Below are positions 1-64,000 of a stretch of 64,000 nucleotides of DNA, piece by piece. Within the stretch, counting starts at the first letter, position 1, and every line of letters starts with the position of its first letter. The position numbers and the translations under genes were made by a program. Below the pieces are notes generated by a model. That model was not told where the DNA came from. It saw only the letters and a list, made by a program, of their open reading frames with translations, and ran no database searches. This DNA comes from Candidatus Woesearchaeota archaeon (GTDB taxonomy: Archaea > Nanobdellota > Nanobdellia > Pacearchaeales > GW2011-AR1), in contig CAYHPN010000005.1 in NCBI GenBank assembly GCA_964358765.1, positions 13 through 64,012 of the forward strand, given 5' to 3'.

Positions 1-345
1 TCTGTGTGTGAAACACATTTGAGTTCGCAAATGGCGAACTCAAATTATTATCATTAATACAATGACAAGCATAAGACTCTAAAACATCCCAAATATATTT
101 ATCACACATGTCACAAATTGCAGGGGTATCTTTCTCTCCATCAGAACTTGTAATTCATCAGTTTAAATTCTAAAATCTGGGAGCACTTAACTGCCCATTT
201 TTGCAAAGATTAACTTTGACAATTTTAGAAACTTAGCTTTTTAGATGAAAAAGTTTTATCGTCGATAAACCTCTTAGAAATATCGTGAGAACCTTAACCT
301 AAGGTTTAACATCTCGCGGGTAAGTTTATCCTTAAGATAAAAAGT

Positions 346-756
346 TTATTTGAATAAACTATCAAAATCTTTTCTTGAATGATCAAAATCATCTTTTTGA
401 CCGCGGGGCTTGCCTTGATAATAACTTTTGCCTGCTTTTTTGCGATTGCGTTTGTACTCTGCTTCTTGTCTTCCACTACCCATAACGACTCCAAAAGCTA
501 AAAGCCCTAGACCTATGCTGACTTGGACTGCTCCTCTTTCTAAGTAATTCATATCTTCTTGGGGTTCTAGAGGGGGGGAGTAAGATCTTAAGTCAGAAAT
601 TTGATCTATTCTGTTAACTAGATAATCTGACCAGGCCCATGAAGCTTTACCTAAATTATTACCTCCGTAAATACATAGAGATATTCCACAAAGAGTGCTT
701 AATACGCCAACTCTAAATTTGGTTATTCTGGGCATGTATTCTAGGGGGTTTTTCAT
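346..756 (-). CDS. hypothetical membrane protein
   Basis: ORF track (136 aa). Two hydrophobic segments (VGVLSTLCGISLCIYGG, VSIGLGLLAFGVVMG) and a Lys/Arg-rich tail. No family recognised. Confidence 0.5.
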   Translation of the reverse strand: MKNPLEYMPRITKFRVGVLSTLCGISLCIYGGNNLGKASWAWSDYLVNRIDQISDLRSYSPPLEPQEDMNYLERGAVQVSIGLGLLAFGVVMGSGRQEAEYKRNRKKAGKSYYQGKPRGQKDDFDHSRKDFDSLFK

Positions 757-849
757 GGTTGAAGCCAGAAAAAATGCGTTTATAAGCCTTTAGGAAAACG
801 GCAACTACTAGCCATAATTTTATAAGCTCGAGAATGGAATTTATTAGAA

Positions 850-1050
850 ATGAGATATGAAATTGAAGAAATTATAAAATTTGTGAAAATTTATAATGAA
901 ATAGAAATGGAGGCGAATAATTTCCTTTTTATTTCATCTTATCCTATGAAAGTATCTGCTTACCTTTGCGAAGTTAAGCAGGGAATAATAGCTATAAATT
1001 CTGAAGTAAATTCAGAATTTATAGAGGGTAAATTAAAACTAACTTCATAA
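850..1050 (+). CDS. hypothetical small protein (66 aa)
   Basis: ORF track only. It fills an otherwise empty gap upstream of nadB. No motif. Confidence 0.3.
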   Translation: MRYEIEEIIKFVKIYNEIEMEANNFLFISSYPMKVSAYLCEVKQGIIAINSEVNSEFIEGKLKLTS

Positions 1051-1066
1051 ACGTAAGTAATTACCT

Positions 1067-1246
1067 ATGAAAGATAAAACATCAAAGATCAAAATGGCAC
1101 AGAAAACTATTAAAGCAGCTATTGAATATAAAAATTTACCAATGGAAATAAGAAAAGAACTTGAGGCATATAATAATGCTCATGCAAGTAAGCTAGATGA
1201 AATTGAGAACTTGTGTAAAAAAACTTTAGATGGACAAGAGAAATAA
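1067..1246 (+). CDS. hypothetical small protein (59 aa, below the ORF-track cutoff)
   Basis: Own reading: ATG 1067, TAA 1244-1246, MKDKTSKIKMAQKTIKAAIEYKNLPMEIRKELEAYNNAHASKLDEIENLCKKTLDGQEK. It ends 3 nt before the nadB start. Confidence 0.3.
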   Translation: MKDKTSKIKMAQKTIKAAIEYKNLPMEIRKELEAYNNAHASKLDEIENLCKKTLDGQEK

Positions 1247-1249
1247 AAA

Positions 1250-2917
1250 ATGGAAGAAAAGATAATAAGTATAGAATGCGGAGTAATAGGAAGTGGACTG
1301 GCTGGTTTGACTGCTGCAATTGAACTAGCAGAAAAAGGAAAGAAAGTTTATTTATTTGCGAAAGGAGATATTGAGAAGGATTGCAACAGTTATTTATTGG
1401 CAGGAGGACTAACGGCTGTAAAAATTCCATCAAATAATGATTCATTTGAAAAACATGTTGAAGATACTCTCAAAGCTGGAAAGAATCTCAATAATAAGGA
1501 GATTGTGGAATACTGTGCTAGGCATTTTTTTAGTGATGTTATAGAATGGTTAATTGAAAGAGGAGTGCATTTTGATTTTTCTGTTGGGAAGGAATTTGAT
1601 TTACATAGAGAAGGGGGACATAGCGAGGATAGAGTATTTCATATTAGAGATACAACTGGAAAATCTATTATAAAAATATTGGCAGATATTGCAAGAGAAA
1701 ATGAAAATATTAAGATTTTTGAGCATCATGTTGCAATTGATTTAATAACAAAAAATAAATTTTTTGGAAAAAAAGTTAATGAAAAAGATAAATGTTACGG
1801 GTTTTATGTTTACGATATAAAAAATGATGTGGTAAAAACAATTGAGTGCAGTGGAGTTTTTATCGCGACTGGAGGAATTGGAAAAACTTTTCTTTATACT
1901 TCAAACACAGATATTTCCTCTGGAGATGGTTTTGCAATGGCCTACCGAGCGGGTTTAGATTTAGCAAATATGGAATTTGTTCAATTTCATCCTACCGTAT
2001 TTTATGATCCAAATGCAAAAACAGAGCAAGAGAGAAGATTTCTTTTAACAGAAGCTTTACGAGGAGAAGGGGCAATACTAAAAACAACAAAAACATCAAA
2101 AGAAGATTTTGTTCTTAAGTATAATAAAGAAGGATCAAAAGCAACAAGAGATGTTGTTTCTAGAGCCGAAGATGAAGAAATGAGAAAACATGGGTTAACT
2201 AATGTTTGGCTTGATTGTACGAGTATTCCCGCAGAGAAAATAAAAAGCAGTTTTAAGAATTCCTATGAATTTTGCTTGCAAAAAGGAATAGATATAACAA
2301 AAGAGCCGGTTGCGGTCGTTTATGCAGAGCATTATTCAAATGGAGGAGTATTAGTCGGAAAAAATTCAGAAACTTTGATAAAAGGATTATATGTTTTAGG
2401 AGAGACGTCTTACACTGGACTGCATGGGGCAACAAGACTAGCAAGTAATTCTGGTCCAGAATGCATCTTATTTGCAAGACTTGCTGTAAAACATTTTACA
2501 GAACAAATTAATAAAAAAAATAAAAATGTTAAAATTCCAGTTTGGAGAAGCGGGGAAGCAAAACAAATTAAAGATAAAGTTACTATAGCCTATTATTGGG
2601 AAACGATAAGAAGAACAATGACATCATTATGCGGGATAGTAAGAAATAAGGAGAGACTAGAAGCAGCAAAAGAAGTTTTAGAAGCACTTAAAAATGAAAT
2701 AAATAGATTTTATTGGAATTATCGTGTAAATAAAGATTTTCTTGAAGTTAGAAATATTATTGAAGTTGCCTTAGCTATTGTGAAAAGCAGTTTAGCTAGA
2801 AATGAAACGCGCGCGTGCCACTTTCGGGAAGATTATCCTAAGCAAGATGAAAAGAAGTATCTTAAATTGAGTGTTTTAAATAAGGATAAAGATGTTTATT
2901 TTTCTGAAGTTAATTAG
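1250..2917 (+). CDS. nadB: L-aspartate oxidase (FAD-dependent)
   Basis: N-terminal dinucleotide-binding motif GVIGSGLAGLTAA. Also HYSNGGV and RLASNSGPECILF, typical of NadB within the fumarate reductase/succinate dehydrogenase flavoprotein family. 555 aa. Confidence 0.88.
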   Translation: MEEKIISIECGVIGSGLAGLTAAIELAEKGKKVYLFAKGDIEKDCNSYLLAGGLTAVKIPSNNDSFEKHVEDTLKAGKNLNNKEIVEYCARHFFSDVIEWLIERGVHFDFSVGKEFDLHREGGHSEDRVFHIRDTTGKSIIKILADIARENENIKIFEHHVAIDLITKNKFFGKKVNEKDKCYGFYVYDIKNDVVKTIECSGVFIATGGIGKTFLYTSNTDISSGDGFAMAYRAGLDLANMEFVQFHPTVFYDPNAKTEQERRFLLTEALRGEGAILKTTKTSKEDFVLKYNKEGSKATRDVVSRAEDEEMRKHGLTNVWLDCTSIPAEKIKSSFKNSYEFCLQKGIDITKEPVAVVYAEHYSNGGVLVGKNSETLIKGLYVLGETSYTGLHGATRLASNSGPECILFARLAVKHFTEQINKKNKNVKIPVWRSGEAKQIKDKVTIAYYWETIRRTMTSLCGIVRNKERLEAAKEVLEALKNEINRFYWNYRVNKDFLEVRNIIEVALAIVKSSLARNETRACHFREDYPKQDEKKYLKLSVLNKDKDVYFSEVN

Positions 2918-3426
2918 TAGCGAAGAAGGCTCTTTACATCATGCTCTTTTAATCTATCGCGCCCTCTTAATTCATCAAGTTCTATGAGAACAGAACAGCC
3001 AATAATATTTCCTTCTAATCTTTTCACTAAATCTGCAGCTGCTCTCATTGATCCCCCAGCAGCTAATAAATCATCAATGATTAAAACGTTCTCTCTGGGT
3101 TTAATGGAATCTATGTGAATTTCTATACAATCTTTTCCATATTCTAAACCGTAATTTTCTTGAATTGTATTGTGGGGGAGTTTACCTGATTTACGTACTG
3201 GAACGAAAGGCAAATTCATTTCATAAGCTACCACAGCACCTAAAATTAATCCTCTTGATTCTAGCCCTGCTACTTTATCAATTGATTTGTGGTCATATAA
3301 TCCAGCAAGGGCTTTGATGGTAAATATGAATGCTTCCGCGTTATTGAGCAGAGGAGTGATGTCTTTGAATTGAATACCTGCTTTAGGAAAATCTGGGACA
3401 TTACGTATGTAATCTTTTAAATTCAT
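2914..3426 (-). CDS. apt: adenine phosphoribosyltransferase
   Basis: 170 aa. PRPP-binding loop VLIIDDLLAAGGSMRAA. N-terminal DFPKAGIQFKDITPLL is typical of Apt. Confidence 0.88.
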   Translation of the reverse strand: MNLKDYIRNVPDFPKAGIQFKDITPLLNNAEAFIFTIKALAGLYDHKSIDKVAGLESRGLILGAVVAYEMNLPFVPVRKSGKLPHNTIQENYGLEYGKDCIEIHIDSIKPRENVLIIDDLLAAGGSMRAAADLVKRLEGNIIGCSVLIELDELRGRDRLKEHDVKSLLRY

Positions 3427-3427
3427 T

Positions 3428-4225
3428 TTATTTAGATCTTTTTGATTTTATTCTCTTAAATATTTTAAGTTCTGCTTTTGTATGCTCATAATGTTCTCTT
3501 AAATAAACTTTTGCAAATTTAGTTAAGTCATTCATAAAACTTTGCCCAATTTTTCCTAATGATACGGGATTTACGCCTATTTGAGCAAGCTGATCAGAAT
3601 CTAAATCGTTTTCAGTCATTGACTCAGAAATCATTGCATTAATGGGAAAATTTTCTACGGATTTTAAGGATTCTATGATTTGATCGTATGCCTTAAGGGA
3701 ATCATTTACAAAATTTTCATAATTTTCAAATGAACCATGTGTCTTTTCAGTAACTGCTAATCTATGCGAAGTTGATCTTAAAACTGTGTCTGGCGATTTA
3801 CCAGTAGAGTTACAATAGTCTGCTAAGTTTATAGAATAATTGTCAAACATTTTTAATAATCCCATTAAATTATTTAGGTGAGGAATGGATTTAGCTTTTT
3901 CTTCAAGGGTACTTTTTTGGGCAGTTACAGTTTTTAGGTAATCTGTAAGAGACTTATTTTCTCCAACTTTACTTTCAATTACTTGTTTAATTAGGGGAGA
4001 GTTAAGAATATCTTTAATTGGCTCCCATAATGTGTATATACTATCGTTATATAGGTTCAATAAACCCGCGGCTATATATCTTGAAGAACCATATTCTAAA
4101 TCATTTCCCACAATTTTTAATGTATTTGCATATACTTTATCGTTTTCTCTACCACTATATTTTCTAAATGCTTTTCTTGCTTCCAGAACAGTTACATTTG
4201 TTTTTTTAGTTTGTTTTTTTGTCAT
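3428..4225 (-). CDS. hypothetical protein
   Basis: ORF track (265 aa). It abuts apt with a 1-nt spacer. No recognisable motif. Confidence 0.55.
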   Translation of the reverse strand: MTKKQTKKTNVTVLEARKAFRKYSGRENDKVYANTLKIVGNDLEYGSSRYIAAGLLNLYNDSIYTLWEPIKDILNSPLIKQVIESKVGENKSLTDYLKTVTAQKSTLEEKAKSIPHLNNLMGLLKMFDNYSINLADYCNSTGKSPDTVLRSTSHRLAVTEKTHGSFENYENFVNDSLKAYDQIIESLKSVENFPINAMISESMTENDLDSDQLAQIGVNPVSLGKIGQSFMNDLTKFAKVYLREHYEHTKAELKIFKRIKSKRSK

Positions 4226-4289
4226 TTTATATACAAAACGAATCTAAAATTTCAGTATTTAAACATTTCTACATAATACTGTATATTAT

Positions 4290-5105
4290 TTAGCTGAAAT
4301 ATTCTACGGCGTTCTTGAAGATTTTTAAACCATCTAACTCTGAAGGGATTTCTCTTCCAGATCTTTTGTATTGCTCTTTTAGTAAGGTCCAATAGGGATG
4401 CTGTGTAAAAGATATTGCTCTTTCCGGATGAGGCATCATGCCTAGTAGTCTGCCTGATTCATCTGAAATTGCAGCGATATCTTCTAAAGAACCATTTGGA
4501 TTTGCTTGAAGACTTTGAGATTTGCAGATTTCACCGTAGACGTATTTTGCTGAAATTAATCCTTTTTCTTTGATCTCTTTTAGAACTGCTGGAGGTGCGA
4601 AAAGTTTTCCTTCTCCGTGAGCAATTGGAAAACTTGCTCTGTTTATGTCTTTAGTCCAGAAATTATCATTGCTAAACTCTAAATCTACCCATCTATCTAT
4701 GTATCTTGCTGAATCATTATGCAATAAAGCTACTTGCCTGTTTCCATAATTTTTGTCTAGAGCAGGAAGCAATCCAAGATTAACCATAACCTGAAAACCG
4801 TTGCAGATCCCTAGTAGGAGTTTATCTTTTTCTACAAATTCTTTAATATCATTAAATAAATGATTTCTGATTCTATTTGCTAAAGCATTTCCTGCTCCCG
4901 TATCATCTCCATAGGAAAAACCTCCTGGAAAGGTAAAAATTTGATAATTTGATAATTTTTTGTGATTATCTATTAGATCATTGATGTGTACAAGTTCTGA
5001 GTTAGCACCTGCTCTATCGAAGGCATATTTAGTTTCATTGTAGCAATTGATCCCATATCCGGTTAAAATTATAACATTAGGTTTTGCCATATTAATATTT
5101 TTCAA
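4290..5105 (-). CDS. purQ: phosphoribosylformylglycinamidine synthase, glutaminase subunit
   Basis: Class I amidotransferase nucleophile elbow LLLGICNGFQ and C-terminal MMPHPER. It overlaps purL by 14 nt. Confidence 0.9.
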   Translation of the reverse strand: MKNINMAKPNVIILTGYGINCYNETKYAFDRAGANSELVHINDLIDNHKKLSNYQIFTFPGGFSYGDDTGAGNALANRIRNHLFNDIKEFVEKDKLLLGICNGFQVMVNLGLLPALDKNYGNRQVALLHNDSARYIDRWVDLEFSNDNFWTKDINRASFPIAHGEGKLFAPPAVLKEIKEKGLISAKYVYGEICKSQSLQANPNGSLEDIAAISDESGRLLGMMPHPERAISFTQHPYWTLLKEQYKRSGREIPSELDGLKIFKNAVEYFS

Positions 5106-8067
5106 ACGTAGATTTATATGAATTTAGCAACTCCTCAACTGTAGTTTCAATTATTGCGTTTCCATTTCTTCCATAGATGGTAAAATTGTTATCATTTCTA
5201 ATTGTTCCTAATTTCGCAAATTTTTCTCCTTTAAAGATTTTTTCGAATTTAGGAGCATAGTTTGAATTGATTGTAACAACTAATCTTCCTTGACTTTCAG
5301 AATATAGAGAAAAGTCATCTCGGAAAACGGAATCGTTTAAATTTTGAAGAGAGATTTCCATTCCGAGTCTTCCCCCCATTGCTGTTTTGGCTAGGGCAAC
5401 TCCAAGACCTCCTCTATGAATGCTTTGAGAAGAAGCGATAAGACCAAGATTTAATGCTTGCGAAAACTTTTGATATAATCTTTTATTTTCAGTTAATGAA
5501 ACGGAGGGTACATTATTTCCAATAAATCTTTTTGAAGTAGTCTGCTCTCCTACCATCGCAAAGTATTCGCTGCCGCCAAGTTCACTTTTATTTTCTCCAA
5601 GAATATAAACATAGTCTCCAGATACTTTAGCATCTAGAGAAACTGTCTTTTTTATATCGTCCATGACTGCAATGGAAGAAATAAGTAAAGTTGGAGGAGC
5701 TGAAATTTTAATTGGCTCTCCATTTTCATTATAACCATTAAAATCATTGAACATACTGTCTTTTCCTGAAATGAATGGTGTTTGATAAGCAACTGCTACA
5801 TCATAACATGCTTGGACTGCTCTTTTTAATTGTCCTAGTCTTTCTGGATCATTGGAACTACACCAACAGAAATTGTCTAACAGTGCAATTTTTTTTGGAT
5901 CTGCACCTACTGCGATAACATTTCTAACTGCAGTATCTATTGCGCAAGCAGCCATATTATAAGTATCAATATCGCTATAGCTTGGATACAGTGCTTGAGA
6001 GATTATAATTCCTTTATCTGAATTTAGAACTGGCTTATTAATAGTAGCATCTCCATTGACTTTTTCTTTTCCTTGTAATGGTTTTAAGACAGAAGAACCT
6101 TGGACTTCATGATCATATTGCTCTGAAATAAACTGGAAACTTGCAATGTTTTTTCTTTTAAGCATTGAGTGAAGAGAAAAAGTTAAATTTTCAAGAGGAG
6201 AGAAATCAGGTTCTTCATGCTTAATTCTAGTAAATGTTGTTTTAAGCTGTTTTTTTGGTAAACCATCATGAAGGAAATCCATACTAATATCCATTATGTT
6301 TTTCCCCTCATATTCTACAATGCATTTTCCAGAACTGGTAAATTCTCCAATTACTGTTGCTTCGACTCCTCTTCTTTGCATCAATTTTGAAAATTTTTCC
6401 CATTTGTCTTTTGGAACTGAAAGAGTCATTCTTTCCTGAGATTCAGAAATCCAAGTTTCCCAAGGCTGAAGCCCGGGATATTTGAGTGGAACTTTATTTA
6501 AATCAACATAACAACCAAACGATTCTTTAGCCATTTCCGCGACAGAACATGAAAGACCTCCTGCGCCGTTATCTGTGATGCTATTATATAAATCTAAGTC
6601 TCTTGCTTCTTCCACAATACAATCGCTTAATTTTTTCTGTGTAATTGGATCTCCAATTTGGACTGCTGTAGCAGGACTAGAGGAATCTATTGCAACAGAA
6701 GAAAATGTAGCTCCATGAATTCCATCTTTTCCAACTCTGCCTCCAACCATGACGACATAATCTCCAGGCATTGCTTGCTTTTCATGAGATAATCTATTTG
6801 CACTAACTTTAGGGATTAGGCCAATGGTTCCAACAAACACAAGGGGTTTTCCTTTATATCTTTCATCAAAGTAAATAAATCCTTGAGGGCTTGGAATTCC
6901 TGATTGATTTCCGCCGGAATTCACACCAGCAATAACACCATCCATTATTCTTCTTGGAGATAACATTTTCTGTGTTTTATTTGCTCCTTTATATAATGGA
7001 CTAAGATCTTCTGGAGGGGCAAAACAAAATCCATATCTATTAATTATGGGCTTGGCACCTAAACCAAATCCTAAAGCATCTCTATTAACTCCGACTATTC
7101 CAGTTATTGCCCCTCCAAAAGGATCTAACGCACTTGGAGAATTATGAGTCTCAACTTTATCAGTGATTAAATGATTTTCGTCAAATTCTATTGCTCCTGC
7201 ATTATCTGTAAATACGGAAACACAGAAATCTTTTTTTCCTTTTACAGTTCTTATAACATTAGTGGCTCCTTTAATGAATTGATTGTATAAACCTTGAGTA
7301 AATTCATCTATAGGATCTGCAAATATTGTGTGTTTGCAATGCTCGCTCCATGTTTGAGCAATAGATTCTAATTCAACATCTGTAGGATTTCTTCCTTCGT
7401 TTTCAAAATATTTTTTAATCGTTTTCATATAAGTAAGATCTAGGGCGAGAGGTCCTCTTCTAGTCATGTCTGTATTTGCAATTCCTTGTTTTCCTATATT
7501 AATTAATTCATTTTCATCAGAATTAAGGATATCAACAAGAGTTACTTGAGGTTTTTGGGAAATTTTAACAGTTGGAATAATAATCTCCATTCTACTACTC
7601 GAAGAAAATTCTTTATATTCTTTAACTTGGATTCTCTGGATAAGAGGATTTGCTAAAGACAATCCTATTTTTTGAGTATCTTCTTTAGTTAAATCTCCAG
7701 AGAGAAGAATCAATTGTGAACTAAAAGCTGTTTGACCAACAAAATCTCTTTTTAATAAATCGACTAATCCTTCACGGACAGTATTTCCTATATTATCTGT
7801 AACGCCTGGAAGAAATCCTATTTCAATAGCATAATCAAATTGTCGATTTAGAGAAGTTATATTATCACTTTTTTGAAATACTGGATTAATTAACATTTCT
7901 TTAACTTTTTTTAAATCATCATCAGATAAATTATTATCTATTGTGTAAACATCGATTAATTCTAATTTGTTGATTTTTTCTGAAAAACCCATTGAGTGGA
8001 TCTCTTTTTTTCTTATCTCTGCTCTTGTATCTGGTACGGTTTGTGCAACTTCTATTCTATGTGGCAT
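5092..8067 (-). CDS. purL: phosphoribosylformylglycinamidine synthase subunit PurL with an N-terminal PurS-like extension
   Basis: PurL/AIR-synthase-like motifs (QTWSEHCKHTIF, DNGAGGLS, GGRVGKDGIHGATFSS). The SEHCKH motif lies about 190 aa further from the N-terminus than I recall for stand-alone PurL. Confidence 0.88.
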   Translation of the reverse strand: MPHRIEVAQTVPDTRAEIRKKEIHSMGFSEKINKLELIDVYTIDNNLSDDDLKKVKEMLINPVFQKSDNITSLNRQFDYAIEIGFLPGVTDNIGNTVREGLVDLLKRDFVGQTAFSSQLILLSGDLTKEDTQKIGLSLANPLIQRIQVKEYKEFSSSSRMEIIIPTVKISQKPQVTLVDILNSDENELINIGKQGIANTDMTRRGPLALDLTYMKTIKKYFENEGRNPTDVELESIAQTWSEHCKHTIFADPIDEFTQGLYNQFIKGATNVIRTVKGKKDFCVSVFTDNAGAIEFDENHLITDKVETHNSPSALDPFGGAITGIVGVNRDALGFGLGAKPIINRYGFCFAPPEDLSPLYKGANKTQKMLSPRRIMDGVIAGVNSGGNQSGIPSPQGFIYFDERYKGKPLVFVGTIGLIPKVSANRLSHEKQAMPGDYVVMVGGRVGKDGIHGATFSSVAIDSSSPATAVQIGDPITQKKLSDCIVEEARDLDLYNSITDNGAGGLSCSVAEMAKESFGCYVDLNKVPLKYPGLQPWETWISESQERMTLSVPKDKWEKFSKLMQRRGVEATVIGEFTSSGKCIVEYEGKNIMDISMDFLHDGLPKKQLKTTFTRIKHEEPDFSPLENLTFSLHSMLKRKNIASFQFISEQYDHEVQGSSVLKPLQGKEKVNGDATINKPVLNSDKGIIISQALYPSYSDIDTYNMAACAIDTAVRNVIAVGADPKKIALLDNFCWCSSNDPERLGQLKRAVQACYDVAVAYQTPFISGKDSMFNDFNGYNENGEPIKISAPPTLLISSIAVMDDIKKTVSLDAKVSGDYVYILGENKSELGGSEYFAMVGEQTTSKRFIGNNVPSVSLTENKRLYQKFSQALNLGLIASSQSIHRGGLGVALAKTAMGGRLGMEISLQNLNDSVFRDDFSLYSESQGRLVVTINSNYAPKFEKIFKGEKFAKLGTIRNDNNFTIYGRNGNAIIETTVEELLNSYKSTFEKY

Positions 8068-8148
8068 AACTAAAAATAAAAAAAGATATTTATATAATGT
8101 TTGGAATTTTTTTTACTTAAAGAAAGTGGTTAATATAAATTGTTTTCA

Positions 8149-8565
8149 TTATATTCTTAAAGAGTTTGTCAAGTGGAAAAGGTTATTTTCTTTACTTAAT
8201 TCATAATCATAAAAATCCGTATTAAAAGGCTGATGGAAATTCTCAAAATAAACTTCGTTATTTAGATTATGCTTTATGATTTTTGATGCTATTGAAGTAA
8301 CACAATAGAAACATAATAAATGCATTTCTTTTTTACATTTTATACATTTCATTACTGAAGAACTATATTGTTTTTTTGAAGGATATAATACAATATCCAA
8401 GGAATTTATTTCTTTTAATAAATTATTAAGTTTATTTTTTATTTTTATTAATTTATTTTTATTTATTGGTTGATCATGAAGCCAGATTCTTACTTCATTA
8501 ATAATACATGAACCACATAAAGGTTCCGTAACAGAATGGCTGCATTTTGAACATAGATTTGACAT
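8149..8565 (-). CDS. Cys-rich zinc-ribbon-like hypothetical protein
   Basis: CSKCSH...CGSC at the N-terminus and CIKCKK...CFYC in the middle, giving two CxxC pairs twice. 138 aa. Confidence 0.5.
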   Translation of the reverse strand: MSNLCSKCSHSVTEPLCGSCIINEVRIWLHDQPINKNKLIKIKNKLNNLLKEINSLDIVLYPSKKQYSSSVMKCIKCKKEMHLLCFYCVTSIASKIIKHNLNNEVYFENFHQPFNTDFYDYELSKENNLFHLTNSLRI

Positions 8566-8654
8566 TTATTTCACCTCTCTTTTTTATACAAATTTAGATT
8601 TATAATATAAAGCGGTATTTGATAATACTATGTCGTATGAGTCTAGACTTCAAT

Positions 8655-9719
8655 TCAGTTAAACCTTTCTTTAAACGCTTCAAAATAGGTTATGAGCAGG
8701 GGCAGCAATATAGGCCCTACGAATATTCCGACTATACCGAAGAGACTTGCACCACCTATAACTCCGATAATTACTATTATTTGATTTATTTTAGATTTTA
8801 CATTTACTATTTTAGCAAGAAGGAAATTGTCTATTGTGCTGATTATTAAAAGACCATAAAGGAATAAGCCTATTCCCTTGCCTAACATCCAACTGTTGCC
8901 AGAAAAGTATCCTAACAATATTAGATATGCGGAAGCGGGAATCCATATTAGTGCTGTTCCAATTGTAGGTATTAAAGCGCAAAATGCTAATACTACTCCT
9001 AAAAATATTGGAAATGGTACCCCGAAAATGTAAAAACCAATCGCTCCAATAATTCCTTGTATTAATGCAACAAGTAATTGTGCAAAAATTACGGTATGAG
9101 CTATACTTCCGAAATCTTTTTTAAGCTTATTTTTTGTTTTTATTCTTATAGGTATAAGTTCAAATATTTTTTTAATAATAATTCTCCAATCTTTTAATAT
9201 GAAATACGAAATAACTAGCGTAAGAAATACTTTCGCTATTATTAGTGGTATTATTAGGATAAATTTCGTTATCTTTTCTTCTATGATTGGGAGAAGCTTT
9301 TGGAGTTGTTTGTCAAAACCAAATGTTGATAATCTTTCTAAACTAAATTTTTCTGCATGATTGAGCAAAGTGCAGATTTGCGAATCAGCGCTAGTGCAGC
9401 TATAGCCAAATAATGCTCCTTTATGGATATTGCTGGATAAGGAGTTATAAAAGTAGTATCCCTGCTGTGTTATTTCTATAGTTAAAAAAATAAATGGAAT
9501 CAAAACTATAATAAAAATGATTAACAGAGATAAAATTATAGAAAGAGATTTTTTTGATGTTTTTTTATCAATTTTTTTATAAAGAGGATAAGAAATATAT
9601 GCTAAAAGAGCGCTTCCTAAGAGAATATTTATCAAAGGCCGAATTATTTTAAAAAATAAAATTAGTGCCAAAATAAATAAAATAAAAGGGACAATCTTTT
9701 GATAGTGATTTGTTTTCAT
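8655..9719 (-). CDS. AI-2E family (PerM/UPF0118) transporter
   Basis: 354 aa polytopic membrane protein with the family-typical organisation and C-terminal motifs (IPTIGTALIWIPA, GVIGGASLFGIVGIFVGPI). Confidence 0.75.
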   Translation of the reverse strand: MKTNHYQKIVPFILFILALILFFKIIRPLINILLGSALLAYISYPLYKKIDKKTSKKSLSIILSLLIIFIIVLIPFIFLTIEITQQGYYFYNSLSSNIHKGALFGYSCTSADSQICTLLNHAEKFSLERLSTFGFDKQLQKLLPIIEEKITKFILIIPLIIAKVFLTLVISYFILKDWRIIIKKIFELIPIRIKTKNKLKKDFGSIAHTVIFAQLLVALIQGIIGAIGFYIFGVPFPIFLGVVLAFCALIPTIGTALIWIPASAYLILLGYFSGNSWMLGKGIGLFLYGLLIISTIDNFLLAKIVNVKSKINQIIVIIGVIGGASLFGIVGIFVGPILLPLLITYFEAFKERFN

Positions 9720-9763
9720 TGTATTGTTAATTAATTTTTAAAAAAAATTAAATAAATTTATTT

Positions 9764-9883
9764 TTAAGTCTTCATTATATTTTTTCCAGCAGGCCTGTTT
9801 TTAACATGACCTTTACCGCCAGCTGATGTTTTTGCTCTAGTTTTTGCTGCTTTCATTCGACCGCCTCTACTTTTCTTTGCCAT
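9764..9883 (-). CDS. small basic protein (39 aa)
   Basis: Own reading: MAKKSRGGRMKAAKTRAKTSAGGKGHVKNRPAGKNIMKT, preceded by a GGAGG Shine-Dalgarno-like sequence (9891-9895 on the minus strand). Too short for the ORF track. Confidence 0.4.
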   Translation of the reverse strand: MAKKSRGGRMKAAKTRAKTSAGGKGHVKNRPAGKNIMKT

Positions 9884-9918
9884 TTTTATTTCCTCCTTTT
9901 TGTTTAGTTAATTTTATT

Positions 9919-10278
9919 TTAATTGCCTCCATCTTTTTTACTCCTTTCTCTTCTTTCTCTGGCAATTTTATGCTTATTTCCTTCATCAACACTGATGTTT
10001 TCTTTAGATTCAATAACTTTATTGTAATGGTTTTTTGAATTATTTGCTTTGGTAGTATTTGATATCAATATGCCAAGCATAAGTAAAATTAAACCTATAA
10101 TGAGCGAGGCAATAGCCCACTCAATAGGAACGGATATGCTAGCCGATGAAGTACGCGTATCTGTTTCGTCTTTTCCAACAGTTGTAGTATCTGCTGAAAT
10201 TTCCTGCATTGGTACAAAATATAAGAGGCCTCCGATAACTAGAAAGATTACGCCGAAAATTATTAAACTTGTTTTCAT
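9919..10278 (-). CDS. hypothetical membrane protein
   Basis: ORF track (119 aa). N-terminal TM IIFGVIFLVIGGLLYFV and a second TM IASLIIGLILLMLGILI. Confidence 0.55.
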   Translation of the reverse strand: MKTSLIIFGVIFLVIGGLLYFVPMQEISADTTTVGKDETDTRTSSASISVPIEWAIASLIIGLILLMLGILISNTTKANNSKNHYNKVIESKENISVDEGNKHKIARERRERSKKDGGN

Positions 10279-10505
10279 CTTATTCTCCTCTTGAAGTAAT
10301 CAATATTATTGATTAACCAGATTATTCCAATTATTATAAGGATTATAATTAGAATATTAAGTATCCAACCTAAAAGCATAAATCCATTTCCAAAATTGCC
10401 CATCATTCCATAGCCTCTAGAACCAAAGCCGAAACTCCCAAATAGCGCAAGAACTAATACGATTATTATTGCAATTATTATATTTTTATTTTCATTGTTT
10501 GTCAT
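10275..10505 (-). CDS. hypothetical small membrane protein
   Basis: ORF track (76 aa). Two TM helices separated by a Gly-rich loop. 4-nt overlap with the downstream gene. Confidence 0.5.
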   Translation of the reverse strand: MTNNENKNIIIAIIIVLVLALFGSFGFGSRGYGMMGNFGNGFMLLGWILNILIIILIIIGIIWLINNIDYFKRRIR

Positions 10506-10521
10506 TTTACCTTTAAATTCA

Positions 10522-10710
10522 CTATGCTCTTTTTATCGTGTGAGCAATTACTGCTATGATAAATAATATTACAAATATTATAGCTAACCATTTAGCGATT
10601 GAGAGCGATACTCCTGAAATAACTCCAAAACCTAATAATCCTGCTACTATCGCGATTATTAAAAATATGACTGCCCAAAATAACCAGTTTGATTGACCTT
10701 TATTATTCAT
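10522..10710 (-). CDS. UPF0391/DUF1328-like small membrane protein
   Basis: 62 aa. The LLGFGVISGVSLSIAKWLAIIFVILFII pattern resembles the DUF1328 family. Confidence 0.55.
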   Translation of the reverse strand: MNNKGQSNWLFWAVIFLIIAIVAGLLGFGVISGVSLSIAKWLAIIFVILFIIAVIAHTIKRA

Positions 10711-10795
10711 TTTTTCTTCCTTATTTTGTTAAGACATATCAAGTATATAGATAAGTGCTGTATGAAACCATACGCTTAATCTTTGGAAGTATAAT

Positions 10796-11113
10796 TTAAC
10801 GAGATTTGAACCATCTCTTTATTTCTCTAGATGGTGTGTTTATATATATCGATTCGTAGTTTTTTAATATTCTAGTATCTGTTACAATTTGAATAGGGGA
10901 AGAAAGCTCATTATTTAAAAATTCTTTAATTGAAGATTGAAAATATTTAGAGTTATTTTTTAATATTTTAGTTTTATTTGATAAATCTGGATTTTCTAAT
11001 ATTTGGTTACCTCTATATCTCTTTGTTTTTCGCATTCTTTTTGAGGGTGTATTTTCTTGGCTGTTGATCATTAATTTAGAATTTTTGATCTCCGCAAAAA
11101 TATAATTTTTCAT
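10796..11113 (-). CDS. hypothetical protein
   Basis: ORF track only (105 aa), basic and low complexity. It overlaps the upstream gene end by 38 nt. Confidence 0.3.
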   Translation of the reverse strand: MKNYIFAEIKNSKLMINSQENTPSKRMRKTKRYRGNQILENPDLSNKTKILKNNSKYFQSSIKEFLNNELSSPIQIVTDTRILKNYESIYINTPSREIKRWFKSR

Positions 11114-11522
11114 TAATTATTTTGTCATCTTTCCAGTGCTGAACATTTACGCGATAAATTGTTTTCTTTTCTCCCTCTTTATTTTCTATATTTATTGCCC
11201 ATTCTGTCATTGAAACATTATTGTTTTTCTCTCCATATGTAACTGATTTTATTTCTGCGCTGTTTAATTTTTCTATTTCCTGGAGAAAGATCATTTCTCT
11301 TTTCCTATTATTCTCCTTTCCATTAATTGGAGAATTGCCATTAACTTGTATAACTACTTCTTCTCCATAATATCTTTCAAAGGCCTCCATAATCTTTCCA
11401 TCTTTGATTAAAGTATTCAATTTTTCTACATTAGTTTTTAATTTTGTCATTTTATTTTTATATATTTTGATGGCAAATAAAGTATATAGAACAATGCTGT
11501 ATAAAGCAATACTTCTTATCAA
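11076..11522 (-). CDS. SnoaL/NTF2-like domain protein
   Basis: The pattern LIKDGKIMEAFERYYGEEVV...VQHWKDDKIINEKLYF resembles SnoaL-like polyketide cyclase/NTF2 folds. The start may be the internal Met at 11450. Confidence 0.5.
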   Translation of the reverse strand: MIRSIALYSIVLYTLFAIKIYKNKMTKLKTNVEKLNTLIKDGKIMEAFERYYGEEVVIQVNGNSPINGKENNRKREMIFLQEIEKLNSAEIKSVTYGEKNNNVSMTEWAINIENKEGEKKTIYRVNVQHWKDDKIINEKLYFCGDQKF

Positions 11523-11616
11523 AATAGAACCTCTGGAATATTTGCGGGATTATCAAAACCAATCTATTTTCCAGAAGTCTATTTCTTTATAAAAGATATG
11601 TTTTTCTAATTTTCTT

Positions 11617-11907
11617 TTATACTGCGGTAATATTCTGAATTTCATCCTTTAATTCTCTTCTATCTGCCGTTATTTCATCGTTTCTTGCTCTGTTTTCTGT
11701 CTTATGTTTATCTGCCTCAAATCTTCTATCTTGAGTTAATGCATCATTTTTATTTCGGCTGTTAACTGTTGTTTTATCCTCCATTTCTCTTCTTTCTATT
11801 GTCTCTAAATCATTTTTTATTCTTTTCATGTTTGTCATTTTATTTTTTCCTCCTTTACAATTTGATATATTTCTCAAAGTATATATCTTAGTGCAGTAGT
11901 CAATCAT
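11617..11907 (-). CDS. hypothetical charged protein
   Basis: ORF track (96 aa), Arg/Asp/Glu-rich. The start is uncertain. Confidence 0.4.
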   Translation of the reverse strand: MIDYCTKIYTLRNISNCKGGKNKMTNMKRIKNDLETIERREMEDKTTVNSRNKNDALTQDRRFEADKHKTENRARNDEITADRRELKDEIQNITAV

Positions 11908-11923
11908 ACATAAAATTGAAAAA

Positions 11924-12679
11924 TTAAACGATTTTTTGGGAATGATCCCAAATAATGGTATAAAGATCTAGATATTCTTTTGCAACGATGTTATTCTCTA
12001 TAACTATTGTGTGGATTGGCGCTATCCAAATAATAATATAAACAAAATCGCCACAGACAATTTGAGTTAACTGGGCTGTGTCTGACTGCTGATTTTTTGG
12101 CAGAAGCCTTGCTTGAGTGTATTTTAAATTTCCAAGGGTTTTAATTTCTTCATGAGGAAATTTATAAAAAAGCAATTTAATGTCGATATGTCTTTTTATT
12201 CTTTCAATATGAAAAGAATGCATTATCCTATCATTAAGAAGATTTATAATATTCTCATTTTCTGCAAGACCATAGATCCAAATCTCAGACTTTTTTTCTA
12301 GTAGGCTAAATATAATGCTTTTAATTGCATTTAATCCTTCTAATGTATACACTTTAGGAATTTGGCCTGAAACATAAGTAGTTTTTATAAAATCCATTGC
12401 TGTTTTAAGATTTTCTAATTTTTCCTTTTCTTCATTAATAATCAAATCTGTAGAAAGAGCGACAAATACTTGTTTTCCATCTTTGTTTGATAGATAAACC
12501 AGGTTTCTTTCTTTGAGTTTTGTCAGAGTATCATACACATTTGCTCTGTGCATTTTGGTTCTTTTTGAAACTTGTGTCGCAGAAGATTCTTTATTTTTTA
12601 GAAGGTCCAGGTAAACAAGAGTCTGCATTTTAGGAATTCCTATAGATTCAAATGCTTTTAATATTACTTCATCAGCCAC
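11924..12679 (-). CDS. TrmB-family transcriptional regulator
   Basis: N-terminal wHTH (GIPKMQTLVYLDLLKNKESSATQVSKRTKMHRANVYDTLTKLKERNLV) typical of archaeal TrmB. 251 aa. Confidence 0.75.
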   Translation of the reverse strand: MADEVILKAFESIGIPKMQTLVYLDLLKNKESSATQVSKRTKMHRANVYDTLTKLKERNLVYLSNKDGKQVFVALSTDLIINEEKEKLENLKTAMDFIKTTYVSGQIPKVYTLEGLNAIKSIIFSLLEKKSEIWIYGLAENENIINLLNDRIMHSFHIERIKRHIDIKLLFYKFPHEEIKTLGNLKYTQARLLPKNQQSDTAQLTQIVCGDFVYIIIWIAPIHTIVIENNIVAKEYLDLYTIIWDHSQKIV

Positions 12680-12807
12680 TATTTGATTAGGGTCAGCTCG
12701 TATATAATTTTATGTATTTTTTAAGAATTTACTTGTTCTTGATGATGTAGAATTTATTACTCTTTAAGATGACAAGGTTTTAAATAATAAAAATTATTGG
12801 ATTTTTT

Positions 12808-13206
12808 ATGAGTTTAACTAGAAGATTAATGATTGGAACTTTATTATTTGCTGGTGCTTATTATTTAACGAATAATGTTTATGCTAATCCCATTGGTATT
12901 GGTGTTGAAGTTGACGATCATAAACCAACATGTGAAGAACAACTTAGTGAAGCTAGGCAATCATCTGATTTTTATGAAAAATTATATGGGGAGGAGGTCA
13001 TTGCATCTGACGCGAGATATAACAAAATGTTAACTGAGAAAGATAGTCAATTAAGACGTGCATATGGAATTGGAGCACTTGGTGTTATGGCTATAGGTTT
13101 AATATGCTTTCAACTTGGATGTAATGGAAGAAATTCTGAAGATCGAATAGAACCATTAGAAAATTCTACCGATGAAACAGTGTATCTGTTAGAACCGAAG
13201 GATTAA
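12808..13206 (+). CDS. hypothetical membrane-anchored protein
   Basis: ORF track (132 aa). N-terminal signal/anchor LMIGTLLFAGAYYL and a second TM GIGALGVMAIGLICF. Confidence 0.5.
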   Translation: MSLTRRLMIGTLLFAGAYYLTNNVYANPIGIGVEVDDHKPTCEEQLSEARQSSDFYEKLYGEEVIASDARYNKMLTEKDSQLRRAYGIGALGVMAIGLICFQLGCNGRNSEDRIEPLENSTDETVYLLEPKD

Positions 13207-13212
13207 ATTTAA

Positions 13213-15486
13213 TTAAAAGTTTTCTGCTTCTTTATTTAACCATTCAATAAATTTAGGAAGGACACGATCTGAAAGAGGGAGGCCGAACTCTGAACGAATA
13301 TCTTCACTGATTTTGTGGAAAGCATTGTTTGCTAAGGCATTAAATTCTGCTTCCATAATCGCGGGTTTGTTTAACTCTAGGGATTTGTTTACTATTTCTT
13401 CTTTTATCTTTCCTCTAAGAATTATGTTATCAAAGACGGCATCCCAGTTGCCTGCCCAGCCTTTTACATTTGAAGCAATGCTTTTTATAATTTCTGAATC
13501 TCCATTAATTAATTCTTGGGTTGGCTCCAAACAATCTGTTTCTACATTATAACGCATTAAGTCAACAAAACCTTTTTCTCGGATGGGATCACTAACCCAG
13601 TGTTTTCTTATTTCAGTAATTTGGACTACTCTTTTTTTTGTGTGAAGACCATCTGGAGTTTTAATGGGATTAGTTACGACTATTATGTCAGTTGCTTTAA
13701 AAGATGTGGGCGGGACATTAAGGTCATTTACTACTCTATCAAAAACTCCATAAGGGGAGTCTCCATGGATTGTACCTGCGACTACATTTGCCAATGCTCC
13801 AATACGCATTGCTTCATAGAGTGCTTTTGCTTCTTCAGAACGAACTTCTCCAACAATTAAAGCTGAATCTCCTAGACGAAGAGAAGTTCTAATTCCTTCT
13901 GCAGCCGAGACTTCATTTGTTCCTTGGACAAGAGCTGAACGAACTTTCATTCTTAAAATGTCATATCCAATTTTCCTCATTGCATCTACATTTAATTCTA
14001 GAGTGTCTTCAACAACAATAACTCTGTATTTTGGCATTATTTCTAAAAGCAGGGAACCTAATAGGGAAGTTTTACCTGCTGAACGGGTGCCTGCGACTAG
14101 GAGTGTTCTTGAATTATCTATTAGAAAGCTTAAGAGGCCTGCTGCGAATGAATTAATCATTTTTTTATGTACGAATAAAGGTAAAGTCCAGGGTTTATCT
14201 CTATGCCTGCGAAATGCATATGCTAAACCACTGGGAGAGAGAGGTTCAATAATTGCGGCAACTCTAGCTCTTGAGTTTTCAAAAGTTAGATCAGTATCCA
14301 GGATGGGGTTTGCTTCATCTAGAGGACGAGCGGATTGCAGACGCAATTTAGCTGCCCAGGAGTTTGCATCTTCAAAACTTGGGATTATATTTGTAATGCA
14401 TTCCTCAAATTTTTCATGTCTTACAAAAATGGGATTTAATGAAATTGGGGCATTAAGCACAATATCCTGCAAACGATCATCAGAAAGGAGAATTTCTATG
14501 AGTCCGAAACCTATTGTGTGCCGGACAAGAATTTTTGCAAGACGATTTAACTCTCTATGGGAGAGATTAATTTTTTTGTTGTTAGCTAATTCACTAACCA
14601 TGTCTCTTGCAATATTGAAAAATACCTGTCTAGTTCTAGAGGGGTCAGTTAATTCTCCGGCTTTAGGTCGATGCTCTGAAAGAACATTTCTTGCAAGGTT
14701 TAAAAGATAATGGTGCTCCTCGCTTAAAACATATTCTGGAGGCATAATATGGTAAAAATATTTTGAGTCGTTTTTTCTTTTTAAGATAGTTACTAGTATT
14801 TTCTCGAAATCAGATTCTATTTCGTATTCATCTATGAATTCTGCATCTTTAGGAAGCTGGGCTGATAATCGAGTAAACGTAAAATTAGGAAGGATTTCTG
14901 GACGGAAAATAAAATCATAAATCTGTCTTTTTTTTGAATAGTATTCTGGAATGATTGAAAGATTATTTTTAATTATTGAAGTGGATTCCAGCAGAGAAGA
15001 AATTCTATCAAGAGCACGGATGTAATTAGTGAGTGCAGATTTATTTTGAGAAACATTCGTGTCTAGTTGATCCCTTAGGTTTTTAGTATGGGACTTTAAT
15101 TCAAGAAAACAGGCAATTGGATCTGATTTTAGTAATTCTATAATATATTGCAAGTCTTCGTAAATTCCCGGAACATTTCCAAATAATTGCAACTTTTTAT
15201 GAGAGAGAATTTCCTCTTGCTTCATAAGAAAATTATAAATTCTGGAAATTTCTGCAAGCAAGAGAATTTGTTCTGTAGGATATGCATAATTTCTTTGCTG
15301 AACAAAAACTATTCTAGAGACTTGAGGGTTTTCAATTAAGAGATCTACTACTCTAGACATGATTTGTGAATTCTCTGAAATAGAAGGCACTATCGGAGCT
15401 CCTATTGCATTAATGTAGAGAACATCTTCTCCTTGTTCACGGCCTATTTCAGTTGCGAATGGTGCTGAACCTTGTTTGAATAACAT
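13213..15486 (-). CDS. type II/IV secretion-system ATPase (archaeal FlaI/PilB/GspE-like)
   Basis: Walker A LLVAGTRSAGKTS. Walker B/Asp box RVIVVEDTLEL. His box GTIHGDSP. 757 aa with a long N-terminal domain. Confidence 0.88.
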   Translation of the reverse strand: MLFKQGSAPFATEIGREQGEDVLYINAIGAPIVPSISENSQIMSRVVDLLIENPQVSRIVFVQQRNYAYPTEQILLLAEISRIYNFLMKQEEILSHKKLQLFGNVPGIYEDLQYIIELLKSDPIACFLELKSHTKNLRDQLDTNVSQNKSALTNYIRALDRISSLLESTSIIKNNLSIIPEYYSKKRQIYDFIFRPEILPNFTFTRLSAQLPKDAEFIDEYEIESDFEKILVTILKRKNDSKYFYHIMPPEYVLSEEHHYLLNLARNVLSEHRPKAGELTDPSRTRQVFFNIARDMVSELANNKKINLSHRELNRLAKILVRHTIGFGLIEILLSDDRLQDIVLNAPISLNPIFVRHEKFEECITNIIPSFEDANSWAAKLRLQSARPLDEANPILDTDLTFENSRARVAAIIEPLSPSGLAYAFRRHRDKPWTLPLFVHKKMINSFAAGLLSFLIDNSRTLLVAGTRSAGKTSLLGSLLLEIMPKYRVIVVEDTLELNVDAMRKIGYDILRMKVRSALVQGTNEVSAAEGIRTSLRLGDSALIVGEVRSEEAKALYEAMRIGALANVVAGTIHGDSPYGVFDRVVNDLNVPPTSFKATDIIVVTNPIKTPDGLHTKKRVVQITEIRKHWVSDPIREKGFVDLMRYNVETDCLEPTQELINGDSEIIKSIASNVKGWAGNWDAVFDNIILRGKIKEEIVNKSLELNKPAIMEAEFNALANNAFHKISEDIRSEFGLPLSDRVLPKFIEWLNKEAENF

Positions 15487-15530
15487 TTTTTACCCTTTAT
15501 ATATAAAGTGTTTATACTTTATAAAATCAT

Positions 15531-15625
15531 AGTTGTTTTGTTTGAAGTAAATTCGTCCAAAACATTAATTTAGCAAATAGAATATTTGACTAAATTATCA
15601 TATGCACATTAACACATTAATCTTT
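15531..15625 (+). repeat. structured intergenic repeat, copy D (3' part degenerate)
   Basis: It aligns with 54194-54304, 54358-54452 and the reverse complement of 19174-19292. It retains hairpin 1 (TGTTTTG/CAAAACA) and hairpin 2 (AATTTAG/CTAAATT). Confidence 0.6.
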
Positions 15626-15720
15626 TTTTATAATTGTTTACATAAAAATAAGATTATATAGTTTTTGATGATTAGAATTATGAGAATAAATTTTAAATAG
15701 GGACTTTATAATGTTTAATT

Positions 15721-16296
15721 ATGGGAAGAGAAGCATATATAATTCCAGGCTATGGTATGGCTGGAAGGTCAAGGCCAATAATTAAAATCGCAGATTATTT
15801 TAAAAAAAATAGATTCGAATCATTTAGATTAAATATAAATTGGAAATATAATACTATGTCCGATTATTTAAAACAATTTAATGATTTTTATAAGGAAAAA
15901 CACATTGCGGGAAATGAAGTTATTCTTTTTGGATTTTCTTGGGGGGCTATGATTTCCTTATTATCGGCTCGAGAGATTAAACCAAAATCGCAAATACTTT
16001 GCTCATTATCTCCATATTTTAAGGAGGATTTATCTGACTTGCCCAAAATTTCTTACAAGTTTATGGGAAAAAAAAGATTTGACGATTTTAAGAAAATTTC
16101 ATTAGATGAAACTGCAAGAAATATAAAGACTAAAACAATTTTAGTTGTGGGGAGTGAGGAAGGAGAAATTTTACAAAAAAGAGTGAGGGGTGCTAATAAT
16201 AAAATATGTTCTGAATTGATTGTTGTTAAAGGTGCTAATCATAATTTGGATAAATTATATTTAGGCACTTTGGAAAAAATAATTAAGAGTATATAA
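15721..16296 (+). CDS. alpha/beta-hydrolase fold protein
   Basis: GxSxG nucleophile elbow (LFGFSWGAM) and a C-terminal His (GANHNL). 191 aa. Confidence 0.65.
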   Translation: MGREAYIIPGYGMAGRSRPIIKIADYFKKNRFESFRLNINWKYNTMSDYLKQFNDFYKEKHIAGNEVILFGFSWGAMISLLSAREIKPKSQILCSLSPYFKEDLSDLPKISYKFMGKKRFDDFKKISLDETARNIKTKTILVVGSEEGEILQKRVRGANNKICSELIVVKGANHNLDKLYLGTLEKIIKSI

Positions 16297-16342
16297 AAAT
16301 TAAATAGGAAACTATTTTAAACTACCGTGCTTGATATAATTT

Positions 16343-16660
16343 ATGGTGGAACAAGGTGAACAAGGGGATTATTATGGACAGGTATTTGGAGATTTAAATG
16401 CAAGAATAAGAGATTTGGAAGAAAAACAAAGGCTTCTTAAAGATAGGATGGTTTTAATAAGCGACAGTTTTGTGAAAGAAAGAAATAAAAACTTTGATGA
16501 ATTAGAAGAGATGAAAAAGACTGTTGAAAGAATAAATGATGAGAATCAAAGACTTAAAGATATATTATTCAGAATTGGGGGGATGCTTGATAAGAGTGCT
16601 AGGAAGGAAGAACTAATGATCATACAGAGGCAGTTTGATTTAATGAGGGGAATAAAGTAA
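16343..16660 (+). CDS. coiled-coil hypothetical protein
   Basis: ORF track (105 aa). Heptad-like, Glu/Lys/Arg-rich. Confidence 0.5.
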   Translation: MVEQGEQGDYYGQVFGDLNARIRDLEEKQRLLKDRMVLISDSFVKERNKNFDELEEMKKTVERINDENQRLKDILFRIGGMLDKSARKEELMIIQRQFDLMRGIK

Positions 16661-16681
16661 ACAAAAAGCAGAGGATACAAA

Positions 16682-17434
16682 ATGAGTGATAATTCAGAAC
16701 AAGACACAATAAAAAAAGCAGTAAGCGAAGGAAATGAACAAGTTGAAGGAGAAGAAGTTTTTGTTCCAACGCCTGGAAGTGGAAGCATGTTTAGTGGAAC
16801 AAATGTTAGGGAACAAAGTTATACGAATGAAAGCATGAGGCCTTCTATTATGGAAAGTGAAGGGAGTTTAATGCAGAATACTGGCGAGCAACAGACTCAA
16901 GAGGCGGGAGAGAGCGAGTCTATAGATTATAATCAGCAACCATATGATTATGGGCAGGCATCACAACAAGGAGAATATGCAAACCAAGGACAACAAACTC
17001 AAGATTATTCGCAGCAACAGTATTCAGGAGGGTATGGTCAAGCAGATTACGGTGTTGGACAATATCAACCTTATCAAGAAGCAATGAGTTCGGATATAAT
17101 AACGGAGATTTCTGAACAAGTTGTCGAAGATAAATTATCTGGAATGAGAGAAAAAATGGAGAAGGCAATTAATTTTGGAAATATTGCAGAGAGCAGAATA
17201 ATGGCAGTGGATAAGAGATTAAAAAGAATTGAGCAGATAATTGATACATTACAGATTTCGTTATTGCAGAGAGTGAGCGAGTATGTTACAGATATTAAAG
17301 ATATAAAAAATGAAATTGAGGAGACACATAAGACTATGAAGGGCGGACATCATCAGGTTCATCATACTGGACAATCGGCTCATCATACGACACATCATTC
17401 TATGAATCATAAGGGTAAGAAGCATACTCCTTAA
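16682..17434 (+). CDS. Gln/Tyr-rich low-complexity protein with coiled-coil and His-rich tail
   Basis: ORF track (250 aa). Q/Y/G-rich centre (QQPYDYGQASQQGEYANQGQQTQDYSQQQYSGGYGQADYG). C-terminal HHQVHHTGQSAHHTTHHSMNHKGKKH. Confidence 0.55.
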   Translation: MSDNSEQDTIKKAVSEGNEQVEGEEVFVPTPGSGSMFSGTNVREQSYTNESMRPSIMESEGSLMQNTGEQQTQEAGESESIDYNQQPYDYGQASQQGEYANQGQQTQDYSQQQYSGGYGQADYGVGQYQPYQEAMSSDIITEISEQVVEDKLSGMREKMEKAINFGNIAESRIMAVDKRLKRIEQIIDTLQISLLQRVSEYVTDIKDIKNEIEETHKTMKGGHHQVHHTGQSAHHTTHHSMNHKGKKHTP

Positions 17435-17569
17435 TTAGTTTGCAGATCAAACTTAATAAGGATAATACTCTATTGGAAATTAGGGAGATAAAAAGTATAT
17501 TTAGTCATTTGAGAGATTCTTATTATACTGTAATCTTTTATAATATCTGAATAGTCTGAAGTAATTATC

Positions 17570-17947
17570 ATGAGAAAATCTTTTAGTGATAACTATAAGG
17601 GAATTGGAAAGCAACTAGAAGAAGAAATGGGTTATAATTTGAGGGAGAGGATAAATATATATGCCGGAGCATCTATGGGAATTGTTGCTCCAATTATTTT
17701 AGGAAGATTGTCTATTGCATATACTGGATTAAAATGCAATACTTTTACTGATGAAGCTCTGGCATGGGGGGCGAGTTTAGTAGCTAATATTGGATGTACT
17801 GTTTTAGATTTTAAATATGGGTGTGGTTTTAAAAATCCGCTAGTAATTTCAACAATGGTTGGAACTATTATTGGTGGATTACGTGCAGAGAGTTTAAAGA
17901 ATAAAAGAGTTAAAAGAGAAAATATGAAAGGGTTAGAAGATATATGA
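17570..17947 (+). CDS. hypothetical membrane protein
   Basis: ORF track (125 aa) with hydrophobic segments. Confidence 0.45.
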   Translation: MRKSFSDNYKGIGKQLEEEMGYNLRERINIYAGASMGIVAPIILGRLSIAYTGLKCNTFTDEALAWGASLVANIGCTVLDFKYGCGFKNPLVISTMVGTIIGGLRAESLKNKRVKRENMKGLEDI

Positions 17948-17948
17948 T

Positions 17949-18467
17949 TTACTTGGTTTTAACCAAGACCCAGGTGACAGCCACTGAGATTATTATTAAA
18001 ACAACTGCACCGCCTACTCTCGGAGTATACAACCAATCAAAGAAGGTAATTGCATTTGGATCTACATTATTTCCATAATCTGCACCAGGTAAATATCCGC
18101 TTATGTAATGGGAAAAAATAAGGAAACCCGCGATTAAGAAAATAATTGCGAACAAGATAATAAATGCTAGAGATATTCCTCTGTTGAAAGATTCTGGGGC
18201 TTTTCCTCCAACTATTCCTGTAATCATTAATAAAAATATTAATGAGAGAATTAAAATTGCGAACCATGGTACTATGGTTTGAACATAAGTGCGTGCTCCG
18301 GCAACTGAAATGAAAATAGAAGCAATTAAGAAAGAAGTGAAAATAATTACCCATTTGTTATCGCCTAAAATTTTTGTCTTAAGTAAAACTGCATAAAGCA
18401 CTACGAATACTATTAGAAATGTTGCTATTGGTGCGAAATATGTTATTGCTGAAATATCTGCCGGCAT
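17949..18467 (-). CDS. membrane protein, paralogue 1 of 3
   Basis: Shares the N-terminal pattern (I/V)xxFL(I/L)xFxxxxxxLxK(T/S)KI(L/F)G(D/E) with 18471-19025 and 19347-19880. Confidence 0.6.
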   Translation of the reverse strand: MPADISAITYFAPIATFLIVFVVLYAVLLKTKILGDNKWVIIFTSFLIASIFISVAGARTYVQTIVPWFAILILSLIFLLMITGIVGGKAPESFNRGISLAFIILFAIIFLIAGFLIFSHYISGYLPGADYGNNVDPNAITFFDWLYTPRVGGAVVLIIISVAVTWVLVKTK

Positions 18468-18470
18468 TTT

Positions 18471-19025
18471 TTATTTTATCTTTCCTGGAGCTGCGCCCCA
18501 AAGAGGGACTAGACCTTTAGATTTATCGCCTGAAGTATGTCCTCCTGAAACTATTGCGACAATAACTCCTATGAGAATGGCAATCATTACAACCCATCCT
18601 ATGAGCTGAGATGTATCAAAACTTCCCGCCATACCAAAATAACTTAGTGCATTGAATGTTTGAACTGAAATTATTATGAATATTAAACCTCCTAAAGAAA
18701 ATAGAATCCATCCAACTGTTGAGATAGATTGGTCTGGAATAAACATTCCAATTAATACTATTGCTGCAACAAGAATTGTTAAACCAACTGCTAGACGAGG
18801 AGATATTTCAGTAAGGAAATTTGAATAAAAGTCTAAACGAATAGAAAGCAGACCAAGGACAAGAGCTACAACGACTCTAGAAGCTTTTCCATTTTCTCCA
18901 AATATTTTTGTATATTCTAAAATTCCCCAGACTATTGCAAACATTAAAAGGAAAGGAAGGATATAAACAAAAAAACCTAAATCCTCTAATTGAAATAATA
19001 CATCAAGTATACTGCCCATTGCCAT
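18471..19025 (-). CDS. membrane protein, paralogue 2 of 3
   Basis: ILPFLLMFAIVWGILEYTKIFGENGK matches ILPFVLIFTIVFAVLQKSKIFGDGKK in 19347-19880. Polytopic. Confidence 0.6.
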   Translation of the reverse strand: MAMGSILDVLFQLEDLGFFVYILPFLLMFAIVWGILEYTKIFGENGKASRVVVALVLGLLSIRLDFYSNFLTEISPRLAVGLTILVAAIVLIGMFIPDQSISTVGWILFSLGGLIFIIISVQTFNALSYFGMAGSFDTSQLIGWVVMIAILIGVIVAIVSGGHTSGDKSKGLVPLWGAAPGKIK

Positions 19026-19173
19026 TATAAACCAAAGGAAATTTTATTTATAAAGATTTGCTTTTATAATTTTTTTTAATACTCGTTAAAATTCTCAAAC
19101 TTTAGCTAGAGTTTTTTATTGTTCGAATTTTCTCGGTAGTCACAAAACCCCCATGGTTTTATGACATTTTAAG

Positions 19174-19292
19174 ATAATGTCCTTTCAGGGCAGAGTGCTA
19201 AAGCACAGTTAGTAATTCATTCGAAAGCAAGTTTCTCATGAATTCTATTTTGGTCAAATTCACTTTGAACAAAATAACTATATTTCCATAGG
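19174..19292 (-). repeat. structured intergenic repeat, copy C (inverted orientation)
   Basis: The reverse complement aligns along its full length with 54344-54452. All four hairpins are present (TATTTTG/CAAAATA, GAATTCAT/ATGAATT, GTGC/GCAC, CC..GG). Confidence 0.7.
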
Positions 19293-19346
19293 AAATTATT
19301 TTCTTTATAATTTACTACATTTTAAAAAAAGAGGAATTAAAAATTA

Positions 19347-19880
19347 TTAATCTTTCTTTGAAGATTTAGTTTTACTGCTTGAAACTGTAACTGCAACTAT
19401 TGCCCCCACTATAATGGCAATGAAAATGATATTCATTAAAAGATTTGAATCTTCAGAAATGAAAAGCCAGTCATTTAGAGTTTGCCAAAAGTCAGTAACT
19501 ATAACTACTGCAATTATTACTGCTAAGACAGAACCTACAATTAAAACCCATTTAAGCCAGTTAGGAAAAGTCTTGAAAAATTCTCCTTCTGCTGAGAATG
19601 AACCTAAAAGAATTAGCAAAACTAGAATTATTACTAACGAGACAGCAAGGAAAGGGATTAACTGCAAAATAATTCCTGTTGCATTTCCAAAAGAAATTAC
19701 TATGAGTCCGAAAATTAAAGCGACTATAGCATCAATTTGTTTTTTTCCATCTCCAAAAATTTTAGACTTCTGCAACACTGCAAATACTATTGTGAATATT
19801 AATACGAATGGAAGGATAGTACCAACAAAAATTGGATGTGAAAGTATTGTCGGACCTCCTGCTGAAAAACTTCTCACCAT
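19347..19880 (-). CDS. membrane protein, paralogue 3 of 3
   Basis: See 18471-19025. 177 aa, polytopic, Lys/Ser-rich tail. Confidence 0.6.
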   Translation of the reverse strand: MVRSFSAGGPTILSHPIFVGTILPFVLIFTIVFAVLQKSKIFGDGKKQIDAIVALIFGLIVISFGNATGIILQLIPFLAVSLVIILVLLILLGSFSAEGEFFKTFPNWLKWVLIVGSVLAVIIAVVIVTDFWQTLNDWLFISEDSNLLMNIIFIAIIVGAIVAVTVSSSKTKSSKKD

Positions 19881-19968
19881 TTATTAAACAATAACTGGGA
19901 TTATTTAAAGCTTTTTAGTAATTGGTTAAGGTAAAAATTGATTTAGATTAAAAAAGGAAAAGAATTAA

Positions 19969-20274
19969 TTAAAATTCTTCTAAATTTTGAGGAGAGGGAG
20001 AGGGTGCAGACATGTCATCCATTTCATCCCTAATTGGGAGAGAACCTTTATTGACTATAATAACTTCACCAATTGCTTTAACAAATTGATGAGGAATAAC
20101 AACGCCTCTAGCTCCACCAAACATTGATAAGAAAGAGGAGCCGATTTTGACTTTCCAACCTTCAATTTTATTATCAGTAAGATTTACTTCTTCAACTTGG
20201 CCAAAATAATCTCCTTCAGAAGTGTATACATGTTTTCCAACAATCTCAGTAATCTTTTTTATCTTTAACATCAT
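19969..20274 (-). CDS. PRC-barrel domain protein
   Basis: VGKHVYTSEGDYFGQVEEVNLTDNKIEGWKV is typical of archaeal PRC-barrel proteins. 101 aa. Confidence 0.65.
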   Translation of the reverse strand: MMLKIKKITEIVGKHVYTSEGDYFGQVEEVNLTDNKIEGWKVKIGSSFLSMFGGARGVVIPHQFVKAIGEVIIVNKGSLPIRDEMDDMSAPSPSPQNLEEF

Positions 20275-20339
20275 TATTTTTGAAACTTTGAGTATTTATA
20301 CTTTATGCTTATATAAAATATTTGTTTTTTGTTACTTTT

Positions 20340-21035
20340 TTAATTTTTTATAAGGGTTTTAGTAAGGTTTTTTGATATAATAACATAATTAGTGATCTCT
20401 TTATTTGATATAAGATCTCTTTTAAGATAATATTTGTTCAATAATTTTAATTTTTCATTATAATGGATATTTAATGAAGATAAACAAACTCCAAAGTCTG
20501 GTTCTATTTGATTTTTCTTATAAAAATACAAGATTTGAAGTTTTCTTCTAATATGGGCAAAAATCATTTTGGTTGCAGGCCAGCCAGATTTTTTAGGCAA
20601 GTCTATATTTAAGTCAAAATTATCTTTTTCAATTATAAATTTCATTAGTTTGTTTTTATTTATGGGATAATTGATTAGGGATTTTTGGAAATCAATAAAT
20701 TCTTTGGAAGAAAAGATAATCTTTGAACCCTTTGTTAAAACAATCCAAGAAGACCAGCTGCCTTTTTCATATATTTCTTTTTTGTAATCTTTTATAGTTT
20801 TTAGATGATGGATAAATAATTTTAACGAGGGGATTTTTTTTATTAATTCTCCTTTATCCTTTTCTTTTGGAGGAATACTTTTTAATAATATTATTAAATC
20901 TAAATCAGATTCATTTTCTTTATAATTGCCTGTAAAGTATGAACCATAAATTAAAACTGCTGCAAGGTTATTTTTATATTTATTTTTACAGAAATGAATA
21001 ATTTTATTTTCTAGTTTATTTTCCATTTTAATCAT
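20340..21035 (-). CDS. nucleotidyltransferase (pol-beta superfamily) domain protein
   Basis: GS...DxD signature: AVLIYGSYFTGNYKENESDLDLIILL. 231 aa. Confidence 0.6.
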   Translation of the reverse strand: MIKMENKLENKIIHFCKNKYKNNLAAVLIYGSYFTGNYKENESDLDLIILLKSIPPKEKDKGELIKKIPSLKLFIHHLKTIKDYKKEIYEKGSWSSWIVLTKGSKIIFSSKEFIDFQKSLINYPINKNKLMKFIIEKDNFDLNIDLPKKSGWPATKMIFAHIRRKLQILYFYKKNQIEPDFGVCLSSLNIHYNEKLKLLNKYYLKRDLISNKEITNYVIISKNLTKTLIKN

Positions 21036-22875
21036 TTTGATTTAATAATTCATTTAATTCATCTTCATTAAGAGTTGAAGTTAGTGTTGGATCTTTTTTT
21101 TCACAAATATTTTGAGAAGGACAAGTGTTTATATCAAAAATACCGTTTTGTATAACACATAGATCTAAGGAGAAAGAATTATGTTTGAAGCCTTGTGGAT
21201 CTGTACAGCATCCTAAGGTACATACATTAGTACACGTCTCTTTAAAAACGGAACCCATCGACATATCTAGAGAGCAGAACTTGGCGCACTTATTTACTTC
21301 TCCAGAATAAATAATATTATTTTCTTTTACGGTTGAATTAAATTTTGCCAAATAAGTTAATACATTATAAAAATACTTTTCTGCAATTTCTTTTGAAGAT
21401 AAATCGTCAGTATAGGGTAATTTATTAAATAAATTATCTTTAAGAGGGAATTGGTCGAAAACAATTATTCCTTTGCCAATTTTTCTTGTCCATAATTTTG
21501 CATTTTCTTTTGTACCTATTATTATACTATCTTCCTCTGTTACAGAAAGTCCTTTTTGAGACCACACCCCTACTAGGGATTGTGTAAGGTTATTTGGACA
21601 GGAAATAATATCAAAAGAAACTATATCTTCTATTTTGACAATTTCTCTTTTTTCTTCTACATTTGCAATAATTTCTTCCTGCTGCTGGAAAAATTCTTCG
21701 CTTTCTAATTCTTTAAATGCTCCGCCAACATAACCAAGAGAACCAATGTAACTAACTGCAAAATCTTCAGATTCGTATTTCGATAAGAAGTTTATCCAGA
21801 GAATTCCCCCATTATTTATCCAGTTTTTTAAACTAAACTTATTTTCTGGATTATTAAATGAATTGCATCCATTTATCAAGCTTAAATCGTCAAGCGAAAT
21901 TAGTTGATATTGTAAATTGCCGGTAATGATAACTGAGTCATATTTATTAATTTGGGATAGAAACTGCGGGACTAACTCGCAGGAATAATAATCTACTCCT
22001 TCATTTAGCTGCAGATTTTCCTTTAGGATTGATTCTGCTTTATTTCCGAATGTTGGAAGGTCAACATTATCTTGATATAAAACTGCTAATTTCTTTCCAT
22101 TCTCTCCAAACGATTCGGAAATAGGCCTTTTCATTATAAATTTTAACTCGACATCTGAATTTACATCTCCAGATTGCAGGGAAGTGGTACCTTTAACAAT
22201 AATATTGTTATCAATGGAAGAGAAGGAAAAATACATATTTTCAAGACCGCAAACTGATGAATCGCATAGGTTAAAATCTGAAGTGGATGCGCTGTTTAGT
22301 ATAAATGTGCTGAACTCGAATAATCTTTTAAGATCAGAAGAAAAAATTATTTCAAAATCTTCCAAATTTACCGCTGAATTTCCATCAAGGATAACAACGG
22401 GATATTTTACTTCTATTTTAATGGAGTTATCTTTAATTGATATAACTGAGAAGGCTAATTCTTTTTTAATATTTATCTCATTTTCTGGAAATATTTTTCT
22501 TAGATTTGGAGGATTATTTATTAATTCATTATCCAAGCATTTTTTAATTTCTTTCTCGAAATCTGATAAAAATGGCTGGAGGTTAATTCCCTGATAATAC
22601 CATATAGAAGAAGAAAGAGCAGATAATTCTGCAGGAACAGTGTTGTAACCTCCATTTTCTCCAATCTTTTTTATACAAATAAGGCCTTTATTTTCAATGA
22701 AACTTTTCATGAAAGTCTGAATTTCCACTGACTTCAAGCTCAACTTATCTGCCTTTGATTTGGATTCTTCAATAGGAAGATCATTTTTTTTAGGAAGAAG
22801 AAACAGAAATAATGCTGCTGAAATTATAACTAAAAACACTATGACAAAAATTGTAAGCTGCCCTCTTTTTAACAT
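21028..22875 (-). CDS. large extracellular protein with class III (archaeal pilin-like) signal peptide and Cys-rich C-terminus
   Basis: The track ORF runs to 22923. I prefer the Met at 22875, giving MLKRGQ-LTIFVIVFLVIISAALF (KRGQ plus a hydrophobic helix, which is a prepilin-peptidase-type signal). The C-terminus has CAKFCSL...CTNVCTLGCCTD...C. Confidence 0.7.
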   Translation of the reverse strand: MLKRGQLTIFVIVFLVIISAALFLFLLPKKNDLPIEESKSKADKLSLKSVEIQTFMKSFIENKGLICIKKIGENGGYNTVPAELSALSSSIWYYQGINLQPFLSDFEKEIKKCLDNELINNPPNLRKIFPENEINIKKELAFSVISIKDNSIKIEVKYPVVILDGNSAVNLEDFEIIFSSDLKRLFEFSTFILNSASTSDFNLCDSSVCGLENMYFSFSSIDNNIIVKGTTSLQSGDVNSDVELKFIMKRPISESFGENGKKLAVLYQDNVDLPTFGNKAESILKENLQLNEGVDYYSCELVPQFLSQINKYDSVIITGNLQYQLISLDDLSLINGCNSFNNPENKFSLKNWINNGGILWINFLSKYESEDFAVSYIGSLGYVGGAFKELESEEFFQQQEEIIANVEEKREIVKIEDIVSFDIISCPNNLTQSLVGVWSQKGLSVTEEDSIIIGTKENAKLWTRKIGKGIIVFDQFPLKDNLFNKLPYTDDLSSKEIAEKYFYNVLTYLAKFNSTVKENNIIYSGEVNKCAKFCSLDMSMGSVFKETCTNVCTLGCCTDPQGFKHNSFSLDLCVIQNGIFDINTCPSQNICEKKDPTLTSTLNEDELNELLNQND

Positions 22876-22986
22876 ATTCTTGAAAAGAATAAGAGTTATA
22901 TAAAGTTTAACAACTTTAGGCATTGATAGATTGAGCGGAAAGAAGACCTACGCAATATTTATATAAATGCAAATGCCCTTAATATT

Positions 22987-23625
22987 ATGAAACCTGAAGA
23001 GATGGCGCAGATACTTATTGGAGTTATAATGCTGTTTATTGTTTCTGGTGTTGAATATATCCTACTGGGGCAAATTGATATTCTTGTGCAAGTTATTCTG
23101 TTCTCATTTATTGTGATTTTTGTAGGAGTATTCACTAAAAAGTGGATGGCTTATATGTTTGACTCCAGTGTTGAACATAAGCTTTGGCATGTGTACAGAG
23201 TTGGATGGAGAGAGCATCAGCATTTCAAGAAGGAATTGCCTTTTGGAATTATTTTACCTTTAGTATTTTCTGCTTTTTCTTTAGGGGCTTTTAAACTTAT
23301 GACTTTCTTGACTTACGAAACAAAGGCTCTAAAGCATAGAGCTGCAAAAAGATTTGGCGCTTACAGTTTTACTGAGGTGACAGATTGGGACAATGGATTA
23401 GTAGGTGCTGCGGGAATTGTTGGGCTACTAGTTTTATCTATAATATCATATGTTCTGGGATATGAATTATTGTTTAAAATGTCAGCATATTACACTTTAA
23501 TGAACATGATTCCAATTTCTAATTTAGATGGGACGCAGATATTTTTTGGAAGCAGGATTGTTTGGAGTGTTTTAGCAGTGATTAGCTTGATATTTGGATT
23601 GTATGCTTTTGCGTTGATTATTTAG
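22987..23625 (+). CDS. M50 (site-2 protease)-like membrane protein lacking a canonical HExxH
   Basis: The C-terminal NMIPISNLDGTQIFF resembles the NxxPxxxLDG motif of the M50 family. No HExxH is visible (only VEHKLWH). Confidence 0.5.
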   Translation: MKPEEMAQILIGVIMLFIVSGVEYILLGQIDILVQVILFSFIVIFVGVFTKKWMAYMFDSSVEHKLWHVYRVGWREHQHFKKELPFGIILPLVFSAFSLGAFKLMTFLTYETKALKHRAAKRFGAYSFTEVTDWDNGLVGAAGIVGLLVLSIISYVLGYELLFKMSAYYTLMNMIPISNLDGTQIFFGSRIVWSVLAVISLIFGLYAFALII

Positions 23626-23711
23626 ATAAAAAGTAAGAAAATTAGAGACTATTTTAAATAAAAAAAGATTAAAGTAAAATGTAGAAATTAAAAAAAAATA
23701 AGAAATTATTT

Positions 23712-24023
23712 TTATTTTGGATTTGATAACTCTATTTCTATTCCGCCTGTCCATTTTGCGACTAAGTTAAATATTAAACCCCAAATTGCTCCGCCAATTA
23801 AACCTCCTAATGCATATAATATTGGAAAGATGATAATTGCTAGAAAACCAAGCCCTGCAAATATTCCTCCTCCTTGGACTTCGCCGCCAAATTGAGAAGC
23901 AAATGAACCAAGAATAAATGATGAAATTGAAAAAAATATTCCAATTAATAATCCAAAAATTGCACCAACAATCATATTAAATTTACAAAAGGACCAAATA
24001 CCTATTTTTTGTATAGATTGCAT
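23712..24023 (-). CDS. Gly-rich small membrane protein
   Basis: ORF track (103 aa). Three hydrophobic helices with GxxxG-type repeats. Confidence 0.5.
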   Translation of the reverse strand: MQSIQKIGIWSFCKFNMIVGAIFGLLIGIFFSISSFILGSFASQFGGEVQGGGIFAGLGFLAIIIFPILYALGGLIGGAIWGLIFNLVAKWTGGIEIELSNPK

Positions 24024-24241
24024 ATTGACCTCCTTTCATTATCGTAAATTAATATACGGTTAGAAGTTTATAAATATATTTAAAAAAATAAAGAGATTTC
24101 CTAAACCAAAACTATCCCCATAGTAAGCTGAGAGGTTATTACGTTGGAGTTTTTAAACGGAAATCTCTAATTGCCAAATTGGACGATATAACAGAACTGC
24201 AGGGTATTAAACCTAATTTGTCAATAAAAAAATTTGGGAAT

Positions 24242-24544
24242 TTATTTTGCTAATTTATTAAGTTCTGATTGAACTATTGCAGGCATTATTATTCCTACAA
24301 GAATATAGAGTATAAACCATAACAAAGTATTGTTATCCTTCTTTACTTTTGTAGCGAAACCTTCACAATAGCGAAATGCCCAGTAGAGATTTGCAATAGG
24401 GATAATTATTAACCATCCTGTTGGAATTTTTGCTCCTAGATTGTTAATTTCGTTTTTTGTTGAAACCGCCCAATATATTGCATAAATTCCCAGAGTGATT
24501 ATACTAAATAAGTAAACTAAAAAGATATTTCTGTGTTTTACCAT
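24242..24544 (-). CDS. DUF4234-like membrane protein
   Basis: RNIFLVYLFSIITLGIYAIYWAV resembles the DUF4234 signature. 100 aa. Confidence 0.55.
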   Translation of the reverse strand: MVKHRNIFLVYLFSIITLGIYAIYWAVSTKNEINNLGAKIPTGWLIIIPIANLYWAFRYCEGFATKVKKDNNTLLWFILYILVGIIMPAIVQSELNKLAK

Positions 24545-24615
24545 CTTATACCTCCTTTCATGATATGTTTGCTATGTTAAGATATTTATAAAAGTATGCG
24601 CGTAACTGCAGAAGT

Positions 24616-26031
24616 TTAAAACAATTTTCCAAATTGATTTATCAATGTTACTATGCTGAAAATTCCAAAGAAGATAAAAATAAGGATTAAAATTATTTTT
24701 CTCCAGATTGGAGCTTGAACTGATTTAGGTAAAACTTTGAAATTCATCCAATTTACCAAACCAAGATGAACAAACATTGCAATGGCGTTGATTACTGCAC
24801 CTATTACAATTAATGTCAGAGGCTCCTTAAAATTAAATGAGAAGAGGATAATTCCAAATATAATTTGAGCCCATAGAAATGAATAATAAATTTTTGAGAG
24901 GTTTATTTTGTGTTTTTTATTGTGCTGCATTTTTTTAAGTGCAAAATTTTCCGCCATAATTCTAGAAGTCGAATCCAAAACACCTAGCTGCGTTTGGAAT
25001 AGCATAATGATTACAGCTATAAGGAAAATTGTTCCAAAGATTGGTGAAATTGCTTTTCCTATTTGCAGACTTTCCGTAATAACAAAACTAATGTCTGCAG
25101 ATTGTGCATTTACTTTATTAAATGCAGTTGAATAAGATAAAAGCATAAGGAAAGACATAGTTAACAATCCTATGAACCAAAAGACTATAAGATGTTCATA
25201 TGACACGAGTTTCCACCATTTTTTGAAATTAGAAATGCTTTTTTTCGAGTAATCGCATTTTTCTCCTTCTAATTTAATTTCTTGAGATTTATGGTGTCTA
25301 AAGAGAGAAGACATTCTTTGAGAGTATTTTCCCATACCATAACCTTTTTCTTTTACATAAATAGATTGAGTTAAATTTAGATTTCCTCCTGCTCCGGCAT
25401 AAGCAAAAGCTGCGAGAAATGTTGCCAGCACGATTCCAACAGGAAATAAGAAATAACCTTGAGGATTTGAAGACATAGATTCCCCTATTCCAATTAAACC
25501 CTTTGCTAAGGCTGTCCAATCTGTTGCGGATGCTAACATAAGGGAAAGGATAAATACAAACGGGGTGCCGATTAAAAGTATGGTTTTTGTAATTTTTTCC
25601 ATCATTCCATAAACAGTTTTTCCTGATGAGAGAACGATTCCAATAACCGCTAAAAAACTCATGGCGATAAATTTATGATCGGCGAATCCAAACAAATGAG
25701 AAAATACTTTGGCTGATGCGGCAATAATTCCGGGAATGCCAAAACCAATGAAAGTAGAAAAGATGAACCAATAAGCGGCGATTTTGAACTTTTTGTTCAT
25801 TCCAACAAAAACAGATTCTCCTTTAATTAGAGAATAACGTTCTATTTCCATATTCATGAAATATTGGAATGTAATTCCTAAAAGAGCGCCCCAAGCAATT
25901 CCGAGGCCATATTTTGATACTAGGAATGGCCAGAGAATTACTTCACCAGAACCTAAACCAAGGGCTAGAATTATGAAACTTGGACCAAGAAGTTTTGCGA
26001 ATTTTATTGGTGAAGGGAATGGTTTGACCAT
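24616..26031 (-). CDS. Nramp-family-like divalent-metal transporter
   Basis: 471 aa polytopic protein. The N-terminal LGPSFIILALGLGSGEVILWPFLVSKYGLGIAWGALLG resembles the Nramp/MntH N-terminal region. Confidence 0.65.
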   Translation of the reverse strand: MVKPFPSPIKFAKLLGPSFIILALGLGSGEVILWPFLVSKYGLGIAWGALLGITFQYFMNMEIERYSLIKGESVFVGMNKKFKIAAYWFIFSTFIGFGIPGIIAASAKVFSHLFGFADHKFIAMSFLAVIGIVLSSGKTVYGMMEKITKTILLIGTPFVFILSLMLASATDWTALAKGLIGIGESMSSNPQGYFLFPVGIVLATFLAAFAYAGAGGNLNLTQSIYVKEKGYGMGKYSQRMSSLFRHHKSQEIKLEGEKCDYSKKSISNFKKWWKLVSYEHLIVFWFIGLLTMSFLMLLSYSTAFNKVNAQSADISFVITESLQIGKAISPIFGTIFLIAVIIMLFQTQLGVLDSTSRIMAENFALKKMQHNKKHKINLSKIYYSFLWAQIIFGIILFSFNFKEPLTLIVIGAVINAIAMFVHLGLVNWMNFKVLPKSVQAPIWRKIILILIFIFFGIFSIVTLINQFGKLF

Positions 26032-26110
26032 CTTTTTGCAGTTTAATAAGGAAAATTGATTATATAAATATTTTTGAAAAGTTCAAATACTTTGGGTTCT
26101 TTTAGAAATT

Positions 26111-26173
26111 ATGCTAATTGAAATTAGTTTAGCATTATTGATTGGAGTTATAGCTGGAACTTTCACCGGCTAA
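26111..26173 (+). pseudogene. detached 5' end (20 codons) of the TctA/DUF112-like gene whose body is at 52954-54117; contains attL
   Basis: Own reading: MLIEISLALLIGVIAGTFTG*. It ends at the core TTCACCGGCT (26162-26171). A TATA-like tatataaat lies about 50 nt upstream. Confidence 0.65.
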
Positions 26174-26260
26174 CGAACCCACAGTTTTCCGAGAATAACT
26201 CTCTTTTTCTAAAAAGCGTAATCATTACGCTACAAATCATTTAAAATAGGAAAACTGAAA

Positions 26261-26746
26261 ATGTATATGGGAAGAGATAAAAATAATCCGAGTATCGTCT
26301 ACATAAACTATCAAATAAGAAGTAATGGGAAAAAGATTAACATATTTGATAGAGTTAATCAGATAAAAAAGGACATCAAAGTATTGCTTCCAGAAATTGA
26401 GGACGATAAGTTAATCTCAATGTTCTCTCACATGAGAAGATATTACGAGGGTAAATTACATTATGGAAGAAGAACAAATCCAGAAAATTGGGATAAGAAA
26501 CAAGATTTAACCGAAGCTGAAAAATTAATCTATGACTATCTTCTAAAGAATAAATTGAATCCTTCTACAACTTATAGGTGGATGTTAACTTGCAGAGTGC
26601 CAGCAGACATCAAAAGCAAGCTCATAGAAGGCAGATTATCTTACAAGAAGGCTCTTCAGATAGCCTCAAATAGAAAGAGAGTAAGAGAAAGCAATACTGG
26701 GCTTTTAATGATGGAAGAAATAAACAACATCGTGAGGAGTTTATAA
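26261..26746 (+). CDS. conserved element protein (integrase-associated, unknown function)
   Basis: Homologous to 37378-37878 (shared IFD(R/K)VN(Q/E)IK, LNPSTTYRW, GL(L/I)MMEEI). The stop overlaps the integrase start (TAATG). Confidence 0.7.
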   Translation: MYMGRDKNNPSIVYINYQIRSNGKKINIFDRVNQIKKDIKVLLPEIEDDKLISMFSHMRRYYEGKLHYGRRTNPENWDKKQDLTEAEKLIYDYLLKNKLNPSTTYRWMLTCRVPADIKSKLIEGRLSYKKALQIASNRKRVRESNTGLLMMEEINNIVRSL

Positions 26747-27630
26747 TGGGAAATAAAAACAAACTGCCAGATAAATTAAGAAAAGAACAAATGGTGAAAT
26801 TATTTGAGGTGATGTATTTACCTAAATGTTCCATAGGTTGTTTTACTGCTTTAATGTGTGGATTACGAGTTAGAGAAGTTTGCAGACTTGAAACCTCAGA
26901 CATGAATTTAGAGGCAAGAGAAATCAAAGTAAGGGATAGTAAAAATCCCAACAGAAAGAAGCAACATGATTACGGCAAAGATAGAATTGTTCCAATTCCA
27001 GAAATAGCAGTCTCTCCGATAAAGAAATGGTTGGATGTTATTCAAGGTGGAAAATGGTTTTTGCCTTCAATGAAAAGCCCAGACATGCACCTAAGACCTA
27101 AAACATTGCATGAATGGTTTAGAGAAGCAAGGAAAAGAGCGGGTCTTGATGAAGTTGAATATGTTGTGAAATATAATAAGAAAACAAAGTATAGGGAATC
27201 AAGCCCAGTTTACAAATATAGATTTCATCATTTCAGGCATTTCTATGCTCAATATGTTTATGACCATACCAGAGACCTGTATGCTGTATCAAAGTTACTT
27301 GGGCACAACCAAATAACGACGACAGAAATTTATGCAAGGATGTCAGATAAAACAATGAAAGAAAGTGTTGACTTTAGTTTCAATAATCCAATAAGAACCA
27401 AAATCTTTGAGGATAATCCAGTTAATGCCTTGAATTATAAAATTCCTACAATCGCAAGACAAAGGGAGAAATCTCCGATAGAAATCCTTGAAGAAAGATT
27501 TGCCAGAGGCGAAATCTCCGACATAGACTTCCAGAATAAGCTGAGGCTTCTAAAGCTCAGAAAAGATTATCTGAAGGATAAGGATACTGAAGAGCTAAAG
27601 GAAAAAGAGATTGAAAATAGAGAAAATTGA
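26746..27630 (+). CDS. tyrosine recombinase/integrase
   Basis: Catalytic signature: GLRVREVCRLE (Arg I), HHFRHFYAQ (HxxR), LLGHNQITTTEIYARM (His...Tyr). Confidence 0.88.
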   Translation: MGNKNKLPDKLRKEQMVKLFEVMYLPKCSIGCFTALMCGLRVREVCRLETSDMNLEAREIKVRDSKNPNRKKQHDYGKDRIVPIPEIAVSPIKKWLDVIQGGKWFLPSMKSPDMHLRPKTLHEWFREARKRAGLDEVEYVVKYNKKTKYRESSPVYKYRFHHFRHFYAQYVYDHTRDLYAVSKLLGHNQITTTEIYARMSDKTMKESVDFSFNNPIRTKIFEDNPVNALNYKIPTIARQREKSPIEILEERFARGEISDIDFQNKLRLLKLRKDYLKDKDTEELKEKEIENREN

Positions 27631-27663
27631 ATTATTATTCAGATTTATTAAAGGAAGGGATTA

Positions 27664-27855
27664 TTATTCTATTGATTCTTTTACAAGATTCTCTATTTCT
27701 TTATTTCTAAAATCTATTTGTCCCACAAGTTTTTTCGCTTTGAGGGATAATCGTTTATACATAAACTTAATTTTTTCTTTAGCCCTTTCTCTCCCATTCC
27801 GTTTTAAATAAGATGGAATATTATAATCAAAATATGCTAAACTATCTGCATCCAT
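27664..27855 (-). CDS. hypothetical small protein
   Basis: ORF track only (63 aa). Same strand as the downstream cargo block. Confidence 0.3.
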   Translation of the reverse strand: MDADSLAYFDYNIPSYLKRNGRERAKEKIKFMYKRLSLKAKKLVGQIDFRNKEIENLVKESIE

Positions 27856-27896
27856 TAATGTATTCGAATCCTTATCTCCTCCAGACTCATGATTTT

Positions 27897-29000
27897 CTAC
27901 AAGATGCTTAACCCTATTAATAACCGATTCGGTATAATCATACTTTTTAAGAAATCACTAATAAAGTTAGCTGACCTTATTGCGTGCTCTTTTTTAAACT
28001 CATTTATTTTAGAATAATCTTTTAAATCTTTTTCAGTAATTTTTGTAATTGCTCTATCTATATCGTGTGATAGGGCTGAAATTTTTAAAGATTCATCAGC
28101 ATCTGGATTCAATTTAAGCACCCACTTTAAAACGAGTTCAGAGTGTTTTAATTCAAAATCTAATGGAGAATTGGGCAGAATATTTTCTATTTCCCTTTTA
28201 ACTAAATCAAATTTATTTTCTTGTAATTGTTTTGTATAATAAGTAGCGATAAATTCAGGTTTAAAACCAATTCGTTCATAAAAATTAAAGGGGTAATGCC
28301 CTTTCTCTGTAGCAAGAAAATGGATTTTATTTCCTTGCTCAAAACTCTTTTTAACACAATAAAGACTAATTCTTTTTCCAAAACCCTTTCCCCTAAAAGA
28401 AGGAATTGCTCCTATTCCAGATATATATCCCATACCATTATAATTAGTTAAAATTCCTACGGCTACGGGAGTCTTATTATCTAAAACTAAAAAATATTTA
28501 TCCTCTTTTGTTTTTTTCTCATTCCAAGCTTTCCGTATAATATTCGCAAATTGAGTTTGTTCACCATAAGGATTTTGAGGGTCATCTTTAGGATAACTTT
28601 TAATAAATGTTTCTATCCATTTTTCAAATTCTTCATTAGATTTAACTTCGATTATATCTGTTTCATCCACAGAAGGAATATCTTTATTCCAAAACATCCA
28701 ATAATCTTTTGAAGAAATCTCATACCGTTTATTCAAGAGAGATTTAGATATTTCTTTATATTTTTCATCATCAAGAAAATAGATTGTAGGTTTTTTATCT
28801 ACTTTCTTAAAAAAATCCTCTATTTTTTGCAATTCATCATCTGTAATTAGTTTTTTTAGAAAAGCGAAATTCCACCAGACATCAGAATTATCTCTACAAT
28901 AAGTCAAAATAACATTTTCCGTTTCTTTAATTTTTGTAAGAAATTTAGAGTTCATATAAATATAAGCTCTAATTATATCTAACCTATTTTCAGACTTCAT
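27897..29000 (-). CDS. GNAT acetyltransferase fused to an HD-domain-like C-terminus
   Basis: GNAT acetyl-CoA motif FRGKGFGKRISLYCVKKSFEQG...FYERIGFKP. The C-terminus has H...HD (LKHSELV...LSHDIDRA). Confidence 0.65.
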   Translation of the reverse strand: MKSENRLDIIRAYIYMNSKFLTKIKETENVILTYCRDNSDVWWNFAFLKKLITDDELQKIEDFFKKVDKKPTIYFLDDEKYKEISKSLLNKRYEISSKDYWMFWNKDIPSVDETDIIEVKSNEEFEKWIETFIKSYPKDDPQNPYGEQTQFANIIRKAWNEKKTKEDKYFLVLDNKTPVAVGILTNYNGMGYISGIGAIPSFRGKGFGKRISLYCVKKSFEQGNKIHFLATEKGHYPFNFYERIGFKPEFIATYYTKQLQENKFDLVKREIENILPNSPLDFELKHSELVLKWVLKLNPDADESLKISALSHDIDRAITKITEKDLKDYSKINEFKKEHAIRSANFISDFLKSMIIPNRLLIGLSIL

Positions 29001-29532
29001 ATTCCCATCCTGCTTGCCATGCTTTTCTTTTTCTCCAATCTTCGTTAAATGCTTGTTGCCAAGTCTTGCCTTTTAACAAAACATCTAATGCCAACTGGGG
29101 TGCTTTGTGAGAAACTATGGCAACCCTTTTTCCATCATAATCTTTTTTAAGAAGTTTAATAAAATCTGCTATTCTCTTTTTTACATCTTCATAGCTTTCA
29201 CCATTTGGAAACTTCTCATGAATACATTCTTCTTGCATTGGCTCTACAATTTCTGAAGACTTTCCATTAAAATCTCCATAATTGCATTCCCTTAATCTTT
29301 TATCTTGCTTAATTGGGAATCTATCTTTAAAACTTATTTCAGCAGAATCGACAGCCCTCTTTAAATCAGAGCAGAAAACAATATCAAATTTCTTATTTCC
29401 TATTTGCTTTGGTAGTTCTTTTGATTGTTTTATTCCTAATTCAGAAAGCCCAACATCTTTCCAACCCGAAGATATATCTTTTTGATTATCTGTTGTTGTG
29501 CCATGAACGAAATAAGTTATTTTTATAACCAT
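28990..29532 (-). CDS. histidine phosphatase (phosphoglycerate mutase/CobC-like) family protein
   Basis: N-terminal YFVHGTTTDN (variant of RHGxT), LSELGIKQ and SDLKRAVDSA, typical of the family. 180 aa. Confidence 0.65.
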   Translation of the reverse strand: MVIKITYFVHGTTTDNQKDISSGWKDVGLSELGIKQSKELPKQIGNKKFDIVFCSDLKRAVDSAEISFKDRFPIKQDKRLRECNYGDFNGKSSEIVEPMQEECIHEKFPNGESYEDVKKRIADFIKLLKKDYDGKRVAIVSHKAPQLALDVLLKGKTWQQAFNEDWRKRKAWQAGWEYEV

Positions 29533-29533
29533 T

Positions 29534-29923
29534 TTATAGATTTATTTTTTTAGAAATTTCATTAATATTCTTGTAAATTATTACTTCATTAGATATTCCT
29601 TTGATTGTTGTAGATATATCTGAACCTTCTTTAGCTAAAACAATGATTGGTTTATTTTTAGAATAAGCATAACCTGCTTCAATTCCGAGACCTACTCCTT
29701 TTTCTGAAAATTCTACTAAAAGCATATCTGCTTTATCAATTTCTTCAAAGGTTATTTTCATTAATTTATCAGGTTCAAATTTAACTTTTCCCCATTTTTC
29801 GTAATCTCGTATAATTGTCCTTACCCTAATGCCTACTTTTTCAAGCTCTTTACAAATATCTTCAATTAATTTTCTATTATTACAATCCTCATGAAACTTT
29901 ATAGACAAGAAAGCATTTTTCAT
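29534..29923 (-). CDS. nucleoside 2-deoxyribosyltransferase-like protein
   Basis: The KADMLLVEFSEKGVGLGIEAGYAYSKNKPII pattern (Gxx(E)xGYA...KPI) resembles the NDT-like/Rossmann-like family. 129 aa. Confidence 0.5.
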   Translation of the reverse strand: MKNAFLSIKFHEDCNNRKLIEDICKELEKVGIRVRTIIRDYEKWGKVKFEPDKLMKITFEEIDKADMLLVEFSEKGVGLGIEAGYAYSKNKPIIVLAKEGSDISTTIKGISNEVIIYKNINEISKKINL

Positions 29924-30531
29924 TTTAGTTTTCTCCTTAACTCATTCCAAGAAATTCTTTCAGCCCAGTTAGTAAATGGAGGATTAGTGAGAATCATTTC
30001 TTTTTCTTTTTCACTTCCTGAATAAGTCGCAACACCTTCAGTTAAAACTTTGACATTGTAACCTCTCCAGCTTAATTCTTGAGCAGTGCAGAAAACACAG
30101 CAATCAGAAGTTAGCCCTATGAGGACAACCTCATCTAAACTATTTGGTTTGCCTATCGTTTTGTCTAACCACTTTGTAAAAGCTTTGGGGTCTTGATAGG
30201 GTAGTCCTGCCTTCTTTTTAGGATTTCCAATATTCTCTCTTACCCAGATTGGAGAGTTCATACATTTAACCCAAACAGGTTTTTGTTTAATGTCCTCTGG
30301 AATCTCTGATTCATAGCCCCATTCTCCAGCTCTACAACTATCATCATTATCTGCTGGTCTCGGTAAACGATAGTCCGATATTATTTCAGCTACCTTAATG
30401 TTATGCTCTCTAAAGTAAGGGACTAAAGTGTTCTTAACAAAGTCAACACTCTTTCTGGGTCTATAATGCTTTCCTTTTTTATCACTAAAATCTTTCTGAA
30501 AGTCGACTGAGATTATTCTTATATTTGCCAT
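29920..30531 (-). CDS. isochorismatase-family cysteine hydrolase (nicotinamidase-like)
   Basis: Asp (IISVDFQKDF), Lys and nucleophile Cys (VVLIGLTSDCCVFCTAQE), typical of isochorismatase/PncA-like hydrolases. Confidence 0.7.
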   Translation of the reverse strand: MANIRIISVDFQKDFSDKKGKHYRPRKSVDFVKNTLVPYFREHNIKVAEIISDYRLPRPADNDDSCRAGEWGYESEIPEDIKQKPVWVKCMNSPIWVRENIGNPKKKAGLPYQDPKAFTKWLDKTIGKPNSLDEVVLIGLTSDCCVFCTAQELSWRGYNVKVLTEGVATYSGSEKEKEMILTNPPFTNWAERISWNELRRKLK

Positions 30532-30536
30532 GTTTT

Positions 30537-31823
30537 CTATTGTTTTAGCTTATCTTTAAATTTTTCCTTAAACCAATTATCAAGGTAAGGATAATATTTC
30601 TTTTGGATATTCTTTGGTAGTTTAAAGAAATCTCCATAAACGATTTTTCGGCATTTTTTACTTCCACATAAACATTTCATTTCCCAACTATCAATTCCAT
30701 TAACAGAGTAATCAGAAGTAATTTCTTCTCCCTTTTTTATATCTCTCAAAGCTATATCGGTTTTATTGCGAACATAAGTATTTGGGTCACAAGAATGATT
30801 AACATATCTTTCAGGTTCTCGCATTACCATATAATTACCTTTTCCATCAGGAGTTGTATGATTTCTTTCATCTTCGGGAAGGCTTTTCATTTCTTCTTCA
30901 CTAACTATTTTCTTAGGATGCCAAACATTTACAGTCTCGCCTTTCTTTATATCTTTTAGAGCAAAAACCCCTTTTCTATCAATGCCTGAGCTTTTTACTT
31001 CTATTGCTGAATCCATACTATTCTCAGTTTTAGGGGTTATATAAAATGAACTTTTCTTATCCCAACCATACCAAATTAAATAAATCGTTCTTGAAAACCC
31101 CCATAAAACTACCCCCGCTGATAAAAAGATAAAAAAGAGCTTAGTTATTCTATGAAATAAATTAGGTTCAAGATAAACTTCGCCATTTGGATAAAATATC
31201 ATTGTTTTTGCATTCTGGAGACTCCAATTTGTTAAACAAGAATGGCACATATACTCTTTTCCATTAATTATGCAGGGTTCACCAATAGATTCATTTGCAG
31301 TATCTGGAAGACATTCGCTTTTATCAACTAACCCCCCACTTTCCATTTCAGGTAGAGTAAAGGTAAAACCATAAGAAAGTTGGAAGGTTATCTTATCTAC
31401 CCCATCTGGAATATTAACACATTTCTTTCGAGTAATATTAAAAGATTCTCCATTATTAAAACTTGCAGAAAAAGTCTGATTGTTTGTAAAATTTGTTTTC
31501 TCAAAGCAGAGTTTATCTCTACCTCCCCCTAAATATATAATTTTCCAAAAGAGAGTATTAATATTTCCTGAGCTTAAATCTTCTTGAGTTAAATCAAAAA
31601 CACCCAGACCTATGTAAGTAGTATTATCAGATTCTATTTTCTGGAGATTGTCTGAAGGTATTTTTAAATCTGGAATCAAATAAAAATTGACCCATAAGGC
31701 TACGATTAAAATTGCTAAAAACCTTATAACTCTTCCTCTCTTTTGATAAAAGTCTTTAGTCATTTTAACAAAATTCTTCAAACTACCGTAAATATTTTTC
31801 ACTGAAATTGAAAGTTTATTCAT
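30537..31823 (-). CDS. membrane-anchored SET-domain protein (putative lysine methyltransferase)
   Basis: C-terminal SET motifs: GIDRKGVFALKDIKKGE, NHSCDPN, ALRDIKKGEEITSDY, and post-SET-like CLCGSKKC. Two TM helices (ILIVALWVNFYLI; LFFIFLSAGVVLWGF) flank a ~170-aa Cys-containing domain. Confidence 0.75.
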   Translation of the reverse strand: MNKLSISVKNIYGSLKNFVKMTKDFYQKRGRVIRFLAILIVALWVNFYLIPDLKIPSDNLQKIESDNTTYIGLGVFDLTQEDLSSGNINTLFWKIIYLGGGRDKLCFEKTNFTNNQTFSASFNNGESFNITRKKCVNIPDGVDKITFQLSYGFTFTLPEMESGGLVDKSECLPDTANESIGEPCIINGKEYMCHSCLTNWSLQNAKTMIFYPNGEVYLEPNLFHRITKLFFIFLSAGVVLWGFSRTIYLIWYGWDKKSSFYITPKTENSMDSAIEVKSSGIDRKGVFALKDIKKGETVNVWHPKKIVSEEEMKSLPEDERNHTTPDGKGNYMVMREPERYVNHSCDPNTYVRNKTDIALRDIKKGEEITSDYSVNGIDSWEMKCLCGSKKCRKIVYGDFFKLPKNIQKKYYPYLDNWFKEKFKDKLKQ

Positions 31824-31924
31824 AAAATAAGTAAGATTAGGATAATTTTAAGCATTTGCATACCCTCCATGCAAGTATCTCTTATTGAATAGATTATTAT
31901 TACTATTATTTCATCTGAGCGTCC

Positions 31925-32361
31925 TAATGGGTTAGGGGTGTCTGCTTTTTTGAATGTTTTCGAACTACCAAAATAATTCCCAATATCATGGGTATTGTTG
32001 GATTAATTCCTGCTGTGCATGTGTGTCTGCGTGTTAGCAGACAGGAGAGAGCCGAGAAAAAAATTCTCATCTTTGACGCTCTCCTCACCTTATCGAGGCT
32101 ATTTATAGAGGAGAACTAACAGTTTAAACCCCTTGCCCTATTCAACAAGAGACCTCTTTCTGAAAGCTGTCTGCCCCCAGTGTCTAATAAGTTGACCTCT
32201 GGAGGAAAAATAATATTTTGTCGAATGTAAATTCAGTTTTCTAAATCAAAATTGAAACAGGGTCAATGTCTGAAAATCTTCAGACAGGGAAAGTAGACAG
32301 CGATAGAGTATCCTCAAAGTGCGATACAAATCTTTTATACAAGAGGGACTAAAAGAATGGA
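31925..32361 (+). promoter_or_regulatory. conserved non-coding region with TGTCT(G/A) iterons, a hairpin and a TATA-like box
   Basis: Block-wise conserved with 39275-39731. Forward TGTCT(G/A) at 31939, 32024, 32168, 32181 and 32267. Reverse AGACA at 32037-32044, 32281-32287 and 32294-32300. Hairpin GTCTGC(32025)/GCAGAC(32037). ctatttatagagg with tttata at 32102-32107. Confidence 0.6.
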
Positions 32362-32853
32362 ATGGTAAAGACTTATGGAGCAGTAGATAGAAGACATAGA
32401 AAGAGAAGAAGTGATGCTGGAAGAAAGAGAAGAAGTTATAGGGGCAAACCTGTTAAAAAGAAAAGAGATATTCTCTGGCAAAAAAGAATCGGAGATAAAC
32501 AAACATTAAAACTATGGGTCTGGGAAAAGGGAACAATGTCTCGGGATGGAAGAAGTAAATGGAATAGAAGAATCAGACCTTTCATCAAACCAATAGTCTA
32601 CAGATTCAGAATGAGAATTGATGCTGATATTTCTTACCTAACTACTAAAGAAAAGATTGAACAATTCCTTTTAGATATAATTGAATATGATGGCGAGTTT
32701 CTTCTTATGGGTTTCAGCAATGCAAAAAATAGGTTTCATACTAAGCCAGTAAAAATTTGTAGAGTTGTTATATTCAATTCGAGAGAAGGACTTAGAGCCA
32801 GAATGATTCAAGATTACAGACTATGGAGATACTGGTTTTACAAAGGAGATTAA
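32362..32853 (+). CDS. conserved basic protein coupled to the serine recombinase (unknown function)
   Basis: Homologous to 39741-40226 (shared LKLWVW(E/Q)K(G/E)TMS, GRSKWNR, RPFIK, RMRIDA, SYLTTK, MGFSNA, KPVKICR, MIQDYRLWRYWFY). It ends 1 nt before the recombinase start. Confidence 0.7.
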   Translation: MVKTYGAVDRRHRKRRSDAGRKRRSYRGKPVKKKRDILWQKRIGDKQTLKLWVWEKGTMSRDGRSKWNRRIRPFIKPIVYRFRMRIDADISYLTTKEKIEQFLLDIIEYDGEFLLMGFSNAKNRFHTKPVKICRVVIFNSREGLRARMIQDYRLWRYWFYKGD

Positions 32854-32854
32854 A

Positions 32855-33613
32855 ATGGAATCTAAAACAAATTCACAAAGTGCAGTAGCTTATATTAGAT
32901 TATCTTCTGATGATAGTTCTAACCCTTCACTATCCCCTCAAAACCAACAAGACATTATAAGGAATCATGCAGAAGCCAAAGGACTAAACATAATTCAAAT
33001 ATATGAAGACATAAACAAGACTGGCTCTAACATCTTCAGAAAGGGGCTTGAACAATTAATGAAAGATGCAAGAGAAGGAAAATTCAATACAGTATTTATT
33101 AAGGACTGGTCAAGGCTCTCTCGAAACATCATAGACCAAGAAACAATAATCAAAGAGCTAAACAATCTCAAAATAGAAATAATCTCTTGCGATGGTATTG
33201 AAGACAAGAAAGCAAGACAGGTGACAGGACTAACAAATGAATGGTTTATTGATGAGTGCAAAAAGAAACAGCAACAAGTTCATAAGTTAAAACTGGAAGC
33301 AAAAATCCCTTGCTCCAGAGCCCCGTATGGATACTCTATGAGTAAGAAGCTAAAGAAATTTATCGTGAATCAAGAAGAAGCTCAGGATGTAAAAAAGATA
33401 TTTGAATTAAGAAGTGAAGGAAAATCAATCAGTGAAATAGCCCGAGAGTTTAAGATGTCTCCCAGTAAAGTTTTTGGAATACTAAGGAACAAGACTTATC
33501 TTGGTTTTATAAAATACAAGTCCGAATTAATTCAAGCCCATGAACCTATAATAACTGAAGAGATGTTCAGCAGGGTGAATAATAATTCAGTTTATTCATC
33601 TGGAAAAAAATAA
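32855..33613 (+). CDS. small serine recombinase (resolvase/invertase-type)
   Basis: Catalytic N-terminus AVAYIRLSSDDSSNPSLSPQNQ. HTH GKSISEIAREFKMSPSKVFGILRN. Long identical stretches with 40219-40962 (QIYEDINKTGSNIFRKGLEQLMKDA). Confidence 0.82.
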   Translation: MESKTNSQSAVAYIRLSSDDSSNPSLSPQNQQDIIRNHAEAKGLNIIQIYEDINKTGSNIFRKGLEQLMKDAREGKFNTVFIKDWSRLSRNIIDQETIIKELNNLKIEIISCDGIEDKKARQVTGLTNEWFIDECKKKQQQVHKLKLEAKIPCSRAPYGYSMSKKLKKFIVNQEEAQDVKKIFELRSEGKSISEIAREFKMSPSKVFGILRNKTYLGFIKYKSELIQAHEPIITEEMFSRVNNNSVYSSGKK

Positions 33614-33993
33614 ACTAATAATGCTCCTCCAACAAGAAGGAATGCCCCAAAGGTATCTACGCCTAATATAATTAATAGAAAGGATAAGAATCCACACACA
33701 GCGATTATTCTTGGCATCCATCCCTTATTGTATATAACTATAATCTCTGCAACCAGCGATGCTAATCCGATTAAACTTAACAAAATAATAGAAAGAGTTA
33801 TCCATCCCGTTGATATGTTTGCACTTTGAAATATTGGCTTGAACGCTTCTAAAATCATAGAGTAAATCCCTTCTTGACTAATATCTACTTGATGTTTGAG
33901 AGAGATTCCAAGAAACAAACCGTTCAAAAGTCCCCATCCAAAATATTTCCAACTGGGTAAATCTCTCAAATCAAATTCTCCTTGTCTTGCCAT
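33592..33993 (-). CDS. hypothetical membrane protein
   Basis: ORF track (133 aa) with four hydrophobic helices. Confidence 0.5.
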   Translation of the reverse strand: MARQGEFDLRDLPSWKYFGWGLLNGLFLGISLKHQVDISQEGIYSMILEAFKPIFQSANISTGWITLSIILLSLIGLASLVAEIIVIYNKGWMPRIIAVCGFLSFLLIILGVDTFGAFLLVGGALLVYFFPDE

Positions 33994-34056
33994 AAAAAAT
34001 CAATAATCTGCCTTCTTATAAAGTTGTTGGATATTGCCATCTATTTTTTATATTGA

Positions 34057-34512
34057 TTACCTTCTCAAAAAATTATTTATCAAGTCGGCTTTGGCTTGTC
34101 TTTTTGTTTCTAAATATGTTTGTGCCTCAGCTTCAAGTGTAAAACAAGGAATCTCAATTCCAGCTAAGTTTATTTTAATTAACTGGTTAGCTAATAATTT
34201 TCTTACATATTCACCAGAATTTTTCTCTCCAAGAATTTGAACTTCAATATTATTTACAATCATCTTAATATCCCAAGCAGGTTCTTCCATAAATGGCTTC
34301 AGTTCCTTAATTTCAGAAGGATTGTAATCAGAAAAGACAGACTTCATTTTATCTAAGTCAGATAATTGAACAACTATATCCAAATCTCGGGGGGTAACAT
34401 TCATCCCCTGAATTGCCATGTTTGTGCTACCAATTAACGCCCATCTAATTTTATGTAGCCTTAGTCTTTCATTTATGATTTTTATGACTTCTTGAAATCC
34501 CTCACTTATCAT
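34057..34512 (-). CDS. nucleotidyltransferase-fold protein
   Basis: WALIGSTNMAIQGMNVTPRDLDIVV (GS...DxD). 151 aa. Confidence 0.55.
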   Translation of the reverse strand: MISEGFQEVIKIINERLRLHKIRWALIGSTNMAIQGMNVTPRDLDIVVQLSDLDKMKSVFSDYNPSEIKELKPFMEEPAWDIKMIVNNIEVQILGEKNSGEYVRKLLANQLIKINLAGIEIPCFTLEAEAQTYLETKRQAKADLINNFLRR

Positions 34513-34587
34513 AATAAAGATTTATTAAAGAAGCTATATTAATTTATCTAACAAGAGAGTAGATAGTTTGTATTTTATCTGATATAA

Positions 34588-35286
34588 TTACATCGTTTCA
34601 GGAGAATCATCAAATGATTGGTCAATACTCCAGCAAGCCACCCACTTGATATAATCTTCATCCCTTACTCCTCGAGATTTAGCTAACCTTCTTACAACTT
34701 CTTCAAATTGAAGTTCATACTTATCTTGATACAGAAGTTTATTCTCTTTTTCCCAGTCATCTAATTTTTTATCGTATTCGGATGAAAGCCATTTATTGAC
34801 AGTATCCTTATTTCTGTAAAATTTCTTTCCAAGAGCTCTTAGTCCTAATTTGGGATTTTGTCTTTTTAATTTAATACAGTCCCTTATACTAAGTTCAGAA
34901 GAAACTTTAGTATCCATTTTAAGAAGCTCCTTAACTTTCTTCTTAAAATTCGAAGGCAAGGGAATAGATGGAGTTTTACCTTCAAACTCTTCTCTTTTGA
35001 ATTTTGCTCTTATCTCATCATTTTCTTTATCTCTTTTTTGGAACTCGTTTTCAAATTGAATAAACAGTTTTCTTTCTTCTTCACAGTTAATGCCTTGTTT
35101 TTCCTTTTCTTCAATAATTCTCTGGGCATGAGAAAGAATAGGTTCATAGTCTCCTAACCAATAATAGACTTTCCTAAAACAACCAAGTGCATATTCCAAC
35201 TCTTCTTTCACCTCAAGCATTCTTAACAATCTCCTGTTGTTTAGTATTGATACCCTTAGAGTTTGATTCTCTATTTCTAAATTCAT
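34588..35286 (-). CDS. HTH-containing element protein
   Basis: The ...LRALGKKFYRNKDTVNKWLS segment resembles RRLARRFGVSKDTVSKWIK of 48082-48648. The start is uncertain (35286 or Met23 at 35220). Confidence 0.5.
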   Translation of the reverse strand: MNLEIENQTLRVSILNNRRLLRMLEVKEELEYALGCFRKVYYWLGDYEPILSHAQRIIEEKEKQGINCEEERKLFIQFENEFQKRDKENDEIRAKFKREEFEGKTPSIPLPSNFKKKVKELLKMDTKVSSELSIRDCIKLKRQNPKLGLRALGKKFYRNKDTVNKWLSSEYDKKLDDWEKENKLLYQDKYELQFEEVVRRLAKSRGVRDEDYIKWVACWSIDQSFDDSPETM

Positions 35287-35560
35287 TATTCGCAGAGCCT
35301 ATTTGTCTAAGAATATGTTTACAAAAATAAAAATTAGATTGAATCATCTGAATAAGAAATCTTCTATGATATTTTTCGTAAAATAATTTCATCTCTATTG
35401 CTTGATTAATAAATTTTGAGCGTGCCTTTCCCCGACCCAATGATTTAAGATAACCTAAGGTCTCACTCTCAAGGTCGCACCTAAAACTCAAGGTAGGCAT
35501 TCTTCTCAAACGATTAGGAGCTTCTCTCTTTCTTCTGTAGTTATAAGTATCTCTAAACAT
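35213..35560 (-). CDS. ribbon-helix-helix (CopG-like) protein
   Basis: MPTLSFRCDLESETLGYLKSLGRGKARSKFINQAIE fits a beta-strand plus two helices, the RHH pattern. The start may be Met21. Confidence 0.5.
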   Translation of the reverse strand: MFRDTYNYRRKREAPNRLRRMPTLSFRCDLESETLGYLKSLGRGKARSKFINQAIEMKLFYEKYHRRFLIQMIQSNFYFCKHILRQIGSANNEFRNRESNSKGINTKQQEIVKNA

Positions 35561-35842
35561 GTATTACGCACTCCATCTCTCAGCAGAGAGCTTTTGATTA
35601 AATTGACTTTTTTGTAGCAAAGTAGGTGAAGTTATGTTCATTTTATGTTCATTTATTGTTGTTCTCTGAATTAGGATTGAATTTTCTATCTCAACCCAAA
35701 AAAAGAGAAAAATTACAAGTTAATGCCTCCTTGCGTAATAAGAGAAATCATTTCAATCCTAAACCCACAAGTCAAGCTGTTAACCTGTATGCAGGGAAGT
35801 TCGGAAACCCCTTCTTTCTTACATTTAATTAAATTTGAAAAA

Positions 35843-36082
35843 TTACTTATGTTTTCCTTTTTCATTTTTATTAACCCCATCTAATTTTTCCAGAATCAAA
35901 TTTAGTTTATGATGAATATCATTCTTGAAGAAACAATCACGCATAAAAGAAGACAGAGTAGTATATCCATACATCTCTGCAAGGGTTTCAAGTCTCTTTC
36001 TTTGACTCTTAGTAAGCCTGCACCTTACCTCACTAAGTTCTTTTTCATTCTTAGGGAATTGAAGCTCATTGCTTTCCATCAT
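35843..36082 (-). CDS. ribbon-helix-helix protein
   Basis: The track ORF extends to 36160. I prefer the Met at 36082 (MMESNELQ...). RHH core VRCRLTKSQRKRLETLAEMYGYTTLSSFMRDCFF. Counterpart of 51699-51953. Confidence 0.5.
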   Translation of the reverse strand: MMESNELQFPKNEKELSEVRCRLTKSQRKRLETLAEMYGYTTLSSFMRDCFFKNDIHHKLNLILEKLDGVNKNEKGKHK

Positions 36083-36236
36083 CTTGAACAGCCTCCAGAA
36101 TGCTCTTAGCTCTCTCACAACAAGCGATTCTAACAAAGTTAGCAATACTTCTCTTCTCAATCTTACAAGCCTCCATTACCTCGTCAAAAAGGCTTTTTTC
36201 ACAGTCTGCTGAGAGTTTGTTGTATTTCTTTATCAT
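36066..36236 (-). CDS. ribbon-helix-helix protein (56 aa, below the track cutoff)
   Basis: Own reading: MIKKYNKLSADCEKSLFDEVMEACKIEKRSIANFVRIACCERAKSILEAVQDDGKQ. Homologous to 51950-52099 (KLSADCEE.LF..V.EAC.I..R..ANF(I/V)R(L/I)AC.ERA). Confidence 0.55.
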   Translation of the reverse strand: MIKKYNKLSADCEKSLFDEVMEACKIEKRSIANFVRIACCERAKSILEAVQDDGKQ

Positions 36237-36328
36237 TTTCTCTAATATATTAGAATAAATAATAAAACCTATTTAAACCTTCCTATTTACTCTATTTTAT
36301 TAGATTAAATAGTCTAATTTATTCTAAA
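36237..36328. promoter_or_regulatory. divergent promoter/operator region
   Basis: Perfect 11-bp inverted repeat TTAGAATAAAT (36250-36260) / ATTTATTCTAA (36317-36327) between the divergent RHH and wHTH genes. Confidence 0.5.
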
Positions 36329-36946
36329 ATGATAGAACAAATAAATAAATTTATAAAGGGGTTTGTTCTATTAAATAGAATGGCAGGTAGAAAAAAAGAA
36401 AAGCTCGTTTATAGCTATATTGCTGGAGATAAAAATAGAAAGAGAATAATAGAGTTATGCAAAACTCCTAAGAGTTTCACAGAACTAAAACAAATTCTAA
36501 AGCTCTCAACTGGTTCTATTGCCCATCATTTAGAGATATTAGAGAAAGCTAAAGTAATTGAAAAGACCGAAATTAGAGAAGGCGAAGGATGGAAAAGAGG
36601 AAAACAAGTATCTCTCTTGACTAATTTTTCAGTTCTTGAACGATTAAAGATAGAAGAAGATAATTATTGGAGGGCTCAAGGCATTCTACCTGATGAAGGC
36701 ATACCTCCAATAGAGAGAAAAATATTGTCGGATGTCTTTAAAATCATTGAAAAAATAAAGAGAGAGAAGAAAAGACCTGCTGAATTTTGGGAGATTAGAA
36801 AAGTGCTTGATGATAAAAAGTATAAGATGGATGATTTAGAGTTAACATCATTTCTTCAAAGCACGATTCTAAATAATGTTGAGCTATTTAGATTTGATAT
36901 TAGTAAAGAAGGTATAGAAAAATTAGAAGAGTTAAAAACCGAATAA
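36329..36946 (+). CDS. winged-HTH (ArsR/TrmB-like) regulator
   Basis: KTPKSFTELKQILKLSTGSIAHHLEILEKAKVIEK. Positional counterpart of 52207-52719. Confidence 0.6.
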   Translation: MIEQINKFIKGFVLLNRMAGRKKEKLVYSYIAGDKNRKRIIELCKTPKSFTELKQILKLSTGSIAHHLEILEKAKVIEKTEIREGEGWKRGKQVSLLTNFSVLERLKIEEDNYWRAQGILPDEGIPPIERKILSDVFKIIEKIKREKKRPAEFWEIRKVLDDKKYKMDDLELTSFLQSTILNNVELFRFDISKEGIEKLEELKTE

Positions 36947-37221
36947 TAATTCAAAAACCATACTTAAAATCCACAAAAAGCAACCCAAAGTATCAAAACA
37001 TCATAAAAAACATGTAAAATAGTTCGGGAATGCAAATAAGATTAAGAGCTTTCCGACGGATGATGTGAACTATTGGAACAAAAAGGAAAATAGCCTATTG
37101 GGCAACCAAAATTAGCAATGGAAAACCAAAAAATCAGCAAAGTTTATATAGAAGCACCACTTTACAATATTAGAAAAATAGAGTTAGTTTATCGTCGGAA
37201 AAACTGACATGGGAGCAGACA

Positions 37222-37287
37222 ATGATTATTGAATTAATCGTTGCTTTATTGCTCGGGGTCACTATAGGCTGTTTCACAGGCTTGTAA
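37222..37287 (+). other. element-1-borne copy of the first 21 codons of the target gene (replacement N-terminus) ending in the middle att core
   Basis: Own reading: MIIELIVALLLGVTIGCFTGL*. TATA-like tttatata at 37143-37150. Core TTCACAGGCTT at 37273-37283. Confidence 0.6.
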
Positions 37288-37377
37288 AACCAGAAAACAC
37301 GGGATTATACTTCTTCTGACAAAAAACATTACCAAATCATGACCCAAAATAAATAGTAGCATGTATTTAAGGAGGTA

Positions 37378-37878
37378 ATGGAAATGTCATACGATAGAAT
37401 AGGAAACACTCGGATAAGAGAAAGATGCGTTAGAGATGGTAAGATAGTTGGACGAAAAAGAAGTATCTTTGACAAGGTAAATGAGATTAAAAGTGATATT
37501 AAAGCATCTATACCCGAAATTAACGATGATAAGCTCATACCTCTACTGAGCAAGATAAGGACTTATTACTGCAATAAAAAGAAAGGCGTGCCACTGGGTA
37601 GAAGGGGGCAAAAAGGATTTAGAAGCCTAACTCAAGTTGAAACTCTGGTCTTTGATTATATGTTGAAGAATAACCTCAATCCCAGCACAACCTATAGATG
37701 GTTTATTGCTACACGATTACCTCAGGACATAAGAGAGAAGCTGGCAAAGGGGCAGATAGGGCAAAGAAAGGCAATGGAAATCTCAGCAAACAGGAGACGC
37801 ACTAAAAACAGCGTCAATGGTTTAATCATGATGGAAGAAATAAGAAACATAATCCAGAAGCTGGATTGGAGCGGATAA
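37378..37878 (+). CDS. conserved element protein (homologue of 26261-26746)
   Basis: See 26261-26746. Strong AAGGAGG upstream (37368-37374). Confidence 0.7.
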   Translation: MEMSYDRIGNTRIRERCVRDGKIVGRKRSIFDKVNEIKSDIKASIPEINDDKLIPLLSKIRTYYCNKKKGVPLGRRGQKGFRSLTQVETLVFDYMLKNNLNPSTTYRWFIATRLPQDIREKLAKGQIGQRKAMEISANRRRTKNSVNGLIMMEEIRNIIQKLDWSG

Positions 37879-37879
37879 A

Positions 37880-38128
37880 ATGAAAAAAACAGAAATAAAC
37901 TCTCCTCGAGACATGATTACTTTTTTATGGTCAAAGAATGAAAGAGCCAATAAACAAATTCGCAAGTTAATACATCATACGGATGAAGTAAGAAAAATGG
38001 GATTCGAATTGTTTGATGAGAATACTAAAAAATATTATAGACGTCTGGTGGTTGATATGATTTGCTCAATAGAAAAGGCAAAACAGGAAATTCTTAAAAT
38101 TAAAGGGGAGCTTGATGGAGGAAAATAA
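37880..38128 (+). CDS. hypothetical small protein
   Basis: ORF track (82 aa), tightly packed between two element genes. Confidence 0.45.
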   Translation: MKKTEINSPRDMITFLWSKNERANKQIRKLIHHTDEVRKMGFELFDENTKKYYRRLVVDMICSIEKAKQEILKIKGELDGGK

Positions 38129-39236
38129 AATGGACAATATAAACACAAACAAAGATACAAACAAAATAATCGAAGAAATCAATAAGGTATTGAATAAACA
38201 AAGAATGCACTATAAAGAGATTTATGAACAATTAATCTCGGAAAAAGTTATTCCGCCTAATTCAGAAAAGGAGTTCAAAAATCTTTATGCATGGGCTTTA
38301 GAAATGGGATATATTGATAAGATGAGAATAAAAAACTGGGGCAAGAAAAGAGGAAAGCTCCCAAAGTATTTTACTAAGAAACAATTAATCCAAATATTTG
38401 ATGTTGCAGATAGACCTAAAGATGCGATTGCTTTTTTTCTTGCATTAATGTGTGGTTTGAGAATAAATGAAATCTGCACCCTAAAAATAAGGAATATTGA
38501 TTTTGAGAATCATAGACTCTTTATAGGGGACAGTAAAAATCCAAATAGGTCAAGAGATAATTATGGAAAAGATAGATATGTTGATTTTGACCCAGCAATA
38601 GAAGGAGTATTAAAGAAGTGGATTGAAATAATCGGAAACAGCAGTGAATGGTTTTTACCTTCAGATAAAAGTCCAGATATGCATTTAAGAAATAAATCTT
38701 TGCATGAAAGATTAAGATTATACCTAAAGGAAGCAGGGATTCTTCAAATAGATTATACAATGAAAGTTTCTCAAAGAGTAAGAGGAAAGAGAATCATAAA
38801 AACAGTGAACAGATACACAAGATATTTTCATTGCTTCAGACACACAATGGCTTGCATAATTTATAATAAAACTGGAGATATTTATGTTGTGAATAGATTT
38901 TTAGGACATAATCAATTAGATACGACCGCAGTTTATGCAAAAGTGATAGACACAAAGATGAAAACATCAATCGCAAGTGTATTTAATTCGCTTCATTATA
39001 ACTTTCATAATGGAGAGCATTTGCCAAATCCAAACCCCATCAAGAGCACCCTAACACAGTCATCTCCAGTAGTGGAAACTGTAGCCAACAGCCCGTTAGA
39101 TTTGTTAGGACTTCAGCTTGTTAATAATGAAATAAGTCAAGAAGAATATGTTAGAAAAAGAAAGCTTCTGGAGTCTGAAGGCTATAAACAAATCATTGAA
39201 ATAAAAGACTCAAGTGAAAATGAAAGGAAAAGATAA
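38115..39236 (+). CDS. tyrosine recombinase/integrase with N-terminal extension
   Basis: GLRINEICTLK, HCFRHTMACI, FLGHNQLDTTAVYAKV. The track start at 38112 is TTG, and the first ATG is at 38115. Confidence 0.86.
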   Translation: MEENKMDNINTNKDTNKIIEEINKVLNKQRMHYKEIYEQLISEKVIPPNSEKEFKNLYAWALEMGYIDKMRIKNWGKKRGKLPKYFTKKQLIQIFDVADRPKDAIAFFLALMCGLRINEICTLKIRNIDFENHRLFIGDSKNPNRSRDNYGKDRYVDFDPAIEGVLKKWIEIIGNSSEWFLPSDKSPDMHLRNKSLHERLRLYLKEAGILQIDYTMKVSQRVRGKRIIKTVNRYTRYFHCFRHTMACIIYNKTGDIYVVNRFLGHNQLDTTAVYAKVIDTKMKTSIASVFNSLHYNFHNGEHLPNPNPIKSTLTQSSPVVETVANSPLDLLGLQLVNNEISQEEYVRKRKLLESEGYKQIIEIKDSSENERKR

Positions 39237-39274
39237 GTAGCTCTTGATGAATATGCTTTTAATCCATCCTATTG

Positions 39275-39731
39275 ACTTGGTCTGCCTCAGGAAATGATGG
39301 GTGTCTGTATTTTAGATTGATTTTCAAATGGCAAATTAATTTTGAATAGGATGGGCATTGATTGATTTATTATTGCACTGCATGTGTGTCTGCGTGTAGG
39401 TAGACAGGAGAGAGCCGAGAAATAAATTCGTCATCTTTGATACTATCCTTACATTATCGACGCTATTTATAGAGGATAAACAACCTCCTTAGTATGATTA
39501 ACCCATTCAACAAGAGTCCTCTTTCTGAAAGCTGTCTACTCCCAATGTCTGGAAAAGATGACGACTGGAGGAAATATCATCTGATGGTTAAGTTTGTCGA
39601 ATGTAAAATTATCTGGCTAACTCGCCTTAGAGGAAAGTAGGGGGTGTCTAATAATTGGGAGGATTGGGAAGTAGACAAATTTTCTTCATTCCTAAAATCG
39701 CAATACAAGCCATATATACAAGGGGGTCTTT
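39275..39731 (+). promoter_or_regulatory. conserved non-coding iteron region (counterpart of 31925-32361)
   Basis: TGTCT(G/A) at 39302, 39387, 39533, 39546 and 39645. Reverse AGACA at 39401-39407 and 39672-39677. Hairpin GTCTGC(39388)/GTAGAC(39400), which keeps a G-T/U pair. tttata at 39466-39471. Confidence 0.6.
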
Positions 39732-39740
39732 TTGAATAGT

Positions 39741-40226
39741 ATGAAGACTGTTGGAGCAATTGATAAAAGGAAAAGAAGACAAAGAAGCGACTATGGAAAG
39801 AAGAGAGAGTTCTACAGAGGCAAACGTGTTAAAAAGAGAAGAGAAATAATCTGGAATAAAAAACAAGGACAGAAGGAAGTGTTGAAATTATGGGTGTGGC
39901 AAAAGGAAACAATGAGCCCCGAAGGGAGGTCTAAATGGAATAGGAAAGTTAGACCTTTCATTAAGAATATTGTTTACATCCCAAGAATGAGAATTGATGC
40001 CCATGTAAGTTATCTAACAACAAAGCAAAGTATAGAACAACTCTTTCTCGAAGTAATAGGTTACACTGGAGAGTTTTTAATTATGGGCTTCAGTAATGCA
40101 GGAAACAAATTCCATTGCAAACCTGTAAAGATTTGCAGAATTATTATTCACGAATCTAAAGAATGTCTTCGGAGCAGGATGATTCAAGATTACAGACTCT
40201 GGAGGTATTGGTTTTATCATGACTGA
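39741..40226 (+). CDS. conserved basic protein coupled to the serine recombinase
   Basis: The track start at 39732 is TTG. ATG 39741 gives MKTVGAIDKRKRRQRSD, parallel to MVKTYGAVDRRHRKRRSD of 32362. It overlaps the recombinase gene by 8 nt. Confidence 0.7.
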   Translation: MKTVGAIDKRKRRQRSDYGKKREFYRGKRVKKRREIIWNKKQGQKEVLKLWVWQKETMSPEGRSKWNRKVRPFIKNIVYIPRMRIDAHVSYLTTKQSIEQLFLEVIGYTGEFLIMGFSNAGNKFHCKPVKICRIIIHESKECLRSRMIQDYRLWRYWFYHD

Positions 40227-40962
40227 AAATGAATCTAAGATAATCAATGCAGTAGCCTATATTCGCTTATCTGCGGATGATAGTGCTAACCCTTCATTGT
40301 CTCCTCAAAACCAACAAGACATCATAAGGAGTCATGCAGAAGCTAAAGGATTAAAGATAGTTCAAATATATGAAGACATAAACAAGACAGGCTCAAATAT
40401 TTTTAGAAAGGGACTTGAGCAATTAATGAAAGATGCAAACTCCAAAAAATTCCAAGTTGTAATTTTTAAAGACTGGTCAAGAATCTCCAGAAGTATCGTA
40501 GACCAAGAGTCAATAGTAAAAGAATTGAACAGTATGGGGATTGAAGTAATTTCTTGTGATGGAGTCTCAGATAAAAAGATTAGGCAAGTAACGGGGCTTA
40601 CCAATGAATGGTTCATTGATGAGTGCAGGAGAAAACAACAGCAAGTTCACAAAATAAAGCTTGAAGCAAAAGTTCCATGTTCAAGACCCCCTTACGGATA
40701 TTCAATGAGCAAAAAACTAAAGCGTTTTGTTATTAATCCAGAAGAAGCTCAAGATGTTAAAAGAATCTTTGAATTAAGAAGTGAAGGAAAATCGATTAAC
40801 GAAATAGCCAAAGAGTATAAGATGTCTCCAAGTAAGATTTTTGGGATGCTTAAAAACCAAAGTTATCTGGGTTTCATAAAATACAAAACCGAACTAATCC
40901 CAGCCCATGAACTAATAATATCGCCAGAGCTTTTCAATAAACTGAATAATAATTCAGCCTAA
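40219..40962 (+). CDS. small serine recombinase
   Basis: AVAYIRLSADDSANPSLSPQNQ. HTH GKSINEIAKEYKMSPSKIFGMLKN. Confidence 0.82.
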   Translation: MTENESKIINAVAYIRLSADDSANPSLSPQNQQDIIRSHAEAKGLKIVQIYEDINKTGSNIFRKGLEQLMKDANSKKFQVVIFKDWSRISRSIVDQESIVKELNSMGIEVISCDGVSDKKIRQVTGLTNEWFIDECRRKQQQVHKIKLEAKVPCSRPPYGYSMSKKLKRFVINPEEAQDVKRIFELRSEGKSINEIAKEYKMSPSKIFGMLKNQSYLGFIKYKTELIPAHELIISPELFNKLNNNSA

Positions 40963-41147
40963 TGAACTTTTGTTCAGTTTTATAAGTAGTTTTATAAATA
41001 AGAACTTCTTTTTTGTTAAATAAGCCTTTATAAGCTATTCCATGAACAGCGAGGATTGTCAGGTTTAAGTAGTGAAACATTTAAGTAAAAATTGAATAAT
41101 AATTCAGTTTTGAATAGCTTTTTAAAAAGCATAAACATGGGTTTAAC

Positions 41148-43892
41148 ATGGGATTAGAACTACACACACGAAATAATCTACTGGCAGATAAAGAAGAGGT
41201 TACATCGGATGAATATCTGGAAGTATACGGAAGTAGGATAGTCCAGGATAGCGAAAAATTGTTTTTGAAAGATTTTCTATTCCCTCTTCTTGGCAAGAAA
41301 GGGATGATTTATGTAATACCCCAATATCCATTTATTGATTCTGAGGGAAGATTAAGAAGAATTGATTTTGCGTTAATCAAAGACAACATAAAAATTGCTC
41401 TGGAAGTTAATGGAGAAACTTATCATGCTGAGGGAATAATTCCAAATGACATGTTCGATGATAACTTACAACGACAAAATGAGATATTAAATGCTGGATG
41501 GAATTTACAAAGATTTTCTTTCAATCAGTTACAAGATGACCGTTGGAGAAAAAGAGTCATGGATATGTTGCATAAAGTTGTCTCACGATATGCCCCAGAG
41601 ATAATTTCAGAAGATTCGATTAAACCTAATTATTTACAGGTTATGGCTTTAGAGGCACTTGATTTTTATCGAGAAAAAGGATGGAAAAAAGGTATTGTAG
41701 TTCTTCCTACAGGGACTGGAAAAACTTTTCTGTCTGCATTCGATGCTAAAAAGTTTGATGGTAGAGTATTGTTTATTGTCCATAGAATAGATATTTTAAG
41801 CCAGTCTAAGGATGCTTTTGAAAAAGTATGGGCACAAGCTAAACTGGGATTGCTAACAGGAGAGGTTAAAGAGCATCTTCATGATTCTAAAGTTTTATTC
41901 GCCTCTAAGGATAGCCTAAGAAATCCAGAATACCTCTCTTTATTTTCTCCGACAGAATTTGATTATATAATTATAGATGAGGTTCATCATGGACAAGCTC
42001 CCTCTTATCAGTCGATTATTAAACATTTTCAGCCAAGAAAATTCATTCTTGGGATGACGGCAACACCTGATAGGATGGATAGAAAAGATATATTTGAATT
42101 ATTTGATTACAATAAGGTTTTTGAGTATACTTTAAATGATGCTATTGAAAATGGATTCTTAGTTCCCTATACTTATTATGGTCTAAAGGATAATATAGAT
42201 TATTCCAAAATAAGATATAATGGTCTGAAATATAATGTGCAAGACTTGGACAAGTATCTCATTATAGAAAAAAGAAATGAGCAAATTCTGAAGGAATATA
42301 TTGAGAAAGGGGGAGGAAATAAAGCATTAGGTTTCTGTTGTTCTATTCATCATGCAAATAAAATGGCACAGTATTTTAATGAGCATGGGATTCCTGCTAT
42401 AGCAATAACTTCTGAAACAGAAAATAGGGAAGACAAGATTAAGGATTTTAGAGACAATAAATATGCAGTTGCTTTCACTGTAGACATATTTAACGAGGGA
42501 ATTGATTTTCCAGACCTAAGAGTTCTATTATTTATAAGACCTACAGAATCGAAGACGGTTTTTATGCAACAATTAGGTAGGGGACTAAGATTGTCTCCAG
42601 GAAAAGAGAGGGCAATTGTTTTAGATTTTATTACAAATTATAAAAAAGCTAATCAGATTAGAAAATATCTTTCTAAAAGAAGTAAAGAAAAAAAAGCCAC
42701 TTCAGGAAGAATAGAGAAGATTATTTACGAGTATGTTCCAAAATGTGAAGTTCATTTTGATTCAGAAGTAGAAGAAATATTAAATAGGCAAGATAAAGAT
42801 GAAAGAGAAATCTCAAAAGAAGACTTATTAGATTCGTATTATTCTCTCGCTGAAAAACTTGGAAGAAAACCAACACAAGAGGACATCAATGAGCAAGGGG
42901 AATTTAAGGTCTCAAAATATATCTCTATTTATGGCTCATGGATTAAGTTTCTTCGTGAAATTGGAGAGTTCACAGAAGCAAGTTATCATTATCCTCAAGG
43001 AGTCCATTTAGGACATATCTTCTATATACTAAAAACTCTGTCAGAAAATAAACGGGAGAAAACACACTTAGATGATTCATACATTAGAATTAGAGGTAAT
43101 CTCGGTTCAGATAGAGTAGGCACATTTCAAAGACAAACTAAATATAAATTGCAAGCTTTAATGGAAATGGGTCTCATAACGGATGATAGAACACTTAGCT
43201 CCGATGAAAAATATAATATAGAATTAACTCCTGAAGGGAAAGAGCTCTATAGAATTTTGAAACCTCTAATCGGAAAAGTTGATTTATCTTTCTCAAAAAA
43301 TGAAGGAGGAATACCTTCATGGGACATGAAATTAAATCCACAAGAATTTAATGTTGCACTCTGGAATTTTGTTCAATCAGATAAAACAAAAAAAGAATAT
43401 ATCCAAAGAGAAATATTAGAAATTCATGCAGTTTCGCAAATGTTAAACTATTTATATAAAATTGAAAGGCAAAAGACAATAAAAAAATCTTCTGTATATG
43501 AGGGATTTTTTAAAGCACCATTTGTTAAAATGTATTGTGACCAAAATGGCATAGATATTGCGACAGAGGAAGGGGCGAAACATAGATGTCCCTTTTTGTT
43601 GAATTTGCTGGAATCAATAGGAGTTTTATCTCAGACAAGAAGTGAAATTATTTTGTCGAAATTTTTAGTATGTAAACAGACTATGCAAATTTATTCCAAA
43701 GAAAGTGAGGGAAACATTAGTGATAGGATTCACAGAGTCGGCAAGATTCTGTCAGCAAAATCATCCGATAAATTAGACTCCGAAGAAGAATCATTACTCA
43801 AGGAGAATTTTGGGAAGTTATTCTTATCAGATAAATTTTATTTATCGGACTTTGAGATTTTAAATAATAGCGGTGATAAAAATGTCAAATAA
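41148..43892 (+). CDS. DUF559/Vsr-like endonuclease domain fused to an SF2 (type III restriction Res-like) helicase, with a ~350-aa C-terminal region
   Basis: Nuclease-like RRIDFAL...IALEVNGETYH...NAGWNLQRF. Helicase motifs I VLPTGTGKT, II IIDEVHH, III GMTATP, VI QQLGRGLR. 914 aa. Confidence 0.75.
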   Translation: MGLELHTRNNLLADKEEVTSDEYLEVYGSRIVQDSEKLFLKDFLFPLLGKKGMIYVIPQYPFIDSEGRLRRIDFALIKDNIKIALEVNGETYHAEGIIPNDMFDDNLQRQNEILNAGWNLQRFSFNQLQDDRWRKRVMDMLHKVVSRYAPEIISEDSIKPNYLQVMALEALDFYREKGWKKGIVVLPTGTGKTFLSAFDAKKFDGRVLFIVHRIDILSQSKDAFEKVWAQAKLGLLTGEVKEHLHDSKVLFASKDSLRNPEYLSLFSPTEFDYIIIDEVHHGQAPSYQSIIKHFQPRKFILGMTATPDRMDRKDIFELFDYNKVFEYTLNDAIENGFLVPYTYYGLKDNIDYSKIRYNGLKYNVQDLDKYLIIEKRNEQILKEYIEKGGGNKALGFCCSIHHANKMAQYFNEHGIPAIAITSETENREDKIKDFRDNKYAVAFTVDIFNEGIDFPDLRVLLFIRPTESKTVFMQQLGRGLRLSPGKERAIVLDFITNYKKANQIRKYLSKRSKEKKATSGRIEKIIYEYVPKCEVHFDSEVEEILNRQDKDEREISKEDLLDSYYSLAEKLGRKPTQEDINEQGEFKVSKYISIYGSWIKFLREIGEFTEASYHYPQGVHLGHIFYILKTLSENKREKTHLDDSYIRIRGNLGSDRVGTFQRQTKYKLQALMEMGLITDDRTLSSDEKYNIELTPEGKELYRILKPLIGKVDLSFSKNEGGIPSWDMKLNPQEFNVALWNFVQSDKTKKEYIQREILEIHAVSQMLNYLYKIERQKTIKKSSVYEGFFKAPFVKMYCDQNGIDIATEEGAKHRCPFLLNLLESIGVLSQTRSEIILSKFLVCKQTMQIYSKESEGNISDRIHRVGKILSAKSSDKLDSEEESLLKENFGKLFLSDKFYLSDFEILNNSGDKNVK

Positions 43893-44835
43893 ATCACATT
43901 TTAACGCAGGACATAGAGGCATGAATTTTTTGAAGAAAAAAGGGATAAAACATAGTTCTAATATTGATTTCGTAATTCCTGAAAAAACTTATCATGGATT
44001 TTTTATTAAAGACTCTATACAGTTTTTAAAAACACTTCCAGACTCATCTGTGCAGTTGGTATTAATTGACCCCCCGTATAATTTAGATTTGGAGACGTGG
44101 GATACTTTTTCAGATTATTTAGATTGGGCAAAACAATGGATGGATGAAATATATCGAGTATTAAAAGATTCTGGAAGCTGTGTTATTTTTGGAGGATTTC
44201 AATACCAAGATTTAAAGAAAGGCGATTTATTAGAACTTTTACATTATGCTCGACATAAAACTAAACTAAGATTTACAAATTTAGTTATTTGGTATTATAA
44301 GAATGGTATGAGTGCACATAGATTTTTTGCTAATCGTCATGAAGAGGCAGTATGGTTGACAAAAACAAAACAATATTATTTTGATTTAGATTCAGTTAGA
44401 GCACCGTATTCGGAAGAAGCTAAAAAATCGGCACTTCGGGATAAAAGACTTGTTCCTGAAAATATTGAAAAAGGAAAAAATCCTACCAATGTCTGGGAGA
44501 TTGGTAGGTTAAATGGTAATTCTGTTGAAAGAGTTGGACACCCCACTCAAAAACCATTGGAGATTATAAGAAGATTTGTTAATAGCCTTTCTTATCCTGG
44601 CTCAATAGTATTGGATTTTTTTGCAGGTTCTGGAACAACAGGAAGAATTTGCATAGAAGAGGGTCGCCATAGCATACTTGTAGACAATGACCCCAAATCA
44701 TTAGATTTTTTCAATAAACATTTGAATAATATGAAATCGACAGGGGATATAAAGTCCCATGAGGTTTTTATCAATCCAGATTTAAATGATTTATTAAAAA
44801 AATTGGAAGAAAAAGAAAGTATCCAAAAGAATTAA
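43882..44835 (+). CDS. DNA methyltransferase, beta-class (N6-adenine or N4-cytosine)
   Basis: Catalytic motif IV LIDPPYNL precedes AdoMet motif I VLDFFAGSGTTG. The track start at 43873 is GTG and the first ATG is at 43882. It overlaps the upstream gene. Confidence 0.82.
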   Translation: MSNKSHFNAGHRGMNFLKKKGIKHSSNIDFVIPEKTYHGFFIKDSIQFLKTLPDSSVQLVLIDPPYNLDLETWDTFSDYLDWAKQWMDEIYRVLKDSGSCVIFGGFQYQDLKKGDLLELLHYARHKTKLRFTNLVIWYYKNGMSAHRFFANRHEEAVWLTKTKQYYFDLDSVRAPYSEEAKKSALRDKRLVPENIEKGKNPTNVWEIGRLNGNSVERVGHPTQKPLEIIRRFVNSLSYPGSIVLDFFAGSGTTGRICIEEGRHSILVDNDPKSLDFFNKHLNNMKSTGDIKSHEVFINPDLNDLLKKLEEKESIQKN

Positions 44836-44841
44836 TAAACA

Positions 44842-45528
44842 ATGATAAAACAAAAAGAAGTGGCAATCGAACAGAAAGGTTATAAGTTATCACCATCAAC
44901 ATTGAACTTAATGCATGAGTGTCCTCGATGTTTTTGGTTATCTGAACATGATGTATGGAAAAGACCAAACGGAATATTCCCCTCGCTTCCTTCTGGGATG
45001 GATGGTGTTTTAAAAAAACATTTTGATAAGTTTATGGAAAAAGGAAAACTTCCTCCCGAGTTATGTGATAATTCTGAATGTAAAAACCTTAAACTATTTG
45101 ATGATAAGGAGCTCTTGAAAGAATGGAGAAACTCCAGAAAAGGATTATGGTTTGAAGATAAAGAAGGGAATATTTTACATGGAGGAATTGATAATCTGAT
45201 GGTCAATAAGACTAATGGTAAATTTATTGTCCTTGACTACAAAACAAGGGGATTTCCATTAAAAGAAGATACACATGAACACTATCAAAGTCAGCTTAAT
45301 ATCTATGTTTGGCTTCTTGAGAAGTTAGGACATAAGACTGAAAACTTTGCATATTTGTTATTTTATCATCCTAAAGAAGTGTTAGAGACTGGAGAAGTTG
45401 TTTTTAATACAGATTTAAAGAAAATGAAAATCTCGCCTGAAGATGCAGAAAAGCTTTTCAATAATGCAATTAAAATGCTTAATGAAGACTGCCCAAAAAA
45501 ATCATGCTGTTGGTGTGAGAAGGTATAA
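44842..45528 (+). CDS. PD-(D/E)XK nuclease, Cas4/RecB-like, with Cys cluster
   Basis: N-terminal CPRCFW. Core GIDNL...VLDYKT. QSQLNIYVWLL (QxxxY). C-terminal CPKKSCCWC. Confidence 0.65.
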   Translation: MIKQKEVAIEQKGYKLSPSTLNLMHECPRCFWLSEHDVWKRPNGIFPSLPSGMDGVLKKHFDKFMEKGKLPPELCDNSECKNLKLFDDKELLKEWRNSRKGLWFEDKEGNILHGGIDNLMVNKTNGKFIVLDYKTRGFPLKEDTHEHYQSQLNIYVWLLEKLGHKTENFAYLLFYHPKEVLETGEVVFNTDLKKMKISPEDAEKLFNNAIKMLNEDCPKKSCCWCEKV

Positions 45529-45591
45529 AATGGAGTCTACCTCAAAATGCAATTCCGATAATTCTAAAAAGTTCGCTATAATGGGGTTAAT

Positions 45592-46158
45592 ATGTTAGGA
45601 GACATATATTTAGGAACTGCACTTGCTATTTTTTTAGCAATCTTTGGATGGAGCGAAAGTATTTTTGGTTTATCTCAGAGAACAAAAGAAAAGGAAGCAG
45701 ATTTCATTAGAAAATCAAAACTGACATTCGAGAAATACCTTGAATTGAAAAAGCTTATTTCTGCAACACAAAAACTTGGGCAGGCAGAATATACAAAGAA
45801 ACTCGCAAGTATCCTTAAAGGAACGCATATCGGGGCAGGTGACAAGGGCACATTCGATAAACTAAGGGAAAATAGTTTAACTCTTACTCAATGGGATAAA
45901 CAAAATAAAAACAAAAAGACCGTATTAAGTGGATTGTTTATCTATCTCTTTATAGCTGGAACAGTCATGCTACTTTTTGAAAATAATGTAACACCTTTTT
46001 TTGAGATGAGCTTGGAGTCATGGATGATAATCTTTCAATCTATACTCTTCATAATTATCATAGTTGGAGCGTTAATATTCAACAAAATAAGGAAATTTGA
46101 GATTGAGATACAGTCAAATTTGAACTATCTCATATTGAGGATTCCCTCAGGGGAGTAA
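45592..46158 (+). CDS. three-TM membrane protein with a ~100-aa soluble loop
   Basis: TM helices LGTALAIFLAIFGW, LSGLFIYLFIAGTVMLLF and MIIFQSILFIIIIVGALIF. No family recognised. Confidence 0.55.
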   Translation: MLGDIYLGTALAIFLAIFGWSESIFGLSQRTKEKEADFIRKSKLTFEKYLELKKLISATQKLGQAEYTKKLASILKGTHIGAGDKGTFDKLRENSLTLTQWDKQNKNKKTVLSGLFIYLFIAGTVMLLFENNVTPFFEMSLESWMIIFQSILFIIIIVGALIFNKIRKFEIEIQSNLNYLILRIPSGE

Positions 46159-46159
46159 T

Positions 46160-46525
46160 ATGGGTGGAAGAAAGTCCTATCCAAACAAAAAGTATCTTGG
46201 TGACTCAGCAGGAGTCAAGAAAGAAGTTAAACAGTTAAAAGACTACATCGAAAACAAAGATGTAGAAAAAATATCTTCTCAAGCATTTAATGTTCTATCG
46301 ACTGCAAGAAAACCTATACAATATTCAGCTTATTCAACAAAATTCTTTCCAGAAGTAATAAAGAATCTTCCTAAATGGAAAGAAGAAAAAGATGTCAATC
46401 AGCTAAGAAGGGAAGTAACATCTTCTTGGTCTAAAGTTAAAGAAAAAAATAAGCTTAGTGTTCCAAAAGAAGTAGACAGGATAATAGTCGAGAATACGGT
46501 TAAATTAGTGGAGGGCAAAAAATGA
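46160..46525 (+). CDS. hypothetical Lys-rich protein
   Basis: ORF track (121 aa). It starts 1 nt after the upstream stop and overlaps the downstream gene by 4 nt. Confidence 0.5.
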   Translation: MGGRKSYPNKKYLGDSAGVKKEVKQLKDYIENKDVEKISSQAFNVLSTARKPIQYSAYSTKFFPEVIKNLPKWKEEKDVNQLRREVTSSWSKVKEKNKLSVPKEVDRIIVENTVKLVEGKK

Positions 46526-46857
46526 GCTCTCCATCTATCTCTAATGTCAGAACCGTTTATATCGAATGGCATGTGGATATTGTAATGGATTTAATAGACC
46601 AGATATTAAAATCACCTCAGTTAATTTCTGGCACAAATCAGATTAATCCGAATGATGCCACACATATTAAAAAGAATCAAAAGAAAATTGCCACAGTCGC
46701 ATTAGAAAAGGAAGCGGATTATCTAATTAAAAAATATAAGATTACCGACACAGATGAGCTGTTTAAAGTTATTGGAGATTTATCCTCTAAAAAGATTGAG
46801 ACTCTCAGAAGAAAATGTATTGATGAAGCAATAAAGGAACTCGCAAAAAATGGCTAA
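46522..46857 (+). CDS. hypothetical protein
   Basis: ORF track (111 aa). It is coupled by overlaps on both sides. Confidence 0.5.
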   Translation: MSSPSISNVRTVYIEWHVDIVMDLIDQILKSPQLISGTNQINPNDATHIKKNQKKIATVALEKEADYLIKKYKITDTDELFKVIGDLSSKKIETLRRKCIDEAIKELAKNG

Positions 46858-48085
46858 GAAATTATTCTATTGTTCTCCCAATCCCTTGATGCGTTTTCTA
46901 TGGGAGGACGAAATCTCTGCAACATTATACTGTATTGCCAACACCCTATTCATGTTAGAAAAGAAAATTAAAAATGAAGAATCACAAAAAACTGTGAGTA
47001 TTGATTACTTTGGAGAAATCACCCAAGAAAACCAAAAGAAAATAAGTGCTCTATTAAGAAATATAGTATTAGATGTTCTATGCGAGGATGTTAATTTTGT
47101 CTTCAAAAAGCGAGAGTTACCTAAAAGTAAAAAAAAGAGAACCCCTACTTTTGAGCAGATTGATACTATTTGTTTATTCTCAGGAGGAATTGATAGCACT
47201 TTAGGAATACTTGAAAGTAAGAAGAAGTTTGATAAAGTGATGGGGCTATATATCGCCCATCAAGATTTAGGAAAGATTACCAGTAAAGTTGACAAAATTA
47301 AAAGAGAAGTATTAGACAGTGTAGGAATCCCCCTCTTTAAGTTTATAGCTCCCAGTATGGGGCAGGGGTATTCTCAACTTAGAGGTTTTCTATATGTTTT
47401 GTATTCTGCAATTTTATCAAGATACGTAAATGCAAAAAGAGTAATTGTAGCCGAATGCGGGGCTACAATGTATCAACCAAAATTTGCACCACTGGATACA
47501 ATCACATACACCACTCATCCAAGTGTCTTGAAACTCTCCAAACAAATATCTGAAATTATCTTAAAGAAACCATTTGAAATAATTACTCCTTTCGAAGATT
47601 TTACAAAGACCGAGATGATGACTTTACTCGCAGATGATGCATTACTTTCAAAAACACACTCTTGCGTAACTTCAAGATGGGATAAAAACTGCGGAACATG
47701 CTATGCTTGTATTTCTCGAATGATAGGAAGCGTAAATTTGGGTCTGTCTATTGATTATTTCAGGAGCAATGTTTTTGAAAGAAAAGATAATGAGATGTTA
47801 TCTTCTTTGATTCATTTTTGTTTAAACTTTGAGTTGCATCAAGACAATATTGACTATTGGTCTTTGAAAACAATTAAGTTATACCATAAAGAAGATTTAT
47901 TCACCAGAGCAAGTCAAGACATTTTTCTTTGCCTTAAAAAATTAGCAGAATTACAGAAACTGGATTCAGGTTATGAGATAGTTCTGGATTACTATTTGAA
48001 ATTCAAGTCAAAAGAACTTAGTAAAAGAGAAGAAATAATTAAAACCAACAGACTCTCAGCAAACTTTGAAAAAAAAGTTATTTAA
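46850..48085 (+). CDS. QueC-like PP-loop ATPase with a ~100-aa N-terminal extension
   Basis: PP-loop CLFSGGIDSTLG. The Cys motif C-x8-C-x2-C-x2-C (HSCVTSRWDKNCGTCYACISR) has the spacing I recall for the QueC zinc site. Confidence 0.75.
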   Translation: MAKKLFYCSPNPLMRFLWEDEISATLYCIANTLFMLEKKIKNEESQKTVSIDYFGEITQENQKKISALLRNIVLDVLCEDVNFVFKKRELPKSKKKRTPTFEQIDTICLFSGGIDSTLGILESKKKFDKVMGLYIAHQDLGKITSKVDKIKREVLDSVGIPLFKFIAPSMGQGYSQLRGFLYVLYSAILSRYVNAKRVIVAECGATMYQPKFAPLDTITYTTHPSVLKLSKQISEIILKKPFEIITPFEDFTKTEMMTLLADDALLSKTHSCVTSRWDKNCGTCYACISRMIGSVNLGLSIDYFRSNVFERKDNEMLSSLIHFCLNFELHQDNIDYWSLKTIKLYHKEDLFTRASQDIFLCLKKLAELQKLDSGYEIVLDYYLKFKSKELSKREEIIKTNRLSANFEKKVI

Positions 48086-48648
48086 TCTCTTTGTATCGGA
48101 ACTTTTCCCTCTGCCTGAATTTCTTTGGATAGCTCGATAATTAATGCATCATTTTTCTTAACAGTTTCTACACTGACACCTGTCGCAAATGCAATATCTC
48201 CCTCATCATTGTATATTCTATTTGGACTATACCAGTCACGAAGCCCTTCGGGGTCATATGGCTCATAACCTTCTAAGATTCGTTGTTTAAGGGTTTCTCT
48301 ATATCTCTCCTCTTCTTTTTGTTTACACTCTTCAGGAGATTTTCCAAGAGAGATTAATGCAGGTATTAGAGAAGTCCATATCTGATTTTGTAAATCTTCC
48401 ATAAAAGTAGGATGTTCGATTGAAAGCTTCATAATCTTATTATAGGACTCGTCATCTTTAATCCACTTACTCACAGTATCCTTTGAGACTCCAAATCTGC
48501 GAGCCAATCTTCTCAAGCTATAATGCTGAGGACAATCCATATGTAACCATCTACAAAATCGAAGCTCTATTAATCTCCGATATTCAATTTTTAATTTTAG
48601 TAATCGTTTAAATTCTTTCAAATCCTTAGAAGATAAATCAGAGCTCAT
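48082..48648 (-). CDS. HTH-containing element protein
   Basis: YSLRRLARRFGVSKDTVSKWIK. Last gene of the minus-strand replication operon. Convergent 4-nt overlap with 46850-48085. Confidence 0.55.
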   Translation of the reverse strand: MSSDLSSKDLKEFKRLLKLKIEYRRLIELRFCRWLHMDCPQHYSLRRLARRFGVSKDTVSKWIKDDESYNKIMKLSIEHPTFMEDLQNQIWTSLIPALISLGKSPEECKQKEEERYRETLKQRILEGYEPYDPEGLRDWYSPNRIYNDEGDIAFATGVSVETVKKNDALIIELSKEIQAEGKVPIQRD

Positions 48649-48809
48649 TCTATATCATCTCCGAATCTGTTTAAAAAAGACTTTGGGCTTAATTTTCTTT
48701 TTATGCATTTAGGGCAAACCTTGCCTCGCTTAGCATAGCTATAAAAGTATTCGCCACACCTTCGACAGGGTCTTCTTCTAAGCCTCTTATTTCTTATTAT
48801 TTTTGACAT
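48645..48809 (-). CDS. zinc-ribbon protein (54 aa, below the track cutoff)
   Basis: Own reading: MSKIIRNKRLRRRPCRRCGEYFYSYAKRGKVCPKCIKRKLSPKSFLNRFGDDIE (CxxC...CxxC). ATGA overlap with the downstream gene. Confidence 0.5.
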   Translation of the reverse strand: MSKIIRNKRLRRRPCRRCGEYFYSYAKRGKVCPKCIKRKLSPKSFLNRFGDDIE

Positions 48810-48812
48810 ATT

Positions 48813-51125
48813 TTACCTCAGTGCCTTCCAGTAATCTGGCTTTGGATTGAAAATTTCCCCTCTTGAACGCAGATATTCAAGCACACGCATTAGTTTTACT
48901 GAATCTGAATAGTATTCAAGAAGTATTTTTGTATTTGCACCTATCCCCTCATCCAATCGAATTATATCTGCGAGAACATTTTGAGCGTTGATTTCCTTTG
49001 ATTTACAATCAGCATCCGAAACAGGCGTCATGACAGTCAGAGTGTCAGAAGATTCCTTATCTAATGTGTCAGGTGTCTGAAAGGTGTCAGAATGCCATTT
49101 ATTAATTTCATCGTCACTATACTTACACTCTGACACTTCTGACACTTTATTTTTAATAGAAGCAAGATTTGCATTATTTTGTCTAATTAAAATCTCACAT
49201 AACTTGAAGAATCCCAGCCTATACCCTCTTTGGTTGCCTGTGGGATTGGCTTTGTAATCAGTAAACCCTAATTCACGCATCAATATGCCTATCTTTGTAT
49301 TACTGACCTTATACTGATTATTTCCAGTAGAGTTCAATAATTCAATGAATCTCTCTTTTAAACGGTCAGTGGGTATGAATGTGTCAGTTTTAGCTCTACA
49401 ATACAAATCGATTAGGACTTTTGATAATATCATATCCCAAGAATTTTCATCGAGTTTATCGTCACGTATGTCGAATAACTTAGCAATGAAATTCCCCACT
49501 TCTTTTTCTAATTCCAAATCAACACAATGAGCCATAGCAATAATTGGTTTAGCCAGAATCCACTGCCTATTCTGAAGATTATAATTATTCTCAACAGTTT
49601 CAAGTGCATCCTTAAATTGCCTATAGTTTTGAAGCCCATTAATATAAGCTAAATCTCTTGCCTTGCTGTATTCCACATCAGTTTCAGTAGGGATTTCAAC
49701 ATTTCCTCGAATATCTTTTGATGGTGCAATTATCATATTAAGAGGGATGCTCCTCTTCTCTAAAGCTCCTTTGAGGGGATTAATTGAGCCTATTCGAGTA
49801 AATCCAGCAGGGTCAAATTCATCGGTCTGTTTTATATTGACATCATTTTGTCTTGGAACAGTATTCCCTTTCTCATAACTTCCATTAAGGTATTCGACGA
49901 GTTCAGAATCCCCCACATTTTTCTTTTTAGTATCATCAAATAATCTCTCAGCTTCTTCAATGTAAAGTGTCGCTTTATTATTGTGCCTATATCTAAAGAA
50001 ATTTGCAGGTGTCGGACAAAGAAACTTTTTTCCATTAAAAGATAAATTAGCACTTACCTTCATTCCTTTGCTTTTTGCACTGCCTGTAATCCCTCCATGC
50101 TTAATCATCAGAAACTTATCAAGCATATCCCAATAATATGTGCACATATCCCACAAAACACATAGAGAATACCATTGAGGAAACTCAAAGACCATAGAAT
50201 TATCATAGAATTTTTTAAACTCAGAATATACATTTTTGAAAGTTATATCGTCAGAATTATACAATCTTCTGCAAAAAGAATTTATAGAAGAAAGAGACCA
50301 CCGATTTCGTTTTAGGGTCATGACTGAATCAAAAACAAATTTAAAATCAGAGGATTCTGAATGTTCAGATATTATTTCGCCATTTTCAAAAACAAGAGCA
50401 TCTACTTTTTTATTTGTCAATGAATTATCTTTAGTTATAATCTCTTGATGAATCTTTGTTCCATAATATCTGTAAGTGACTCCGTTGATGTTAACAGAAC
50501 CAACCGCATGGTCAATAAGCGGAGGCAGATTAGATTCGTCAAGTATAAATGGTTTAAGTTTTCTCTCTCTTTCAATTCTTAATTTATTTAATCTAAACTC
50601 TTCAAGTAGGGGCTCTGTGATATTAATACCCTCTTCTTTATCTATAACTTCTTTTATTTTTCCTGTCTTCCAATGGGCAGTATTTTCTATTGGAATGAGA
50701 TGACTATCTATCTTTAGTTGAGAGTCACACCCATATCTGGATATTAAATATTCTCTTAGCTCCTCTCGTTCTTTTTTTTCTAATAGAGCTAACTTCATAT
50801 CATAGAAGAAATGTATATGTCTTGCTCTTTGTTCATCAGTTGAATAAGCATAAAATTTGAATCCGTCCTTTCTTAATCGAGATATTAGACTCAAATAATC
50901 TTCATAGTTGCCATTGTCCAAGTCCAGTATAATCTCATTTTTTAATAATTCTCTTTGGTTAACTTCGGAAATAAGCTTATCATTTCCTTGCACATCTAAG
51001 TAATTATGCCACTTAGATATTTTTTCGTCTCCATTTTTATCTTTGTATGTAGAAGCTAATCTAAAGTCGGTTGCCTGCTTCCCCATTTCATAATACAAAT
51101 AGTCGAGCCAAACTTTTTTATCCAT
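48813..51125 (-). CDS. replication protein: prim-pol (AEP)-like N-terminus plus P-loop NTPase plus C-terminal wHTH-like region
   Basis: AEP-like EIILDLDNG (DxD) and RARHIHFFY (HxH). Walker-A-like GITGSAKSKG. 770 aa. Architecture is like pRN1-type plasmid replicases. Confidence 0.6.
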   Translation of the reverse strand: MDKKVWLDYLYYEMGKQATDFRLASTYKDKNGDEKISKWHNYLDVQGNDKLISEVNQRELLKNEIILDLDNGNYEDYLSLISRLRKDGFKFYAYSTDEQRARHIHFFYDMKLALLEKKEREELREYLISRYGCDSQLKIDSHLIPIENTAHWKTGKIKEVIDKEEGINITEPLLEEFRLNKLRIERERKLKPFILDESNLPPLIDHAVGSVNINGVTYRYYGTKIHQEIITKDNSLTNKKVDALVFENGEIISEHSESSDFKFVFDSVMTLKRNRWSLSSINSFCRRLYNSDDITFKNVYSEFKKFYDNSMVFEFPQWYSLCVLWDMCTYYWDMLDKFLMIKHGGITGSAKSKGMKVSANLSFNGKKFLCPTPANFFRYRHNNKATLYIEEAERLFDDTKKKNVGDSELVEYLNGSYEKGNTVPRQNDVNIKQTDEFDPAGFTRIGSINPLKGALEKRSIPLNMIIAPSKDIRGNVEIPTETDVEYSKARDLAYINGLQNYRQFKDALETVENNYNLQNRQWILAKPIIAMAHCVDLELEKEVGNFIAKLFDIRDDKLDENSWDMILSKVLIDLYCRAKTDTFIPTDRLKERFIELLNSTGNNQYKVSNTKIGILMRELGFTDYKANPTGNQRGYRLGFFKLCEILIRQNNANLASIKNKVSEVSECKYSDDEINKWHSDTFQTPDTLDKESSDTLTVMTPVSDADCKSKEINAQNVLADIIRLDEGIGANTKILLEYYSDSVKLMRVLEYLRSRGEIFNPKPDYWKALR

Positions 51126-51369
51126 CAGTTGCCCCCTCTATCTTCTCGACGAAATAGCACAGCCCATTTTTTTGTAATGTCCTTACCAACTTAAACGATA
51201 AGACATAAGAATATCCTGCTTTAAGGGAAATTAAATTTCCATATAAGTTTGTCCCAAAATAGTTTTCTATCATCTTACAGACTACTAAACTATCATCATT
51301 TAGTCGAGAGGTGAAATATGATGGGAGATTAACAATCTCTACAGGCTTTATTTGGATTGTTTCAGCCAT
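51118..51369 (-). CDS. hypothetical protein upstream of the replicase
   Basis: ORF track (its start at 51372 is TTG; the ATG is at 51369). 8-nt overlap with the replicase gene. Confidence 0.45.
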   Translation of the reverse strand: MAETIQIKPVEIVNLPSYFTSRLNDDSLVVCKMIENYFGTNLYGNLISLKAGYSYVLSFKLVRTLQKNGLCYFVEKIEGATDG

Positions 51370-51535
51370 CAAGCACCTCCATCCTCAATATCTTTATGAC
51401 TGGAATTATCTCAATACCTCGTTCAGTTTTGATTTCTATAAAATCAGAATTAGCAGACAAGACGATTCCTATTTTAGAATTAGTTCCATTCAAATCTTGT
51501 TTTATTATTCGTATCCGTTTTCCAATCCAATCCAT
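51362..51535 (-). CDS. small beta-rich protein (57 aa, below the track cutoff)
   Basis: Own reading: MDWIGKRIRIIKQDLNGTNSKIGIVLSANSDFIEIKTERGIEIIPVIKILRMEVLDG. It overlaps the next gene's start. Confidence 0.4.
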   Translation of the reverse strand: MDWIGKRIRIIKQDLNGTNSKIGIVLSANSDFIEIKTERGIEIIPVIKILRMEVLDG

Positions 51536-51550
51536 GATATTATTACCTCA

Positions 51551-51706
51551 TTATTTATTCAAACAACAGAATCGAATATACTGGCTCATACTCTTACATC
51601 CAGATTCCTTGTAAAGCTTGAATAGCTTTGATTTCTCCTCCTTAGTCATCCTAACAAAGATGGGAAAATTTCTCCTTGCATTTGAGGAGGGTTCTATTTT
51701 ATTCAT
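51551..51706 (-). CDS. ribbon-helix-helix protein (51 aa, below the track cutoff)
   Basis: Own reading: MNKIEPSSNARRNFPIFVRMTKEEKSKLFKLYKESGCKSMSQYIRFCCLNK. It shares YIRFCCLN with 51699-51953. Confidence 0.5.
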   Translation of the reverse strand: MNKIEPSSNARRNFPIFVRMTKEEKSKLFKLYKESGCKSMSQYIRFCCLNK

Positions 51707-51953
51707 TACTTTTTTCTTCATTAGCCCCCTCCCTTGAAGCTAAAACCTTCACCTTCCGATATATATCATTAAGAGTAACCTGAAGTGTAGGGTTCAAACA
51801 GCAGAAGCGAATATAACTCGAAACAGTGTTAAAGCCCATTGATTCCGCTAACTGTAATAATCTTTCATGCTGAATTTTTGAGACCTTTATTTGACAAAGA
51901 TGTGTTCCTTTACCTTCCAAATCCCCTTCTTGTTGAAGCGAATTATTTTTCAT
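51699..51953 (-). CDS. ribbon-helix-helix protein
   Basis: CQIKVSKIQHERLLQLAESMGFNTVSSYIRFCCLN. 84 aa. Confidence 0.55.
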   Translation of the reverse strand: MKNNSLQQEGDLEGKGTHLCQIKVSKIQHERLLQLAESMGFNTVSSYIRFCCLNPTLQVTLNDIYRKVKVLASREGANEEKSNE

Positions 51954-52099
51954 TGTTTGACCCTCAAAATTTTATTTGCTCTTTCCTGACAGGCTAAACG
52001 AATGAAGTTGGCTAAAGTCCTATTATCAATAATACAAGCCTCTTTCACTTTCTGAAATAAGTCTTCTTCGCAATCCGCAGATAGTTTTAATCTTTCCAT
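51950..52099 (-). CDS. ribbon-helix-helix protein (49 aa, below the track cutoff)
   Basis: Own reading: MERLKLSADCEEDLFQKVKEACIIDNRTLANFIRLACQERANKILRVKQ. ATGA overlap with 51699-51953. Confidence 0.55.
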   Translation of the reverse strand: MERLKLSADCEEDLFQKVKEACIIDNRTLANFIRLACQERANKILRVKQ

Positions 52100-52206
52100 G
52101 TTATGACTATAATTGGTCATAGTTTATTTAAATGTTTCGCTTTTGACTATGATTGGTAGTAGTTATAACCAAAAGTTTTATATAGTTATAATCAATTCAT
52201 TATTCT
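52100..52206. promoter_or_regulatory. divergent promoter/operator region
   Basis: Direct repeats GACTATAATTGGTCATAG (52105-52122) and GACTATGATTGGTAGTAG (52145-52162), 40 bp apart. TATA-like ttttatatag about 25 nt upstream of ATG 52207. Confidence 0.5.
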
Positions 52207-52719
52207 ATGAAAAAGAATATAATTACTGAAAAATTTATGAAGACCAGTAGAAAAAATCCGATTATAGACTTCTGTTGGGACAAACCGAGAAAGATTACAG
52301 AGATTGCTCAAGAAAAGAGCATAAAAAGAAGCACATTAGCCTATTACTTAAAGTATCTCGAGGATAAAGGACTAATAAAAAGAGAGAGAATCCAAGAGAA
52401 ACAAACTGGAAGACCTACAATGATTGCAGTTAACAAAGAAAAGGTTGAAGAATTTGAAGGATATACAGGTGATAAATTCTTCATAGATGATAATACACGT
52501 CAAGTATTAAGTGTTATTAGAGATTCTAAGAAATCTCTAACTAATTTTGAAGTTGAAGAAAAAGCAAATATTAATGTTGATATAGACCATTACTTGGGAA
52601 AGGCTGATGAGTATGGGCTAATTGAAATCAAGTATAACCTTACAAAGAAGGGATTAGCTTTTCTGAATAAGAAAAGAAAATTCAAACCTTATGATGAATT
52701 ATACTCTGATGATGAATAA
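52207..52719 (+). CDS. winged-HTH regulator
   Basis: KPRKITEIAQEKSIKRSTLAYYLKYLEDKGLIKRE. 170 aa. Confidence 0.6.
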   Translation: MKKNIITEKFMKTSRKNPIIDFCWDKPRKITEIAQEKSIKRSTLAYYLKYLEDKGLIKRERIQEKQTGRPTMIAVNKEKVEEFEGYTGDKFFIDDNTRQVLSVIRDSKKSLTNFEVEEKANINVDIDHYLGKADEYGLIEIKYNLTKKGLAFLNKKRKFKPYDELYSDDE

Positions 52720-53058
52720 AAATTCAGAAAATATACTAAAATGCTACTAAACACACAAAAGTCGGGATGTTTTGGGCTGGGAATACATCTCAGCGTCGAT
52801 AGATATATAAACATCGACATCCTAAAGGTATTGTGGTCAAAAAAGATTAAAAACCTTTTATACCACAGCATTTGGTAGTGCAAAAAAATGTCGAAAAGGG
52901 CTATAGAGCCAAAATATCGACGTTAGAAGGCGTATAAACTCCATGTGGATTAATGGTCATTCAGCGGCTTATTTCCTGGAATACATATTAATCTTGTTGC
53001 GGCGGGACTGCTTGCTTCTATAGGATACTTTTCAGGGGTTGATGCTATTGCGCTGGTT

Positions 53059-54117
53059 GTGTTTATTGTTGCGATGTCAATAACACATACTTTTATTGAT
53101 TTTATTCCTTCGATATTTTTGGGTGCTCCGAGCGAGGATAGTTTCTTGGCGGTACTTCCTGGACATAGGATGTTGATCCAAGGTAAAGGGATGGAAGCAG
53201 TTGTTTTAACTTTGTATGGGGGATTATTCGGATTGCTTTTTGTTTTATTATTTAGTTTATTATTTGCAAAAACATTACCTTATTTTTTTGGATTTATTGA
53301 AGGAGTAATACCTTTTATTTTAATTTTTGTTTCTTTATATTTAATATTTAAAGAAGATAAAATATTAAATGGATTCATAGTTTTTATATTAACAGGATTT
53401 TTAGGATATTTTACTTTTAATTTACCTGTTCGCGAACCTTTACTGCCACTACTTTCTGGATTATTTGGAGTTAGTGGACTTATTGTAAGCTTGAAGAGCA
53501 AGGTAAAAATACCTACACAAAGAGAAATTAAATTTAGGGAGGTAAATATAGATAAATCATTTTTTAGGGCAGGAGTAGGGGCCATTATATCTGCCCCATT
53601 ATGTTCGTTTTTGCCAGGAATCGGAAGCGGACATGCTGGAATAATTGGCAGTGAAATAATCGGAAAAAACAACGAAGAGGGAAGACTATTTTTATTTATG
53701 GTTGGTGCAATAAGTGTTATTGTAATGTCTTTTTCTTTTGTTACAGCTTACGCTATTGGAAAGACAAGGACAGGAAGCGCTGCTGTTGCACAGGAAATAC
53801 TTGGAGAAATAAGTGGAGTGAATTTAATTATAATATTATTTAGTATATTAATTAGCGGGATTATTGCATTTTTTGTAGGGGTTAAACTTGCTGGTATTTT
53901 TTCAAGGAATATAAATAAAATCGATTATGAGAAGATATCTATCGGAATTATTGTTTTGTTAATTGTTGTTAATTTAGTATTGAGTAATTGGATTGGACTT
54001 GTTGTTTTGATTAGCGGGAGTACTCTAGGAGTTTATTGTATTTTATCAGGAACAAGGAGGATAAATTTAATGGGGTGCTTGCTTGCGCCTAGTATTGTTT
54101 ATTATCTTGCCGGGTAA
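53059..54117 (+). CDS. TctA/DUF112-family membrane protein, 5'-truncated by element integration
   Basis: Polytopic protein. The second-half motif FLPGIGSGHAGIIG mirrors the N-terminal LFPGIHINL, which lies in frame upstream (frame open from 52954; no ATG there; the track start at 53059 is GTG). Confidence 0.65.
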   Translation: MFIVAMSITHTFIDFIPSIFLGAPSEDSFLAVLPGHRMLIQGKGMEAVVLTLYGGLFGLLFVLLFSLLFAKTLPYFFGFIEGVIPFILIFVSLYLIFKEDKILNGFIVFILTGFLGYFTFNLPVREPLLPLLSGLFGVSGLIVSLKSKVKIPTQREIKFREVNIDKSFFRAGVGAIISAPLCSFLPGIGSGHAGIIGSEIIGKNNEEGRLFLFMVGAISVIVMSFSFVTAYAIGKTRTGSAAVAQEILGEISGVNLIIILFSILISGIIAFFVGVKLAGIFSRNINKIDYEKISIGIIVLLIVVNLVLSNWIGLVVLISGSTLGVYCILSGTRRINLMGCLLAPSIVYYLAG

Positions 54118-54193
54118 TTAATTTTAAGGTTTTTCAATTTTATACTTTAAATTAATTATTTGCATATAAAGTTTAATAACTTTATTGTTAGAT

Positions 54194-54304
54194 AGTTATT
54201 TTGATTGAAGTAAATTCAGCCAAAATAAGAATTTATGAGAAATTTATTTTCGAATAAATTACTTTCTGTGCGTTAGCACCTTAACTGCCCGCAAGGGTAT
54301 TAAC
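54194..54304 (+). repeat. structured intergenic repeat, copy A
   Basis: Hairpins TTATTTTG/CAAAATAA, AATTTAT/ATAAATT, GTGC-gtta-GCAC and CCC-gcaa-GGG. It aligns with copies B, C and D. Confidence 0.7.
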
Positions 54305-54343
54305 TTGTTTTCAATATATGGTAAATTATAATAAAAATAATCT

Positions 54344-54452
54344 CCTATGGAAATTTTAGTTATTTTGTTCAAAGTAAATTTGCCCCAAATAAGAATTTAG
54401 ACGAGATTTACTCTTGGCTAAATTACAAAGCGTGCATTTGCACCCTGTCTAC
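54344..54452 (+). repeat. structured intergenic repeat, copy B (tandem to copy A)
   Basis: It begins cctatggaaat as in copy C. Hairpin 2 is AATTTAG/CTAAATT (compensatory relative to copy A). GTGC-attt-GCAC. CCCT-gtctaca-AGGG. Confidence 0.7.
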
Positions 54453-54459
54453 AAGGGCA

Positions 54460-54837
54460 TTATTTTAATGAATGAGACTGCCATATGATTATAAATAATT
54501 GAACAAGACAAACTAAGAGCGTGCCAAACAAAAGAGGGATTAAGTAAATAATTAAAAAGTTATTTTGAAGATAATAGTTTTTATCAAAAAACATTAATAA
54601 TAAACATAAAGGTATTACAAAAGTTAAGAATAACAAACATATTTGGAAAATAAAAGATATTTTTCTAAGACTTAAGTTTTTTGTTAATTTTCTTACTACT
54701 GAGAAAATTACAAAACCAATATTCCAAGGCATAAATATAGAAATCATTATTGTAATTATAAATATCATAAGCGAATATACAATTAGAGACGAAATATCCG
54801 GTCCATAATATCTAGGCAATATATCTAAAAATATCAT
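54460..54837 (-). CDS. hypothetical polytopic membrane protein
   Basis: ORF track (125 aa). 4-nt overlap with the upstream gene 54834-56264. Confidence 0.5.
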   Translation of the reverse strand: MIFLDILPRYYGPDISSLIVYSLMIFIITIMISIFMPWNIGFVIFSVVRKLTKNLSLRKISFIFQICLLFLTFVIPLCLLLMFFDKNYYLQNNFLIIYLIPLLFGTLLVCLVQLFIIIWQSHSLK

Positions 54838-56264
54838 TTTTTGTACTTTGCACCCAATATTAAAAATATTAAAATTAAAATAGAGACTATTAGTAATGAA
54901 ATAATTATGCTTATTAATTTATAGTCTGATAAAGAATTGTTAGACAATGTTAATACTAATAAAAATAATCCTGCAAGCAATGTGATTACAAGAGAACATA
55001 TGCTTAAAATCCAACCCGCTAATATTACTGATTTATTTTTTGAGAAAAATAATATAAGTATTCCTGCTATCGACGCCCAGCCTAAAGGAGTAAAGACCCA
55101 TATAATAATCGCACCTATTCCTATGAGGAGCCCATAAAGGAATAATTGATAGGTTTCTGGTCCAGCATTTACTTTTTTATTATCTATTGATTTTCTTAAA
55201 ACTAAATCTTCATCCATTTGACTTTTTTGAAGATAAGATGATAAATGGGTAAGGTAGTATTTGTCTTTTTTAGGTGAAAAATAAGAATTGCCTTCATCAT
55301 CATAACCTAAGTCTTTTATTTCACTCTTTCTTACCCAGTTTCCATAATTTATATTAAAATTATCTCCTTGATATTTATTGTCTGCAAATACATATAAATT
55401 AATTTGATTATTGTTATTGGATCTTTGATTGATAATGTAAGATGCGCCTCCTGGAAGAAGGTCTATTTGATTATCCGTGTATGTTAAAATATTAGAATAA
55501 CGATCATCTCCTTTCCATTGATTAGTTTCCAATTTTGTGTAAAATTGATTGTTAACTGTTCTAATTGAATTTATTGGCTCATCTTTAGCAAATTTTATCT
55601 TTGGAGGAAACTCTACTGAAGAGATTTTTAGAGGGTAAACAATTTTATCAGTGAGGAAAGTCATTTTTATTGGTGTTGGATTGCCTTCTTTTAAGTCTTG
55701 CATAACATCAGTTGCTTTTTGTGCATCTGGAGAAACTTTTATTGCTGTAAAGTACCAGCCTTTTGAGATATAATAGTTTAATACATGCGAATATTCTTGA
55801 GGGTAGATATAATCATTTTCATGGAACCAATCTATTAAATCTTGGGAGTTTGTTGCAAGAAGAATATCAACATCATAATAATCTACTTGTTTAGATTCTA
55901 TTAATACAACGCCTTTGTCCATCATATTTCCAGAAATAGATGATGTTAATTCCATATATCCTATTTTACTGTAATATTTTTGCCTTGCTAAATTTGCTAC
56001 ATTAGTGAGAACCGATTCTTTAGATTTTATGACTTCTGGTTTAGTAGGTGAGGGAATAATCCAGACAAGATCTTTTGCATTACCAACAAAACCTTCAGAT
56101 AACACCATAGTTTGAGTGTTATCCTCAAAGAAAATTACTGCTCTTTGTTGACCAGGACGAACCCAATAATCTCCCCTAGGGAAATAACATGCCTGAACAA
56201 TTACAGAAGAAACTAATAAAATTAATAATGTTAATGAAATATTTCTTGATAATATTTTTTTCAT
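54834..56264 (-). CDS. DUF2330-like secreted/membrane-anchored protein
   Basis: Signal peptide, then ACYFP...QRAVIFFEDNTQTMVLSEGF...LVWIIPSPTKPEV, resembling the DUF2330 N-terminus. C-terminal TM helices. Confidence 0.55.
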   Translation of the reverse strand: MKKILSRNISLTLLILLVSSVIVQACYFPRGDYWVRPGQQRAVIFFEDNTQTMVLSEGFVGNAKDLVWIIPSPTKPEVIKSKESVLTNVANLARQKYYSKIGYMELTSSISGNMMDKGVVLIESKQVDYYDVDILLATNSQDLIDWFHENDYIYPQEYSHVLNYYISKGWYFTAIKVSPDAQKATDVMQDLKEGNPTPIKMTFLTDKIVYPLKISSVEFPPKIKFAKDEPINSIRTVNNQFYTKLETNQWKGDDRYSNILTYTDNQIDLLPGGASYIINQRSNNNNQINLYVFADNKYQGDNFNINYGNWVRKSEIKDLGYDDEGNSYFSPKKDKYYLTHLSSYLQKSQMDEDLVLRKSIDNKKVNAGPETYQLFLYGLLIGIGAIIIWVFTPLGWASIAGILILFFSKNKSVILAGWILSICSLVITLLAGLFLLVLTLSNNSLSDYKLISIIISLLIVSILILIFLILGAKYKK

Positions 56265-56413
56265 GATAATTGCAAATTTGACCTATTTATTAATGTTATT
56301 TTAACTTCAAATACAATTGAAGCTATTGGATTATAATCTATAAGTGTTTAAATAATTAATGAATTGGGAAAAGCTTTTTATAGGGCTTGGAATTGAACTT
56401 TATTATATAGTAT

Positions 56414-56485
56414 GGCCTTGTGGTTCAATGGTTAGAACATGCCTTTGACGTGGGCGAGACCGCAGTTCAATTCTGCGCAGGGCCA
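56414..56485 (+). tRNA. tRNA-Val: tRNA-Val (anticodon GAC)
   Basis: Manual fold: acceptor GGCCTTG/CAGGGCC, D stem GTTC/GAAC, anticodon stem TGCCT/GGGCG with loop TTGACGT, T arm CGCAG-TTCAATT-CTGCG, discriminator A. CCA is not encoded. Confidence 0.85.
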
Positions 56486-56729
56486 TTATTAATAAAGTTT
56501 GAGAACTTTATGAATTTTAACTAAATTTCTTAATATTAACAACATAACAAAAATACTTGCGGGGCCATTCTTAATCTTAAATTTCTACAAAAAAATAAAA
56601 TACTTTAATTATTAATGCATGATTAAATACTAACTAAGTAACTAAGTATATAAATAACTTAGTAAGTAAAGTTTATATATCTACTTTGACAATTATTGAA
56701 AGTACGAAAAGAGGAAAATGTAAAAGAGG

Positions 56730-56876
56730 ATGAAGAAATACTTGCTTTTAATTGAAGATGAGAAATTATGGGAAAGATTTAAAGATATGAATAAAAAAAA
56801 CATTAATGATGAAATTTTTGAATTGATAAAAGAAAAAGTTGATAGGAAGAACAAAAAAGAGGATAGAGAAAAATGA
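56730..56876 (+). CDS. small RHH-like protein (48 aa, below the track cutoff)
   Basis: Own reading: MKKYLLLIEDEKLWERFKDMNKKNINDEIFELIKEKVDRKNKKEDREK. AGAGGA upstream. ATGA overlap with 56873. Confidence 0.4.
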   Translation: MKKYLLLIEDEKLWERFKDMNKKNINDEIFELIKEKVDRKNKKEDREK

Positions 56877-58744
56877 TTGAGAGAGGAAATAAAAAAGGGC
56901 AAGTAAGTATTTTTGTAATTTTGGCAATAGTAATAGTGGTTGCAATAGTTCTTTACTTTATTTTCAAAGATAAACTTAATAATAATGAAAGTATTCCTCA
57001 AAATTTACTTCCTGTTTATCAATATTACGAAAGTTGCATACAGTTAGAAACTGAGAATGCTATTGATGTAGCTGGGGCGCAGGGAGGTCTGATTGAAACT
57101 GATGATTATGTTTCTGGAAGCGAGTATGCTCCGTTCTCTACACATTTAAACTTTTTAGGATTCGGAGTTAAATATTGGTATTATTTAGAGGGAAATGGAA
57201 TTATAAGAGAAGAGGTACCAAGCAAAGACAAAATAGAAGACCAAATGGAGACTTTTATTTCTGAGGGACTTAGGGAATGTGATTTTTCTACCTTTTATGA
57301 GCAAGGTTTTGAGATAGAAAAGGAAGATGCAATTGCAACTGTTACTATATCAGAAAATAAAGTGGATGTAAGCGTTGAAGGAGAATTTAAAGTAAGTAAA
57401 GATGAAGAAAGTGCCAGTAAAAAAAGTTTTGAGGAGTCAATTGATAGCAAATTTGGAAAATTCTACGAACTAGCAAAAGAAATTTACTTTGATGAAAAAA
57501 AGAAAGCATTTTTAGAAAAATATGCAGTTGATACATTATATTTGAATGCTCCATTAGATGGAGTAGAATTGCAGTGCGGTCCAAAAATATGGTCTACACA
57601 AAATGTTTTTAATGATTTAAGAAATGCCATGGAACAAAATATAGGTGCAATAAAACTAAGAGGTTCTTATTACACATTAAAAGATAAATCTAGCGAATAT
57701 TTCATTGTTGACAAGGATACAGATGAGATGGTTAATTTTGTTTATTCAGCTAAATGGCCTACGAAAATTGAGGTAAATGGGGAAGGAGTTGATGATGAAG
57801 TAATGATTGCTCAACCTTTTGGAACGCAGGAGGGGCTTGGAGTTATGGGATTCTGTTATGTGCCTTATCATTTTGTGTACGATATGAGTTTTCCAGTTTT
57901 AATACAAATATATGATGAAGAAGAAATGTTTCAATTTCCAATTGTAGTTGTTATAGATAAGAACTTGCCTAGAACGGGAGCTGAAACAGATTTACCTTAT
58001 GAAATAATTAATGACTTTGAGTTATGCGATAAAAAAACTGAACAAATAGAAATTAATTTGTACGATGTTAACCTGAATAAGGTGAACGGCAACTTAAGTT
58101 TTGAATGCTTTGATAAAAAGTGCAGGCTTGGAGAGAGCAAGGAAGGAGTATACAAGGGAATGGCTCCTGCATGTTTGAATGGATATGTTGATGTTAGGGC
58201 TAGCGGGTATGCAGATAAGAAACAATTAATATCTACAAATAAAGAAAGTTTTGCAGAAATAATACTTGACAGAGAGTATGATATTAATCTTAGATTGAAA
58301 ATGGATGGGAAGGAAGTAGAAGATACGGGTATTATTACTTTTAAGAAGAGTGATGGAGCTATAAAAAGTGCTGCTTATCCTGAACAAAAGGAAATCAAGT
58401 TGTCAGAAGGAAATTATGAAATGAGCGTTTATATTTATGGTAACACGACATTGACTATACCTGCATCAAGCAAGAGTGAATGCGTGGATGTAGCAAAAGA
58501 GGGATTACTTGGAATGTTTGGAGGGACGAAGGAAAAATGCTTTGATGTGAATATTCCTGAAACAAAACTGAATTATGGTTTAGTCGGGGGAGGAAAATTA
58601 AGCGGATATATTTTAGAAAGTGATTTGGAAAAAAAGACTATGGAAATAAATGTACAAAGCCTGCCAAAACCAAAAACTTTAGATGAACTAAGTAAAAATT
58701 TTGAAGTGTTTGAGACAAGGAGGTTTGACATAATATTTTTATAA
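56873..58744 (+). CDS. large extracellular protein with class III (pilin-like) signal peptide
   Basis: MIERGNKKGQ-VSIFVILAIVIVVAIVLYFIF (KGQ plus a hydrophobic helix). 623 aa. Confidence 0.7.
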   Translation: MIERGNKKGQVSIFVILAIVIVVAIVLYFIFKDKLNNNESIPQNLLPVYQYYESCIQLETENAIDVAGAQGGLIETDDYVSGSEYAPFSTHLNFLGFGVKYWYYLEGNGIIREEVPSKDKIEDQMETFISEGLRECDFSTFYEQGFEIEKEDAIATVTISENKVDVSVEGEFKVSKDEESASKKSFEESIDSKFGKFYELAKEIYFDEKKKAFLEKYAVDTLYLNAPLDGVELQCGPKIWSTQNVFNDLRNAMEQNIGAIKLRGSYYTLKDKSSEYFIVDKDTDEMVNFVYSAKWPTKIEVNGEGVDDEVMIAQPFGTQEGLGVMGFCYVPYHFVYDMSFPVLIQIYDEEEMFQFPIVVVIDKNLPRTGAETDLPYEIINDFELCDKKTEQIEINLYDVNLNKVNGNLSFECFDKKCRLGESKEGVYKGMAPACLNGYVDVRASGYADKKQLISTNKESFAEIILDREYDINLRLKMDGKEVEDTGIITFKKSDGAIKSAAYPEQKEIKLSEGNYEMSVYIYGNTTLTIPASSKSECVDVAKEGLLGMFGGTKEKCFDVNIPETKLNYGLVGGGKLSGYILESDLEKKTMEINVQSLPKPKTLDELSKNFEVFETRRFDIIFL

Positions 58745-58845
58745 AAATATTATAAGAGTTATATGAATGAAGAAATAAAAGAAGAGATAATGAAAAAGTG
58801 GAGGTTTGACATAGCATTTCAATGAAATGTTATAAAAAATAAAAA

Positions 58846-61800
58846 ATGAAAGGAAAAAATAAGATATTTGCTTTATTTGTAATTTTTCTTTTAGTCGAAA
58901 CTATTTTAGGAAGTTCTATTGTAATGGCACAATCCACTTTAAGCGGAGGAGGAAGCGGGAGCGGGAGAAGTTTCAGTTCTACAAGCAGTGCTAGATATAC
59001 GAGCAATCAATACAGGCCAAATTATCAAACATATTACGGGCAGCAAACTGTAAATGAATACTGGCCAATTTTAGGAGATAGAGAAACGTGCGAGGGAAGA
59101 CAAGATCTATTGCTTGGAGTTGCACCACTAGGATGTCAACCGGTTGTGGTAAGGAGCGATTTACTTGCAGAACAAAATGTTCCTGTATTCTGTCAAATTG
59201 ACGCTGCAAAAATAAACCCTTTAATTGATATAAAACAAATAAGAAATGTTAGATTTATTGGAAATTATCCGGCCGTAGTTGCTGGAGTTGGTTTTCATCC
59301 TGCACGCGCTGCCCTACGAACAAAAGATAATTTATTAGGTTCTCCATTAATAAATAATATTGGCTATGTAGTTGTAATATTAAAAAGACAGCCTATTGAG
59401 GACAAATTGCCAGATAATGTTAATTTAACTTTGGCTGCTCAGATAGAATATAATGCAGGTAATGCGTATGGTGTAGGAAAAACAGAATTCTCTTTAGAAG
59501 AGGTAGCGGATGTAAATTGGGATAGGGAGAAATTAAAAAATAGTTTTTGGAACGGGAGATATTTTGTAAGACTTGAAAATGTTGAAACGAATTTTGCAGA
59601 TGTTTCTATATATAACGGAGATAGGAAAATAGTAACTTCAAGAGTAGAAAAAGGAAAGGAATCAAGAGATTTATATTTGCCTGGAATGTACTGTAGAGCA
59701 GCATTAAAGATATCTTATGATGGATATGTAACAAGTGATAAAAGAGCTAGAATTGAAGTAACATCAGATTTAGGAACTGATCAATTCGATGTAACAGAAG
59801 GGAGTAATTTTGCAGATAGCTGTTCAATAAGTAGAATAGATATTAATGTTGATGGTAGAACTGGAAAAGTAAGCGGAAGTTGCTCTGGAGAGAGATTTGA
59901 ACTTAGTTTAGGAAATGCAACAATCAATTCAACAAATTCAGGAATAAAAATTGATGGAAAAGTTGTAGATAAATTATTTTTGAGTGAAGTTTATACTGGA
60001 AATGAGGAAAAAAATATTAACATATACAAAGATAATGCAAAACAGCAGCCATTAATTGGAATGTCTATTAAAAGGCTCGAATTATTGAAAAATAATATTC
60101 AGATAGGCAATATAGATAATAATGGCAAAATTACAATTACACAATCTGGATCACTTACTCCAGAATTAAATAAATTATTGGAAGAGGCAACAATTTCTGG
60201 AAATGAAATAATTCCTAATAAAGAAGAAACTATAATTACAAGTAAAGATACTGCTACAGCTAAAGAATCTGAAAAATATTATCAAGAGGCAATAAAATAT
60301 TATATTGAAGTAGCCGATGATTTTCCGAACGAACCTGGAAATGCAAGTATTGATCAGAATTATGGTGAAGAAGCTTTAATTAAGGCTATAGGATTATCTA
60401 GGATATTTGGGAATACAAATGATAGAAGGATGCTTGTAAATAAATATTTGGAAATATACCCTGATGGAAATAATGCTGCAGGTTATCTAAACGAATTAAA
60501 TAATTTGGGAAATTATGATTATTCACAATCAACGATTTTGATTGAATTTAACGATAGAACAAAATCTATAAGATTGGTAAATTTAGAAAAACCTAATGAA
60601 GATGCAAGTGCAGATTTATATATTGAGGGAAGAAAAGAAATTATAAAAGTTAATGATATAAAAACATTATATTCTTCTGGAGCAACCGTAGGAAATATTT
60701 CGCTGCAGAGCGTGGATGCTGAACAAGTAAGAATAAATTACTATTGTATTAGGGGAAGGAATAGTGGAACGGAAATTTTAGAAATTGATAAGGATGGGAA
60801 ACCAATTTGCGGGGTAAATGTAAAACTTGATAGTGTGAAATCTGCTGAAATTGCTAAGATAAGATTGAGTCCGTTTGCCTCTGGAACTCAGACATTGACT
60901 AATTTTAGTGTTAATATTGGAATTGAGAAGAGGGCGATAAAATTAAATCCAGACAAGGCGCAGGAAAAAATAGATAGATTAAATGAGACTATTAAAAAAT
61001 GGGAGGATATTTCAAAGAAACTTGGAAATGTTGTTTCAGGTCTTAAAGCTGCGTGTTTTGCAACTTCTGCCGCTTTGACATTTAAGAATTTTTTTGCTGG
61101 ACTTAGTGGAAAATCTCTTGCAAGACAGCAAGTAATGAGCGGGGAACATGGATGGAGCAGTACATGTGGAAAAATTATTTCTGGAGAGATAGTTAATCCA
61201 AAGGGATACAAAACTCTGGATCAGTGCTTTTTAGGAGAGGCAGATAAGATTGAGAAAGATGTAAGTGTAAGAACTAAAGCGATTGAAGAAGTTAATGCTG
61301 AATTTAAAAAAATACAGAATGAAGAGAAAAATAAACCTGCTGGAGCTGGATCAGTATTTGGGACTTATATAAATGAAGATGGGGCAAAGAAAAAACTTGC
61401 AGAAAAAATTAATACAGAATATGGAAAAACTGAAGTTGATTTAGGAGGAGATAAGTGGAGTTATTTAGATACAAATAGAAAGGTCCAATATAAGAGAAAT
61501 CCCACTTATTCGGAAATTTATAAAGATGCAGGGACATATTCAAATGATCAGCTTAGAGAGGCAATGCTTTATGCTAAATTAACCAAAGAAGGAAGCGGAC
61601 TAAGTGAAGAGCAGAAACTAAATCTACAATCTGAAATTAGAGATACTGCATTGAGAATTAATTCAAATAGGGAGATTGACCGAGATATACAAAATCAGGC
61701 TAAATATTCGGAAGAAAATTTAGCAACCCCGCTAAGTCTTGAAGGAGAAGGACAAAAGACAAGAGTATCAAATGTAATTGGATTAAATGATAAAGTAAAA

Positions 61801-64000
61801 GGCGATTACCAATTGGGAGAAAAGAGCACACATACTACAACGGTTAGGGTTAATGCATATAATAACAACAATATAAAAAGCGGGGGAAAACCAGTTCAAT
61901 TTGAACCTGGAGTATATGTACTAGGATTAGAACAGATAGACCCTATTAGCGGAGAATACGCAGTAACAAGCGTCTCTAAAAAAGAGGCTAATGGAAAATT
62001 AGAAAAAACTGTAGATGTTAAAGATTTCACAAATGCTTATAATATTGGAGCGATTAAAGCAGCTGATAGATTAAGTTATATGAATGAGATAGCTCCCCAA
62101 TATAGGGAAGTAAAATATTATGAAACTGAACCATATAAGGGAATGCCGGCGATTGTGCCATTTGATATAAAAGCAGGATGGTATGCTGGAACAAGACAGA
62201 CTTTACCTGTATTTGGAGGAATAGGGGCATTTGATAAAAGCGGGAAAGTTACAAGTTTTTGGGTATGCAATGTTGGAGAGAACAAGAGAGTAGAATTTGA
62301 GAGTGGACTAGGAGATGATATTTGCCAGCAAGTTAATTTGAATACTGGACAGCCTTTAGGATATTTCCCAGGACTAGAAGAATCTAAAGCTAGAAAATTA
62401 ATAAATGATGCGATAAACGCAATAACTGATGCTGCAAACCAATATGAAAGTGCGAGTAAGACAAAATATGTTACAATAAACGGGCAGAAATTAAAGGTAG
62501 GAAAACCTGCAGTTAATTTACCTGGAACAAAATGCCAGGATTTCATGAGTCCGAAAGATTGTCATTTGATGTTTAACGTATGTGATCCAGTTGTATGCCC
62601 GAGCAGTAGATGTGATTTTGGAGGAACTTACCCTGTTGCAAATGTTGCACAGACTGGGATTGTAGGAAGTGCATTATTATGTTTGCCAAATATAAAAGAG
62701 GGAATAGTTATTCCAGTATGCTTGACTGGAATAAAGGCTGGAATAGATGGACTTATATCTATAATGAAGAGTTACAGAGATTGTTTGACTGAGAATATAA
62801 AGACGGGACAGCTTGTTGGAATATGTGATCAGATGTATTCAATATATTTATGCGACTTCTTTTGGGGTCAGGTCGCGCCATTTGTAAGTACACTTGTTCC
62901 TAAATTGCTTGAGATGGCATATGGGCAGGGAACACGAGGAGGAGCGGAATACTTAACAGTAAACGCAGCATGGCAGAATATGGAACAATCGGTAAACTAC
63001 TTTACTCAGAGTTATGCACAGAATTCATTAAAATCATTCCAGAGCAGGACTGGAGAAAAATTTGGGAGTAATTATATTTTAGAAGGAGGGGTAAGTGAAA
63101 TTGGCGCGCAAATGTGCAAGAGTTTTATATCCGCTAAAGCGCCAAATACATTTAAGGCATTAATTGAGTCTGATAGTCCGCCGCAATTTCATGCATGGTT
63201 TGATGCAAAAACATTTACTACTGTAACTGTTCCTGCTACTGCTCAATATAAAGTATTTTATCATATTTTTGCTGGAAATGATGCAGGAGTACATTTCTCG
63301 GTATATTTGAAGAGCGCGCCTGAGAGTTCATATTATTCTATTGCTCCGACTGTTGCAGTTGGATCAGGATTTATTGCGAAAGGAGAAAGTGCAGATAATA
63401 CAAAAGACTTTACAGCACCTGAAGGATATAAAGAATTGTGTGTAAGAATAAATAATGAAGAAGAGTGCGGGTTTAAACAAGTAACAAGCAGTTTTGCACT
63501 AAATCAAATTGCTGATTCATATGCTGCAGATCAAATAAAAAATAGCAATATACAGAGCGAGAAAGAATGCATAAGCGGAAGCAGTGATGTAAGGACACTA
63601 ATAAATCCAAATATACAGGCTGGAGTGCAAGAGAGCGCATTTCCACAATCATATAATAGAGGAATTGTACGAATTTGTTCTACGGAAAATCCTGGGAAAT
63701 CAACAGATCCTAGCAGGTTTAGCGATATGGGATATTGCGGAAGCGAGAAAGTAAGATGCTGGCTTGACAAACAGAGTGTTAATAATGCAATAACTGAAAG
63801 TAATATTGGAGTGAGGAATGAAACTTTAACGTATTTAGAGAATAGGACAATTGAGGCATTGAAGAAAAGTGGAGAAATTTTAGTGGATGAAGCATTTGCA
63901 AACGAGTTTGATAATTTGAATAAAGATTTCAATCTGATTAATGGTCAAAATGGACAAAATATAAAAGTTGTAGCAAGCGATTTGGTGACTAGGATTGATG
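58846..64000 (+). CDS. giant secreted Cys-rich surface protein, 3'-partial (>1718 aa)
   Basis: Own reading: ATG 58846, and the frame stays open to the window end (checked at 59041, 60001, 62101 and 63961). It is absent from the ORF track because no stop lies in the window. Signal peptide MKGKNKIFALFVIFLLVETILGSSIVMAQS. Confidence 0.8.
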   Translation, partial: MKGKNKIFALFVIFLLVETILGSSIVMAQSTLSGGGSGSGRSFSSTSSARYTSNQYRPNYQTYYGQQTVNEYWPILGDRETCEGRQDLLLGVAPLGCQPVVVRSDLLAEQNVPVFCQIDAAKINPLIDIKQIRNVRFIGNYPAVVAGVGFHPARAALRTKDNLLGSPLINNIGYVVVILKRQPIEDKLPDNVNLTLAAQIEYNAGNAYGVGKTEFSLEEVADVNWDREKLKNSFWNGRYFVRLENVETNFADVSIYNGDRKIVTSRVEKGKESRDLYLPGMYCRAALKISYDGYVTSDKRARIEVTSDLGTDQFDVTEGSNFADSCSISRIDINVDGRTGKVSGSCSGERFELSLGNATINSTNSGIKIDGKVVDKLFLSEVYTGNEEKNINIYKDNAKQQPLIGMSIKRLELLKNNIQIGNIDNNGKITITQSGSLTPELNKLLEEATISGNEIIPNKEETIITSKDTATAKESEKYYQEAIKYYIEVADDFPNEPGNASIDQNYGEEALIKAIGLSRIFGNTNDRRMLVNKYLEIYPDGNNAAGYLNELNNLGNYDYSQSTILIEFNDRTKSIRLVNLEKPNEDASADLYIEGRKEIIKVNDIKTLYSSGATVGNISLQSVDAEQVRINYYCIRGRNSGTEILEIDKDGKPICGVNVKLDSVKSAEIAKIRLSPFASGTQTLTNFSVNIGIEKRAIKLNPDKAQEKIDRLNETIKKWEDISKKLGNVVSGLKAACFATSAALTFKNFFAGLSGKSLARQQVMSGEHGWSSTCGKIISGEIVNPKGYKTLDQCFLGEADKIEKDVSVRTKAIEEVNAEFKKIQNEEKNKPAGAGSVFGTYINEDGAKKKLAEKINTEYGKTEVDLGGDKWSYLDTNRKVQYKRNPTYSEIYKDAGTYSNDQLREAMLYAKLTKEGSGLSEEQKLNLQSEIRDTALRINSNREIDRDIQNQAKYSEENLATPLSLEGEGQKTRVSNVIGLNDKVKGDYQLGEKSTHTTTVRVNAYNNNNIKSGGKPVQFEPGVYVLGLEQIDPISGEYAVTSVSKKEANGKLEKTVDVKDFTNAYNIGAIKAADRLSYMNEIAPQYREVKYYETEPYKGMPAIVPFDIKAGWYAGTRQTLPVFGGIGAFDKSGKVTSFWVCNVGENKRVEFESGLGDDICQQVNLNTGQPLGYFPGLEESKARKLINDAINAITDAANQYESASKTKYVTINGQKLKVGKPAVNLPGTKCQDFMSPKDCHLMFNVCDPVVCPSSRCDFGGTYPVANVAQTGIVGSALLCLPNIKEGIVIPVCLTGIKAGIDGLISIMKSYRDCLTENIKTGQLVGICDQMYSIYLCDFFWGQVAPFVSTLVPKLLEMAYGQGTRGGAEYLTVNAAWQNMEQSVNYFTQSYAQNSLKSFQSRTGEKFGSNYILEGGVSEIGAQMCKSFISAKAPNTFKALIESDSPPQFHAWFDAKTFTTVTVPATAQYKVFYHIFAGNDAGVHFSVYLKSAPESSYYSIAPTVAVGSGFIAKGESADNTKDFTAPEGYKELCVRINNEEECGFKQVTSSFALNQIADSYAADQIKNSNIQSEKECISGSSDVRTLINPNIQAGVQESAFPQSYNRGIVRICSTENPGKSTDPSRFSDMGYCGSEKVRCWLDKQSVNNAITESNIGVRNETLTYLENRTIEALKKSGEILVDEAFANEFDNLNKDFNLINGQNGQNIKVVASDLVTRID

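Follow-up and report, generated by a model that had tools for sequence, protein, structure and literature searches.

Only in 2025-2026 did it become known, from type IV CBASS and QatABCD, that enzymes of the QueC family can attach small molecules to protein N-termini. The N-terminal Gly of the acceptor proteins, QatB (MGTS) and CdnD (MGGS), is essential and sits within the active site of the QueC-family enzyme, and an NDG-modified GTSKAY peptide of QatB has been detected (PMC13279940, PMC13639016). QatC has a Thr-x-Thr in place of the Tyr/Asp pair that binds deazaguanine in QueC and Cap9, and the identity of its first substrate is disputed (PMC13279940, PMC13639016).

A cassette of four genes, the last of which encodes a QatC-like enzyme, was examined in a window of 64,000 nucleotides (the whole stretch of DNA analysed) from a Candidatus Woesearchaeota archaeon. 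Like QatABCD, the cassette is a four-gene operon with a patchy and mobile distribution, and as in QatBC the enzyme gene lies directly 3' of a small all-helical partner with Met-Gly on a flexible tail. However, QatA (a KAP NTPase) and QatD (a TatD nuclease) are missing and replaced by a 3-TM protein and a helical protein of 100 aa, and the cassette also occurs in DPANN archaea and Patescibacteria. With Cap9-CdnD of type IV CBASS (PDB 9nto) it shares a QueC-family enzyme and a partner with an N-terminal MGG(S), here MGG(R), whose Gly2 amine is the acceptor in Cap9-CdnD, but it lacks the CD-NTase, Cap10 (TGT-like), Cap11 (OGG-like) and the cyclic-nucleotide effector. We consider that the cassette is probably an immune module based on N-terminal protein conjugation by a QueC-family enzyme, of which QatBC and Cap9-CdnD are the known examples.

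A four-gene order conserved in archaea and bacteria

The four open reading frames lie on the same strand, the first two separated by 1 nt and the following pairs overlapping by 4 nt and then 8 nt (Table 1), an arrangement given correctly, together with the positions, in the original prediction. The same order, a 3-TM protein followed by proteins of ~120 aa, ~100 aa and a QueC-like protein of ~410 aa, was found in 22 non-redundant loci, across which the four proteins show 13-73% identity. The hosts are DPANN archaea, Patescibacteria, Acidobacteriota, Eubacteriales and Pseudomonadota. This conservation of gene order is beyond chance. A reciprocal look-up with protein B as the starting point returned the same cassette. 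The new partnership that had been proposed between a QueC-like protein, a membrane protein and two small proteins is therefore a conserved one, and the literature search found no description of the four-gene set.

Table 1. Features of the cassette, numbered from the first nucleotide of the window.
Feature	Position	Strand	Basis
A+T-rich intergenic region, 63 nt	45529..45591	+	upstream of gene 1
Gene 1, 188-aa membrane protein	45592..46158	+	ORF
Gene 2 (B), 121-aa basic protein, pI ~10	46160..46525	+	ORF
M1-G2-G3-R4 codons of B, proposed acceptor motif	46160..46171	+	sequence, alignments
Gene 3 (C), 111-aa helical protein	46522..46857	+	ORF
Gene 4 (Q), 411-aa QatC-like PP-loop ATP pyrophosphatase	46850..48085	+	ORF
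PP-loop S111-G-G-I-D-S116, binds ATP pyrophosphate	47180..47197	+	sequence
T219-Y-T221-T-H-P224	47504..47521	+	HMM alignment to QatC 9zee_B, 9vlk_A
P247-F-E-D-F-T252-K253, P-x4-T-K motif	47588..47608	+	motif search
Zinc-site motif C272-x8-C281-x2-C284-x2-C287	47663..47710	+	sequence

In L001, the closest relative, the cassette must have a transcript of its own, since the PD-(D/E)XK gene beside it runs in the opposite direction. The short A+T-rich region in front of gene 1 is a possible promoter belonging to the cassette in the window. A self-contained, horizontally mobile four-gene module is the best explanation of the locus.

Hydropathy analysis of the product of gene 1 gave three hydrophobic spans, in agreement with the original prediction, and these are predicted to be TM helices (approximately residues 5-26, 111-131 and 143-166). 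The first two are separated by a K/R-rich helical loop of ~85 aa (27-110), predicted from the charge distribution to be cytoplasmic, and the protein ends in a short C-terminal tail. A motif, GWS(D/E)xI, is conserved at the end of TM1; G123 is invariant in alignment A5 and W20, F38 and E170 are at least 90% conserved. In 21 loci a member of this family precedes the 120-aa gene. No consistent Pfam, PADLOC, NCBIfam or PHROG match was obtained, nor was the protein placed in a known effector family. A function as the effector is plausible. We propose that the protein is either an effector or a membrane anchor, although the assignment is a guess.

The QatC-like enzyme and its small partner proteins

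Q consists of an N-terminal alpha/beta extension (residues ~1-100), a QueC-type Rossmann core (~105-295) and a helical C-terminal extension (~296-411), the same three domains as in QatC (AF2 model, pLDDT 92.5, pTM 0.92). The SGGIDS and cysteine motifs and the N-terminal extension, which places the PP-loop ~100 residues later than in QueC, had been recognised from the start, but the C-terminal extension of ~120 aa had been overlooked. The expected kinship with the defence branch of QueC-like proteins was borne out, as QatC was the nearest family by both sequence profile and fold. For these comparisons QatC was represented by NF041925, by PF06508 SSN cluster 2 and by PDB entries 9y01/9y02, 9zee and 9vlk. 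QatC was the best match of Q in both NCBIfam and PADLOC, the NF041925 model giving E = 5e-17 and 61.9 bits over residues 51-291 and so falling far short of the equivalog cut-off of 280. Searching the PDB with a profile of Q gave QatC at 1e-8, QueC at 2e-6 and Cap9 at 4e-3. Foldseek aligned Q over its full length with QatC from the QatB-QatC complex (9y02_B; E = 1.2e-10, TM 0.61/0.59, 398 columns), whereas QueC and Cap9 covered ~200 columns corresponding to the core only.

The active-site signatures also follow QatC. S111, G113, D115 and S116 are invariant in alignment A1, with SGGxDS present in 54 of 55 members. T219, T221 and P224 are likewise invariant, all 55 members having T-x-T-x-x-P, and this site aligns with TRTTHP of QatC (TRTAHP in the Sulfitobacter protein), that is, with the residues replacing the Tyr/Asp pair. 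The P-x4-T-K motif, listed as a signature of the QatC cluster (PMC13329287), was found in 54/55. As in QatC there is a zinc site with four ligands, of which C272, C284 and C287 are invariant; C-x8-[C/D]-x2-C-x2-C is found in 52/55, the second ligand being Cys in 23 members and Asp in 29, with Asp in most of the bacterial ones. Against these likenesses, the identity between Q and QatC is ~16%, the first zinc spacer is x8 in Q but x15-19 in QatC (C-x19-C-G-x-C as the variant motif, x15 in Sulfitobacter), many members have Asp for the second zinc Cys, and the N-domain motifs of QatC cluster 2, D-x4-R-x7-W-x-R and D-x-[WY]-x3-F (PMC13329287), were found by regular-expression search in none of the 55.

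Homologues of Q are publicly annotated as '7-cyano-7-deazaguanine synthase', and a housekeeping QueC making preQ0 for archaeosine or queuosine would share with Q the Rossmann PP-loop core, the SGGxDS motif, the canonical C-x8-C-x2-C-x2-C zinc spacing and the weak Pfam QueC match, which falls on the C-terminal part. However, all three QueC substrate motifs (YxQxHxxE, VPxRN and YPDC) are missing from 55/55 members, and the score of Q against the QueC model TIGR00364 is 31.3 bits, missing the cut-off of 150. At 411 aa, compared with ~220 aa for QueC, Q has ~220 extra residues forming two extra domains. There is no queD or queE gene or other que-gene neighbourhood around the cassette, the operon partners of Q belong to no known family, and the nearest relative, QatC, fails to complement a queC deletion (PMC13329287). 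A housekeeping role can be given practically no weight. Cap9 is a minimal protein of ~185 aa that keeps the Tyr/Asp site of QueC, unlike Q with its Thr-x-Thr, and the Cap9-type motifs [YF]xQx5E, RN and YxDC were found in at most 3/55 members. Thus Q is of the QatC type and is neither a housekeeping QueC nor a Cap9.

The two small proteins had been described in the original prediction as having no recognisable motif. This does not hold for B, which carries an N-terminal glycine motif, M-G-G-R, like those that characterise the substrate proteins of Cap9 and QatC. The ATG of gene 2 is the first start codon in frame, and M-G-G-R-(K/R) is common to essentially every homologue. In the B family, which forms 107 clusters at 50% identity, 187 of 232 sequences start with MGGR and 13 with VGGR, most of the others being fragments or mis-called starts. 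Only M1/G2/G3/R4 and W90, plus G14 and K94, are invariant in alignments A2 and A3. An unstructured tail of ~8-16 residues, ending at the conserved Gly14, is followed by a six-helix bundle. In the AF2 model (pLDDT 90.2 overall, six main helices) residues 1-8 are non-helical and the first ten residues have a mean pLDDT of 60. QatB differs in size (~260-290 aa compared with 120 aa), in its start (MGTS compared with MGGR(K/R)) and in the length of its tail (30-90 residues compared with 8-16). No similarity between B and QatB was detected in NCBIfam or PADLOC, by profile comparison (hhalign probability 0.8%) or by fold, the best Foldseek match of B in the PDB, which holds 9y01/9y02, having E = 1.9. 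Because homology to QatB was undetectable, the assignment of B as a substrate is based on its N-terminal motif and on gene linkage. On these grounds we propose that B is the protein substrate and that the alpha-amine of its Gly2 would be the site of modification.

Protein C gave no family match in Pfam, PADLOC or NCBIfam, is not a paralogue of B, and gave an hhalign probability of 0.15% against QatB. Its family was found by HMM in 19 loci and has no invariant residue; ORFs of similar size occupy the slot in a further two (L019 and L026). In two lineages C is fused to the C-terminus of B: it forms residues 142-210 of a 246-aa protein in L025 (hhalign probability 52%) and residues 119-186 of the protein P0318 (probability 81%). 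We propose that C is an adaptor in one complex with B.

The cassette could instead be a minimal and highly diverged QatABCD, in which B is a shortened orthologue of QatB, QatA and QatD have been lost, and the membrane protein and C are lineage-specific accessories. QatB and QatC alone are enough for defence against some phages (PMC13279940), and such a descent would account for the three-domain fold of Q with its T-x-T and P-x4-TK motifs and for the all-helical B with its N-terminal MG. Intermediates also exist. In a plasmid of Natrinema sp. DC36 (L034), in Nitrososphaerota (L029) and in L025, one or two small genes overlap a QatC-like gene of 446-479 aa that keeps T-x-T-x-x-P and P-x4-TK; the partners are of 159 + 141 aa, of 160 + 96 aa, or a single B-C fusion (L025), and the start of the first small protein is MGS (MGSA) in Natrinema and MGGRK in L025. 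However, none of these variants has a TM gene, and they score 77-328 bits with the HMM of the cassette family compared with 585-678 bits for true members. Further against such a descent are the low QatC score of Q, its lack of the N-domain motifs and its different zinc spacing, and neither B nor C has similarity to QatB detectable by HMM, profile comparison or fold. The membrane protein and C are conserved as much as B and Q, and are therefore core components rather than accessories. Derivation from QatABCD by loss is considered unlikely.

Genomic surroundings of the cassette

The flanks differ among all 22 non-redundant loci. They contain AlwI-type and MmeI-type R-M genes, N6_N4 methyltransferases, integrases, conjugation genes, AbiJ and AIPR. 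The recurring families, generic R-M genes and integrases, are each present in 4 loci at most. The copy in the window is flanked by recombinases and by an R-M-like trio.

It had been suggested that the cassette might act with this trio, a helicase-nuclease, a methyltransferase and a PD-(D/E)XK protein, as one seven-gene system, possibly for deazaguanine modification of DNA. All seven genes in the window share one strand and follow each other at short intervals, a PD-(D/E)XK gene adjoins the cassette in L001 too, and three further archaeal loci have Cas4-like/DUF2779 genes at a distance of 1-5 kb. The comparative data nevertheless contradict the suggestion. The trio is not conserved beside the cassette: 4 loci have a member of the methyltransferase family near it and 3 the helicase, with no constant position or strand, and the PD-(D/E)XK gene of L001 is divergent. 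The trio can also be explained without the cassette, as an R-M-type system (PADLOC mREase_IV, 8e-69; MTase_II, 7e-109).

As to DNA modification, Pfam scans of ~50 of the 58 window ORFs with a length of 120 aa or more (E<=1e-4 for 40 of the ORFs and E<=0.01 for nine others), the remaining ones overlapping larger ORFs, gave no match to TGT, QueD, QueE or FolE or to any other deazaguanine biosynthesis gene, as had been expected. Nor did the genes called in the homologous loci include TGT, QueD, QueE or FolE. The cassette therefore differs from Dpd-type systems in having neither a DpdA/TGT-family transglycosylase nor preQ0 pathway genes in the scanned window ORFs and homologous loci, and Q lacks the QueC substrate motifs. 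The adjoining R-M trio is not part of the cassette, and a seven-gene system is very improbable. Thus of the original interpretation the new partnership of a QueC-like protein was supported, while the seven genes, the DNA modification and the motif-free small proteins were not.

The partner sets of the known QueC-like systems (QatA/B/D, CD-NTase/TGT/OGG and DpdA) were also absent, again as originally stated. QatA, QatB and QatD had no PADLOC, NCBIfam or Pfam match in the window cassette, the genes called around the cassette in 8 homologous loci included no KAP NTPase or TatD Pfam family, and CD-NTase and TGT were absent from the window and the homologous loci.

A protein-maturation function outside immunity was also considered, in which Q caps B for the benefit of a mobile element or the cell envelope, for example in the assembly or regulation of a complex of the TM protein. 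Three of the four cassette proteins belong to no known family, no defence or mobility gene is obvious near some loci, among them one on a Terriglobia chromosome (L006), and neither viral contigs nor phage genomes yielded the cassette, which makes the argument from context circumstantial. However, both characterised relatives of this chemistry, Cap9 and QatC, are immune components. Moreover, the patchy distribution over two domains of life, the variable flanks with R-M, Abi and integrase genes and the decayed copies (L013, L027 and L031) form the pattern of accessory defence genes and not of housekeeping ones. A non-immune function appears rather improbable, and for the immune module, which we prefer, we infer the antiviral role from homology and genomic context.

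Proposed mechanism and significance

The following mechanism is suggested by analogy with QatBC and Cap9-CdnD. Methionine aminopeptidase would remove Met1 of B, leaving the alpha-amine of Gly2 free on a short flexible tail. Q would bind B as QatC does QatB, the contacts probably being made by the N- and C-terminal extensions of the enzyme. With ATP at the PP-loop Q would then adenylate a carboxylate substrate, by analogy 7-carboxy-7-deazaguanine. Since Q shares the Thr-x-Thr of QatC and not the Tyr/Asp of QueC and Cap9, however, another carboxylate may be used. Attack of Gly2 on the acyl-adenylate would give B an amide-linked N-terminal cap. C presumably acts with B in one complex, and the modified B/C complex may control the 3-TM protein, which would either damage the membrane as an effector of abortive infection or serve the complex as membrane anchor or sensor.

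A more specific reading is put forward tentatively, namely that the cassette represents a third class of immune systems based on protein conjugation by a QueC-family enzyme, and the first in DPANN archaea and Patescibacteria, in which Gly2 is capped and the 3-TM protein provides the readout. Given the very small genomes of the hosts and a Thr-x-Thr as in QatC, something other than a deazaguanine may be attached.

If correct, the cassette would be a third, independent partner set for N-terminal conjugation by the QueC family, its substrate protein, unrelated to QatB, having arrived at a Met-Gly N-terminus by convergence. Such convergence would support the combination of a QueC-family enzyme with an N-terminal-glycine protein as a general, modular principle of immunity, extending to reduced-genome archaea and candidate-phyla bacteria and coupling the reaction with a membrane protein in place of a nuclease or nucleotide signal. 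The analysis also shows that many database entries for '7-cyano-7-deazaguanine synthase' are mis-annotated. The small set of proteins, with a 120-aa substrate and a short tail, is suited to biochemistry on what QatC-type enzymes attach, and so compact a system could reveal the group itself.

Genomic setting of the cassette

The genes for the membrane protein (TM), the two small proteins (B and C) and the PP-loop enzyme (Q) were found exactly as predicted from the sequence, with full agreement between the ORF listing and the coordinates, strand and spacing proposed. From TM to Q the junctions are a 1-nt spacer, a 4-nt overlap and an 8-nt overlap. The coordinates of these genes and of the other features discussed are collected in the table.

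Coordinates of the cassette, of other features of the window and of features in homologous loci (L numbers)
Feature	Location	Strand	Remark
TM gene, 188 aa	window 45592-46158	+	ORF call
B gene, 121 aa	window 46160-46525	+	ORF call
C gene, 111 aa	window 46522-46857	+	ORF call
Q gene, 411 aa	window 46850-48085	+	ORF call; region matching phrog_1550
Upstream trio	window 41148-45528		self-sufficient R-M-type set in appearance
HTH protein gene	window 48082-48648	-	stop overlaps cassette stop by 4 nt
770-aa protein gene	window 48813-51125	-	convergent to cassette
428-aa SET-domain protein gene	window 30537-31823	-	just upstream of first recombinase copy
Small-molecule enzyme run	window 27897-30531	-	adjoins SET-domain gene
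Duplicated segment, ~1.7 kb	window 31936-33613 and 39299-40962		70-90% identity, about 7.37 kb apart
Tyrosine integrases	window 26746-27630 and 38112-39236
Cas4-like/DUF2779 genes	L002 363-1856; L004 335-1780; L009 2024-3523; window 44842-45528; L001 5965-6651
Shorter PP-loop proteins	L017 6033-6839; L019 644-1384		SGGLDS
Locus with B-C-like fusion	L025 5151-7200		246-aa protein
Natrinema sp. DC36 variant	L034 3777-6110		on plasmid NZ_CP084474.1; second copy on NZ_CP084473.1

Homologues of Q fall into at least 132 clusters. Genomic contexts were examined through look-ups of six Q homologues, a scan of one genome per GTDB species (24 loci) and two reciprocal look-ups from B. HMMs built from seven seed loci were then run over all ORFs of all loci, and two gaps were inspected by hand. 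A co-occurrence analysis across archaeal/DPANN metagenomes had been proposed with the original prediction, and the same four genes were indeed recovered, tightly spaced and in identical order, in 22 non-redundant loci. The archaeal hosts are Nanoarchaeota, Woesearchaeota and unclassified archaeal MAGs, and the bacterial ones are a Patescibacteria MAG, Terriglobia/Acidobacteriota, Pyrinomonadaceae, Eubacteriales and a Pseudomonadota genome with a 4.65-Mb contig. Bacterial cassettes include L035 (Pseudomonadota, GCA_037200975.1) and L006 (Terriglobia). Family members in Aenigmatarchaeota and Pacearchaeota lie at contig edges with the upstream region incomplete. The arrangement persists even though protein identity to the window copy drops to 13-35%, while the flanks vary from locus to locus. 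The cassette is a single conserved and mobile unit of four genes.

The original prediction had also raised the possibility that the cassette works with the R-M-like trio upstream as a seven-gene system. One protein of the trio (914 aa; PADLOC mREase_IV, 8e-69) fuses a small nuclease-like domain at its N-terminus to a ResIII/SF2 helicase and an HNH-associated repeat. Another is an N6/N4 methyltransferase (PADLOC MTase_II, 7e-109) whose gene overlaps that of the fusion by 20 nt, and the last is a Cas4-like PD-(D/E)XK protein with Cys residues clustered towards the C-terminus. The trio is explicable by itself as an R-M-type set. All-against-all clustering of the flank ORFs gave no family present in more than four loci, and those recurring in up to four were methyltransferases, type I/IIG R-M enzymes and integrases. 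Given that the trio is not conserved beside the cassette in homologous loci, and that in L001, the closest relative, the PD-(D/E)XK gene lies on the opposite strand, the seven-gene hypothesis was rejected. Five archaeal loci do have Cas4-like PD-(D/E)XK or DUF2779 nucleases 0.1-5 kb from the cassette, with neither distance nor orientation constant; they are probably a feature of DPANN defence islands and not part of the module.

Other neighbours of the cassette include R-M genes of the AlwI and MmeI types, T4SS genes for conjugation, the abortive-infection genes AbiJ and AIPR, and tyrosine integrases. In the window, each copy of a duplicated segment carries a 163/164-aa ORF and a serine recombinase, and these repeats together with two tyrosine integrases suggest that the cassette is surrounded by two integrated elements, either side by side or one within the other. 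The 770-aa protein encoded downstream gave no match in Pfam, NCBIfam, PADLOC or PHROG. Prim-Pol or DUF3987 proteins occupy comparable positions in the homologous loci L001 and L007, and the 770-aa protein may be a replication/primase-type protein of an integrated element. The run of genes beside that for the SET-domain protein encodes isochorismatase-like, nucleoside 2-deoxyribosyltransferase-like, histidine phosphatase and GNAT proteins.

Four loci (L013, L027, L031 and L032) have a truncated or frameshifted enzyme gene. In the first three it is truncated and partner genes are absent; these three look like decayed copies. Together the four loci suggest that the cassette decays frequently. No virus-borne copy was found in a scan of IMG/VR or by tblastn against GenBank phages, and tblastn against plasmids returned only true qatC, at about 25% identity, and a variant from Natrinema. 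Q does match PHROG phrog_1550 (418 positions, 'QueC-like queuosine biosynthesis', E 1.2e-16), in contrast to our own queries of IMG/VR contigs and GenBank phages, which gave no relative. This PHROG may represent prophage-borne QatC-like proteins mislabelled as metabolic genes.

Q is a QatC-like enzyme

The PP-loop and zinc motifs reported for the 411-aa protein are present, as SGGIDS at residues 111-116 and C272-x8-C281-x2-C284-x2-C287. Its N-terminal extension of about 100 residues was also correctly noted, but a C-terminal extension, helical and about 120 residues long, had been missed. Profile searches of the four proteins and structure searches of Q and B, of the kind envisaged in the original prediction, assigned only Q, which proved to be QatC-like; TM, B and C fell into no consistent family. 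Q matched the QatC models of NCBIfam (E 5e-17, 61.9 bits, for a cut-off of 280) and PADLOC (E 1.5e-12), and a profile of 55 Q-family sequences searched against the PDB gave QatC at 1e-8, QueC at 2e-6 and Cap9 at 4e-3. An AlphaFold2 model built on the same alignment (pLDDT 92.5, pTM 0.92) was aligned by Foldseek over its full length with QatC of the QatB-QatC crystal structure (9y02_B; E 1.2e-10, TM score 0.61/0.59, 398 columns, 16% identity). QueC and Cap9 covered only a core of about 200 residues, thus the N- and C-terminal extensions of Q are those of QatC.

The active site points the same way. In the profile alignment the invariant T219-x-T221-T-H-P of the Q family falls on T-R-T-T-H-P of QatC, whose two threonines stand where QueC and Cap9 have the Tyr/Asp pair that binds deazaguanine, and are essential for Qat defence (PMC13279940; PMC13639016). 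All 55 family members have the T-x-T-x-x-P motif common to QatC, and 54 of the 55 have P-x4-TK, also common to QatC; SGGxDS is present in 54/55. None of the 55 has the canonical QueC motifs YxQxHxxE, VPxRN and YPDC, and none has the QatC N-domain motifs D-x4-R-x7-WxR and Dx[WY]x3F. The zinc site C-x8-[C/D]-x2-C-x2-C is found in 52/55 (Cys in 23, Asp in 29), its first spacer being shorter than that of QatC. The enzyme HMM of the cassette family scored true members at 585-678 bits, looser variants at 77-328 and a genuine Sulfitobacter QatC at 48. Q belongs to a distinct clade of QatC-like enzymes and is neither a QueC nor a Cap9 nor a QatC equivalog.

Two looser variants comprise three genes and have no membrane protein. 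One is in a Nitrososphaerota MAG (L029), where the upstream region is different and the three-gene set is divergent. The other, on a plasmid of Natrinema sp. DC36, has overlapping genes for a protein of 159 aa that starts MGSASASS, an acidic one of 141 aa and a QatC-like enzyme of 479 aa, which has the PP-loop SDGLDS and is annotated as 7-cyano-7-deazaguanine synthase. As Natrinema sp. DC36 is a cultured haloarchaeon, this variant could lend itself to experiments in an archaeon.

When 40 further window ORFs (120 aa or longer) and the nine around the cassette were scanned against Pfam, none matched TGT, QueD, QueE or FolE, so the earlier negative on these deazaguanine genes holds for the ORFs scanned. 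Two unrelated loci, L017 and L019, also encode another PP-loop protein, shorter than Q and no more than about 5 kb from the cassette. These two proteins are homologous to one another and match the enzyme HMM weakly; they could be canonical QueC or another PP-loop enzyme supplying substrate.

Proteins B and C and the membrane protein

The 121-aa protein B had been described as having no recognisable motif. This was incorrect, as it has an invariant M1-G2-G3-R4 start. When the proteins of the 22 loci are aligned (identity to the window copy 13-73%), invariance is confined to these four columns and W90, with G14 and K94 nearly invariant, and an alignment of 60 sequences left the picture unchanged. 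Among 232 family members, 187 start with MGGR, 13 with VGGR (a GTG start) and five with MGSRR; the others are mostly fragments or sequences whose start was mis-called, with MGGR lying a few residues further on. The ATG of MGGR is the earliest in-frame start codon of the window gene. Among 1.84 billion representative proteins, a search with the B profile found 107 clusters, nearly all of 115-125 aa and with the match beginning at residue 1. B is strongly basic (pI about 10 in 20 of 22 sequences), and its AlphaFold2 model (pLDDT 90.2) has non-helical residues 1-8 followed by six main helices, with a mean pLDDT of 60 for the first ten residues.

In type IV CBASS, Cap9 joins 7-amido-7-deazaguanine to Gly2 of a CD-NTase with the N-terminus MGGS (PMC13279940; PMC13639016). 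Likewise QatB starts MGTS and places Gly2 in the active site of QatC, defence is lost in the G2D mutant, and the peptide GTSKAY has been detected in NDG-modified form (PMC13279940; PMC13639016). B adjoins a QueC-family gene and has a flexible N-terminal tail and an invariant N-terminal glycine, the three substrate features of these papers. An enzyme-substrate relationship between Q and B is probable.

The similarity to QatB does not extend to homology. Neither B nor C matched QatB in the NCBIfam and PADLOC models or by phmmer against the PDB; hhalign with a genuine Sulfitobacter QatB gave a probability of 0.8% for B and was negative for C, and the best Foldseek hit of the B model in the PDB, QatB chains included, had an E of 1.9. 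The proposal that B or C is a QatB homologue was therefore rejected. Foldseek found nothing in BFVD to indicate that B mimics a viral protein, and B and C are not paralogues (hhalign probability 0.3%).

No residue of protein C is invariant, and its composition is that of a helical protein. Two proteins starting MGGRK carry a C-like region: in the 246-aa protein of L025 residues 142-210 match the C profile (hhalign probability 52%, E 1.4e-4) and in the 210-aa protein P0318 residues 119-186 do so (81%, E 1.2e-5). Fusion into one protein in two lineages suggests from sequence that B and C act together. L025 has no TM gene and adjoins a DUF262-like gene. A third MGGRK-starting protein, P0323 (251 aa), has a Cys-rich, zinc-ribbon-like C-terminal domain instead of the C-like one.

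The 188-aa protein has the three transmembrane spans predicted, at about residues 5-26, 111-131 and 143-166. Between the first two is a K/R-rich loop of about 85 residues (20 K+R against 10 D+E), which the positive-inside rule predicts to be cytoplasmic, as it does the C-terminal tail. 'GWS(D/E)xI' is kept at the end of helix 1, as is a Gly in helix 2. Acidobacterial versions have an extra N-terminal extension in which a Pro/Ser-rich stretch comes after a hydrophobic segment; this would fit an N-terminus facing outside. Scans of every member of the TM, B and C alignments gave no consistent match in Pfam; the window proteins gave only scattered sub-threshold matches in PADLOC, NCBIfam and PHROGs. 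Matches to OST3_OST6 (E 0.007) and PDC-S13 (E 0.007) were treated as noise.

Proposed mechanism and relation to Qat

Methionine aminopeptidase removes Met1 when residue 2 is Gly, and would do so for B. Q would then bind B via its extension domains, as QatC does QatB, adenylate a carboxylate at the PP-loop and pass the acyl group to the Gly2 amine. By analogy the acyl donor would be 7-carboxy-7-deazaguanine. The metabolism of DPANN and CPR hosts is typically reduced, and for this reason, together with the shared Thr-x-Thr and the failed reconstitution of QatC, the donor may instead be another compound. For QatC it was the reaction with 7-carboxy-7-deazaguanine that could not be reconstituted (PMC13279940; PMC13639016).

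Capped B and C may then act on the membrane protein. The reading that we favour, though only tentatively, is that the membrane protein is the effector and would cause membrane damage and abortive infection; a role as anchor or sensor fits the data equally well. Homology and genomic context make an antiviral role for the cassette somewhat likely.

Of the known systems, the QatBC core of QatABCD comes closest, with Cap9-CdnD next. The cassette has in common with Qat the QatC enzyme fold, the QatC active-site signatures and the logic of a partner with an N-terminal glycine. It differs in that Q is below the QatC family cut-off and lacks several QatC motifs, in that B, the proposed substrate, is unrelated to QatB, and in having a membrane protein and a small helical protein in place of the KAP NTPase and the TatD nuclease. 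Full-text searches of the available literature found no description of this four-gene set, only Qat and CBASS papers and a PF06508 survey. In that 2026 survey qatA or qatD was present in only about a third of QatC-cluster neighbourhoods; no other partner sets were described, and the rest, with several archaeal clusters, were left uncharacterised (PMC13329287). The CBASS paper explicitly predicts more repurposed QueC-like enzymes. The cassette is not a categorically new mechanism. It would show the N-terminal chemistry of the QueC family acting on a third substrate, in archaea and with an output at the membrane, and may offer a simpler handle on the QatC reaction.

Follow-up and report, generated by a model that had tools for sequence, protein, structure and literature searches.

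Multicopy structured units in intergenic DNA are of a known kind, either structured sRNA genes or structured intergenic repeats, and it is the family described here that is new. Among the sRNA genes, the closest systems are sibling families such as Qrr, LhrC, PrrF1/2 and OmrA/B, in which one genome contains several paralogous genes for RNAs of about 100 nt, some of them in direct tandem, each with its own promoter and a hairpin/U-rich end, and in which conserved modules are combined with neutral variation between the siblings. The present family shares these features, here read from sequence, and differs in its far higher copy number of 19 or more, with near-identity between unrelated loci and with truncated relics among the copies, in that no seed region or target is evident, and in that the host is a DPANN archaeon. 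To our knowledge, almost no non-coding RNAs have been characterised in DPANN archaea, which have tiny genomes; we know of no sRNA family described from them, and a literature search likewise found none and returned nothing relevant on structured repeats of DPANN archaea or Pacearchaeota.

Among the repeats, ERIC (127 nt), the modular pneumococcal BOX (A/B/C) and REP/BIME are, like the present unit, dispersed intergenic hairpin units of 100-160 bp that are modular or mosaic, carry insertions at fixed internal sites, include truncated copies, are patchily distributed among lineages and show compensatory changes suggestive of a constraint on the RNA. Unlike the present unit, they are imperfect palindromes or have complementary ends, they have no promoters of their own and are bacterial, and REPs are ~35 nt long and linked to RAYT transposases. 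The unit described here consists of four different hairpins in series without complementarity of the ends, has a TATA-like box at promoter distance, and forms clusters that are direct tandems of the entire 160-bp four-hairpin unit, although its hairpins are intergenic as in REP/BIME. IS200/IS605-derived elements are common in archaea. The PATEs of this group and omega/reRNA resemble the present unit in having neither terminal inverted repeats (TIRs) nor target duplications, in being hairpin-rich and strand-asymmetric, and in their sharp 3' boundary, but here the left and right hairpins are unrelated, there is no conserved 4-5-nt target 5' of the unit, and Rfam contains no match. MITEs, the SM elements of Sulfolobus among them, are likewise small, non-coding, multicopy and intergenic and also occur at the contig ends of assemblies, but the present unit has neither TIRs nor target-site duplications (TSDs) and is a chain of local hairpins rather than one long inverted repeat.

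The window, i.e. the whole stretch of 64,000 nt of DNA that was analysed, contains exactly four copies of this repeat family (A, B, C and D), as found with two covariance models and an nhmmer profile. Six full copies went into the model R1 and sixteen into R2, the latter being applied to the whole window with filters off, and R1, R2 and the nhmmer profile agree on the same four copies, with no other significant match in the window. Moreover, a 26-nt degenerate core, TAGTTRTTTTGNTYRAAGTRAATTYR, matches only at these four sites (4 hits versus 0.01 expected from shuffles). The original prediction had named four copies at these sites, two of them (A and B) in tandem, and all three approaches bear this out. 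Its description as a repeat of ~110 nt is correct insofar as the four sites can be aligned over about 110 nt, but BLAST between contigs shows that the whole shared unit is larger, about 156-160 bp, and consists of a 40-48-bp leader and a ~115-nt core with the hairpins H1 to H4 and a U-rich tail. Copies A and B adjoin directly without a gap, the leader of B beginning right after the end of A. The features in the window are:

54153-54308, + strand: unit of copy A (BLAST boundaries).
54153..54192, + strand: leader of copy A, subtype 1, whose TATA-like box, ATATAAAG, occupies 54164-54171 and precedes TAGTT by 29 nt.
54193..54307, + strand: predicted RNA core of copy A (covariance models, 129.8 and 122.6 bits; fold; covariation).
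54196-54228 (H1, loop GUAAA), 54230-54260 (H2), 54268-54280 (H3) and 54282-54302 (H4), + strand: hairpins of copy A, with the tail AACUUG.
54309-54469, + strand: unit of copy B (BLAST boundaries).
54309..54356, + strand: leader of copy B, subtype 2, with AAATTATAATAA, which is TATA-like, at about 54323-54334 and with TCTCC-TAT-GGAAA as its palindrome.
54357..54467, + strand: predicted RNA core of copy B with four hairpins (covariance models, 86.7 and 103.2 bits).
19171-19328, - strand: unit of copy C (BLAST boundaries).
19281..19328, - strand: leader of copy C, subtype 2, in which TTATAAAG precedes TAGTT by about 30 nt and the palindrome is ATTTCC-TAT-GGAAAT.
19170..19280, - strand: predicted RNA core of copy C (covariance models, 98.5 and 107.4 bits).
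15496-~15625, + strand: unit of copy D (BLAST boundaries).
15496..15529, + strand: leader of copy D, subtype 1, with ATATAAAG at 15501-15508.
15530..15625, + strand: truncated core of copy D (covariance models, 49.8 and 61.5 bits).
143..217, + strand: perhaps the 3' half of a decayed copy, below significance (nhmmer E = 1.9).
952..1068, + strand: member of a second family, "X" (covariance model, 22.9 bits, E = 0.05).

Two further fragments that had been suggested did not hold up: the one at 183-225 has GCAC(C)TTAACTGCCC in common with copy A, yet reaches only E = 1.9 with nhmmer, and the one at 24190-24215 has no support from any search. The series of hairpins, which had been described as preserved in all four copies, is kept in A, B and C but not in D, which retains intact H1 and H2, has a degenerate H3 and no H4, and ends in a T7 run. 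Each single hairpin that had been described can be read in the sequence, but H1 and H2 are longer than stated, and H4 is a stem of 8 bp with a bulge.

The core begins with 5'-UAG, which is directly followed by H1. In this hairpin, a lower stem of 8 bp (UUAUUUUG/CAAAAUAA) is separated from an upper stem of 4 bp by a 2x2 internal loop in which a U and a C are conserved, and the upper stem is closed by the 5-nt loop GURAA. A single unpaired nucleotide separates it from H2, which is composed of 7 bp, a 2x2 loop (in subtype 1 a tandem G·A), another 4 bp and a loop with UUUAC as its predominant sequence. A linker AC-N5 leads to H3, a stem of 4 bp (GUGC/GCAC or AUGC/GCAU), and H4 has the arrangement UAA-(bulge)-UGCCC / GGGCA-UUA, followed by the tail WCUUG. 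The unit thus ends with the G+C-rich H4 and AUUAWCUUG, often with extra U residues beyond. The lower stem of H1 is conserved in sequence, beyond what pairing requires, and the H1 loop is invariant except that either GUAAA or GUGAA is seen, which we take to be the variation expected for a pentaloop of the GNR(N)A type. H2 has the architecture of H1 on the opposite strand with a complementary loop, and AAGTAAATT/AATTTACTT form an inverted repeat. As the loops of H1 and H2 are complementary in register in 91% of cells, versus 23-53% when slid, albeit with zero covariation, a loop-loop contact of GURAA with UUUAC is possible.

Two leader subtypes precede the core in the window, TAATTATTTGYATATAAAGTT-N5-AACTTTAT-N7 in subtype 1 (A and D) and TCAATATAATGTAAATTATAA-N8-ATTTCC-ATT-GGAAATA in subtype 2 (B and C). 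In copy A, the TATA-like box ATATAAAG overlaps the palindrome ATAAAGTT-N5-AACTTTAT, and this leader is kept in subtype-1 copies of unrelated contigs. One pair of the subtype-1 palindrome is G-C in some copies and C-G and A-T in others, and the degenerate copy L034b carries an insertion of ~60 nt within this palindrome. In copy D, the 3' arm of the palindrome, read on the opposite strand, is at the position where relatives have the TATA box of the divergent gene for a FlaI-like ATPase. Another insertion, of 62 nt and with two hairpins, TA..TA flanks and imperfect inverted ends, lies in the 3' arm of H2 in L021 and L024. Copy C is a mosaic in the alignment, with leader and H1 of subtype 2 and a subtype-1-like H2, and in L035a, H1 and H2 are of subtype 2 while H3 and H4 are subtype-1-like. 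Such mixing of modules between copies points to recombination among them. There is no guide-like hypervariable segment in the core alignment; the linker and H3 are only mildly variable.

That the structure is under selection had been proposed from the four copies of the window, and this held, with greater force than four copies allow, in a model-guided alignment of 16 sequences, 15 of them distinct, in which the 35 pairs of H1 to H4 were evaluated. Standard pairs were found in 96.0% of the cells of the 15 distinct sequences, and compensatory double changes in 15 of the 35 pairs, spanning 42 cells and with three or four pair types at several pairs, counts that have to be read with the alignment itself being fitted to the covariance model and with the copies being recombining paralogues whose cells are not independent events. 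Many of the compensatory cells may be traceable to a few ancestral hairpin alleles that were shuffled by recombination. The covariation is nevertheless strong by both controls: none of 500 shuffles reached the observed values on any of five measures, and sliding the 3' partners by 1-3 columns reduced pairing to 36-51%. RNAalifold, to which the structure was not supplied, recovered H1, H2 and H4 with 13 of 28 pairs covarying, and the structure is also maintained in the divergent lineage L027, which was included in the pairing test. Single sequences fold with modest z-scores (-3.7 for A and about -1.6 for each of B and C), and the strong structural evidence is that of the comparison between copies rather than that of the folding energy.

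The same alignment bears on the strand. G·U exceeds A·C by 23 to 6 overall, and it does so in each helix with larger numbers (5/2 in H1, 7/1 in H2, 11/2 in H4), and pairing therefore matters on the given strand. This fits an RNA, or a single-stranded DNA of that strand, and disfavours a symmetric duplex signal. A purely DNA-level function, in which the unit is a palindromic binding site for a protein or a cruciform, as double-stranded or extruded DNA without any RNA function, would be in line with the sequence conservation of the H1 lower stem beyond pairing, with the mirroring of H1 by H2 on the opposite strand including the inverted repeat, and with the palindromes in the leaders. We nonetheless regard it as quite improbable, since a G·U (G·T) excess in every helix is unexpected if both strands are equal, since the compensatory changes preserve pairing and not the sequence of half-sites, since the H1 loop changes only at the R of the GNR(N)A fold, and since four different hairpins in a chain would be an atypical binding site.

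Is the unit then a transcript of its own or a part of the transcripts of its neighbours? In at least 11 of the 23 protein genes of the window, a TTTAWAWA-like box begins 29-30 nt before the ATG, which implies leaderless mRNAs. The same position of the box, 29-30 nt before TAGTT, is found in 15 of 18 copies, and this in three non-homologous leader types, the box being ATATAAAG in subtype 1, TTATAACG or TTATAAAG in subtype 2, and TATTTAAA in L036b. In tandem pairs, the leader of the downstream copy is trimmed exactly to the TATA box. The A-rich BRE that precedes most gene promoters is lacking at the subtype-1 box, the BRE of the units being weak, and at 30% GC octamers that resemble a TATA box are frequent. 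A sigma-70 promoter and terminator scan was uninformative for an archaeal host.

All copies are intergenic, and 11 of 17 face the 3' end of a convergent gene, sometimes with an 8-nt overlap with its stop codon, as at the 3' end of copy B, which overlaps the stop codon of the convergent ORF 54460-54837 in this way. The intact copies L022 and L035a/b are antisense to both of their neighbours and hence could be expressed only from a promoter of their own. A same-strand upstream neighbour exists in 10 of the 15 copies for which an upstream neighbour was identified, so that read-through is possible there, and six copies (C, D, L019, L034a, L027, L036b) are upstream of a same-strand gene. The genes next to the copies are unrelated housekeeping genes without a common function:

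neighbours, first part: TctA-like permease, DUF2330, FlaI-like ATPase, RtcB, UDP-glucose dehydrogenase, HD and HAD hydrolases, rhomboid.
neighbours, second part: SpoIIM, GARS, SMC, P-type ATPase, exonuclease VII, ThyX.

The six copies that precede a same-strand gene, the terminator-like appearance of H4 with its U-rich tail, and the short intergenic gaps that are filled by units would agree with a cis-acting mRNA element, either a riboswitch or thermometer in a 5'-UTR or a terminator or stability element in a 3'-UTR. The orientation statistics rule out a 5'-UTR riboswitch, as the 11 of 17 copies that face a convergent 3' end cannot be 5' leaders, and for the cis-acting reading as a whole, which we consider improbable, the copies that are antisense to both neighbours, the lack of a common function among the neighbouring genes, the apparently leaderless nature of the mRNAs, and the tandem duplication with one TATA box per unit, which is unexpected for UTR elements, all point the other way.

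A translated product is still harder to reconcile with the alignment. Subtype-1 copies have an ATG frame, MRNL(L/F)SNKLL..., with a few synonymous differences, and the dispersed and tandem layout resembles that of the Sib and Ldr loci, so that a small-protein or type-I toxin-antitoxin-like repeat comparable to Sib/Ibs or Ldr of E. coli has to be considered. The start codon is, however, missing in the subtype-2 copies (B, L029a, L035a, L018b) and in D, all of which keep hairpins, the frames are of 7 to 24 aa with a peptide that is not hydrophobic, and no conserved ORF exists on the opposite strand. With half of the intact copies having no ORF, this explanation is extremely improbable. A coding repeat in the sense of the 13-aa frame of subtype 1 was rejected, as subtype 2 does not have its ATG.

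The window is part of a 65.7-kb contig from groundwater of the Hainich well H43, and the names of the homologues of its FlaI-like ATPase indicate a DPANN archaeon of the Pacearchaeota/Nanoarchaeota type. The distribution of the family outside the window is narrow. A pattern scan of the GTDB species genomes gave 7 hits, all of them chance matches in coding DNA (Psychroserpens and others); the hit in a Woesearchaeote (L007) is coding as well. A scan of metagenomes gave 39 loci, and the true copies among them are all from assemblies of the Hainich groundwater well H43, except for those on the JGI contig L027, which belongs to another, Pacearchaeota-like organism and carries two divergent tandem copies. 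After loci identical to the window had been dropped, at least 15 further distinct copies were counted on H43 contigs (L010, L012/L021, L018a, L018b, L019, L022, L024, L029a, L029b, L034a, L034b, L035a, L035b, L036b and L037), which makes a total of 19 or more unrelated intergenic loci. The conditions under which the original prediction was to be given up have all turned out in its favour: there are further copies, the covariation is strong and Rfam gives no hit. Among viral contigs, 4 pattern hits were obtained, none of which matched the covariance model, and phage and plasmid collections gave no match or 48-bit noise.

As judged by BLAST, the contigs with the element have only the unit of ~150-160 bp in common with the window or with each other. 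Seven of the 13 contigs break off inside a copy, which is explained by the repeat breaking assemblies. Direct tandems occur at three places (A then B, L035a then L035b, L027b then L027a). Five relatives of the window genome had no copy in the ~107 kb examined around their FlaI orthologue (73-83% protein identity; scanned on the contigs L048-L053, L058 and L059 of FlaI-homologue relatives), nor was one present in ~36 kb of relatives of L027 (L060-L062, RNase HII homologues 81-82% identical) except for a mini-version with 22.7 bits at L060 529-599 that comprises H1 and an H4-like hairpin and precedes a helicase gene, with models from a narrow seed by which distant relatives could be missed. The organism of L027 hence carries the family and its sampled relatives do not. 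In L048, the gap syntenic to that of copy C contains unrelated sequence, and the promoter of the downstream gene is conserved there. Long hairpins with a GURAA loop are not enriched in the relatives (2 found versus 1 expected).

Such a pattern could also result from a selfish, non-autonomous structured repeat like the bacterial REP/BIME, ERIC and BOX, which is spread by a trans-acting enzyme or by recombination. The hairpins would then be kept for mobilisation as single-stranded DNA, or as tolerated or useful stabilisers or terminators of mRNA 3' ends, and the TATA box would be incidental. We consider this possible, yet doubtful. It would readily account for near-identical copies with unrelated flanks (99% identity of L029b and L035b, 96% of A and L010), for contigs that terminate inside copies, for truncated or degenerate copies (D, L034b, L037, L036b) and the nested 62-nt insertion, for mosaic modules and direct tandems, for the absence from the relatives including the empty site of copy C in L048, for the scattering among housekeeping genes, often at convergent gene ends, and for the read-through that the same-strand upstream neighbours permit. 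Against it stand the absence of TIRs, TSDs and a conserved target motif in the flanks, the two end hairpins, which differ from each other, unlike the ends of IS200/IS605, the TATA box at the exact promoter distance in three unrelated leader types, the intact copies that are antisense to both neighbours, and the maintenance of the structure in the divergent lineage L027. No transposase, RAYT, TnpB or reverse transcriptase was present among the ORFs scanned in the window and on the element contigs (about 125 kb), and the two tyrosine integrases and two serine recombinases of the window are located at 26-41 kb, far from the copies.

Known classes of elements and RNAs were also compared with the unit directly. 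With Rfam 15 at the gathering threshold, only a tRNA-Val was matched in the whole window, and in the region 54100-54520 with E values up to 10, all matches were far below threshold, the best being rliB with 18.5 bits versus a threshold of 40. An Rfam search had been suggested with the original prediction, and neither setting gave a family hit. The statement that C/D-box motifs and terminal inverted repeats are lacking proved correct on the core alignment and on the unit ends. A MITE was rejected, as the unit ends TAATTATTTGYATATAAAG... and ...GGCATTAWCTTG are not complementary and hence are no TIRs, and as the flanks of 18 copies have no direct repeat at the boundaries and hence no TSD. A weak similarity of the left end ATTATTTG to the 3' tail ATTATCTTG does not convince, the DNA being AT-rich. 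With respect to the features examined, an IS200/IS605 derivative was rejected as well, as the palindrome of the leader is not related to H4 and no motif is common to the left flanks; TnpA, TnpB and IscB were not found among the ORFs scanned on ~125 kb, nor was a Y1 transposase on these ~125 kb, which are part of the genome. A box C/D sRNA does not fit, as the 15-sequence alignment has no conserved boxes, and the tandem G·A of H2 in subtype 1 is not a box C/D K-turn, since it has no 3-nt bulge and is absent from subtype 2. An H/ACA sRNA was rejected because the internal loops are of 2x2 nt and offer no pocket, and because there is no conserved ACA (only copy C has GGACAUUA). A 5S rRNA was excluded by the lack of a helix closing the 5' and 3' ends, by the many divergent copies and by the absence of an Rfam hit, and a hammerhead-like core in H2 (UAUGAG...CGAA) is not kept by subtype 2.

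The second family, X, is related to the repeats. Its member at 952..1068 consists of a hairpin Xa and a hairpin of 12-14 bp whose apex, TGAAGTAAATTCA, is identical to the H1 apex, and before this member stands GGAAUAAUAGCUAU, which is similar to the subtype-2 junction. L021 935-1045 and L029 4213-4328 match the member with 75-77% identity, and the flanks are unrelated.

Weighing these data, we favour, with some reservation, that the units are independently transcribed structured RNAs and thus form a family of self-contained small-RNA genes. In the best reading, this small-RNA gene family would be young and lineage-specific and would have been amplified recently, and possibly selfishly, in one Pacearchaeota lineage. 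Of the three options that had originally been offered, the small-RNA family is the one favoured by the G·U excess, the TATA box at promoter distance and the hairpin with U-rich 3' end; the REP-like selfish repeat keeps the lower probability given above, and the pure DNA cruciform is the least likely of them. From the spacing of the box, the end formed by H4 and AUUAWCUUG, and the intact antisense copies, we infer a primary transcript of ~112-118 nt that starts at or next to UAGUU. The archaeal RNA polymerase would start at or next to TAGTT, 29-30 nt after the start of the TATA box, as it would for the leaderless mRNAs, and transcription would end at or just past the tail AUUAWCUUG. The palindromes between TATA box and start site may serve as operator-like sites that are specific for each subtype.

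The RNA might then act in trans as a protein-binding RNA or as scaffold RNA of an RNP, this mechanism being the weakest step of the proposal. The constant H1, with its invariant lower stem, U/C internal loop and GURAA loop, would be the docking module, to which the H2 loop UUUAC might be tied by the loop-loop contact. In phages, the boxB hairpins with GNR(N)A pentaloops are the binding sites of the N proteins of lambda and P22. The analogy concerns this single motif, in that the GURAA loop of H1 varies only at R, as a GNRA-like docking pentaloop would; in contrast to boxB, no N-like protein or antitermination context accompanies the present family. As the copies differ by neutral-looking changes and have no variable guide, they would more likely provide dosage or differently regulated isoforms than act on different targets, and the two leader subtypes with their different palindromes would be the basis for such differently regulated isoforms. 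New loci would be reached by duplication at the DNA level that takes the promoter along, and recombination between the copies would thereafter yield the mosaics.

Several observations argue against small-RNA genes. The frequency of TATA-like octamers at this GC content and the missing A-rich BRE of subtype 1 have been mentioned, and the compensatory change in the palindrome together with the insertion in L034b is easier to reconcile with a hairpin of the element than with a promoter that depends on spacing. For a reduced genome, twenty nearly redundant genes encoding one RNA would be odd. Moreover, near-identical dispersed copies, truncation, contig breaks and absence from relatives are equally typical of selfish repeats. 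The small-RNA gene and the selfish repeat are not exclusive, as a self-amplifying RNA gene that carries its promoter would satisfy both. Going further, the unit could be a self-propagating small-RNA gene, an archaeal analogue of SINEs with an external TATA promoter that is amplified without inverted repeats or target duplications, and its RNA, with the GNRA-like H1 that is common to family X, could partner with a protein specific to these Pacearchaeota. We regard this combination as unlikely; if true, DPANN archaea would have an RNA-protein system or a mobile element of a new kind.

An RNA of ~115 nt with strong covariation, about twenty promoter-equipped copies and absence from close relatives would be a ready candidate for a new Rfam family. 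Some practical consequences follow for this organism: the repeats explain the breaks in its assemblies, and the start of the TATA box 29-30 nt before the ATG of leaderless genes is a usable promoter rule for the lineage. If the copies do move, strains could be typed by them, and they would point to a new mechanism of mobilisation. The family would also be a rare case of a rapid expansion of sRNA genes or structured repeats in a reduced archaeal genome.

A second structured repeat of about 115 nt, family X, has sharp ends (GTATC...AATTACC) and is represented by three copies, one in the window and two on Hainich groundwater metagenome contigs that carry copies of the main family (the dispersed unit with hairpins H1-H4):

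window 952-1068, plus strand, family X copy
L021 935-1045, minus strand, family X copy
L029 4213-4328, plus strand, family X copy

Identity between copies is 75-77%, their flanks are unrelated, and when they are compared both hairpins show compensatory changes. The long hairpin of family X and H1 of the main family have the same apex, TGAAGTAAATTCA, and the junction GGAAUAAUAGCUAU is similar to that of main-family subtype 2, one of the two leader subtypes. An ORF of 66 aa (851-1050) overlaps the window copy and is probably spurious.

Two main-family copies on groundwater contigs are themselves interrupted within the 3' arm of H2:

L021 1696-1757, 62-nt two-hairpin insertion
L024 1981-2042, 62-nt two-hairpin insertion

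The insertion is flanked by TA..TA, its inverted ends (GACAATTCTG / CAGAATTCTC) are imperfect, and it did not occur again in the rest of the DNA retrieved. It could be a tiny MITE-like element nested in these copies, or else an expansion of the structure.

Two further loci resemble the main family more distantly:

window 143-217, plus strand, candidate decayed copy (3' half), AAATTCTAAAATCTGGGAGCACTTAACTGCCC...GCAAAGATTAACTTTG
L060 about 521-589, 'mini' match (GCA_902385625.1, uncultured archaeon)

In the former, 14 of 15 nt agree with the H3/H4 junction of copy A, a match that is not significant (nhmmer E = 1.9), and decay from a main-family copy is possible. The latter is weak (22.7 bits, E = 0.04) and contains AAUAAUAGUUAUUUU, an H1-like hairpin with AAGUAAAU and an H4-like hairpin, UUACUGGC-GAA-GCCAAUUA. 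This match sits immediately upstream of the start ATG of a gene for a DEAD-box helicase and could be either a distant member of the family or due to chance.

The window further contains recombinase genes and a row of defence-like genes:

26746-27630 and 38112-39236, tyrosine integrases
32855-33613 and 40219-40962, serine recombinases
41148-45528, defence/restriction-like gene row

Each serine recombinase lies, together with an ORF of about 163 aa, in one of two paralogous segments of about 1.7 kb (31936-33613 and 39299-40962; 70-88% identical), and the region probably carries integrated mobile elements. The row resembles a module for defence or restriction; its predicted products are a 914-aa ResIII/SNF2 helicase with an HNH-associated repeat, a 320-aa N6/N4 DNA methylase and a 228-aa PD-(D/E)XK nuclease. 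Inteins with a LAGLIDADG domain split RtcB on the element-bearing contig L022 (62-2845, minus strand) and several FlaI-like ATPase homologues of related Nanoarchaeota (P0042, P0109, P0120).

About half of the window genes checked have a TTTAWAWA box that begins 29-30 nt before the ATG, in most cases with AAAnnC in front of it, and the mRNAs of this organism therefore appear to be largely leaderless. Examples are:

12808-13206, 18471-19025, 19347-19880, 22987-23625 and 41148-43892, ORFs with upstream box

For tRNA-Val (56414-56485), the box begins 38 nt upstream of the mature 5' end. In copy D, the 3' arm of the leader palindrome (15510-15530; TTTTATAAAGT on the minus strand) occupies the position at which the FlaI-like ATPase gene (13213-15486) has its TATA box in relatives. 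The promoter of this gene may now be supplied or overlapped by the insertion.
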